From the NCBI RefSeq assembly GCF_036244575.1, contig NZ_BTRM01000027.1: 28,171 bases of DNA; one strand, written 5' to 3'. Within the stretch, counting starts at the first letter, position 1, and the number at the start of each line of letters is the position of its first letter. Source of the DNA: Aerococcus viridans. GTDB taxonomy: Bacteria; Bacillota; Bacilli; Lactobacillales; Aerococcaceae. This document shows positions 1 to 28,171 of this stretch, piece after piece. A program made the position numbers and the translations under genes. Below the pieces are notes generated by a model. That model had not been told where the DNA came from. It made no database searches and saw only the letters and a program-made list of their open reading frames with translations.

Positions 1-91
1 GAGCAAAGCGTATAGTGGCAAAGAGATTACAGAAATGACTGGTATCAGTAAAGCTACTCTCTATCGATATATAAAGAGTAAGAAAAAATAA
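1..91 (+). CDS. 3' end of a serine recombinase/resolvase-type gene (C-terminal HTH); 5' part lies outside the window
   Basis: The frame starting at nt 2 is open from the window edge. It reads SKAYSGKEITEMTGISKATLYRYIKSKKK, then TAA at 89-91. The ISKATLYRY segment resembles the C-terminal helix-turn-helix of small serine recombinases. Confidence 0.5.
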   Translation, partial: SKAYSGKEITEMTGISKATLYRYIKSKKK

Positions 92-709
92 TAATTACAA
101 CATGTAGGGAGTACTGCTGCAATAGAACCACACACAGCCAGGAGTACTTTGAGGTTCAATTATTAAACTTATATTCTATAGAAGAAAGAAATACTGATAT
201 GGTCACAATAACAAAGGAGATTTATAAACAAATAAAAATTGAACTTCCTATAATAGATAGAAGTCCCGCTTCACGAAACGAATCTGGAAAGTTATGGAGA
301 AATTTGAGAAGTAAATAATCTATTCTATTAAAAGGAATAACGATACATATCAAGTAATCAAGAGAAAATAACGCATTTTAAGCCGGTTTCAGATTTAAAA
401 GTGAGTCACTGTTCACAATACTAGCCTGAAATGCGTTTTTTACCCATATCTTTTGTTAAGATTTATTTTGCAACTTATAGTTATAAGAAATGAATATGGC
501 AAAAAATGATTAGGTAGCGTTTATTAATCCATGTTCATTAGTCTTAAGTTATGAAACAAAACATGTAAAATATTCTAAAAAATTAAGTTTATTATTAAAA
601 AAATTAAACAGTCAAAAGATTGTTTGTTGGTTGAGCTATTAAAATTTAGTAATTATACAAATAATAAAGAATGTTTTCCAAAAAGACACAATATATAGTT
701 ATATTTTTG

Positions 710-738
710 TTCGAAAACACAACATATAGTACTATAAT
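710..738 (+). promoter_or_regulatory. Candidate sigma-A promoter of the yjzC-like operon
   Basis: TTCGAA (710-715), 17-nt spacer, TATAAT (733-738). The leader then carries a 9-bp inverted repeat, ATATGTAGG (741-749) / CCTACATAT (772-780). Confidence 0.4.
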
Positions 739-805
739 ACATATGTAGGGAATCCCTTCGCCAAAAGTGTTCCTACATATAGAATAAAGAGAGGAGATAA
801 TAGTC

Positions 806-973
806 ATGACTAAAATGTATAATCCCGGAGAAGATAACAAACCTGCTGGGAAGTATAAGGAAGTTGGGCCTAGAGGAGGAAACGTAAAAGATCCTCGGGT
901 CGTTAACATTGATAAGGGCGATCGATTGCCGCCAACCTCTGAATCCGGAAATAATTGGAAAAAAATAAATTAA
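806..973 (+). CDS. YjzC-like small protein (55 aa), absent from the supplied ORF track
   Basis: ATG at 806 is preceded by GAGGAG (791-796). Translation is MTKMYNPGEDNKPAGKYKEVGPRGGNVKDPRVVNIDKGDRLPPTSESGNNWKKIN, with TAA at 971-973. The pattern (PGE..P..G.Y.E.G..GG.V..P..V....GD.LPPT) matches my recollection of the Bacillus YjzC family. Confidence 0.7.
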   Translation: MTKMYNPGEDNKPAGKYKEVGPRGGNVKDPRVVNIDKGDRLPPTSESGNNWKKIN

Positions 974-1024
974 TTCAAAGTAGTTAATAAGAACTTTATT
1001 TATATATAGTTTGGAGGTTAAAAA

Positions 1025-1378
1025 ATGTGGAATAGAAATCAATATTCCGGTCCAGGTGGTGGACTATATACTGGACCGGACGGTGGGCTATATACCGGAC
1101 CAGGTGGTGGAGCATATACCGGACCAGGTGGCGGTTTATATACGGGACCTGGCGGTGGATTATACACTGGACCAGGTGGCGGTTTGTATACTGGACCTGG
1201 CGGTGGATTATACACTGGACCAGGTGGCGGTTTGTATACAGGTCCAGGAGGCGGAGCTTACAACGGCCCAACGCCTTACACCAGTAACATCCCACCCTGG
1301 CCAATATTTGTAAAAGAATTAGAAAAACGAGGACTTACTAGACAGGCTGAAATGATCAGAAGAAGCATTAAAGTTTAA
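1025..1378 (+). CDS. Gly/Tyr-rich repeat protein (117 aa): nine GPGGG(L/A)YT octapeptides plus a unique about 45-aa C-terminal tail
   Basis: GGAGG (1013-1017) lies 7 nt before ATG 1025. The repeat units differ mostly at synonymous positions while the peptide stays GPGGG(L/A)YT. That supports this frame over the two other open frames across the repeats. A hairpin terminator follows the stop. Confidence 0.65.
1049..1264 (+). repeat. 24-bp tandem repeat x9 (in-frame, coding)
   Basis: Units start at 1049, 1073, 1097, 1121, 1145, 1169, 1193, 1217 and 1241. Units 5+6 (1145-1192) and 7+8 (1193-1240) form a 48-bp duplication that differs only in its last base. Confidence 0.95.
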
Positions 1379-1401
1379 AAAATCATCATTTTAATAGTAA
1401 T

Positions 1402-1447
1402 AAACAAGGTTACTTGCATTATTTTGTAAGTAACCTTGTTTATATTT
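1402..1447 (+). terminator. Rho-independent terminator-like hairpin after the repeat-protein gene
   Basis: AAACAAGGTTACTT (1402-1415) pairs with AAGTAACCTTGTTT (1428-1441), followed by ATATTT. Confidence 0.6.
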
Positions 1448-1955
1448 AAAAATATAAAAATTAGTACAAGGTCACTCTCTTAATTTTCCTTTCCTTAAAG
1501 AGCAATTTGCACCCTCAGTCATTGGGATATACTTTTCCGGACACTCTTTTTGTATTTACACTTTTTAAGCCCTTAAGCTATCGGTCGAAATTTTGATTAG
1601 TGACAAATATATGGGTGCATATACTACTTTCATCTTTCTTACTCCTTTTCTCAACAGACTTAATAGGCACTTATAGTACACAGTGAAGAAATCGAAAAGA
1701 CAATATGTTACACGTGTCTATTGTAGGTACACTCATAATCGACAAAAAACTGAATCAAAAAGTCGTAAACTTTTTCTGATTCAGCTTTTGCATTTAACCT
1801 AAAAAGAGCTTTATTCATTGACTCTTCTTTTTTCATGATCTCCTGTGGAGTGATTTTGAGGTTTCGTTAGTGTGTATTGATCTGAAAGGTTCTGTTGCAA
1901 AGATTTCTAACAAGTATATTTTAGGTTAAAATAGAGAAAATGACAGCTTGGAGGA

Positions 1956-2627
1956 ATGAAGATGAATCACTTTAAAGGAAAACAATTTTATAAAGACGTG
2001 ATTATCGTAGCCGTTGGCTATTACCTTCGTTATAATCTCAGCTACCGCGAAGTGAAAGAAATCCTTTATGATCGCGGCATTGACGTTTGCCATACGACCA
2101 TTTACCGATGGGTACAAGAATACGGGAAGATTCTCTATCAAATTTGGAAAAAGAAGAATCGACAATCCTTCTACTCGTGGAAAATGGATGAAACCTATAT
2201 AAAAATTAAAGGGAAATGGCACTATTTATATCGTGCAATTGATGCAGACGGACTGACTTTAGATATTTGGTTACGTAAAAAACGTGATACGCAAGCCGCG
2301 TATGCATTTTTGAAACGATTAAAGCAACAATTCGGAGAACCAAAGGTTCTAGTGACTGACAAAGCGCCTTCTATTCGTAGTGCCTTCAAGAAGTTATAAA
2401 AATCTGGTTTATATACAAATACTGAACATCGAACAGTGAAGTATCTCAACAATTTAATTGAGCAAGATCATCGTCCAATGAAACGGCGAAATAAGTTTTA
2501 TCAAAGTCTTCGAACGGCTTCAGCCACGATTAAAGGCATGGAGACCATTCGAGGAATATACAAGAAAAGCAGAAAAGAAGGAACTCTTTTTGGCTTTTCA
2601 GTCTACACAGAAATAAAAGGATTATTA
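1956..2627 (+). pseudogene. IS6-family (IS1216-like) transposase, inactivated by an in-frame TAA and by Tn1546 insertion near the 3' end
   Basis: ORFs 1956-2399 and 2436-2678 are in the same frame, separated by TAA at 2397-2399 (KKL*KSGLYTNTEHRTVKYLNNLIEQDHRP). The reading frame runs into the Tn1546 IR at 2628. It resumes at 13484 as GIPA then stop, which is the expected IS1216-type C-terminus. Confidence 0.85.
2623..2627. repeat. Left copy of the 5-bp target-site duplication (TATTA) of Tn1546
   Basis: TATTA lies immediately outside IRL, and an identical TATTA lies immediately outside IRR (13479-13483). Confidence 0.9.
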
Positions 2628-2665
2628 GGGGTAGCGTCAGGAAAATGCGGATTTACAACGCTAAG
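2628..2665 (+). repeat. Tn1546 left terminal inverted repeat (38 bp)
   Basis: GGGGTAGCGTCAGGAAAATGCGGATTTACAACGCTAAG matches the reverse complement of 13441-13478 at 36 of 38 positions. Confidence 0.95.
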
Positions 2666-2701
2666 CCTATTTTCCTGACGAATCCCTCGTTTTTAACAAC
2701 G

Positions 2702-5668
2702 TTAAGAAAGTTTTAGTGGTCTTAAAGAATTTAATGAGACTACTTTCTCTGAGTTAAAATGGTATTCTCCTAGTAAATTAATATGTTCCCAACCTAAGGG
2801 CGACATATGGTGTAACAAATCTTCATTAAAGCTACCTGTCCGTTTTTTATATTCAACTGCTGTTGTTAGGTGGAGAGTATTCCAAATACTTATAGCATTG
2901 ATAATTATGTTTAAAGCACTGGCTCTTTGCAATTGATGCTGTATGGTGCGTTCTCTAAGCTCACCTTGTTTTCCGAAGAAAATAGCTCTTGCCAATCCAT
3001 TCATGGCTTCTCCTTTATTCAATCCTCTTTGTATTTTTCTTCTTAATGATTCATCCGATATATAATTCAAAATAAAGATCGTTTTTTCTATTCGGCCCAT
3101 CTCACGTAAGGCTGTAGCTAAGCTGTTTTGTCTTGAATAGGAACCTAGCTTCCCCATAATAAGGGATGCTGAAACTGTTCCCTCCCTTATAGAATGAGCT
3201 AATCGCAAAACATCCTCATAATTTTCTTTAATGACCTTTGTATTTATTTGTCCACGTAAAATGGCTTCTAGTTTTGGATACTCACTTGCTTTATCTATCG
3301 TAAATAATTTTGAGTCCGATAAATCCCTTATTCTTGGGGCAAATTTAAATCCTAATAAATGAGTCAGTCCGAATATTTGGTCAGTGTAACCGGCAGTGTC
3401 TGTATAATGTTCCTCTATGTTTAGATCCGTCTCATGATGTAACAAACCATCCAAAACATGAATCGCATCTCTTGAATTAGTATGAATAATCTTTGTGTAG
3501 TAAGAAGAGAATTGATCACTTGTAAATCGGTAGATGGTGGCTCCTTTTCCAGTTCCATAATGTGGATTTGCATCTGCATGTAGTGATGAAACACCTAGCT
3601 GCATTCTCATACCATCTGACGAAGATGTTGTACCGTCGCCCCAATAGAAAGGCAATTGTAATTTATGATGAAAGTTTACTAATATGGCTTGGGCTTTATT
3701 CATGGCATCTTCATACATGCGCCATTGAGATACATTGGCTAGTTGCTTATATGTAAGTCCGGGTGTGGCTTCGGCCATCTTGCTCAAGCCAATATTCATT
3801 CCCATTCCTAAAAGGGCAGCCATGATAATGATTGTTTCTTCCTTATCTGGTTTTCGATTATTGGAAGCATGAGTGAATTGCTCATGAAATCCTGTTATAT
3901 GGGCCACATCCATGAGTAAATCAGTTAATTTTATTCTTGGTAGCATCTGATAAAGGCTTGCACTAAATTTTTTTGCTTCTTCTGGAACATCTTTTTCTAA
4001 GCGTGCAAGTGATAGCTTTCCTTTTTCAAGAGAAACCCCATCTAACTTATTGGAATTGGCAGCTAACCACTTTAACCTTTCATTAAAGCTGCTGGTTCTC
4101 TCCGTTATATAATCTTCGAATGATAAACTAACTGATAATCTCGTATTCCCCTTCGATTGATTCCATGTATCTTCCGAAAACAAATATTCCTCAAAATCCC
4201 TATATTGTCTGCTGCCAACAATGGAAACATCTCCTGCCCGAACATGCTCCCGAAGTTCTGTTAAAACAGCCATTTCATAGTAATGACGATTAATTGTTGT
4301 ACCATCATCCTCGTATAAATGTCTTTTCCATCGTTTTGAAATAAAATCCACAGGTGAGTCATCAGGCACTTTTCGCTTTCCAGATTCGTTCATTCCTCGG
4401 ATAATCTCAACAGCTTGTAAAAGTGGCTCATTTGCCTTTGTAGAATGAAATTCCAATACTCTTAATAGCGTTGGCGTATATTTTCTTAGTGAATAAAACC
4501 GTTTTTGCAGTAAGTCTAAATAATCATAGTCGGCAGGACGTGCAAGTTCCTGAGCCTCTTCTACTGAAGAGACAAAGGTATTCCATTCAATAACCGATTC
4601 TAAAACCTTAAAAACGTCTAATTTTTCCTCTCTTGCTTTAATTAATGCTTGTCCGATGTTCGTAAAGTGTATAACTTTCTCATTTAGCTTTTTACCGTTT
4701 TGTTTCTGGATTTCCTCTTGAGCCTTACGACCTTTTGATAACAAACTAAGTATTTGCCTATCATGAATTTCAAACGCTTTATCCGTTAGCTCCTGAGTAA
4801 GTTGTAATAAATAGATGGTTAATATCGAATAACGTTTATTTTCTTGAAAGTCACGGAATGCATACGGCTCGTATCTTGAGCCTAAGCGAGACAGCTGCAA
4901 CAGGCGGTTACGGTGCAAATGACTAATTTGCACTGTTTCTAAATCCATTCCTCGTATGTATTCGAGTCGTTCTATTATTTTTAGAAAAGTTTCGGGTGAA
5001 GGATGACCCGGTGGCTCTTTTAACCAACCCAATATCGTTTTATTGGATTCGGATGGATGCTGCGAGGTAATAATCCCTTCAAGCTTTTCTTTTTGCTCAT
5101 TTGTTAGAGATTTACTAACCGTATTAAATAGCTTCTTTTCAGCCATTGCCCTTGCTTCCCACACCATTCTTTCAAGTGTAGTGATAGCAGGCAGTATAAT
5201 TTTGTTTTTTCTTAGAAAATCTATGCATTCATGCAGTAGATGAATGGCATCACCATTTTCCAAAGCTAATTGATGAAGGTACTTAAATGTCATTCGATAT
5301 TCACTCAGGGTAAAAGTTACAAAGTCGTATTCACTTCGAATTTCTTTCAAATGATCCCAAAGTGTATTTTCCCTTTGAGGATAATGATCAAGCGAGGATG
5401 GACTAACACCAATCTGTTTCGATATATATTGTATGACCGAATCTGGGATGCTTTTGATATGAGTGTATGGCCAACCGGGATACCGAAGAACAGCTAATTG
5501 AACAGCAAATCCTAAACGGTTTTCTTCCCTCCTTCGCTTATTAACTATTTCTAAATCCCGTTTGGAAAAAGTGAAGTAGGTCCCCAGTATCCATTCATCT
5601 TCAGGGATTTGCATAAAAGCCTGTCTCTGTTCCGGTGTAAGCAATTCTCTACCTCTCGCAATTTTCAT
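2702..5668 (-). CDS. tnpA: Tn3-family transposase (Tn1546 ORF1), 988 aa
   Basis: Full-length 988-aa ORF next to IRL and divergent from the resolvase gene. This is the typical Tn3-family TnpA size and position. Confidence 0.97.
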   Translation of the reverse strand: MKIARGRELLTPEQRQAFMQIPEDEWILGTYFTFSKRDLEIVNKRRREENRLGFAVQLAVLRYPGWPYTHIKSIPDSVIQYISKQIGVSPSSLDHYPQRENTLWDHLKEIRSEYDFVTFTLSEYRMTFKYLHQLALENGDAIHLLHECIDFLRKNKIILPAITTLERMVWEARAMAEKKLFNTVSKSLTNEQKEKLEGIITSQHPSESNKTILGWLKEPPGHPSPETFLKIIERLEYIRGMDLETVQISHLHRNRLLQLSRLGSRYEPYAFRDFQENKRYSILTIYLLQLTQELTDKAFEIHDRQILSLLSKGRKAQEEIQKQNGKKLNEKVIHFTNIGQALIKAREEKLDVFKVLESVIEWNTFVSSVEEAQELARPADYDYLDLLQKRFYSLRKYTPTLLRVLEFHSTKANEPLLQAVEIIRGMNESGKRKVPDDSPVDFISKRWKRHLYEDDGTTINRHYYEMAVLTELREHVRAGDVSIVGSRQYRDFEEYLFSEDTWNQSKGNTRLSVSLSFEDYITERTSSFNERLKWLAANSNKLDGVSLEKGKLSLARLEKDVPEEAKKFSASLYQMLPRIKLTDLLMDVAHITGFHEQFTHASNNRKPDKEETIIIMAALLGMGMNIGLSKMAEATPGLTYKQLANVSQWRMYEDAMNKAQAILVNFHHKLQLPFYWGDGTTSSSDGMRMQLGVSSLHADANPHYGTGKGATIYRFTSDQFSSYYTKIIHTNSRDAIHVLDGLLHHETDLNIEEHYTDTAGYTDQIFGLTHLLGFKFAPRIRDLSDSKLFTIDKASEYPKLEAILRGQINTKVIKENYEDVLRLAHSIREGTVSASLIMGKLGSYSRQNSLATALREMGRIEKTIFILNYISDESLRRKIQRGLNKGEAMNGLARAIFFGKQGELRERTIQHQLQRASALNIIINAISIWNTLHLTTAVEYKKRTGSFNEDLLHHMSPLGWEHINLLGEYHFNSEKVVSLNSLRPLKLS

Positions 5669-5813
5669 TCAGTATCATTCCATTTCTGTATTTTCAATTT
5701 ATTAGTTCAATTATATATCAATAGAGTGTACTCTATTGATACAAATGTAGTAGACTGATAAAATCATAGTTAAGAGCGTCTCATAAGACTTGTCTCAAAA
5801 ATGAGGTGATATT
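5669..5813. promoter_or_regulatory. Divergent tnpA/resolvase intergenic region with the presumed res site
   Basis: It contains a 26-bp palindrome, TATCAATAGAGT-GT-ACTCTATTGATA (5716-5741). In Tn3-family elements, res lies between tnpA and tnpR. Confidence 0.6.
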
Positions 5814-6389
5814 TTGCGGAAAATCGGTTATATTCGTGTCAGTTCGACTAACCAGAATCCTTCAAGACAATTTCAGCAGTTGAACGAGATCGGAATGGAT
5901 ATTATATATGAAGAGAAAGTTTCAGGAGCAACAAAGGATCGCGAGCAACTTCAAAAAGTGTTAGACGATTTACAGGAAGATGACATCATTTATGTTACAG
6001 ACTTAACTCGAATCACTCGTAGTACACAAGATCTATTTGAATTAATCGATAACATACGAGATAAAAAGGCAAGTTTAAAATCACTAAAAGATACATGGCT
6101 TGATTTATCAGAAGATAATCCATACAGCCAATTCTTAATTACTGTAATGGCTGGTGTTAACCAATTAGAGCGAGATCTTATTCGGATGAGACAACGTGAA
6201 GGGATTGAATTGGCTAAGAAAGAAGGAAAGTTTAAAGGTCGATTAAAGAAGTATCATAAAAATCACGCAGGAATGAATTATGCGGTAAAGCTATATAAAG
6301 AAGGAAATATGACTGTAAATCAAATTTGTGAAATTACTAATGTATCTAGGGCTTCATTATACAGGAAATTATCAGAAGTGAATAATTAG
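5814..6389 (+). CDS. tnpR: Serine resolvase (Tn1546 ORF2), 191 aa, TTG start
   Basis: The N-terminus is MRKIGYIRVSSTNQN (catalytic Ser motif) and there is a C-terminal HTH (ICEITNVSRASLYRKL). GAGGTGA precedes the TTG at 5814. Confidence 0.95.
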   Translation: MRKIGYIRVSSTNQNPSRQFQQLNEIGMDIIYEEKVSGATKDREQLQKVLDDLQEDDIIYVTDLTRITRSTQDLFELIDNIRDKKASLKSLKDTWLDLSEDNPYSQFLITVMAGVNQLERDLIRMRQREGIELAKKEGKFKGRLKKYHKNHAGMNYAVKLYKEGNMTVNQICEITNVSRASLYRKLSEVNN

Positions 6390-6501
6390 CCATTCTGTAT
6401 TCCGCTAATGGGCAATATTTTTAAAGAAGAAAAGGAAACTATAAAATATTAACAGCCTCCTAGCGATGCCGAAAAGCCCTTTGATAAAAAAAGAATCATC
6501 A

Positions 6502-6558
6502 TCTTAAGAAATTCTTAGTCATTTATTATGTAAATGCTTATAAATTCGGCCCTATAAT
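6502..6558 (+). promoter_or_regulatory. vanR promoter region with a VanR-box-like sequence
   Basis: TCTTAAGAAATT (6502-6513) resembles the two boxes upstream of vanH. TATAAT is at 6553-6558. The -35 is weak, as expected for an activator-dependent promoter. Confidence 0.5.
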
Positions 6559-6602
6559 CTGATTAATTATTAAGGGCAAACTTATGTGAAAGGGTGATAA
6601 CT

Positions 6603-7298
6603 ATGAGCGATAAAATACTTATTGTGGATGATGAACATGAAATTGCCGATTTGGTTGAATTATACTTAAAAAACGAGAATTATACGGTTTTCAAATACTA
6701 TACCGCCAAAGAAGCATTGGAATGTATAGACAAGTCTGAGATTGACCTTGCCATATTGGACATCATGCTTCCCGGCACAAGCGGCCTTACTATCTGTCAA
6801 AAAATAAGGGACAAGCACACCTATCCGATTATCATGCTGACCGGGAAAGATACAGAGGTAGATAAAATTACAGGGTTAACAATCGGCGCGGATGATTATA
6901 TAACGAAGCCCTTTCGCCCACTGGAGTTAATTGCTCGGGTAAAGGCCCAGTTGCGCCGATACAAAAAATTCAGTGGAGTAAAGGAGCAGAACGAAAATGT
7001 TATCGTCCACTCCGGCCTTGTCATTAATGTTAACACCCATGAGTGTTATCTGAACGAGAAGCAGTTATTCCTTACTCCCACCGAGTTTTCAATACTGCGA
7101 ATCCTCTGTGAAAACAAGGGGAATGTGGTTAGCTCCGAGCTGCTATTTCATGAGATATGGGGCGACGAATATTTCAGCAAGAGCAACAACACCATCACCG
7201 TGCATATCCGGCATTTGCGCGAAAAAATGAACGACACCATTGATAATCCGAAATATATAAAAACGGTATGGGGGGTTGGTTATAAAATTGAAAAATAA
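6603..7298 (+). CDS. vanR: VanR response regulator (OmpR family), 231 aa
   Basis: ATG at 6603 gives MSDKILIVDDEHEI...; there is a receiver domain plus a winged-helix C-terminus. Length and position match Tn1546 vanR. The ORF-track start at 6594 is an upstream extension. Confidence 0.97.
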   Translation: MSDKILIVDDEHEIADLVELYLKNENYTVFKYYTAKEALECIDKSEIDLAILDIMLPGTSGLTICQKIRDKHTYPIIMLTGKDTEVDKITGLTIGADDYITKPFRPLELIARVKAQLRRYKKFSGVKEQNENVIVHSGLVINVNTHECYLNEKQLFLTPTEFSILRILCENKGNVVSSELLFHEIWGDEYFSKSNNTITVHIRHLREKMNDTIDNPKYIKTVWGVGYKIEK

Positions 7299-8430
7299 AA
7301 AAAACGACTATTCCAAACTAGAACGAAAACTTTACATGTATATCGTTGCAATTGTTGTGGTAGCAATTGTATTCGTGTTGTATATTCGTTCAATGATCCG
7401 AGGGAAACTTGGGGATTGGATCGTAAGTATTTTGCAAAACAAATATGACTTAAATCACCTGGACGCGATGAAATTATATCATTATTCCATACGGAACAAT
7501 ATAGATATCTTTATTTATGTGGCGATTGTCATTAGTATTCTTATTCTATGTCGCGTCATGCTTTCAAAATTCGCAAAATACTTTGACGAGATAAATACCG
7601 GCATTGATGTACTTATTCAGAACGAAGATAAACAAATTGAGCTTTCTGCGGAAATGGATGTTATGGAACAAAAGCTCAACACATTAAAACGGACTCTGGA
7701 AAAGCGAGAGCAGGATGCAAAGCTGGCCGAACAAAGAAAAAATGACGTTGTTATGTACTTGGCGCACGATATTAAAACGCCCCTTACATCCATTATCGGT
7801 TATTTGAGCCTGCTTGACGAGGCTCCAGACATGCCGGTAGATCAAAAGGCAAAGTATGTGCATATCACGTTGGACAAAGCGTATCGACTCGAACAGCTAA
7901 TCGACGAGTTTTTTGAGATTACACGGTATAACCTACAAACGATAACGCTAACAAAAACGCACATAGACCTATACTATACGCTGGTGCAGATGACCGATGA
8001 ATTTTATCCTCAGCTTTCCGCACATGGAAAACAGGCGGTTATTCACGCCCCCGAGGATCTGACCGTGTCCGGCGACCCTGATAAACTCGCGAGAGTCTTT
8101 AACAACATTTTGAAAAACGCCGCTGCATACAGTGAGGATAACAGCATCATTGACATTACCGCGGGCCTCTCCGGGGATGTGGTGTCAATCGAATTCAAGA
8201 ACACTGGAAGCATCCCAAAAGATAAGCTAGCTGCCATATTTGAAAAGTTCTATAGGCTGGACAATGCTCGTTCTTCCGATACGGGTGGCGCGGGACTTGG
8301 ATTGGCGATTGCAAAAGAAATTATTGTTCAGCATGGAGGGCAGATTTACGCGGAAAGCAATGATAACTATACGACGTTTAGGGTAGAGCTTCCAGCGATG
8401 CCAGACTTGGTTGATAAAAGGAGGTCCTAA
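7276..8430 (+). CDS. vanS: VanS sensor histidine kinase, 384 aa, TTG start, overlapping the vanR end by 23 nt
   Basis: Two N-terminal TM segments, an H-box (MYLAHDIKTPLTSI), and N and G boxes (NILKNAAAYS, DTGGAGLGLAIAK). It carries V50, Q54 and H69. Confidence 0.97.
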   Translation: MVIKLKNKKNDYSKLERKLYMYIVAIVVVAIVFVLYIRSMIRGKLGDWIVSILQNKYDLNHLDAMKLYHYSIRNNIDIFIYVAIVISILILCRVMLSKFAKYFDEINTGIDVLIQNEDKQIELSAEMDVMEQKLNTLKRTLEKREQDAKLAEQRKNDVVMYLAHDIKTPLTSIIGYLSLLDEAPDMPVDQKAKYVHITLDKAYRLEQLIDEFFEITRYNLQTITLTKTHIDLYYTLVQMTDEFYPQLSAHGKQAVIHAPEDLTVSGDPDKLARVFNNILKNAAAYSEDNSIIDITAGLSGDVVSIEFKNTGSIPKDKLAAIFEKFYRLDNARSSDTGGAGLGLAIAKEIIVQHGGQIYAESNDNYTTFRVELPAMPDLVDKRRS

Positions 8431-8445
8431 GAGATGTATATAATT

Positions 8446-8503
8446 TTTTAGGAAAATCTCAAGGTTATCTTTACTTTTTCTTAGGAAATTAACAATTTAA
8501 TAT
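8446..8503 (+). promoter_or_regulatory. vanH promoter region with two direct VanR-box-like repeats
   Basis: TTTTAGGAAAAT (8446-8457) and TCTTAGGAAATT (8479-8490) are about 33 bp apart. A -10-like TAATAT lies at 8498-8503. Confidence 0.5.
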
Positions 8504-8508
8504 TAAAA

Positions 8509-8557
8509 AACGGCTCGTTCTTACACGGTAGACTTAATACCGTAAGAACGAGCCGTT
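8509..8557 (+). terminator. Long perfect hairpin with a U-rich tail between vanS and vanH
   Basis: AACGGCTCGTTCTTAC (8509-8524) pairs with GTAAGAACGAGCCGTT (8542-8557). The stem extends inward (ACGGT/ACCGT) and is followed by TTCGTTCTT. Confidence 0.6.
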
Positions 8558-8644
8558 TTCGTTCTTCAGAGAAAGATTTGACAAGATTACCATTGGCATC
8601 CCCGTTTTATTTGGTGCCTTTCACAGAAAGGGTTGGTCTTAATT

Positions 8645-9613
8645 ATGAATAACATCGGCATTACTGTTTATGGATGTGAGCAGGATGAGGCAGATGCATT
8701 CCATGCTCTTTCGCCTCGCTTTGGCGTTATGGCAACGATAATTAACGCCAACGTGTCGGAATCCAACGCCAAATCCGCGCCTTTCAATCAATGTATCAGT
8801 GTGGGACATAAATCAGAGATTTCCGCCTCTATTCTTCTTGCGCTGAAGAGAGCCGGTGTGAAATATATTTCTACCCGAAGCATCGGCTGCAATCATATAG
8901 ATACAACTGCTGCTAAGAGAATGGGCATCACTGTCGACAATGTGGCGTACTCGCCGGATAGCGTTGCCGATTATACTATGATGCTAATTCTTATGGCAGT
9001 ACGCAACGTAAAATCGATTGTGCGCTCTGTGGAAAAACATGATTTCAGGTTGGACAGCGACCGTGGCAAGGTACTCAGCGACATGACAGTTGGTGTGGTG
9101 GGAACGGGCCAGATAGGCAAAGCGGTTATTGAGCGGCTGCGAGGATTTGGATGTAAAGTGTTGGCTTATAGTCGCAGCCGAAGTATAGAGGTAAACTATG
9201 TACCGTTTGATGAGTTGCTGCAAAATAGCGATATCGTTACGCTTCATGTGCCGCTCAATACGGATACGCACTATATTATCAGCCACGAACAAATACAGAG
9301 AATGAAGCAAGGAGCATTTCTTATCAATACTGGGCGCGGTCCACTTGTAGATACCTATGAGTTGGTTAAAGCATTAGAAAACGGGAAACTGGGCGGTGCC
9401 GCATTGGATGTATTGGAAGGAGAGGAAGAGTTTTTCTACTCTGATTGCACCCAAAAACCAATTGATAATCAATTTTTACTTAAACTTCAAAGAATGCCTA
9501 ACGTGATAATCACACCGCATACGGCCTATTATACCGAGCAAGCGTTGCGTGATACCGTTGAAAAAACCATTAAAAACTGTTTGGATTTTGAAAGGAGACA
9601 GGAGCATGAATAG
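8645..9613 (+). CDS. vanH: VanH D-lactate (D-2-hydroxyacid) dehydrogenase, 322 aa
   Basis: ATG at 8645 gives MNNIGITVYGCEQDEA...; the NAD-binding motif GVVGTGQIGKAV is present. The gene overlaps the vanA start by 8 nt. Confidence 0.97.
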   Translation: MNNIGITVYGCEQDEADAFHALSPRFGVMATIINANVSESNAKSAPFNQCISVGHKSEISASILLALKRAGVKYISTRSIGCNHIDTTAAKRMGITVDNVAYSPDSVADYTMMLILMAVRNVKSIVRSVEKHDFRLDSDRGKVLSDMTVGVVGTGQIGKAVIERLRGFGCKVLAYSRSRSIEVNYVPFDELLQNSDIVTLHVPLNTDTHYIISHEQIQRMKQGAFLINTGRGPLVDTYELVKALENGKLGGAALDVLEGEEEFFYSDCTQKPIDNQFLLKLQRMPNVIITPHTAYYTEQALRDTVEKTIKNCLDFERRQEHE

Positions 9614-10637
9614 AATAAAAGTTGCAATACTGTTTGGGGGTTGCTCAGATGAGCATGACGTATCGGTAAAATCTGCAATAGAGATAGCCGCTAACATTAA
9701 TAAAGAAAAATACGAGCCGTTATACATTGGAATTACGAAATCTGGTGTATGGAAAATGTGCGAAAAACCTTGCGCGGAATGGGAAAACGACAATTGCTAT
9801 TCAGCTGTACTCTCGCCGGATAAAAAAATGCACGGATTACTTGTTAAAAAGAACCATGAATATGAAATCAACCATGTTGATGTAGCATTTTCAGCTTTGC
9901 ATGGCAAGTCAGGTGAAGATGGATCCATACAAGGTCTGTTTGAATTGTCCGGTATCCCTTTTGTAGGCTGCGATATTCAAAGCTCAGCAATTTGTATGGA
10001 CAAATCGTTGACATACATCGTTGCGAAAAATGCTGGGATAGCTACTCCCGCCTTTTGGGTTATTAATAAAGATGATAGGCCGGTGGCAGCTACGTTTACC
10101 TATCCTGTTTTTGTTAAGCCGGCGCGTTCAGGCTCATCCTTCGGTGTGAAAAAAGTCAATAGCGCGGACGAATTGGACTACGCAATTGAATCGGCAAGAC
10201 AATATGACAGCAAAATCTTAATTGAGCAGGCTGTTTCGGGCTGTGAGGTCGGTTGTGCGGTATTGGGAAACAGTGCCGCGTTAGTTGTTGGCGAGGTGGA
10301 CCAAATCAGGCTGCAGTACGGAATCTTTCGTATTCATCAGGAAGTCGAGCCGGAAAAAGGCTCTGAAAACGCAGTTATAACCGTTCCCGCAGACCTTTCA
10401 GCAGAGGAGCGAGGACGGATACAGGAAACGGCAAAAAAAATATATAAAGCGCTCGGCTGTAGAGGTCTAGCCCGTGTGGATATGTTTTTACAAGATAACG
10501 GCCGCATTGTACTGAACGAAGTCAATACTCTGCCCGGTTTCACGTCATACAGTCGTTATCCCCGTATGATGGCCGCTGCAGGTATTGCACTTCCCGAACT
10601 GATTGACCGCTTGATCGTATTAGCGTTAAAGGGGTGA
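9606..10637 (+). CDS. vanA: VanA D-alanine--D-lactate ligase, 343 aa
   Basis: ATG at 9606 gives MNRIKVAILFGGCS.EHDVS...; it has an ATP-grasp fold and the canonical length. The ORF-track start at 9549 is an upstream extension inside vanH. Confidence 0.97.
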   Translation: MNRIKVAILFGGCSDEHDVSVKSAIEIAANINKEKYEPLYIGITKSGVWKMCEKPCAEWENDNCYSAVLSPDKKMHGLLVKKNHEYEINHVDVAFSALHGKSGEDGSIQGLFELSGIPFVGCDIQSSAICMDKSLTYIVAKNAGIATPAFWVINKDDRPVAATFTYPVFVKPARSGSSFGVKKVNSADELDYAIESARQYDSKILIEQAVSGCEVGCAVLGNSAALVVGEVDQIRLQYGIFRIHQEVEPEKGSENAVITVPADLSAEERGRIQETAKKIYKALGCRGLARVDMFLQDNGRIVLNEVNTLPGFTSYSRYPRMMAAAGIALPELIDRLIVLALKG

Positions 10638-10642
10638 TAAGC

Positions 10643-11251
10643 ATGGAAATAGGATTTACTTTTTTAGATGAAATAGTACACGGTGTTCGTTGGGACGCTA
10701 AATATGCCACTTGGGATAATTTCACCGGAAAACCGGTTGACGGTTATGAAGTAAATCGCATTGTAGGGACATACGAGTTGGCTGAATCGCTTTTGAAGGC
10801 AAAAGAACTGGCTGCTACCCAAGGGTACGGATTGCTTCTATGGGACGGTTACCGTCCTAAGCGTGCTGTAAACTGTTTTATGCAATGGGCTGCACAGCCG
10901 GAAAATAACCTGACAAAGGAAAGTTATTATCCCAATATTGACCGAACTGAGATGATTTCAAAAGGATACGTGGCTTCAAAATCAAGCCATAGCCGCGGCA
11001 GTGCCATTGATCTTACGCTTTATCGATTAGACACGGGTGAGCTTGTACCAATGGGGAGCCGATTTGATTTTATGGATGAACGCTCTCATCATGCGGCAAA
11101 TGGAATATCATGCAATGAAGCGCAAAATCGCAGACGTTTGCGCTCCATCATGGAAAACAGTGGGTTTGAAGCATATAGCCTCGAATGGTGGCACTATGTA
11201 TTAAGAGACGAACCATACCCCAATAGCTATTTTGATTTCCCCGTTAAATAA
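10643..11251 (+). CDS. vanX: VanX D-Ala-D-Ala dipeptidase, 202 aa
   Basis: ATG at 10643 gives MEIGFTFLDEIVHGVRWDAKYATWDNFTGK...; the Zn-ligand motif SxHxxGxAxD (SSHSRGSAIDL) is present. Confidence 0.97.
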   Translation: MEIGFTFLDEIVHGVRWDAKYATWDNFTGKPVDGYEVNRIVGTYELAESLLKAKELAATQGYGLLLWDGYRPKRAVNCFMQWAAQPENNLTKESYYPNIDRTEMISKGYVASKSSHSRGSAIDLTLYRLDTGELVPMGSRFDFMDERSHHAANGISCNEAQNRRRLRSIMENSGFEAYSLEWWHYVLRDEPYPNSYFDFPVK

Positions 11252-11583
11252 ACTTTTAACCGTTGCACGGACAAACTATATAAGCTAACTCTTTCGGCAG
11301 GAAACCCGACGTATGTAACTGGTTCTTAGGGAATTTATATATAGTAGATAGTATTGAAGATGTAAGGCAGAGCGATATTGCGGTCATTATCTGCGTGCGC
11401 TGCGGCAAGATAGCCTGATAATAAGACTGATCGCATAGAGGGGTGGTATTTCACACCGCCCATTGTCAACAGGCAGTTCAGCCTCGTTAAATTCAGCATG
11501 GGTATCACTTATGAAAATTCATCTACATTGGTGATAATAGTAAATCCAGTAGGGCGAAATAATTGACTGTAATTTACGGGGCA

Positions 11584-11617
11584 AAACGGCACAATCTCAA
11601 ACGAGATTGTGCCGTTT
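11584..11617 (+). other. Perfect 15-bp stem-loop in the vanX-vanY intergenic region
   Basis: AAACGGCACAATCTC (11584-11598), loop AAAC, GAGATTGTGCCGTTT (11603-11617). No clear U-tract follows. Confidence 0.5.
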
Positions 11618-11678
11618 AAGGGGAAGATTCTAGAAATATTTCATACTTCCAACTATATAGTTAAGGAGGAGACTGAAA

Positions 11679-12590
11679 ATGAAGAAGTTGTTTTTTTTAT
11701 TGTTATTGTTATTCTTAATATACTTAGGTTATGACTACGTTAATGAAGCACTGTTTTCTCAGGAAAAAGTCGAATTTCAAAATTATGATCAAAATCCCAA
11801 AGAACATTTAGAAAATAGTGGGACTTCTGAAAATACCCAAGAGAAAACAATTACAGAAGAACAGGTTTATCAAGGAAATCTGCTATTAATCAATAGTAAA
11901 TATCCTCTTCGCCAAGAAAGTGTGAAGTCAGATATCGTGAATTTATCTAAACATGACGAATTAATAAATGGATACGGGTTGCTTGATAGTAATATTTATA
12001 TGTCAAAAGAAATAGCACAAAAATTTTCAGAGATGGTCAATGATGCTGTAAAGGGTGGCGTTAGTCATTTTATTATTAATAGTGGCTATCGAGACTTTGA
12101 TGAGCAAAGTGTGCTTTACCAAGAAATGGGGGCTGAGTATGCCTTACCAGCAGGTTATAGTGAGCATAATTCAGGTTTATCACTAGATGTAGGATCAAGC
12201 TTGACGAAAATGGAACGAGCCCCTGAAGGAAAGTGGATAGAAGAAAATGCTTGGAAATACGGGTTCATTTTACGTTATCCAGAGGACAAAACAGAGTTAA
12301 CAGGAATTCAATATGAACCATGGCATATTCGCTATGTTGGTTTACCACATAGTGCGATTATGAAAGAAAAGAATTTCGTTCTCGAGGAATATATGGATTA
12401 CCTAAAAGAAGAAAAAACCATTTCTGTTAGTGTAAATGGGGAAAAATATGAGATCTTTTATTATCCTGTTACTAAAAATACCACCATTCATGTGCCGACT
12501 AATCTTCGTTATGAGATATCAGGAAACAATATAGACGGTGTAATTGTGACAGTGTTTCCCGGATCAACACATACTAATTCAAGGAGGTAA
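11679..12590 (+). CDS. vanY: VanY D,D-carboxypeptidase, 303 aa
   Basis: N-terminal membrane anchor (MKKLFFLLLLLFLIYLG), the SxHxxGxAxD-type motif (SEHNSGLSLDV), and AGGAGG upstream. Confidence 0.97.
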   Translation: MKKLFFLLLLLFLIYLGYDYVNEALFSQEKVEFQNYDQNPKEHLENSGTSENTQEKTITEEQVYQGNLLLINSKYPLRQESVKSDIVNLSKHDELINGYGLLDSNIYMSKEIAQKFSEMVNDAVKGGVSHFIINSGYRDFDEQSVLYQEMGAEYALPAGYSEHNSGLSLDVGSSLTKMERAPEGKWIEENAWKYGFILRYPEDKTELTGIQYEPWHIRYVGLPHSAIMKEKNFVLEEYMDYLKEEKTISVSVNGEKYEIFYYPVTKNTTIHVPTNLRYEISGNNIDGVIVTVFPGSTHTNSRR

Positions 12591-12742
12591 GGATGGCGGA
12601 ATGAAACCAACGAAATTAATGAACAGCATTATTGTACTAGCACTTTTGGGGTAACGTTAGCTTTTTAATTTAAAACCCACGTTAACTAGGACATTGCTAT
12701 ACTAATGATACAACTTAAACAAAAGAATTAGAGGAAATTATA

Positions 12743-13228
12743 TTGGGAAAAATATTATCTAGAGGATTGCTAGCTTTATATTTAGTGACACTAATCTGGT
12801 TAGTGTTATTCAAATTACAATACAATATTTTATCAGTATTTAATTATCATCAAAGAAGTCTTAACTTGACTCCATTTACTGCTACTGGGAATTTCAGAGA
12901 GATGATAGATAATGTTATAATCTTTATTCCATTTGGCTTGCTTTTGAATGTCAATTTTAAAGAAATCGGATTTTTACCTAAGTTTGCTTTTGTACTGGTT
13001 TTAAGTCTTACTTTTGAAATAATTCAATTTATCTTCGCTATTGGAGCGACAGACATAACAGATGTAATTACAAATACTGTTGGAGGCTTTCTTGGACTGA
13101 AATTATATGGTTTAAGCAATAAGCATATGAATCAAAAAAAATTAGACAGAGTTATTATTTTTGTAGGTATACTTTTGCTCGTATTATTGCTCGTTTACCG
13201 TACCCATTTAAGAATAAATTACGTGTAA
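12743..13228 (+). CDS. vanZ: VanZ (teicoplanin resistance-associated membrane protein), 161 aa, TTG start
   Basis: A multi-TM 161-aa ORF that is the last gene before IRR, as in Tn1546. Confidence 0.95.
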   Translation: MGKILSRGLLALYLVTLIWLVLFKLQYNILSVFNYHQRSLNLTPFTATGNFREMIDNVIIFIPFGLLLNVNFKEIGFLPKFAFVLVLSLTFEIIQFIFAIGATDITDVITNTVGGFLGLKLYGLSNKHMNQKKLDRVIIFVGILLLVLLLVYRTHLRINYV

Positions 13229-13440
13229 GATGTCTAAATCAAGCAATCTGATCTTTCATACACATAAAGATATTGAATGAATTGGATTAGATGGAAAACG
13301 GGATGTGGGGAAACTCGCCCGTAGGTGTGAAGTGAGGGGAAAACCGGTGATAAAGTAAAAAGCTTACCTAACACTATAGTAACAAAGAAAGCCCAATTAT
13401 CAATTTTAGTGCTGAGGAATTGGTCTCTTTAATAAATTTC

Positions 13441-13478
13441 CTTAACGTTGTAAATCCGCATTTTCCTGACGGTACCCC
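13441..13478 (-). repeat. Tn1546 right terminal inverted repeat (38 bp)
   Basis: The reverse complement is GGGGTACCGTCAGGAAAATGCGGATTTACAACGTTAAG, 36 of 38 identical to IRL. Confidence 0.95.
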
Positions 13479-13483
13479 TATTA
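13479..13483. repeat. Right copy of the 5-bp target-site duplication (TATTA) of Tn1546
   Basis: It lies immediately outside IRR and is identical to 2623-2627. Confidence 0.9.
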
Positions 13484-13552
13484 GGAATTCCTGCCTAGTC
13501 TATCGTTAGAAATATTCAAATGCAATCGATTTTTAAACTTTGCAACACAGCC
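13484..13552 (+). mobile_element. IS1216-like element, right 69 bp (last transposase codons plus right IR)
   Basis: GGA ATT CCT GCC TAG completes the transposase frame (..KGLL|GIPA*). AAACTTTGCAACACAGCC (13535-13552) is the inverted counterpart of the left IR (15 of 18). Confidence 0.8.
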
Positions 13553-13586
13553 TTTAACTTTCTTTATGGCTACTTTAACTCCCATC

Positions 13587-13616
13587 AAAAAAGAGTGGAA
13601 ATCTCCACTCTTTTTT
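13587..13616. terminator. Bidirectional rho-independent terminator downstream of the hydrolase gene
   Basis: An A-run, then AGAGTGGA (13592-13599), loop AATC, TCCACTCT (13604-13611), then a T-run. Confidence 0.75.
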
Positions 13617-13627
13617 GGTGCACTGAT

Positions 13628-15064
13628 CTAGTTTTTATTATACTCAGTAAACAAACTTCCAATTAATGGCTGTCCATCCGAAAAGAGGCAATCTTGTTCA
13701 TCTTGGAAAGTGACAAATGTAAAGACACGTTCTCCTTTATTCAGGTAAACTTCAACAAACGAATTATCAACAAAAATGTCGACTTCTTTTAATGTCTTGA
13801 TTTCTGCAAATCTCAAGAATCCGCAGCTTGGATCAATCGTTTTTTGTAAGCCTGACCGTGATAAAGAGGCTAATCCTGCTTTTTTATCGTACATAAATTC
13901 CCAATAATCGTGTTTTTGACCCACTTTAAAGTTGAAATTTTGAGTTAGATTAACACGATAATTCCGACTAGAAGTCATTAATTCGTCCGTTTCAAAATGG
14001 TGTTGTTCATCAAACACATCCACTATATTTTGGGCAGGATAACGCTTTAGTTGCCCTTTATTAAGAGATAAAACCTGAGTATAGCTTAGGCCGTGTTTCC
14101 ATTTCTCAGCGACTGGATATGCTGGTTCTCCACAGCCAAACCATGCCGTCATTAAAGGCGTATGATTTTTCCCATAAAAAGCTTGTGGTGCATAAAAATC
14201 AAATCCAGAATCTAATTCATCCCAATCGTCCACTAGAAATTTTAAATTCTCTACCTCTAAATGTCCCACTAAGTAGACAGTTGCAAAACGATTCTTAAAA
14301 TTATGCTCTGTTGGTTTAATTCCCATTGGGGATAAAAATAATACATCTTTACCTTCTATTGTGATTAAACTTGGGCATTCCAACATATACCCCTTATCAA
14401 TTGGTAAATCGACTTCACCTTGGTACTCCCAATTGATTAAATCTTGACTCTTATACAACAAGAGTACTCCTTCATCACCAAACTTTTGTTTCACTTCTGG
14501 ATGATTTATTTTGCTACCACCCAATAGCATATAAAAACTATCCTGACGTCTAAATACAAAAGGATCACGAAGTTCGCCAGATAAACCGGTTGGAAAATGA
14601 TCAAGGATAGGCTTATCTCTTTTAGTAATCTTACCTTCTTTGTCCATAATCGCAAGTCCCTGTTTTGGTAACTTACCATTCTCTACTTTGTAATTAGCTG
14701 TGTAAAACAAATACAATTTCCCATCATATTCAAGTGCATTTCCAGAATAACAGCCATTTTTTTCAAATTCTTGATCTGGAATCAATGCAAAGTCTTGGTC
14801 TGACCAATTGACTAAATCAGTTGAACTAGTATGGCCCCAATGTTTTAGGCCGTGTAAGGTATCAAAGGGATACCATTGGAAAAAAAAGTGATATTTTCCA
14901 TTGTAATAGGCTAATCCATTCGGATCATTCATAAGTCCTACTTTGGGATAGATATGGTACTTAGGTCGATATTGGCTCTTTTGAACTTCCTTTATTTGTT
15001 TGTCTAATGTCTCTTTTTCACTTGTTTGATAATATCTTTCCGTAAACTTTTTAGGTTCTGTCAT
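13628..15064 (-). CDS. scrB: Sucrose-6-phosphate hydrolase (glycoside hydrolase family 32), 478 aa
   Basis: GH32 signature motifs are present: MNDPNG, RDP (ELRDPFV) and EC (MLECPSL). GGAGG lies upstream, and the gene sits immediately downstream of a PTS EIIBC gene. Confidence 0.9.
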   Translation of the reverse strand: MTEPKKFTERYYQTSEKETLDKQIKEVQKSQYRPKYHIYPKVGLMNDPNGLAYYNGKYHFFFQWYPFDTLHGLKHWGHTSSTDLVNWSDQDFALIPDQEFEKNGCYSGNALEYDGKLYLFYTANYKVENGKLPKQGLAIMDKEGKITKRDKPILDHFPTGLSGELRDPFVFRRQDSFYMLLGGSKINHPEVKQKFGDEGVLLLYKSQDLINWEYQGEVDLPIDKGYMLECPSLITIEGKDVLFLSPMGIKPTEHNFKNRFATVYLVGHLEVENLKFLVDDWDELDSGFDFYAPQAFYGKNHTPLMTAWFGCGEPAYPVAEKWKHGLSYTQVLSLNKGQLKRYPAQNIVDVFDEQHHFETDELMTSSRNYRVNLTQNFNFKVGQKHDYWEFMYDKKAGLASLSRSGLQKTIDPSCGFLRFAEIKTLKEVDIFVDNSFVEVYLNKGERVFTFVTFQDEQDCLFSDGQPLIGSLFTEYNKN

Positions 15065-15103
15065 TATTAGCCTCCTTTAGAGGGTTATTTCAAGTTAAAC
15101 TTC

Positions 15104-16528
15104 CTATATTTCTGCACCCTTAACACCTTTAACTTTGTTATAAACCACTAACAAGAGAATCGGAATGAGGGTCGCTAAAGCACAACCAATAACATAATGA
15201 ATCATCGTTGGTGGGTTAACAATTGTGACACCTGGAATACCAGTTAGACCAAAACCTAACGCTTTAACATCTAATAATTTCATGTAAACTCCACCGCTAA
15301 AAGCTCCGACTACACCCATTAAGAATGGAATGATAGAGTCTTTCAAGTTGACTGCAAAGATGGCTGGCTCACTGACACCAACTAGTGTAGGAATAAAACT
15401 TGAGACAGTTATTTCTCGTCTTTTTGACCCTTTCTTAGCTAAGAAGAACATTCCTAATGCTGCACCACCCTGTGACATAATTGATACAGCCCATAAAGGT
15501 TGAATATAGTTAAAACCAGTCTGAGCAATCAACTGAGCTTCTATTGAACCGATCAAGTGATGAGTTCCTGTAATTACTAGTGGTTGCAATAAAGCAGCAA
15601 ATAACCCTGCTCCCAATAATCCAGCTTTAACATATAAAAAGTCAGCTGCTGTTCCAATCGCTACTGCGACCATATCACCTAGTGGCCCAAAGACTAAGAA
15701 TAAAGCTAGAGCAGACACTAAGATAGTAATAGCCGGAACCACAATAAAGGTTAACATTTGTGGTGTATGTTTGCTGACAAATTTTTCGAATTTTGCCATG
15801 AAGAGTGAACTTAGAATTGCTGGAAATATACCGCCTTGAAAGGCAACTTGTGGAACTTGGTACCCAAAGAAATCCCAAAACTCTACATTGTCTAATGTTC
15901 CTTGAACATATTCAAAACGATTACCTAAGTCAGGATGAACTAACATTAACCCAAGGATGATCCCGAAAACAGGATTTCCACCAAAGCGTTTTGTCGCCGA
16001 ATAGGCCACAAAAACAGGCAGAAAACTGAGCCCTGTTGATATCATATTTAAAAAACTAGCAATATCAGCAGCCCACTTATACTGGTCAGCCAAACTACCT
16101 TCAAGACCAAATACTCCGGTCGTCATAAAAATAGCTCTAATACCTAAAAGCATCGCACTACCAACAATGGCAGGAATCAACGTCACGAAGATATCTGAAA
16201 AAGCTTTAAAGAATTCGAATAATTTATCTTTCCAGTTTTGTGGTGCTTTGGCTTTCACTGCATCAGTTGAGGCAAGGTCATCTTTAGGACTGTCTTTCAC
16301 AAATTCCTCGTAAACTCGATCAACAGTACCAGTTCCAAACACAATTTGTAACTGACCTTTATTAAAGAAAACGCCTTTGGTGCCTTCTATTTCTTCTAAC
16401 TTATCTTGATCATAATTGTTCTCTTTTAAAACTAAACGCAAGCGAGTGACACAATGCGTGGCGCTTTCGACATTACTCCTACCACCAATGGCATCAAGAA
16501 TATCTGACACAATTTTTTTGTAATTCAT
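15104..16528 (-). CDS. scrA: PTS sucrose-family EIIBC component, 474 aa
   Basis: The N-terminal EIIB domain has the phosphorylatable Cys motif (ATHCVTRLRL). It is followed by a polytopic EIIC domain. RBS is AGGAGA. Confidence 0.88.
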   Translation of the reverse strand: MNYKKIVSDILDAIGGRSNVESATHCVTRLRLVLKENNYDQDKLEEIEGTKGVFFNKGQLQIVFGTGTVDRVYEEFVKDSPKDDLASTDAVKAKAPQNWKDKLFEFFKAFSDIFVTLIPAIVGSAMLLGIRAIFMTTGVFGLEGSLADQYKWAADIASFLNMISTGLSFLPVFVAYSATKRFGGNPVFGIILGLMLVHPDLGNRFEYVQGTLDNVEFWDFFGYQVPQVAFQGGIFPAILSSLFMAKFEKFVSKHTPQMLTFIVVPAITILVSALALFLVFGPLGDMVAVAIGTAADFLYVKAGLLGAGLFAALLQPLVITGTHHLIGSIEAQLIAQTGFNYIQPLWAVSIMSQGGAALGMFFLAKKGSKRREITVSSFIPTLVGVSEPAIFAVNLKDSIIPFLMGVVGAFSGGVYMKLLDVKALGFGLTGIPGVTIVNPPTMIHYVIGCALATLIPILLLVVYNKVKGVKGAEI

Positions 16529-16671
16529 ACCGTTTCTCCTTTTTTGTTAGACTAGTTATTCTAAGGTATTTGCTGCGATAGCACTGAAGCAGTCATCAGT
16601 TCCACAGAATGTGCAAATATCGATTAATAAAGATGATTCAGTTAGTATAAGAGGCCAACTTTTATACTCTT

Positions 16672-16709
16672 CATTATACTTGGAACGTTCCAAATTGCAA
16701 GCGTTCTCA
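16672..16709 (-). promoter_or_regulatory. Promoter of the PTS-hydrolase operon with an embedded LacI-type operator and a cre-like box
   Basis: On the minus strand: TTGCAA (16695-16700), 16 to 17 nt, TATAAT (16672-16677). The 14-bp perfect palindrome TTGGAACGTTCCAA (16680-16693) fills the spacer. TGCAAGCGTTCTCA (16696-16709) is one mismatch from the cre consensus TGWAANCGNTNWCA. Confidence 0.6.
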
Positions 16710-16736
16710 TTAAATAAACTACTTTTTATCATTCAA

Positions 16737-16777
16737 TCTTTACAAGCTATTCTTTACAAAGCACTCTTTACAAGCTA
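16737..16777. repeat. Three direct 13-14-bp repeats (TCTTTACAARGCW) with exact 14-bp phasing
   Basis: Units start at 16737, 16751 and 16765, just upstream (minus-strand sense) of the PTS promoter. Confidence 0.8.
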
Positions 16778-16906
16778 ATCTTTTAAACTTTATTTTTGTG
16801 TTTTAGACCTAAAACGGTTTGTTCAATGGTAAACTGCTAAATTGTGGACTGTTTAACTCTAGATTAAAGCACAATAAACTATAGCAAGCAGTGGTCTAAG
16901 CTCAGC

Positions 16907-16937
16907 AAAAAAGCTATCACCCAAAACGGTAATAGCT
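16907..16937 (-). terminator. Terminator-like hairpin downstream of the LacI-family gene
   Basis: AGCTATCAC (16912-16920) pairs with GGTAATAGCT (16928-16937) imperfectly. On the minus strand a T-run follows (plus-strand A-run 16907-16912). Confidence 0.5.
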
Positions 16938-16992
16938 AAAAAGTCTGGTATTTTCTCCTCATGTCTTGCGTTTTCAAAACGCATCCCTACCT

Positions 16993-17988
16993 TTAAAGCT
17001 CACTAGGATGCTTTCGTGTCGTTGACAATGGTAAGAAGTGGACAGGTAAGAAATGTAAATTTTGTCTTTCTTTATCTTTGTCAAAATGAATCAACTCGTC
17101 TACACTAATTCTAGCAATTTCTGACACATTTTGTCTGATTGTTGAAATCACTAGCGGTTGTGATTGATAACTTCTAGCCCCATCAAATCCTATTAGCTGT
17201 ATATCCTCTGGAATTTGCCATTTTAATGCTGAAAAAGAGTGTAACACATATTCAGCGTAACGGTCAGTCATCGTAAAAATACCATCGTAAGGAATATCTT
17301 CTCGATAAGCAGTCAATAGGTACTCATCCAAGCGTTTTGAAAATCCAGCAGAATCTCCTGTATCCTCATGAATTGCATAGGTCACTTTAGCATGTTTACA
17401 ATAATCAATAAAACCATTTAGTCGTTCAAATACCCCCATATTTTTGGGGATTCGTCTCATAATTAATAGTAATCTTTTTGCACCACGCTGGTGTAATTCT
17501 GCTGCAGCAGTGCGCGCACCGATGAAATTATCACTGGTAATAAAAGGGACTTGTTGATTAAAGTAGCGTTCGATTGACACAATAGGAAGGTTAGATGTCA
17601 AGTAGGGGTCTATATCACTGTAAGAGATTGTGATAATTCCTTTCACCTTTTCTTCTTTCGCCATCTGAACGTACTCCAACTCTTTATTGTAATCATTCTG
17701 CGAATTACATAGTAAAAGCTTAAGGCCATATTTCTGTAATTCCAGCTGAATAAAATAAGTCAGTTCGGCAAAAAAAGGTGTCCAAATTGTGGGCAAAATA
17801 AAAGCTATCGTATCACTAGAGTTTTTCTTCAACGATCTAGCGGCTTGATTGGGAACGTAGTTTAAGCGTTCAATGGCCTCTTTAATTCTTTCGGCCGATT
17901 TCTCGTTTATTTTAACCCCATTAATAAAGTTGGAAACCGTCCCACGAGATACTCCCGCAAGCTTTGCAACATCATTCATATTTGCCAT
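16993..17988 (-). CDS. scrR: LacI/GalR-family transcriptional regulator (sucrose operon repressor type), 331 aa
   Basis: N-terminal HTH (MNDVAKLAGVSRGTVSNFING) plus a periplasmic-binding-protein-like sugar-binding domain. It lies adjacent to the PTS/GH32 genes. Confidence 0.88.
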   Translation of the reverse strand: MANMNDVAKLAGVSRGTVSNFINGVKINEKSAERIKEAIERLNYVPNQAARSLKKNSSDTIAFILPTIWTPFFAELTYFIQLELQKYGLKLLLCNSQNDYNKELEYVQMAKEEKVKGIITISYSDIDPYLTSNLPIVSIERYFNQQVPFITSDNFIGARTAAAELHQRGAKRLLLIMRRIPKNMGVFERLNGFIDYCKHAKVTYAIHEDTGDSAGFSKRLDEYLLTAYREDIPYDGIFTMTDRYAEYVLHSFSALKWQIPEDIQLIGFDGARSYQSQPLVISTIRQNVSEIARISVDELIHFDKDKERQNLHFLPVHFLPLSTTRKHPSEL

Positions 17989-18262
17989 GCAACTACCTCA
18001 TTCATTTCTCTTTCATTCCTCGACAAAACTCTTTTAAACTTCATAACTTATGACTTGCTTTATCCCTCATGTCTCACGTTAAATATTAGCATAATCATTC
18101 TTCATTATAACATTAAGTCACCCCATGATTTTAGCTATCTATCAAGAAACAAAAAACAACCACCAGGAGCTGTCTTTTAGCTTAACTACTGACGGTTGGT
18201 TCTTTTGTAACTCATATTTTAAAACATTTGAGTGACTAACGAAACACTCGCACGACACAAAA

Positions 18263-19372
18263 CTATTCTATAATTTCAGAAATTTCCGGTTCAACTGTAA
18301 CAGCATCTAGACCTAGATGTTTGATACGACGGTTATTGATGAAATATAACACTGCACAAACCAAAGGTATAATGGCAGCAAAGATATAAACACCCCTGAA
18401 GGACGTCATGGATCGCAATGAACCCATTACATATGGTCCAACACCTAACCCTAAATCCAATCCAATAAGGTAGGTCGATAACGCAACCCCAGTACGGTGG
18501 TTATTGACAAGTTTTAAACAAACGGCTTGGCCATTCGACATAAACGTCCCATACCCTAACCCCACTAATGCACCTGAAAGGAGTAACATTGGACTATTAA
18601 CAGTTAAACTCAAAAGTAGGAGACCAGCAGTTAAGAAAAAGTAACTAGGATACATGACAAATTTTTCGCCTTTTTCATCAAAAATACGACCAGTCAATGG
18701 TCTGGTAAACGTGATTGCCAAGGCATAAACTACGAAGAAGAAAGAGCCTGCATCTACTAAATCAATGGCTTTAGTAAATGATGACAAGAAAGAAAGAACA
18801 CTTGAATAAGATAACCCCATTGGAAATGCGATAAAAGTGACTAATAATGCTTTTTTTCAATGAAGCTATGAATACTCCAAGAGCTCAACACTTTTTTTTT
18901 CAGATCTTCTGATAATTGAATATTGCGAACTGGGAAGGCAAAACAGGCAATGGTTACGATTGCAATCAACACAATTGAGAACCAGATGATGAATTGGAAA
19001 TTCGTCAAATTTAAGAGAATCATTCCAATAAACGGTCTAATTGCTGCTGCTAAACTCGTACTTAAACCGTAGTAATTAATGCCTTCACCGTGCTTAGATT
19101 TTGGAATATAAGTTGTAACGATGGCATTAGTAGCAGTTGATACAGTACCGTATCCAAAACCATTTAAGAAACGAACGAGGTATAAAACACCAATAGTAGG
19201 TGTGAACAAGTAAGCGACTGTGGTTACAAGGTAAAAAATTGCCCCTACTCTTAATACATTTTACGTCCCAATAATTCTAATTGTTTACCCATAAACAAGC
19301 GGGCTAATAAAGTTCCTATAATATAAATGCCAGATGCAAAACCAGCTTGACTTAAGCTAGCGTGTAAATTGT
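18263..19372 (-). pseudogene. MFS transporter pseudogene (5'-truncated, at least two frameshifts)
   Basis: Three consecutive minus-strand frames encode contiguous MFS sequence: DNLHASLSQAGFASGIYIIGTLLARLFMGKQLELLGRK, then (shift near 19255-19263) VLRVGAIFYLVTTVAYLFTPTIGVLYLVRFLNGFGYG, then (shift in the A7 run at 18852-18858) ALLVTFIAFPMGLSYSS... . TM1 is missing and a stop lies directly upstream of 19372. Confidence 0.85.
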
Positions 19373-19387
19373 CTTAAGTTTTGAACA

Positions 19388-19416
19388 CGAAAATGGCCGA
19401 AGCCTCCGCTTCAGCC
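19388..19416 (-). terminator. Terminator-like hairpin downstream of the 71-aa ORF
   Basis: GGCCGAAGC (19395-19403), loop CTCC, GCTTCAGCC (19408-19416), 8 of 9 paired. On the minus strand it is followed by ATTTTCGTGTT. Confidence 0.45.
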
Positions 19417-19485
19417 AAAATGTTATTAACCAATGTAACCTCTATTGAACATGTAAGAAAAATTATAGCATATACTAATCAAGTA

Positions 19486-19701
19486 TTATTTGCCCTTAAG
19501 ATATTTTGATCTATCAGACATATGTTTTGCTCCAAGTGAACTCCCTCGTCTAGTTGCATCTGACATTAATTCTTTAAAATAATAATCTTTATCTTCGCAT
19601 AAATCTTCTAGCTGTTTTATTCTTTTGCTCTGCACTAAATTCCTTTTTTTCAATGCTGAAAGTTCCTTTTTGTATTTGTTTTTTCCGAACAATCCCATCA
19701 T
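19486..19701 (-). CDS. Hypothetical small basic protein, 71 aa, predicted helical/coiled-coil
   Basis: A strong GGAGG lies 5 to 6 nt upstream of the ATG. The Lys/Arg-rich sequence is MMGLFGKNKYKKELSALKKRNLVQSKRIKQLEDL... . I recognise no family. Confidence 0.6.
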   Translation of the reverse strand: MMGLFGKNKYKKELSALKKRNLVQSKRIKQLEDLCEDKDYYFKELMSDATRRGSSLGAKHMSDRSKYLKGK

Positions 19702-19819
19702 CTATTCCTCCACTCTAATAATCTATTTTATTATTTATATAACTTAAAAAAATAAAGTCCATAGTTAGACTAAAGATTAGTACCTTTTGTCTAAAATATT
19801 ATTTATCAATTAATGGTAT

Positions 19820-19851
19820 ATACTTAAATTTACTTAAGTTAATTTAAGTAT
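19820..19851. repeat. 32-bp near-perfect palindrome (30 of 32) between the two small minus-strand ORFs
   Basis: ATACTTAAATTTACTTAAGTTAATTTAAGTAT. The only two mismatches are the symmetric T:T pair. Confidence 0.85.
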
Positions 19852-19858
19852 CGTTCTT

Positions 19859-20029
19859 TTATTCATCGGAATCCCAATGCTCATCACCAATAGCTTGATC
19901 AGCAAACTCCCGAATAGCGTCATCAACTTCATCACGATCATAAACATCTAACTTATTATAGATTTTATCGAATTCTTCTTCATCTAATTCCTCTAAATTG
20001 TTAATCAGATAATTCTTATCTTTTCTCAT
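19859..20029 (-). CDS. Hypothetical highly acidic small protein, 56 aa (not in the ORF track)
   Basis: AAGGAG lies upstream of the ATG at 20029. Translation is MRKDKNYLINNLEELDEEEFDKIYNKLDVYDRDEVDDAIREFADQAIGDEHWDSDE. An extended -10 (TGcTATAAT) and a 15-bp palindrome, AGTGAC-TAG-GTCACT, lie upstream on the minus strand. Confidence 0.55.
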   Translation of the reverse strand: MRKDKNYLINNLEELDEEEFDKIYNKLDVYDRDEVDDAIREFADQAIGDEHWDSDE

Positions 20030-20244
20030 AATATAATCTCCTTATTTCTATCATACTCTTGTCTTAGTGACTAGGTCACTTTAATTATAGCAGTTTAATG
20101 TTTCATTCATTCACTACTTGTTCGACGCCTCTGTCGGCATAAAGAAGTCAATAAAGAAAACGTACTATTTTCGTCTATTTTGGGTACACCCTATTGTGGG
20201 TTATTTGAATTATACTTATACGTATATTCATAAGTGTAATCATA

Positions 20245-20288
20245 AGCATAAGTATAATTATATGTATACATATAATTATACTTATGCT
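20245..20288. repeat. 44-bp perfect palindrome overlapping the parA promoter (candidate par operator/centromere)
   Basis: AGCATAAGTATAATTATATGTA|TACATATAATTATACTTATGCT. TATAAT at 20288-20293 follows directly. Related ATAAGYRTA motifs occur at 20210-20250. Confidence 0.85.
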
Positions 20289-20318
20289 ATAATAGAATTA
20301 AAGAGAAAGGGGTATATC

Positions 20319-21110
20319 ATGAAACTAATTAGTTTTAGCGCAATCAAGGGTGGTGTTGGAAAAACAACATTAGCATACAATTATGGAGAATGGTTAGCAA
20401 ATAAAGGATACAATATATTGTTCATTGATTTAGACCATCAATGTAATTTGACACAAATTTACGATATTTATGATGTCAAAGATACCATAGCGAATGCCTT
20501 TACTAATACAGGTGATGTTAAAATTCAAAGTGTTGGTTCAAATATTGATATCATTGCTGGTAATTTACAATTAGATAAAATTGAAAGTCAACTCGAAAAT
20601 AAGAGTAATAAGGATATGTTACTTTATATGTGGCTTGATGATAATTATGAGGATAAAAAGTTAGATCATTATGATTATATTATATTTGATTGCCACCCTG
20701 ACTTTTCTATTGCCACTAGAAACGCAATTGCGGTTAGCCACACAATAATTAGTCCTATCACTCCTAGCGAGCATGGGTATAGAGCTAAATTTAACTTAGA
20801 AGAAAGATTAGATGAATTTAAAAAAGAAACAATCGATTATAAAACAAGAGAATCCTATGTTACTGGAAAATTATATTTTGTTGGAAATATGATAAAGCAT
20901 AATACTAAATCTTCCAGAGATTTTTTAGAAACTGTTGCGGAAGATGAATCTGTCATCACATACTTTCCTTCAAAAGAATTGATGAATAAATCTACTTTAG
21001 AACATATTTCTTTACCAAAAATGGAGAAAAACATGAATAGTAGCGATAAAATCTTTTTTGAAAATATTAATAAATCTTTTAATATAATGACTGATGTAAC
21101 GGAAGATTAA
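20319..21110 (+). CDS. parA: ParA/Soj-family plasmid partition ATPase, 263 aa
   Basis: The ATG at 20319 follows GAAAGGGG. The deviant Walker A motif is KGGVGKTT in MKLISFSAIKGGVGKTTLAYNYG. The ORF-track start at 20118 only extends through the AT-rich repeats. Confidence 0.9.
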   Translation: MKLISFSAIKGGVGKTTLAYNYGEWLANKGYNILFIDLDHQCNLTQIYDIYDVKDTIANAFTNTGDVKIQSVGSNIDIIAGNLQLDKIESQLENKSNKDMLLYMWLDDNYEDKKLDHYDYIIFDCHPDFSIATRNAIAVSHTIISPITPSEHGYRAKFNLEERLDEFKKETIDYKTRESYVTGKLYFVGNMIKHNTKSSRDFLETVAEDESVITYFPSKELMNKSTLEHISLPKMEKNMNSSDKIFFENINKSFNIMTDVTED

Positions 21111-21121
21111 GGAGAATTAAA

Positions 21122-21337
21122 ATGGCATTTGAAAAAAAAGATACAAAGATATCTGAAGCATTAAAAGAATCTAAAGAAAAAGGAATTCCCTCTATTCAAC
21201 ATTCTGAAAAAACAAAACCTTATACTTTTACGCTTCAACCTAGTAATAGAGAAAAATTAAATCAACTAGCTTCTAAACGAGGATATGCTTCAGCTTCAAA
21301 ATTTTTGAATGATTTAATTGAAAATATGCAAATATAA
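21122..21337 (+). CDS. Small ribbon-helix-helix type partition/centromere-binding protein candidate, 71 aa
   Basis: It sits immediately after parA, with GGAGA upstream. The C-terminal half (KPYTFTLQPSNREKLNQLASKRGYASASKFLNDLIE) has the beta-strand-helix-helix pattern of CopG/ParG-like proteins. Confidence 0.7.
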   Translation: MAFEKKDTKISEALKESKEKGIPSIQHSEKTKPYTFTLQPSNREKLNQLASKRGYASASKFLNDLIENMQI

Positions 21338-21400
21338 GTATACTTACAAATATAAATATAAATATAAATATAAATATATGTATGCTTATATTTATATGGT
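21334..21400. repeat. AT-rich repeats downstream of the par operon, including (AAATAT)x5 and ATAAGTATAC-type motifs
   Basis: The palindrome AAGTATACTT lies at about 21335-21344. The hexamer AAATAT is repeated five times at 21348-21377. TATGCTTATA-type motifs echo those upstream of parA. Confidence 0.75.
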
Positions 21401-21510
21401 TTAAATGTTAATTGTCTATATAATTTTCCTATAAAACAAATATATTCGCATATAAGAAAATTATACGCGCATACCACTTACATTATGTTAAAATAAATTT
21501 AATAAACACG

Positions 21511-21546
21511 AAAAAAAAAGCGGTAGATTGAAAATCAATCTACCGC
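21511..21546 (-). terminator. Strong minus-strand rho-independent terminator in the par-repA intergenic region
   Basis: A 12-bp perfect stem, GCGGTAGATTGA (21520-21531) / TCAATCTACCGC (21535-21546). On the minus strand it is followed by T9 (plus-strand A9 at 21511-21519). Confidence 0.7.
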
Positions 21547-21617
21547 TTGAAAATAAAAATCTCAACTCACCTAGTCGACCAAAACTTGAAGTTGAGAAAG
21601 AACTTTTATAAGTTTAC
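21511..21617 (-). ncRNA. Candidate about 105-nt small RNA in the repA upstream region
   Basis: The minus-strand promoter is TTTACA (21648-21653), 17 nt, TAAACT (21625-21630). The transcript would contain the hairpin 21560-21597 (TCTCAACT/AGTTGAGA) and end at the T9 terminator. There is no ORF with an RBS. Confidence 0.25.
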
Positions 21618-21671
21618 AAGACCCAGTTTACTAGACTACTCCTGTTTTGTAAAGTAAATAACATATAAAAG

Positions 21672-21716
21672 CCCTTTCTTAATTTCTAGACTACGAGTAA
21701 GAGAATTAAGAAAGGG
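21672..21716 (+). promoter_or_regulatory. 13-bp perfect hairpin immediately upstream of the repA start codon, covering the only SD-like sequence
   Basis: CCCTTTCTTAATT (21672-21684) pairs with AATTAAGAAAGGG (21704-21716). TTTTT follows, then the ATG at 21726. Confidence 0.6.
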
Positions 21717-21725
21717 TTTTTAATT

Positions 21726-22796
21726 ATGGCTAGAAAAAATATAAAAGAATTAGCAAGTCAACGTTTCATTACAGTACCTAAACTGCTTCTTTATGGAGAA
21801 GAATATAAAAAATTAAGTAGTAATGCATTTAAAACATACGTTAGTTTATATGACCGCTACACATTAAGTGTTATGAATAATTGGACTGATGAAGACGGTA
21901 ATATTTATTTTGTTTATGACTTAGAAGAATTATCACAAATAACTGGAATTGGAAAAAAAGGATTAGTTAATGCTAGAAAGCAACTTAAAGAAGCTGGTCT
22001 TTTAGAAGAAGTGTATACAGGTAGAAATAATCGTTTATATCTACATGATCCTAAACCGCAAAATGATGATGAAGCACATTATATCATTACTGAAAAAAAT
22101 GATTTAGAAGATACCAGTAAAATTTCAGAAGAAGAAAAAGAATTACGCTCCCTTAATTCTAAAAATAATAAAAACACTAAAAAAACGCACGATAGTGCCC
22201 AAGGAACTATCGTGCAAGAAAGACCGTCATATCAACAAAGTGATGATTTAGAAAAACGCACGATAGTGCCTAAGGAACTATCAGATAGTGCCCAAGGAAC
22301 CCCTAATGATACTAACCTAATGAAACTATATAAAGATATTAAAGATATTAAAGATCAAGCTGATTTTCAAAACGAACAAATGGCCAAACAATTTTCTAAA
22401 AACGAAAAAGCTACCGAGCAAGAACTGATTGAACAGTATGTTGAAGAAAATGAATTGGTTTCTGCTTATGGAGAACAAACCATTCAACTAGTAAGAAATT
22501 ATAGTTTTAATGATTTAGAACAGTTTAAAGTCTATATTGACAAATTCTATTTTGGTTGGAAATCAGCGGAAAAAGATACTGGCGTTAAAATCAATCCGTA
22601 CGAAAAAGCAGCACTACATGATGAACTCGCAAGTACCTTTAAGCGTGTTATTATCCAATTTAAACAAGGAAAAACAAAAAATATTAATAGTTATCTTTAT
22701 ATCTCTTTAAAAAATGTGTTTAAAGATTATGCAGAAACTCAACAAGGAAATGAAACAGATTTACCACCAGTACCAATTGATTCATGGTTAAAATAG
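21726..22796 (+). CDS. repA: RepA_N-family plasmid replication initiator, 356 aa
   Basis: The N-terminus (FITVPKLLLYGEEYKKLSSNAFKTYVSLYDRYTLS...NGNIYFVY...ELSQITGIGKKGLVNARKQLKEAGLLE) is typical of the RepA_N domain of enterococcal/staphylococcal theta plasmids. Direct repeats lie in the central region. Confidence 0.9.
   Translation: MARKNIKELASQRFITVPKLLLYGEEYKKLSSNAFKTYVSLYDRYTLSVMNNWTDEDGNIYFVYDLEELSQITGIGKKGLVNARKQLKEAGLLEEVYTGRNNRLYLHDPKPQNDDEAHYIITEKNDLEDTSKISEEEKELRSLNSKNNKNTKKTHDSAQGTIVQERPSYQQSDDLEKRTIVPKELSDSAQGTPNDTNLMKLYKDIKDIKDQADFQNEQMAKQFSKNEKATEQELIEQYVEENELVSAYGEQTIQLVRNYSFNDLEQFKVYIDKFYFGWKSAEKDTGVKINPYEKAALHDELASTFKRVIIQFKQGKTKNINSYLYISLKNVFKDYAETQQGNETDLPPVPIDSWLK
22181..22300 (+). 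repeat. Direct repeats inside repA (candidate origin iterons)
   Basis: AAAAACGCACGATAGTGCCCAAGGAACTATC (22181-22211) recurs as AAAAACGCACGATAGTGCCTAAGGAACTATC (22252-22282). A third core, GATAGTGCCCAAGGAAC, lies at 22284-22300. Confidence 0.85.
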
Positions 22797-22875
22797 GTTA
22801 TTAGAAGCTCATATTTGCGTTTTAAGACGTTTTAAAACAAGTTGAGTACATTTATATGCAAAGGAGTGTAGGAGC

Positions 22876-23058
22876 GTGGAGAAAGCAAATACAAAAGAAT
22901 TATGGATATTATTTGAAAATACGAATATTCAACACTTACTAGAGAGTGCGGAAAAAGCTGAAAGTGATGATGAAGAAATATTTTTTAATACAATGTTTAA
23001 TTTAAAGTTGCAGGAAAGGCAACAAGAAATTATTCAACAAGATAGGTTCGTGATGTAA
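22876..23058 (+). CDS. Small acidic protein, 60 aa, candidate antitoxin of the downstream zeta-like kinase (GTG start)
   Basis: AAGGAG (22861-22866) lies 9 nt before the GTG at 22876. The stop overlaps the next gene's start (TAATG at 23056-23060). The central part is acidic (AEKAESDDEE). Confidence 0.55.
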   Translation: MEKANTKELWILFENTNIQHLLESAEKAESDDEEIFFNTMFNLKLQERQQEIIQQDRFVM

Positions 23059-23633
23059 TGGACAAACCTAAATATATTATCGTTGCTGGTGTGAACGGTG
23101 CTGGCAAAAGTACTTTGTTCCAAACTTATCCTGAAATTTTTATGAATACAAAAAGGGTAAATGCAGATGAAATTTTGCGTAAAAATCATGGCGATTGGCA
23201 AAATCAAAAAGATAATATTCTTGCTGGTAGAGAGACCGTAAAGAAAATTCAATATAACATTGCAAATCAAATTTCTTTCCACCAAGAAACTACATTAGCA
23301 AGTAGCTTAAATGGATTCCTAAAAAATATTCAAAAAACTAAACAGAAAGGTTTTCAGGTGGAACTACTATATGTTTCATTAGATACCCCACAAAGGGCAA
23401 TTGAACGTGTAAATCATCGTGTCCAATTAGGAGGACATGGTATACCAAATGATGTTATTATCAAAAGATATTTTAAATCACTAGAAAATTTGAAAGAAAT
23501 AGTAAAATATGTTGATAGTTTTCAATTATTTGATAATAGTCAATATTTAAAACGTATTACAAAGATAGAGAGAAAATATTTAGATAATTGGTTAGACCAA
23601 AATACACTATTACCCAAAAAAGGAGAAATTTAG
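23058..23633 (+). CDS. Zeta-toxin-family / AAA P-loop kinase-like protein, 191 aa
   Basis: Walker A motif GVNGAGKST near the N-terminus, followed by VNADEI. The short about 190-aa architecture is typical of zeta-like P-loop proteins (Pfam Zeta_toxin / COG4185 type, from memory). Confidence 0.75.
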   Translation: MDKPKYIIVAGVNGAGKSTLFQTYPEIFMNTKRVNADEILRKNHGDWQNQKDNILAGRETVKKIQYNIANQISFHQETTLASSLNGFLKNIQKTKQKGFQVELLYVSLDTPQRAIERVNHRVQLGGHGIPNDVIIKRYFKSLENLKEIVKYVDSFQLFDNSQYLKRITKIERKYLDNWLDQNTLLPKKGEI

Positions 23634-23926
23634 AACGTGAATATTTAAAGAAAAATATTCTTGAAATGCAGGAAGAAGATCCTGCAATGATGTATGGAGA
23701 ACCTGAAGAAATTACTGCAGAAAAATTACAAACCTTTGAAAAAGGTTTAACAGGCGAAGAATGGTTAGCAGAAGATATTAAGTCAGATGTTATTGCAAAA
23801 GATTCAGAAAAATCTTTTACGTTTCCTAAAGAAAAAATTTCAAATAGTAATTTTCAACCAATAGAAAAAGTTGCTGGAGATTTACTAGAAAAAGAAAATG
23901 AAGTAAATAAAAGTCCAAAAATTTAG
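23588..23926 (+). CDS. Hypothetical acidic protein (112 aa from TTG 23588, or 86 aa from ATG 23666)
   Basis: The ORF overlaps the zeta-like gene by 46 nt. It has no convincing RBS at either start and I recognise no domain. Confidence 0.35.
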   Translation: MVRPKYTITQKRRNLEREYLKKNILEMQEEDPAMMYGEPEEITAEKLQTFEKGLTGEEWLAEDIKSDVIAKDSEKSFTFPKEKISNSNFQPIEKVAGDLLEKENEVNKSPKI

Positions 23927-23938
23927 AAGTAAAAAAAT

Positions 23939-24088
23939 GGGGCTGGGACAAAAGGTCTCTCAAAAAAAACACACTCCCAAAACTATGAACTATTTTGTTC
24001 AATAGTGGGAGTGTATTTTTCTATATCTTTATAAAAATAAACGAAAGTGGGACTACTTTTTTCGCAAAAGTAGTTTTGTCCCAGCCTC
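23939..24088 (+). mobile_element. MITE-like 150-bp structured repeat, copy A
   Basis: 15-bp terminal inverted repeats: GGGGCTGGGACAAAA (23939-23953) and TTTTGTCCCAGCCTC (24074-24088). There are internal hairpins and no plausible coding capacity. It is nearly identical to the reverse complement of 27034-27182. Confidence 0.8.
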
Positions 24089-24289
24089 ATTTTTTTCTTT
24101 TAATGCTTTTAAAAATATTTCAATATCTTCAGGAGAAGTATCTTGTAATGAAAAATATTTTTCTAAAAGTGCACCTTTTTGAATTAATTGATGTGTACGT
24201 TCTTTTCTTTTTTTCAATTTTTCGCGTCGAATTTTTGCTTGCACTTGATTTGCTTCGACCATATATTTTTTTAAATTAATCTCACTCAT
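24053..24289 (-). CDS. DUF3847-like small protein (relaxosome-associated type), 78 aa from ATG 24289 (81 aa from TTG 24298)
   Basis: MSEINLKKYMVEANQVQAKIRREKLKKRKERTHQLIQKGALLEKYF...FLKALKEK shows the coiled-coil plus R-THxLIxxGAxLE pattern I associate with DUF3847 proteins encoded next to Firmicute relaxases. The last 12 codons lie inside MITE copy A. Confidence 0.6.
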   Translation of the reverse strand: MSEINLKKYMVEANQVQAKIRREKLKKRKERTHQLIQKGALLEKYFSLQDTSPEDIEIFLKALKEKNEAGTKLLLRKK

Positions 24290-24305
24290 ATAAATCAACT
24301 AATTC

Positions 24306-24596
24306 TTAAAATTGATGTTTATCTTGCATGTTATTTTGTTGTTGCTGATTTATATCTTCAGTTGAATTATCCGTATCATTTTCTTGTAAATACGTATTTA
24401 ATTCTGCCGTATTAATAGCAGAAATAATTTTAGTAACAACTGACTTAATATCTTTTTTAGTTCCTAAATCTTCAAAAGGAATATTTAATTGTTCGATTAT
24501 TTCTTTACCGAAATCTGTGTAAACTTTCTCTTTTTCAATTTCAATTCGTTCAGCTAATTCTTTGTATTGTGACATTAATTTTTCTATATTCGCCAT
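24306..24596 (-). CDS. Hypothetical small protein, 96 aa from ATG 24596, first gene of the operon divergent from the relaxase
   Basis: AAGGGG lies upstream of the ATG. The protein has an acidic, Gln-rich C-terminus. It appears translationally coupled to the DUF3847-like ORF. I recognise no family. Confidence 0.55.
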   Translation of the reverse strand: MANIEKLMSQYKELAERIEIEKEKVYTDFGKEIIEQLNIPFEDLGTKKDIKSVVTKIISAINTAELNTYLQENDTDNSTEDINQQQQNNMQDKHQF

Positions 24597-24685
24597 ATTC
24601 AACACCCCTTTTTATAATCATAATATAGAAAAAATAAATAAAATTTACAACTATATCGAAAAATGATAAAATTGAATTAAGAAAA

Positions 24686-24809
24686 AGGGCGCACTTACAC
24701 ATTATCTTTCAGATTGATGTATTTGTGCGAAATCCCTTATCACCAAAAGGTGGATTCAGCATTTTTGATCCTTTGCATGTGGCAAAGGATTTATGTGTAA
24801 GTCTACCCT
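24686..24809. other. Candidate oriT (MOBQ type)
   Basis: The reverse complement of 24686-24697 is TAAGTGCGCCCT. On the plus strand, the IR ATCCTTTGC (24768-24776) / GCAAAGGAT (24782-24790) is followed 7 nt later by TAAGTCTACCCT (24798-24809). It lies in the divergent intergenic region upstream of the relaxase gene. Confidence 0.65.
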
Positions 24810-24883
24810 TAGCGTTTCACGCAGGGCAGACTTATGAACTCGTTTCACTCGTGCGTAAAGATTAAAAGAAAGGAGCATGAACA

Positions 24884-26887
24884 ATGGCAATTTATCATTT
24901 ATCTTTGAATAATATTAGTCGTGGTAAAGGACAATCAGCTATTGCTAGTGCTTCTTATCGTAGTGGCGAAAAATTATATAGCGAACGTTATGGTAAAACA
25001 AGTTATTATGTACGAGAAGTAAAACCTGAAACATTTATTTTAGCACCAAACCATGCTCCAAAATGGGCAAATAATCGTGAAAAATTATGGAATGAAGTAG
25101 AAAAAATTGAAAAATCTAGTCGTGCAAGATTAGCAAAAGAAATTAATATTGCATTACCGATTGAGTTAGATAAAGATGAACAAAAATCTCTTGTAAAACA
25201 ATATGTTCAAGAAAACTTTGTAGATGAGGGAATGGTTGCAGACGTAGCAATCCATAGAGATGATAACAACAATCCGCATGCTCATATTATGCTGACCAAC
25301 CGTCCTTTTAATCCTGACGGAACATGGGGAAGTAAAGCACATATAATTTATATTTTAGATGAAGACGGGAATAAACAGCGAACTGAAAATGGGAACATTC
25401 GCAGTAGAAAAGATAATACAACTAACTGGAATGATAAGGAAACTTTAAATAAATGGCGAAAAAATTGGGCAAAAATTACGAATCAATTTTTAGAAAAAAA
25501 TCAATTCTCGGAACGTATTACAGAACAATCTTATGCTGAGCAGGGATTGGAAATTGAACCAACAATTCACGAGGGATACGTTGCTAGAGAAATGGAAAAA
25601 AGAGGTCAACTTTCTGACAGATGTGAAGAAAATAGACAAATTAAAAAAAGAAATTATGCGCAAAATCAAACAAGAAGTGAAGCAGTAAAAGCAGAGAGAT
25701 TAAGAGAAATTTCTGCTTCTTTAAGTCCGCAAGAAAAACAAAATATTGTGAAGATTGCCAAATCATTACGGACAACAATTAATCCACAAACTTTTGATTA
25801 TGCAGGACTAATTGATAAAGAACGTATGGTGAACAATTGGGAACATTCCTTAGAACATAATGCAATTATTACGGATATTGGTATTGATGAAAAAGATTTA
25901 AAAAATCTTCAAATGACCAAAGAAAATATTCAATTAGGGCAAGAAATTATGCATAAACAAGCAGATAGAATTATGGAAAAATACTATCCTGAATTGAATG
26001 AAAAGTCTAAATTCTCACCTTATTATAAAGCAGTTATTGCACAGGAAACGATTCAGCAAGATAAAGTATTATCTTATACAACATTGAAAGATATTATGAA
26101 TGAAGCAAAAGACAATCGTTTGAATTATATGCTACAAACAATTGTGAAAAATCCATATGAAAAGCCAGTTGCTGAATATCAAAAATCATTTATGTATAGT
26201 CTGAAAAATATTCAAGATTTCCATGAAAAATATCATGTTGATGAAGATAATATCTCGACTTTATCAGCAGAAAAACAGCAAGAATATAAACAATTATTGA
26301 AGCAAAAAGATTTTAACGTTGATACGATGAATGTGTTAAATAAATACTATACAAAAGTTATTTTAGAGCAATATCCAAATGCCAATTTAAGAAGCTATAA
26401 AATTGACCAAAAAGAGGCATTAGCGAAAGCTATTGACTATTACGGTAATCGCTATTCTATTCAAAAATTAGCTAAAATTGTTGAAAAAGAAACACCTAAT
26501 AAGTACAACCAGCAAGAGCAGGCATTTGGTAAAGCCTTATTAAATAGAATTGATAAAGGACGACTATCTAAAAAAGATTGGACGACTATTCAATCTGATC
26601 CGCAACTCAAAGAAATCTTTGATACGGTAACAGATGAGAAAACACGTCCAATGTTCGAAAAAGAAATTCAAGGACAAACATTATCTCAAGGTCATTTATC
26701 ACAACGCAGTCATTTTGGCAGTCTATTTGGACAAGTCAATATCCTTGATAACCTAGCAAATGCACAAAAAGAGAATATTCAAAGAGAGCGAGAAGATGAG
26801 AAATTACGGAAAAATAAAAAACGGAAGAAACAACAGCACAACAAGCAATCGCAGAAAAAGAATCGTGGTAATTCGCCAAGTCTTTAA
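24884..26887 (+). CDS. MobA/MobL-family (MOBQ) relaxase, 667 aa
   Basis: AGGAG lies 8 nt upstream. The N-terminal relaxase domain has a catalytic-Tyr region (AIASASYRSGEKL) and the histidine triad HRDDNNNPHAHIM. The C-terminal half is long, Lys/Gln-rich and helical. Confidence 0.9.
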   Translation: MAIYHLSLNNISRGKGQSAIASASYRSGEKLYSERYGKTSYYVREVKPETFILAPNHAPKWANNREKLWNEVEKIEKSSRARLAKEINIALPIELDKDEQKSLVKQYVQENFVDEGMVADVAIHRDDNNNPHAHIMLTNRPFNPDGTWGSKAHIIYILDEDGNKQRTENGNIRSRKDNTTNWNDKETLNKWRKNWAKITNQFLEKNQFSERITEQSYAEQGLEIEPTIHEGYVAREMEKRGQLSDRCEENRQIKKRNYAQNQTRSEAVKAERLREISASLSPQEKQNIVKIAKSLRTTINPQTFDYAGLIDKERMVNNWEHSLEHNAIITDIGIDEKDLKNLQMTKENIQLGQEIMHKQADRIMEKYYPELNEKSKFSPYYKAVIAQETIQQDKVLSYTTLKDIMNEAKDNRLNYMLQTIVKNPYEKPVAEYQKSFMYSLKNIQDFHEKYHVDEDNISTLSAEKQQEYKQLLKQKDFNVDTMNVLNKYYTKVILEQYPNANLRSYKIDQKEALAKAIDYYGNRYSIQKLAKIVEKETPNKYNQQEQAFGKALLNRIDKGRLSKKDWTTIQSDPQLKEIFDTVTDEKTRPMFEKEIQGQTLSQGHLSQRSHFGSLFGQVNILDNLANAQKENIQREREDEKLRKNKKRKKQQHNKQSQKKNRGNSPSL

Positions 26888-27033
26888 AATTTAAATGAAA
26901 ATGCGATAGAATAAAAATAAACAAAACAGATTGGAGGTTATGTAGTGTCGGATAATAAAAATACTAAATATCGTAGTTGAATCTCTACCCGAAAACTGAA
27001 CACTCAAAAAAAAGAGTGTTGTAAGTTTGAACT

Positions 27034-27182
27034 GAGGCTGGGACAAAACTACTTTTGCGAAAAAAGTAGTCCCACTTTCGTTTATTTTTATAAAGATATA
27101 GAAAAACACACTCCCACTATTGAACAAAAAAGTTCATAGTTTTGGGAGTGTATTTTTTTGAGAGACCTTTTGTCCCAGCCTC
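27034..27182 (-). mobile_element. MITE-like 149-bp structured repeat, copy B (inverted relative to copy A)
   Basis: TIRs are GAGGCTGGGACAAAA (27034-27048) and TTTTGTCCCAGCCTC (27168-27182). It differs from the reverse complement of copy A by four substitutions and one 1-nt indel in an A-run. Confidence 0.8.
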
Positions 27183-27199
27183 TTCTTTGCTATTCATTT

Positions 27200-28171
27200 T
27201 TAGAAGTTTTTGTTCGTTAACGGGAGTATTTCGCTTTCGATTACATCGGTGTACTCTTGTTTAGCGAATTTTTTCACTCTGAATTTTTTCTGTACTTTCT
27301 CCCGATTTTCTTCTAGGTAACGATCTTTATCCATATTCTCAAGGAGATTACTCTCACCAGTTTGTTTACCTGATTTTTCTGGTTTGTAATTCTCGATTAA
27401 GTAATGCAAATCATCTTCTTGGACATAGAGACTTTCCGATAAACCATGAACCAATTCACTGACACGCTCATCAATACGTTTTTCGATTTCACTCGCTACA
27501 TTAAGCGTATCTTCTGCTTGTGCTAACTCATTACCATCCTTGATAGTTGAGAAGATATCTTCAATAATTTCACCTAATTTAGGGTTATTATCTTTAAACT
27601 TCGTTAAGTAAGCTTCAGCGTCAACAATACGTTTGATCCGATTTTGACTATCAGGTTCATTTACGATCGTTTGCATTAACAGCATTAAGTACTCGTAATC
27701 AATTTGCTGCTTCCCTACTTCAGACAACTGGTAATCGAAGTCAATCGTTAAGTCATCTTCTTCATCTTCATCGATTTGTTCTCTAATTTTTTCTAAGGCG
27801 TTCTCATACTTACCATGGTAGGACTCTATTACTTCAGGACGTAAGCCATATTGTTGTTCAAACACATCTTCGTCAAACTCTGAATATACTTGGATAGCCC
27901 CTAAGCTTTTATCGAATTCTTGATAAGCTTTCACAAAGAGTTTAAGGGTATCAACATCGTCATTGACATCAATACTCTCTGGACTAGGCGCAACAGAAAT
28001 TAAACGCTCATAAGCGTCCTGGAAGCGTCCGTATGACTCATTCCACCCTGGCGCCTGTATCGCGCTCTCTCCACCGTTTGAATACAAAATAAAGGCCTTT
28101 TCGACCGCTTCTTGATACTGATTTGGATATTGGAAAGTCATAATTTGACCGTATTGTTTATCCTTGTCGTA
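27200..28171 (-). CDS. hsdR: Type I restriction enzyme R subunit (HsdR), C-terminal part; 5' part outside the window
   Basis: The frame stays open upstream of the listed Met to the window edge (..YDKDKQYGQIMTFQY..). The sequence pattern (LKLFVKAYQEF...DDLTIDFDYQLSEVGKQQIDYEYLMLLMQ) resembles the EcoR124I-type HsdR C-terminal domain. Confidence 0.75.
   Translation of the reverse strand, partial: YDKDKQYGQIMTFQYPNQYQEAVEKAFILYSNGGESAIQAPGWNESYGRFQDAYERLISVAPSPESIDVNDDVDTLKLFVKAYQEFDKSLGAIQVYSEFDEDVFEQQYGLRPEVIESYHGKYENALEKIREQIDEDEEDDLTIDFDYQLSEVGKQQIDYEYLMLLMQTIVNEPDSQNRIKRIVDAEAYLTKFKDNNPKLGEIIEDIFSTIKDGNELAQAEDTLNVASEIEKRIDERVSELVHGLSESLYVQEDDLHYLIENYKPEKSGKQTGESNLLENMDKDRYLEENREKVQKKFRVKKFAKQEYTDVIESEILPLTNKNF

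Follow-up and report, generated by a model that had tools for sequence, protein, structure and literature searches.

A mobile two-gene cassette on a vancomycin-resistance plasmid of Aerococcus viridans encodes a YjzC protein and a member of a widespread family of capped glycine-repeat proteins

What does a small protein built largely of glycine-rich octapeptides do on a resistance plasmid, and why is it encoded behind a YjzC-like gene? The locus that raises this question lies in the accessory region of a vancomycin-resistance plasmid, in a stretch of 28,171 nucleotides from A. viridans (contig NZ_BTRM01000027.1) that we analysed as a whole and call the window. A preliminary description had recognized a compact, co-oriented two-gene unit with its own expression signals. 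ORF1 and ORF2 are present exactly as claimed, and the unit contains a promoter-like element, two Shine-Dalgarno sites and a 3' hairpin. Its features are as follows.

711 to 738, plus strand: sigma-70-like promoter, TCGAAA and TATAAT with a 16-nt spacer (10 of 12 matches in a consensus scan)
732 to 789, plus strand: imperfect inverted repeat with arms at 732-749 and 772-789, spanning the -10 box and the 5' UTR
791 to 796, plus strand: Shine-Dalgarno sequence GAGGAG, 9 nt 5' of the ORF1 ATG, found by reading the sequence
806 to 973, plus strand: ORF1, YjzC-family protein of 55 aa (Pfam PF14168)
1013 to 1017, plus strand: Shine-Dalgarno sequence GGAGG, 7 nt 5' of the ORF2 ATG, found by reading the sequence
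1025 to 1378, plus strand: ORF2, capped glycine-repeat protein of 117 aa (11.7 kDa, pI 9.4, 32% Gly, 12% Pro)
1025 to 1048, plus strand: N-cap MWNRNQYS, with the family motif W-[PNV]-R-[ND]-x-[YS]-[ST]
1049 to 1264, plus strand: array of nine 24-bp units encoding GPGGG(L/A)Y(T/N), from TRF and codon analysis
1265 to 1375, plus strand: C-cap, a conserved motif followed by a two-helix hairpin (residues 92-101 and 105-114)
1400 to 1443, plus strand: hairpin 3' of ORF2, 19 bp (RNAfold dG -26.3 kcal/mol, z = -8.2)

The segment from 711 to 1443 is a genuine mobile two-gene cargo cassette. A block from 534 to 1751, including the promoter at 711 to 738, is common to the window and the Aerococcus plasmid pT4302. 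Homology to Enterococcus faecium plasmids spans from 750 to 1407, ending inside the 5' arm of the hairpin, and it begins only at 750 because IS1216 replaces the promoter region there. Relatives of the cassette lie between IS6 elements on Aerococcus and E. faecium plasmids. The exact 117-aa protein is encoded on at least 23 contigs; in all six of the places shown YjzC is immediately upstream, and the flanks vary (resolvase, AIPR, McrBC, copper/cadmium ATPase, MatE). In isolate assemblies, ORF2 alleles of 85 and 133 aa adjoin an identical YjzC. The cassette is accessory plasmid cargo, unrelated to the van genes. The pair had been called unannotated, but its relatives carry the RefSeq labels 'YjzC family protein' and 'hypothetical protein'.

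With regard to expression, the inverted repeat at 732 to 789 (18-nt arms, 78% complementary, 22 nt between the arms in a repeat search) is possibly an operator or a leader hairpin. The hairpin at 1400 to 1443 is probably the intrinsic terminator for both genes, with a weak T-tail; none of 200 shuffled sequences folded equally well in RNAfold. A strict terminator scan gave no sites at the locus because it accepted only loops of 3 to 8 nt with at least three G-C pairs and a longer T run, and the RNAfold hairpin overrides this empty result. No Rfam model matched anywhere in the window.

The YjzC-like label of ORF1 was borne out by the Pfam YjzC profile PF14168, which matches at positions 6 to 55 of 55 (E=1.1e-14, 55 bits against a curated gathering cut-off of 25). 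ORF1 also matches phrog_3202 (E=1.4e-23), and it shares with this family a length of about 55 aa and the conserved PG-DN-G-Y-GPRGG and DRLPPT motifs. PF14168 is present in all 95 ORF1 homologues except two short ones. AlphaFold builds a small beta fold for ORF1 (pLDDT 90), and this model has no match in the PDB; the family is without known function or solved structure. Elsewhere YjzC stands by itself; in Listeria and Tetragenococcus prophages, for example, it is inserted on the opposite strand. Here it is probably co-transcribed with the repeat gene. YjzC is also carried by phages. The idea that YjzC is a one-unit relative of the repeat protein, based on its GPRGG and LPPT motifs, was rejected (hhalign probability 0.1).

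In ORF2, the N-cap is followed by eight octads of the form GPGGG/GPDGG-[LA]-YT, of which the third is GPGGGAYT, then by a ninth octad, GPGGGAYN, and a 37-aa tail. Asp occurs in only one unit, and the array has no Lys or Arg. TRF reports a period of 24 with 8.5 copies at 1052-1255, plus a period-72 row. The proposal that the peptide is conserved, made from the mainly synonymous differences between units, holds up well. Compared pair by pair, the nine units differ by 150 synonymous codon changes against 30 non-synonymous ones; third codon positions of the ORF2 frame account for 165 of the 219 nucleotide differences. Between alleles, the non-repeat parts of ORF2 show 18 synonymous and 4 non-synonymous changes, and ORF1 differs from its E. 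faecium allele by 12 synonymous and 4 non-synonymous codon changes; the intergenic spacer differs from that allele at 2 of 51 positions. Since synonymous changes dominate among both units and alleles, both ORFs are under purifying selection. Homologues also keep the frame and differ by whole units, as the alleles of 117 and 133 aa (48 bp apart) and of 85 aa illustrate. This is a weak test because unit-sized indels in a 24-bp repeat are automatically in frame, and the real evidence for the ORF2 frame is the synonymous/non-synonymous pattern. The 48 bp correspond to two units that are missing relative to an otherwise identical Aerococcus allele: ORF2 is a shortened allele, with 9 units against the canonical 11.

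Existing models offer no name for this protein. Pfam gave noise only (DUF4774, E=0.32), NCBIfam and PADLOC gave no match, PHROGs gave a single noise match (E=0.37, one homologue), and a PDB profile search returned only a low-complexity match to RON2. The C-cap alone matched nothing in Pfam or the PDB, and literature searches on GPGGG bacterial repeats, YjzC, glycine-rich proteins with Fic, and pJY33 brought up no description of the protein, in line with the earlier statement that no function had been described. The tail had been thought unique to this protein, but a large family has it as its conserved C-cap. A search with a 40-aa tail query returned only family members with one or two units or fragments, and no cap-only relatives. 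ORF2 belongs to a large, widespread and undescribed family of small capped-repeat proteins, with 887 word-index matches and 940 representatives at 50% identity (E<=1e-3). The hosts are Bacillota, Pseudomonadota, Actinomycetota, Acidobacteriota, Planctomycetota, Cyanobacteria, Verrucomicrobiota and Bacteroidales, and a single archaeal MAG also has a member. The top matches are all small prokaryotic proteins. When a phage origin was tested, INPHARED gave no match and IMG/VR gave 4 of 2.9 million viral contigs.

The design of the family is an N-cap W-x-R-N/D-x-Y/S-S/T, octads G-P-G-G-G-(L/M/A)-(Y/S)-T, and a C-cap PY-x-SNIPPWP with a helical hairpin. ORF2 has all three parts: W-x-R-[ND]-x-[YS]-[ST] right before the array, octads G-P-G-G-G-[LMA]-[YS]-T with Ala in unit 3, and P-Y-x-S-N-[IW]-P-P-W-P followed by the helical hairpin. 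In a 60-sequence alignment every member has W2 of the N-cap, and at least 90% have R4. Of 67 genome or plasmid loci, 52 have 11 units and none has more than 12; these loci were retained by score rank to the query, which biases the set toward long arrays. Across the family, unit numbers from 1 to 12 occur. Some of the short arrays may be collapsed short-read assemblies. Individual units also have their own identity, as unit 3 has Ala in 79 of 95 sequences and units 6 and 8-10 have Leu in at least 89 of 95. At octad positions G1, P2, G3, G4 and G5 conservation reaches 90% or more in most units. Position 7 is bimodal: of 200 members, 113 are at least 90% aromatic there and 46 at least 90% Ser, and what this position has in common is the hydroxyl group and not the aromatic ring.

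Most Bacillota members start with M-W-x-R and have no signal peptide. This also applies to ORF2, whose N-terminus, as read from the sequence, has no hydrophobic segment; the absence of a signal peptide had been noted correctly, and ORF2 is not one of the secreted members. A separate subfamily has signal-peptide-like N-termini and a Cys pair. In a second architecture the same array is C-terminal in lipoproteins or secreted proteins with PEGA, TPR or FKBP domains; there, Cys caps flank the array, and 'WNR' is fused directly to 'PSPYC'.

How the array is organized in space is a structural puzzle, as conservation argues for a defined body and AlphaFold shows none. In the ORF2 model the array (residues 6-80) is coil with pLDDT below 50, so it is from conservation alone that we infer a folded body. 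The C-cap (residues 81-117) is modelled with block-mean pLDDT values of 67, 90, 94 and 75 and with helices at residues 92-101 and 105-114, and a beta-bridge joins residues 2-3 with 86-87. A Foldseek search of the model against the PDB gave only E > 5. Where a Cys immediately precedes the N-cap W (ECPxGTW), it co-occurs with a C-cap Cys (Y-C-SN; counts 25/4/32/139, Fisher p = 2e-12), and most of the proteins that have this N-cap Cys also have a signal-peptide-like N-terminus. The AlphaFold bridge and the Cys-Cys covariation in secreted members suggest that the two caps clasp, and the Cys caps and WNR-PSPYC fusion of the second architecture point the same way. The N-cap would then dock onto the C-cap and hold the ends of the array together, and the array might form a closed, tightly constrained glycine-rich body of defined length instead of a free elastomeric chain. 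Such a body would display Tyr or Ser, together with Thr, as a regularly spaced row of hydroxyl side chains. The range of 1 to 12 units is hard to square with a single rigid fold.

The opposite view, that this is a disordered elastomer-like or phase-separating Gly-Pro-Tyr protein whose spaced Tyr residues serve cross-links or condensates, had been raised in the preliminary description and is unlikely, though it is the strongest of the alternatives. P-G dipeptides are typical of beta-turn elastomers such as GPGGX silk and elastin-type repeats. The array has such a dipeptide every 8 residues, the low pLDDT of residues 6-80 agrees with disorder, and array length varies from allele to allele. It fits poorly, however, with Gly and Pro positions that are near-invariant across phyla, a canonical number of 11 units that is almost never exceeded, position-specific residues such as Ala in unit 3, and conserved terminal caps that appear to clasp. 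Because Ser replaces Tyr array-wide in 46 of 200 members, the spaced Tyr is not a conserved functional feature, which rules out dityrosine formation or pi-stacking as the conserved function. The likeness to elastomeric repeats (flagelliform silk GPGGX, elastin VPGVG, resilin) lies in the Gly/Pro periodicity, the P-G turn-former and the Tyr of many family members. There is no homology, and the period of ORF2 is 8 and not 5; in its family the number of units, about 11, has a sharp upper bound, units have residues of their own, the caps are conserved and Tyr is dispensable. ORF2 is a small bacterial protein, not a fibre. Flagelliform silk consists of GPGGX pentapeptides in long uncapped runs with spidroin homology, whereas this array is capped and has at most 12 units.

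Other glycine-rich repeats share single features with ORF2. The RTX beta-roll (GGxGxDxUx) also combines a glycine-rich turn with a 3-residue segment that has a hydrophobic position, is tandem and needs a capping region, but the ORF2 unit is an octad and not a nonad, has no conserved Ca2+-binding Asp, no type I secretion context and no match to Pfam HemolysinCabind, and AlphaFold builds no roll. In polyglycine-II bundles (snow-flea antifreeze protein, the phage S16 gp38 adhesin, the Obg N-domain), strict Gly in short repeated segments forms a small compact body. The array may resemble these, which would explain its invariant Gly and fixed unit number. The ORF2 unit lacks Gly at every third residue throughout, no sequence or fold match was found, and the AlphaFold model of the array is of low confidence. 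The unit G-P-G-G-G-L-Y-T, with its period of 8, likewise does not have the Gly at every third residue of collagen-like GXY repeats. Ice-nucleation protein repeats (8/16/48 residues, AGYGSTxT) resemble ORF2 in their octapeptide period, their higher-order DNA period (48 and 72 nt in ORF2) and their G/Y/S/T/L-rich composition. ORF2 differs from them in having no sequence similarity, far fewer units and no membrane anchor, and the hosts of its family include gut and clinical bacteria.

The genomic neighbourhoods give another view of the family. The repeat gene is usually a solitary cargo gene, and most neighbourhoods have no conserved partner. On plasmid pJY33 (2,365 bp) the only gene besides rep encodes a canonical 133-aa member and has a Shine-Dalgarno sequence and a -10 box of its own. 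Other members are found in a Tn916-like module of Clostridium perfringens pJIR4150, on an Acinetobacter junii plasmid, where DUF4062, a reverse transcriptase and RelE/ParE are close by, and on a Bacillus amyloliquefaciens plasmid. In several lineages family members lie immediately downstream of HTH and M78 modules (CapH/CapP, RosmerTA RmrA) or of Fic proteins (SoFic). In 17 loci of gut Bacilli and Clostridia, a capH-like HTH gene and an M78-Fic fusion are directly upstream, in most cases at 1-12 nt. The HTH/M78-Fic/repeat synteny is kept at 52% identity, and the HExxH and HPFxDGNGRxxR motifs of M78-Fic are intact in all but one truncated locus (L029); L058 is N-terminally short and keeps both motifs. 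A SoFic-like gene (E=8e-65) is upstream of the repeat gene in a Desulfobulbaceae MAG, and a full-length RmrA gene (E=3.7e-119) is upstream of it in Macrococcoides. Further neighbours are ApeA-HEPN, DUF4062 (twice adjacent), type ISP restriction-modification, HNH, TIR_2, reverse transcriptase and dynamin-like genes; these defence genes are individual observations rather than a measure of enrichment, and ORF calling was crude in high-GC loci. The comparison with the HTH/M78/Fic modules also has its limits, as the repeat protein matches no PADLOC model and is mostly found without such genes. In the window, a six-frame scan found no Fic motif and there is likewise no M78 gene; the cassette consists of ORF1 and ORF2 only and has no M78 peptidase or Fic in the same operon, as RosmerTA, CapH-CapP or SoFic would.

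A stress-protective role, as a hydrophilin- or chaperone-like plasmid cargo for desiccation, salt, metal or cold tolerance, is quite unlikely. Small plasmids of lactic acid bacteria do carry stress genes. The protein is small and glycine-rich, the Aerococcus cassette adjoins 'general stress protein' and copper-resistance genes, and among the hosts are halotolerant Lactobacillales and Bacillales as well as those of food or soil. Across the family, however, no stress gene recurs as a neighbour, the repeat has Leu and Tyr and not charged or polar residues, and such strict conservation of motif and unit number would be unusual for protective disordered proteins.

Even less probable is that the two genes form a type II toxin-antitoxin-like or addiction module, in which the antitoxin would be YjzC and the toxin the repeat protein, or the other way round. 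Two small co-transcribed plasmid genes that move jointly as a cassette would suit such a module, and one family member adjoins RmrA, the RosmerTA antitoxin that is found with diverse toxins (PMC10440598). RosmerTA antitoxins pair with diverse partners of unknown function (PMC10440598; bioRxiv 10.1101/2022.05.11.491447). At the RmrA locus, however, the toxin position, 21 nt upstream of RmrA, is filled by DUF5986. Toxin-antitoxin partners co-occur obligately, and these two genes do not. Beyond Enterococcus and Aerococcus, YjzC is upstream of the repeat gene in only one of the fetched loci (L093), and no other conserved small partner ORF is found beside family members there; the repeat gene is the sole cargo of pJY33, YjzC is solitary in Listeria and Tetragenococcus prophages, and IS1216-truncated copies of the repeat gene persist without YjzC. 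The pairing with YjzC had been described as unexplained; it is not a property of the family. YjzC is a lineage-specific, probably co-transcribed partner with one independent recurrence, not an obligate subunit.

We give as little credence to a structural or adhesive surface module, in which a glycine-rich (PGII-like) array binds the envelope and the cytoplasmic forms are derived. The subfamily with a predicted Sec signal peptide and Cys pair, and the C-terminal arrays of lipoproteins and secreted proteins (PEGA, TPR, FKBP), speak for it, but the M-W-x-R start without a signal peptide of ORF2 and most Bacillota members, and the lack of recurring secretion genes nearby, speak against it. The reading that there is no gene, only a DNA-level tandem repeat (VNTR or iteron) with an incidental ORF, could draw on three more open frames over the array (1011-1313 on the plus strand, 996-1304 and 1039-1215 on the minus strand) and on VNTR-like polymorphism in unit number, but is effectively refuted by the excess of third-position differences in the ORF2 frame, the Shine-Dalgarno sites, and caps and an array whose protein sequence is kept from Bacillota to Proteobacteria despite low DNA identity.

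We come back, then, to a mobile cassette whose repeat protein belongs to a capped family, would have clasped ends and would serve as conflict cargo. Taken as a whole, this is our best explanation, and we give it an even chance of being right. The repeat protein would work alone, its gene being accessory cargo on plasmids and ICEs and in prophage-like regions and defence islands, and our best guess for the likeliest arena would be conflict with phages or mobile elements. As to the activity itself, we can offer a guess, and a rather doubtful one: the repeat protein may present a multivalent surface that serves as a binding site or pseudo-substrate for enzymes acting on the hydroxyl groups of extended peptide segments, notably Fic AMPylases. 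At least three lineages encode the repeat protein beside Fic, and the support for a Fic link comes from about three independent lineages. A partner in the cytoplasm is out of reach for the subfamily with predicted signal peptides. In its most specific form, which we hold to be about as doubtful, the capped 11-octad array may be a new compact glycine-rich fold, shut by the clasp of its two caps, and a new component of bacterial conflict systems. It would be a stand-alone, multi-site hydroxyl 'board' that is bound or modified by Fic-type AMPylases (SoFic-like, M78-Fic) or phage enzymes and acts as a decoy, sensor or buffer, with YjzC as a modulator in Lactobacillales. If the Fic link is real, the family would provide a new type of partner for AMPylase-based defence.

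The interest of these proteins is not limited to this reading, as the family is small in format, extremely constrained and cross-phylum, and is found on vancomycin-resistance plasmids and ICEs and beside Fic, M78 and RmrA genes. The 2.4-kb cryptic plasmid pJY33, which has been used as a vector backbone, carries the repeat gene. A family definition is merited and would correct mis-called start codons, for example those in pJY33 and pJIR4150.

The genes at 806-973 (ORF1, of the YjzC family) and 1025-1378 (ORF2) form a real, mobile two-gene cassette, and ORF2 is a shortened member of an undescribed family of capped repeat proteins. The preliminary description had placed both open reading frames correctly, with a promoter-like site before the pair and a good ribosome-binding site before each ATG, and its assignment of ORF1 to YjzC agrees with the Pfam match. 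The shared terminator that it proposed stands in part: a significant hairpin follows ORF2, and a scan for consensus terminators found no site. The pair had also been called unannotated, which does not hold for relatives, where RefSeq labels it "YjzC family protein" and "hypothetical protein."

Features of the cassette and its surroundings
1-90: 3' end of a resolvase-type gene, left neighbour of the cassette
711-738, plus strand: promoter-like site, 10/12 consensus matches
732-749 / 772-789, plus strand: imperfect inverted repeat covering the -10 box and leader
791-796, plus strand: Shine-Dalgarno GAGGAG, preceding the ORF1 ATG
806-973, plus strand: ORF1, 55 aa; Pfam YjzC E=1.1e-14, over the curated cut-off; also phrog_3202
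1013-1017, plus strand: Shine-Dalgarno GGAGG, preceding the ORF2 ATG
1025-1378, plus strand: ORF2, 117 aa; MWNRNQYS, nine octads GPGGG(L/A)Y(T/N) and a 37-residue tail
1400-1443, plus strand: 19-bp hairpin (probable terminator), -26.3 kcal/mol, z = -8.2
1884-2629: IS6-family element, 75-78% identical to IS1216 and ISTeha2, right neighbour of the cassette
2702-5668: Tn1546 transposase, 988 aa

The window shares the block 534-1751 with the Aerococcus urinaeequi plasmid pT4302, and the block 750-1407 with E. faecium plasmids, in which IS1216 takes the place of the promoter region. At least 23 metagenome contigs encode the identical 117-aa protein. YjzC lies directly upstream in 6/6 places shown, and the flanks of these six places vary (resolvase, AIPR, McrBC, heavy-metal ATPase, MatE). 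Isolate assemblies have an identical YjzC followed by 133-aa or 85-aa repeat alleles beside a copper-resistance cluster, and on three E. faecium plasmids the array is truncated by IS1216 and YjzC is missing. In the window, the IS6-family transposase is split (ORFs 1956-2399 and 2436-2678) and the element abuts Tn1546, the match to which begins at 2621-2623. With 13000-28171 as the query, parts of ~22.3-27.0 kb, past Tn1546, are 91-93% identical to A. viridans and A. urinaeequi plasmids, and the Aerococcus-plasmid-like genes past Tn1546 encode a MobQ relaxase, an ArdC-like protein, RepA and an AAA ATPase. Together with a cassette that is identical to that of pT4302 bar a 48-bp indel, this suggests that the vanA Tn1546 is on an Aerococcus-type plasmid. 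The window has no Rfam match. The ~300 bp 3' of the terminator hairpin (1448-1751) are still ~95% identical to pT4302 and hold just one short ORF (1683-1802, 39 aa), partly common to pT4302.

The ORF2 product (11.7 kDa, pI 9.4, 32% Gly, 12% Pro) has the nine octapeptides first described, and its N-terminus is without a hydrophobic stretch, in line with the claimed absence of a signal peptide. As had also been noted, the units differ mostly at synonymous positions: their pairwise codon differences are 150 synonymous versus 30 nonsynonymous, and 165 of 219 inter-unit nucleotide differences fall at third positions. Against an E. faecium plasmid allele with ~85% DNA identity to the cassette, the codon changes are 12 synonymous and 4 nonsynonymous in ORF1 and 18 and 4, respectively, in the nonrepeat parts of ORF2. 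This pattern indicates selection on the ORF2 peptide, and the possibility that the array is a noncoding repeat is effectively excluded. The pT4302 allele is the window allele plus two units, otherwise identical; this 48-bp difference agrees with the expectation that alleles vary by multiples of 24 bp, which is a weak test, as unit-sized indels are in frame by construction. Tandem Repeats Finder gives a 24-nt period with 8.5 copies and a higher-order row at 72 nt. ORFs of 58-102 aa (1011-1313 on the plus strand, 996-1304 and 1039-1215 on the minus strand) were dismissed as candidate genes, being frame artefacts of the 24-bp repeat. Neighbouring units in the arrays of the window (1049-1264) and of two relatives' loci (L001, L002) alternate between two synonymous codon sets (GGACCT GGC GGT GGA TTA TAC ACT and GGACCA GGT GGC GGT TTG TAT ACx), which creates a 48-bp super-repeat; the window and pT4302 arrays differ by exactly one of these.

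A word-indexed search with ORF2 gave 887 matches. When 1.84 billion representatives were searched exhaustively with a profile, 940 scored E<=1e-3, of which 364 reached <=1e-10 and 59 reached <=1e-30. Scanning one genome per species found the family in 97 species, from which 80 loci were kept. Its members occur in Bacillota, Pseudomonadota, Actinomycetota, Acidobacteriota, Planctomycetota, Cyanobacteria, Verrucomicrobiota and Bacteroidales and in a single Nitrososphaerota MAG. They share an N-cap, W-[PNV]-R-[ND]-x-[YS]-[ST], octads of G-P-G-G-G-[LMA]-[YS]-T, and a C-cap, G-P-x(1-3)-P-Y-x-S-N-[IW]-P-P-W-P, followed by an amphipathic helical hairpin. The tail of ORF2 that was thought to be unique is thus the C-cap common to the whole family. 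Comparison with Pfam, NCBIfam, PADLOC and PDB sequences gave nothing above noise, PHROG gave only a noise match (E=0.37, one homologue), and our literature searches found no description of the family.

Eleven units is the usual length of the array: it is found in 52 of 67 genome and plasmid loci, against 10 units in 7 and 12 units in 1. Of 200 complete members compared more widely, 95 have 11 units and just 2 have more. Short arrays (1-10 units) exist with caps identical to those of the window, some of which may be collapsed short-read assemblies. The 11-unit norm and these shared caps indicate that the nine units of the window are a shortened allele. In the eleven-unit proteins, position 6 of unit 3 is Ala in 79/95, that of units 6 and 8-10 is Leu in at least 89/95, and units 2, 4, 5 and 11 carry either Leu or Met there, so the units are not interchangeable within the array.

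AlphaFold2, run on the ORF2 product with 60 homologues, left residues 6-80 as coil (pLDDT <50) and gave the C-cap block-mean pLDDT values of 67, 90, 94 and 75, with helices at 92-101 and 105-114 and a beta-bridge joining residues 2-3 to 86-87. Cysteines in the N-cap ((E/D)CPxGTW) and in the C-cap (P-Y-C-S-N, at the position equivalent to residue 86) co-occur: 25 members have both, 4 the N-cap Cys only, 32 the C-cap Cys only and 139 neither (Fisher p = 2e-12). This covariation is independent support for the predicted clasp. Members with Cys just ahead of the N-cap W mostly have a textbook signal-peptide-like N-terminus. In a second, also undescribed architecture (P0227, P0276, P0294, P0298, P0300 and P0317), the same GPGGGxYT/ST array is C-terminal in secreted or lipoprotein chains with PEGA, TPR or FKBP N-domains. 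Its array is flanked by Cys caps, C-x-G-Y-S-G-P-G-G-P-C and W-N-R-P-S-P-[YH]-C-K, in which the WNR and PY-C motifs are contiguous, and this arrangement resembles a permutation of the W-x-R and P-Y caps. Taken together, the bridge, the Cys pairs and the contiguous motifs suggest that the array ends are held together by clasping caps, and the array may form a closed body with a set length. The invariance of Gly would agree with a beta-turn spiral or with polyglycine-II-like packing. Fold searches gave no match.

The ORF2 family behaves as cargo of mobile elements, and its gene often looks autonomous. BLAST clustering found nothing in common between most neighbourhoods, and a search for a conserved small partner ORF beside the members found none. 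The 2,365-bp Weissella cibaria plasmid pJY33 carries rep, a canonical 133-aa member and no other gene; it is a cryptic rolling-circle plasmid (PMC9998201, citing Park et al. 2015). Its member (208-609) truly starts at 208 (MWIRNRYT, after a strong Shine-Dalgarno site, AAGGAGG) and not at the RefSeq start, 343. RefSeq starts fall inside the array (MYTGPGGG...) for both this member and that of C. perfringens pJIR4150, which lies within a Tn916-like module; there the frame is open at least to position 4680, upstream of 4752, and the real start is probably also further upstream. Further members are encoded on a plasmid of B. amyloliquefaciens and on one of Acinetobacter junii, the latter near RelE/ParE, DUF4062 and a reverse transcriptase; another is on a 57-kb viral contig, close to its lysis and tail-fibre genes.

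The neighbours that recur are conflict genes. A capH-like HTH gene and an M78-Fic fusion lie directly upstream of the repeat gene in 17 loci of gut Bacilli/Clostridia and on 3 further metagenome contigs. Gaps are 1-12 nt in most, and the gene order persists at 52% identity. The HExxH and HPFxDGNGRxxR motifs are intact except in a truncated copy (L029); L058 is N-terminally short and keeps both. With the repeat gene they make a three-gene cassette (L013-L015, L026, L034-L038, L042, L044, L048, L049, L053, L058, L065, L122, L123 and L128), a candidate defence or toxin module in which the M78 peptidase is fused to an apparently active Fic domain. In L013 the cassette separates a two-component system from argS. 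Upstream of a member in a Desulfobulbaceae MAG is a SoFic-like gene (E=8e-65), and in Macrococcoides a full-length RmrA (E=3.7e-119). Both SoFic and the RosmerTA antitoxins have been described as parts of defence systems (PMC10440598; bioRxiv 10.1101/2022.05.11.491447). Further conflict neighbours are genes for ApeA-HEPN, DUF4062 (adjacent in two cases), type ISP restriction-modification, HNH, TIR_2, reverse transcriptase and dynamin-like proteins. All these are raw occurrences, and several neighbours of the family are plainly housekeeping genes. No Fic motif occurs in the window.

Fic enzymes recognise extended segments bearing Tyr, Thr or Ser. Position 7 is bimodal between proteins: 113 members are at least 90% aromatic there, 46 at least 90% Ser. 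We infer that what is conserved on the surface is a hydroxyl (Tyr or Ser, plus Thr), not an aromatic ring. An elastomer or dityrosine material, a stress protectant and an envelope module were weighed as alternatives for the ORF2 product or the pair. The mechanism that we favour, as a guess, is that the protein would present Fic-type AMPylases with a multivalent surface, for binding or as a pseudo-substrate, and the arena might be phage or mobile-element conflict.

A toxin-antitoxin pair was also weighed. A homologue-built HMM found one more YjzC beside the repeat gene, in L093 (5688-6429; E=1.4e-7), an alphaproteobacterial MAG: a diverged 69-aa ORF lies directly upstream, by 103 nt, of a family member that has itself diverged. 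The Pfam YjzC model had no match there at E<=0.01. The pairing thus recurs at least twice, yet is not a family property. Homology between YjzC and the repeat protein was rejected by direct comparison. The 95 YjzC homologues are nearly all ~54 aa and from Bacillota; AlphaFold gives ORF1 a confident small beta fold (pLDDT 90), with no match in the PDB by sequence or fold. In Granulicatella, a YjzC-like protein has been seen by proteomics (PMC12732219). In Listeria monocytogenes and Tetragenococcus halophilus (L096-L102), YjzC is a lone opposite-strand gene in prophage early/replication regions, between an HTH gene and RusA, a moron-like position.

Follow-up and report, generated by a model that had tools for sequence, protein, structure and literature searches.

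Inverted copies of an IS1182-type MITE around an oriT-mobQ module: probable separate acquisition at terminator positions

The oriT and MobQ relaxase gene of a plasmid contig assigned to Aerococcus viridans lie between two inverted copies (A and B) of a ~150-bp repeat, which raises the question of whether the pair bounds a mobile unit or came to surround these genes by separate routes. We addressed it in a window of 28,171 nucleotides, the whole stretch of DNA that was analysed. The initial annotation had proposed that the two copies delimit a composite, transposase-less unit of 3.24 kb. We assign a probability of roughly 0.85 to a different reading, in which A and B are separately acquired, IS1182-derived MITEs that replaced transcription terminators and flank oriT-mobQ without forming a transposon.

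The repeat element, its relatives and its IS1182-type partner

Copy A (23939..24088, plus strand) is 150 bp long and runs from its L-end to its R-end on the plus strand; copy B (27034..27182, minus strand) is 149 bp long and has the opposite orientation. Their alignment confirmed the differences noted initially, four substitutions (element positions 2, 32, 54 and 77) and one 1-nt indel in an A-run, with 96.7% identity and a longest common stretch of ~73 nt. A repeat search of the window recovered the pair as inverted arms of 130 nt (23963-24092 and 27030-27159; 97% complementary) and 36 nt (23933-23968 and 27153-27188; 92% complementary). Each copy has the 15-bp terminal inverted repeats (TIRs) and internal hairpins described initially. 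The TIRs of copy B (27034-27048 and 27168-27182) are perfect over 15 bp, whereas those of copy A (23939-23953, GGGGCTGGGACAAAA, and 24074-24088) match at 14 of 15 positions, the left one having GGGG where B has GAGG. The TIR core GGCTGGGACAAAA occurs four times in the window, always at an element end (chance expectation, 0.56). The predicted fold, at -69 kcal/mol on either strand (z approximately -9 to -10), comprises an outer TIR stem, a central hairpin (~23965-24020 in A and ~27102-27157 in B) and a third hairpin (24052-24074 and 27048-27070, respectively). Searches of Rfam, with both gathering and E-value thresholds, assigned the element to no family and returned sub-threshold chance microRNA matches only. 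A simple terminator scan of 23700-27400 reported none because its limits on loop (3-8 nt only) and stem exclude long nested hairpins. The element has no coding capacity, and its only ORFs (23995-24279, plus strand; 26891-27127, minus strand) are artefacts that start in the repeat. Their products, once listed as identical proteins, share the first 31, MITE-encoded residues only and then diverge.

The family was scanned with a single exact core pattern of 24 nt, which makes its distribution and copy number minimum estimates; the pattern matched approximately 30 loci in the genomes of Aerococcus, Desemzia, Carnobacterium and Pisciglobus, with plasmid copies as well. The 17 full-length copies (148-154 bp) are 89-98% identical to copy A and have conserved TIRs in every case (17/17), and their ends are sharp, the flanks being unrelated directly beyond the TIRs. 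A search for target duplications across these copies revealed no consistent pattern, and there was none at the isogenic empty site described below, in agreement with the initial failure to see any. Such absence does not argue against mobility because it is expected for elements of the IS1182 or IS1272 type. Among the 15 copies with scorable gene context, 12 lie between convergent genes (binomial P ~1e-5 for the convergent bias), three follow a tandem gene and none separates divergent genes; most copies are located 7-60 bp from a stop codon. The scan of Enterococcus reference genomes found no copy of the exact 24-nt pattern, a result that does not establish absence from chromosomes. Hosts of the element are Aerococcaceae and Carnobacteriaceae, together with Enterococcus plasmids. 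The enterococcal framing of the locus in the initial annotation is open to question, both the plasmid backbone and the MITE family being closest to Aerococcus and Carnobacteriaceae. Literature searches on pAv-optrA, and on any MITE described from Aerococcus or Carnobacterium, returned nothing relevant.

The TIRs of the element (GAGGCTGGGACAAAA) are also the termini of ~1.75-kb insertion sequences of the IS1182 family. Metagenome matches to the 17-nt terminus (n = 120) were mostly due to chance, and we kept only those with a partner terminus at <4 kb. The ends GAGGCTGGGACAAAA...TTTTGTCCCAGCCTC are present on the IS1182-family elements L075, L101, L145, L188 and L189. The ~1.75-kb elements encode transposases of 508-512 aa that score 345-356 bits on the NCBIfam model NF033551 ("IS1182 family"; cut-off 270), also match DDE_Tnp_1, DDE_Tnp_1_6 and DUF772, and are ~40-43% identical to staphylococcal members. 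Annotated insertion sequences with the same termini reside on an Aerococcus tenax plasmid and on Carnobacterium viridans pDC01-1, a plasmid that has three copies of the MITE as well. Their transposases are WP_195852868.1 in A. tenax and WP_007722232.1 on pDC01-1. The terminus of an E. hirae IS1182-family element (GAGAGTGGGACAATAGT) matches at 13 of 17 positions. No IS1182-family transposase is encoded within the window. The full-length partners whose existence the initial annotation had left to be checked are, then, of the IS1182 family, and their shared ends indicate that the ~150-bp element derives from such insertion sequences. Multi-copy, TIR-bounded, non-coding and matched by full-length insertion sequences, the repeats bear out their initial MITE-like label and, judged by sequence comparison, are genuine small non-coding mobile elements. 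Many MITE families with the same termini, and minimal TIR-TIR hairpins, were also seen across Bacilli. A candidate cargo-carrying copy from Desemzia (L011, L023 and L027), apparently TIR-bounded, ~970 bp long and including a GNAT gene, was rejected because the three represent one locus and the second "TIR" is a degenerate end next to a P-type ATPase gene.

Copies A and B and the origin of their flanks

Copy A lies between convergent genes. The upstream one, a zeta-toxin-like gene (23058..23926, plus strand; PF06414), has its 3' end towards copy A and its stop codon 13 bp away; it is split here into ORFs of 191 and 112 aa and is a single 296-aa ORF in the metagenomic contig L046. The other gene (24053..24298, minus strand) was assigned to DUF3847 by a domain match; its final 11 codons (EAGTKLLLRKK) and its stop codon are contributed by copy A, as comparison with the empty-site allele also indicates. 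Directly left of the element is an A-tract (AAAAAAAT, 23931..23938, without strand assignment) and directly right its partner T-tract (ATTTTTTT, 24089-24096), probably kept from a replaced bidirectional terminator. Contig L046 is 98-100% identical to the window up to 23938 and from 24089 to ~24687, and this level of identity holds over 600 bp or more to either side of the element. Where the window has the MITE, L046 has a 28-bp perfect hairpin, ACGTAAGTTATT-AAAA-AATAACTTACGT (ACGTAAGTTATTAAAAAATAACTTACGT; predicted folds of -26 and -23 kcal/mol on the two strands), between the same AAAAAAAT and ATTTTTTT flanks. The whole hairpin is therefore what copy A replaces, with the A/T-tract flanks retained. 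The site is polymorphic for presence and absence, empty in L046 and filled in the window and in contig L052, which carries a 100% identical MITE. L046 provided the one clean isogenic empty site found; for the related elements of Listeria seeligeri and Lysinibacillus, a PLSDB search revealed no empty sites. Since L046 lacks copy A only, the left and right flanks of A were contiguous before insertion, which indicates that copy A inserted alone into a pre-existing backbone.

The interval between the copies is itself a mosaic. Beyond the DUF3847 gene, it holds an accessory ORF of the mob region (99 aa; 24306..24605, minus strand), unmatched in Pfam but conserved in both L046 and L052, and a candidate oriT nic core (GTAAGTGCGCCCTT; 24685..24700, minus strand) 185-200 bp upstream of the MobQ relaxase gene. 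The candidate presumably fits the MOBQ nic consensus (RSF1010 or pSK41 type). The relaxase (667 aa; 24884..26887, plus strand; MobA_MobL, PF03389, 2.8e-86; NES_C_h) is 91-94% identical to Aerococcus plasmid relaxases, and both components of a MOBQ oriT-relaxase module, the MobA/MobL domain and an adjacent nic-core candidate, are present. The initial annotation held that A and B enclose exactly the oriT, the relaxase and two small ORFs. All of these are present, but not exclusively: an ~11-codon stub (26945..26978, plus strand) of an ORF located after mobQ in plasmids of Aerococcus, with homology stopping at 26976-26978, and 52 bp from the end of a second repeated element that bears a hairpin (26977..27028, plus strand) also lie inside. 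The latter element adjoins an IS3-family transposase in Listeria plasmids, and the 3' arm of the hairpin in the fragment ends prematurely, a few bases before copy B. Exchange of the relaxase module is bounded not by the MITE ends but by the nic core (24685-24700) and position 26978, with a crossover at the nic core between L046-type sequence to the left (window coordinates) and Aerococcus-type sequence to the right, as far as 26978.

Copy B is tied to a different neighbor, the 3' part of the type I restriction gene hsdR (27200..28171, minus strand; EcoR124_C), which runs off the window end and has its stop codon 17 bp from the element. The same position, 17 bp after the hsdR stop, is occupied in three other replicons: a Desemzia incerta chromosome (L037), A. 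viridans pAv-optrA (L007) and an A. viridans MAG contig (L060). Over B together with its hsdR flank, identity is 95-96% to L037 and L007, and to L060, and the hsdR part is 93-96% identical to L001, L037 and L007. A protein search with the hsdR C-terminus at a strict E-value gave one match, and searches for proteins identical to MobQ, the 99-aa ORF product or the hsdR fragment returned no record. The hsdR-side flank of B is conserved elsewhere whereas its other flank is unique to this window; therefore, a rearrangement ended exactly at the MITE terminus. Pairwise identities (A-B, 96.7%; A-L037, 97.3%; B-L037, 98.0%) indicate that each of A and B is closer to the L037 copy than to the other, and the copies appear to be independently acquired, with separate histories.

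These observations are consistent with a mechanism in which an IS1182-family transposase, acting in trans, would recognize the 15-17-bp termini (GAGGCTGGGACAAAAGG ... TTTTGTCCCAGCCTC) and insert the element at an intrinsic terminator, within the stem-loop, with the hairpin deleted and no target duplication. The nested hairpins of the element, between the retained A- and T-tracts, would most likely be a replacement bidirectional terminator. We infer mobilization by a transposase in trans, and likewise, from structure and position, the terminator function. In a plasmid backbone of RepA_N/MobQ type that already existed, copy A would have taken the place of the 28-bp terminator separating two convergent genes, zeta-like and DUF3847. 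Copy B would occupy the terminator position directly after hsdR and would have come into the plasmid with the hsdR segment. Integration into a hairpin with target deletion, as is typical of the IS1182 type, is evident at A from the replaced 28-bp hairpin; at B, the 3' arm of the adjoining hairpin is shortened. The MITE would collect at convergent gene ends, which double as module borders, and oriT-mobQ would lie between A and B only because of this tendency. The flanking of the oriT-relaxase genes thus appears to be a coincidence.

The closest precedent is IS1272/TnSha1, an IS1182-family system of staphylococci that "always" integrates into hairpins, several of them terminators confirmed by RNA-seq, so that part of the target is lost and none of it is duplicated (Furi et al., 2016; PMC4923244). 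The window element resembles it in terminator-hairpin insertion, target deletion and lack of target duplication, its matching insertion sequences have transposases of the same family (NF033551), and the ends of both can in principle mobilize flanking DNA. It differs in being a 150-bp non-coding derivative without a transposase, and in its hosts, Aerococcaceae and Carnobacteriaceae with Enterococcus plasmids rather than staphylococci. Further, the whole 28-bp hairpin is gone at copy A, in contrast to the partial deletion at TnSha1 sites.

Inversion, joint transposition and immobility

RecA-dependent recombination between A and B could instead make them the borders of an invertible segment, flipping the 2.9-kb oriT-mobQ stretch between two isoforms. 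Inverted repeats of 150 bp with 97% identity and a shared stretch of ~73 nt are adequate substrates in principle, and contigs L051 and L053-L055 break inside the MITE, as expected with more than one copy. No isoform was seen among the contigs, however, the only one reading through A (L052) being arranged as in the window, and the present orientation preserves the ancestral order seen in the related plasmids L046, L040 and L002. The oriT and relaxase would also flip together, with little functional change and no obvious phenotype expected. We thus consider inversion unlikely.

Two further readings give the copies a joint role in transposition. The bolder one, which we regard as improbable, makes A-to-B a functional TnSha1-like unit whose outer MITE termini, if an IS1182-family transposase acted on them in trans, would carry oriT-MobQ into the terminator hairpins of other replicons, the same-terminus MITEs and hairpins of Bacilli belonging to one terminator-rewriting transposase system; such a unit, if functional, would render non-mobilizable plasmids mobilizable. 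The other is the composite transposase-less transposon proposed initially, a 3.24-kb block of oriT, mobQ and accessory genes moved by an insertion sequence in trans. Two end-bearing elements do bracket the cargo, the outermost TIRs are correctly oriented, matching insertion sequences exist within the same host range, and IS1182-family ends can move adjacent DNA given a second end-like sequence, as in TnSha1, where IS1272 is paired with an alternative IRL' (PMC4923244). Yet L046 lacks copy A only and is contiguous across the site, B is bound to hsdR in three other replicons, and the interior changes from L046-type to Aerococcus-type sequence at the nic core (24685-24700) and stays of the latter type to 26978, with 56 bp of an unrelated element remnant between the mob module and B. 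Nor did a search of plasmids and protein-indexed assemblies for the cassette elsewhere reveal a second 3.24-kb unit. We therefore regard a composite transposon as very improbable.

That the repeats are immobile terminator cassettes, inherited vertically or duplicated locally, is scarcely credible: the copies do occupy terminator positions and fold strongly, and simple hairpins with the same stem are plain terminators in Lactiplantibacillus plasmids, but the site of A is polymorphic in an otherwise 98-100% identical context, near-identical copies (89-98% to A) occur at unrelated loci in four genera, the ends are identical to those of transposase-encoding insertion sequences, and A and B are not mutual nearest relatives.

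Related repeats and implications

In integron mobilization units and the MITE-flanked class 1 integrons of Acinetobacter, two non-autonomous TIR elements bracket a gene module. The A-B pair is similar in placing two TIR copies around functional genes. Integron-type units, however, are found as blocks at new sites with flanking target duplications, whereas the A-to-B block was not seen elsewhere and one of its flanking copies (A) has its own solo empty site. Enterococcus faecalis repeats (EFAR), compared by their description, are likewise palindromic intergenic repeats of 130-170 bp in a lactic-acid bacterium. A 2007 paper in FEMS Microbiol Lett reportedly describes their integration into stem-loop sequences that are largely deleted. 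EFAR (Efa-1; PMC2267715) are among the listed bacterial MITEs (PMC3733652), and no transposase partner is attributed to them in either source, unlike the window element with its IS1182-family match. SPRITE and RUP are also small non-coding intergenic repeats with terminator-like hairpins and are thought to affect transcription (PMC10969869), but they belong to a different host and a different sequence family. RUP, in addition, generates target duplications and is associated with elements of the IS630 type, and neither repeat has been shown to replace a target hairpin, as copy A appears to have done.

The separate acquisition of two IS1182-derived MITEs would explain the repeat pair on this vanA (Tn1546) plasmid, and the relaxase cassette would not be a transposon. 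L046 and the window form a clean natural before-and-after pair for an IS1182-type element swapping out a terminator hairpin. Terminator swapping would thus extend from a full insertion sequence (IS1272) to a MITE family of Aerococcaceae and Carnobacteriaceae of which we found no description in the literature. For annotation, such elements generate spurious ORFs and change gene 3' ends, as at the DUF3847 C-terminus; they also interrupt assemblies made from short reads and supply resistance plasmids with portable homology. Furthermore, because they favor module borders, they can give the appearance of a composite transposon.

A hairpin-rich repeat pair and its family

A repeat search read against the sequence recovered MITE copies A (23939-24088, 150 nt) and B (27034-27182, 149 nt, inverted relative to A), confirming the inverted pair reported in the initial annotation. 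The search returned arms of 130 nt (23963-24092 / 27030-27159, 97% complementary) and 36 nt (23933-23968 / 27153-27188, 92% complementary), and the aligned copies differ by four substitutions and one single-base indel. Except for GGGG at A's left end, both copies end in GAGGCTGGGACAAAA / TTTTGTCCCAGCCTC, and the 13-nt core of these terminal inverted repeats (TIRs) is present in the window at only four sites, all of them element ends (0.56 expected by chance). The element folds at about -69 kcal/mol on either strand (z about -9 to -10). The two ORFs called across the copies, previously described as identical, have only 31 MITE-encoded N-terminal residues in common; that both are artefacts held up. 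Because the MITE inserted at A, the last eleven codons of the DUF3847 gene (24053-24298, minus strand) are now MITE-encoded.

A 24-nt core pattern, scanned against a single genome from each species, identified 30 loci in Aerococcus sp. 1KP-2016 (matches on 11 contigs, several of them at contig ends), Desemzia, Carnobacterium, Pisciglobus and related MAGs. In PLSDB, the element occurs on Carnobacterium viridans pDC01-1 (three copies), on Aerococcus viridans pAv-optrA and, in truncated form, on E. faecium plasmids. The 17 full-length copies (148-154 bp) are 89-98% identical to copy A, yet their flanks cease to be similar directly beyond the TIRs, and no consistent target duplication was found across them. 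The consensus fold comprises a TIR stem, a central hairpin between A- and T-runs, and a third hairpin, with a compensatory U-A to G-C change at one consensus pair in three Aerococcus copies. The element matched no Rfam family, and we found no description of this MITE family in the searchable literature. A and B are each closer to other family members than to one another, which argues against local duplication. Aerococcus sp. 1KP-2016 also contains three copies of a highly structured ~220-bp repeat (L032 139-361; L021, reverse complement, about 120-340; L016, reverse complement, about 60-265) that had no Rfam match. This repeat begins with a single MITE-like terminus; what follows it is the MITE in two cases and an unrelated hairpin in the remaining one.

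Stem-loop replacement at copy A

Searches with the neighboring zeta-like protein led us to alleles of the copy A site on short assembled contigs from near-identical plasmids. One contig (L052) carries copy A at the same site with 100% identity. Another (L046) matches the window at 98-100% identity on both sides of the site, as far as 23938 and from 24089 to about 24687, but has at the MITE position a 28-bp perfect palindrome (ACGTAAGTTATT-AAAA-AATAACTTACGT) with the same flanks, AAAAAAAT and ATTTTTTT, as the window MITE. In its predicted fold, the palindrome is a canonical bidirectional intrinsic terminator. At this position, Aerococcus plasmids that are more distant carry another hairpin, not that of L046, so the ancestral state is a plain hairpin. 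Hence the MITE took the stem-loop's place exactly and without duplication; comparison with L046 thus bears out the earlier remark that target duplications are lacking.

The zeta-like gene (23058-23926) is read as 191-aa and 112-aa ORFs in the window, 198 and 86 aa in L051/L052 and a single 296-aa ORF in L046, so that a frameshift around 23589-23666 is likely. In a related backbone, that of pDC01-1, a MITE copy (L004 2999-3146) occupies the corresponding intergenic position, between ArdC and the small ORFs beside mobQ. It is oriented opposite to A, which suggests that the two copies inserted independently into the same terminator position.

Copy B and the oriT-mobQ segment

Copy B, together with the adjoining 3' end of hsdR (27200-28171, minus strand), has counterparts at 95-96% identity on a Desemzia incerta chromosomal contig (L037) and on pAv-optrA (L007); on an A. 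viridans MAG contig (L060), too, the MITE comes directly after hsdR. In E. faecium pig and chicken plasmids, the hsdR site holds a short form of 51 nt, in which the third hairpin sits between two termini. Between this form (L001 3987-4037) and the long form (L037 4336-4484) the 5-nt loop is inverted and the GGGG / GAGG outer-end polymorphism is unmoved, a pattern that suggests flipping in place or a deletion inside the palindrome. B's inner junction is a rearrangement ending exactly at the MITE terminus; it abuts a hairpin with a shortened 3' arm and looks like an IS1182-type junction. The junction may go back either to a larger terminus-bounded unit that brought in B along with the hsd genes or to a deletion mediated by a transposase; sequence beyond 28171 lies outside the window.

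The interior is itself a mosaic. An L046-type segment (24089-24684, 96-100% in 50-nt windows) is followed by an Aerococcus-plasmid-type segment (about 91% identity overall) that runs from the nic core (GTAAGTGCGCCCTT, 24685-24700, minus strand) through mobQ to 26976-26978. Thereafter come a stub of ~11 codons from the ORF next to mobQ and 52 bp from the end of a different repeated, hairpin-bearing element (26977-27028), and then B. Set against L046 and L002, the window is a chimera whose joint falls exactly on the conserved nic core, L046-type on the left and pAv-optrA-type on the right, which suggests a module exchange at nic, either through oriT recombination mediated by the relaxase or through a crossover within the short conserved core. 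Sharply bounded on its left, the 52-bp fragment contains a hairpin with a 17-bp stem and is 96% identical to sequences that occur twice on each of 70 Listeria monocytogenes plasmids and also on E. gilvus pCR1C (matches at L038 3001-3052 and L039 3001-3052). In Listeria, the counterpart is placed immediately upstream of an IS3-family transposase; the fragment is thus probably an IS end remnant.

The initial annotation had read the A-to-B segment, with oriT and the relaxase gene, as a composite unit. A transposable mobilisation cassette is not supported, because A inserted alone between flanks that were already contiguous in L046, B has a separate history tied to hsdR (L037, L007, L060), the interior is mosaic, and searches of PLSDB and the protein-indexed assemblies found no second instance of the block. 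Mechanistically, A and B could recombine to invert the segment, which would carry oriT and the relaxase together; no inversion isoform was seen, the sole contig reading through A having the window's arrangement.

The ParA / RepA_N / MobQ backbone (20118-26978) carries a Tn1546-type vanA cluster (2702-13228), recognized from a Tn3-family transposase of 988 aa, a series of ORFs downstream that fits the vanA operon, and BLAST matches to vanZ. The nearest relatives of the backbone are Aerococcus plasmids and unassigned metagenomic contigs, not enterococcal plasmids. The plasmid's host is possibly not an Enterococcus.

An IS1182-family partner and probable terminator targets

Metagenome contigs searched with the 17-nt terminus, and filtered for a second terminus within 4 kb, yielded ~1.75-kb elements with MITE-type ends (L075, L101, L145). 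The two whose ORFs were read (L075 and L101) each encode one 508-512-aa protein that scores 345-356 bits against NCBIfam NF033551 'IS1182 family transposase' (cut-off 270) and also matches Pfam DDE_Tnp_1, DDE_Tnp_1_6 and DUF772. Annotated same-end relatives were found by tblastn in PLSDB on an Aerococcus tenax plasmid (74.5% identity) and on pDC01-1 (56.6%), the latter combining the IS1182-family relative with three MITE copies. The terminus of an E. hirae IS1182-family element (GAGAGTGGGACAATAGT) matches at 13/17 positions, marking the terminus as a family signature. In the IS, a hairpin lies on either side of the transposase gene, with the two termini outermost. The MITE shows this arrangement minus the gene, which makes it a MITE in the strict sense.

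Of 15 scorable copies, 12 are located between convergent genes and three after a gene in tandem; none is found between divergent genes (binomial P about 1e-5). Most are 7-60 bp from a stop codon, many have an A-run on one flank and a T-run on the other, and full-length IS copies occupy the same sort of context. Terminator activity of the element itself is putative. IS1272 and TnSha1 of the IS1182 family reportedly insert in the same way as copy A: they always integrate into hairpins, several of them RNA-seq-confirmed terminators, and partly delete the target without duplicating it (Furi et al. 2016, PMC4923244). The convergent-gene placement, A- and T-run flanks and IS context fit such hairpin insertion. 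IS1272/TnSha1 are nearest to the element in behavior and in the family of the matching IS; EFAR (compared by description) and SPRITE resemble it as small palindromic intergenic repeats.

The termini GAGGCTGGGACAAAAGG ... GTCCCAGCCTC also bound many otherwise unrelated small elements in several genera of Bacilli, each of 130-550 bp with its own internal hairpin, as well as minimal 42-43-bp hairpins resembling ordinary terminators. Such loci occur in L. plantarum (L057, L062), Listeria seeligeri (L058), Niallia (L061) and the Lysinibacillus type (L059, L068, L084), and at L076, L144, L080 and L161. In Priestia megaterium plasmids (L056 2503-2625), a same-terminus element is truncated by a Tn3-family inverted repeat resembling the Tn1546 end (...CTTAACGTTGTAAATCCGCATCTTCCTGACTGACGCTACCCC). 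The isogenic swap of a hairpin for the MITE and the breadth of same-terminus elements in Bacilli make a useful and tidy, if unsurprising, finding.
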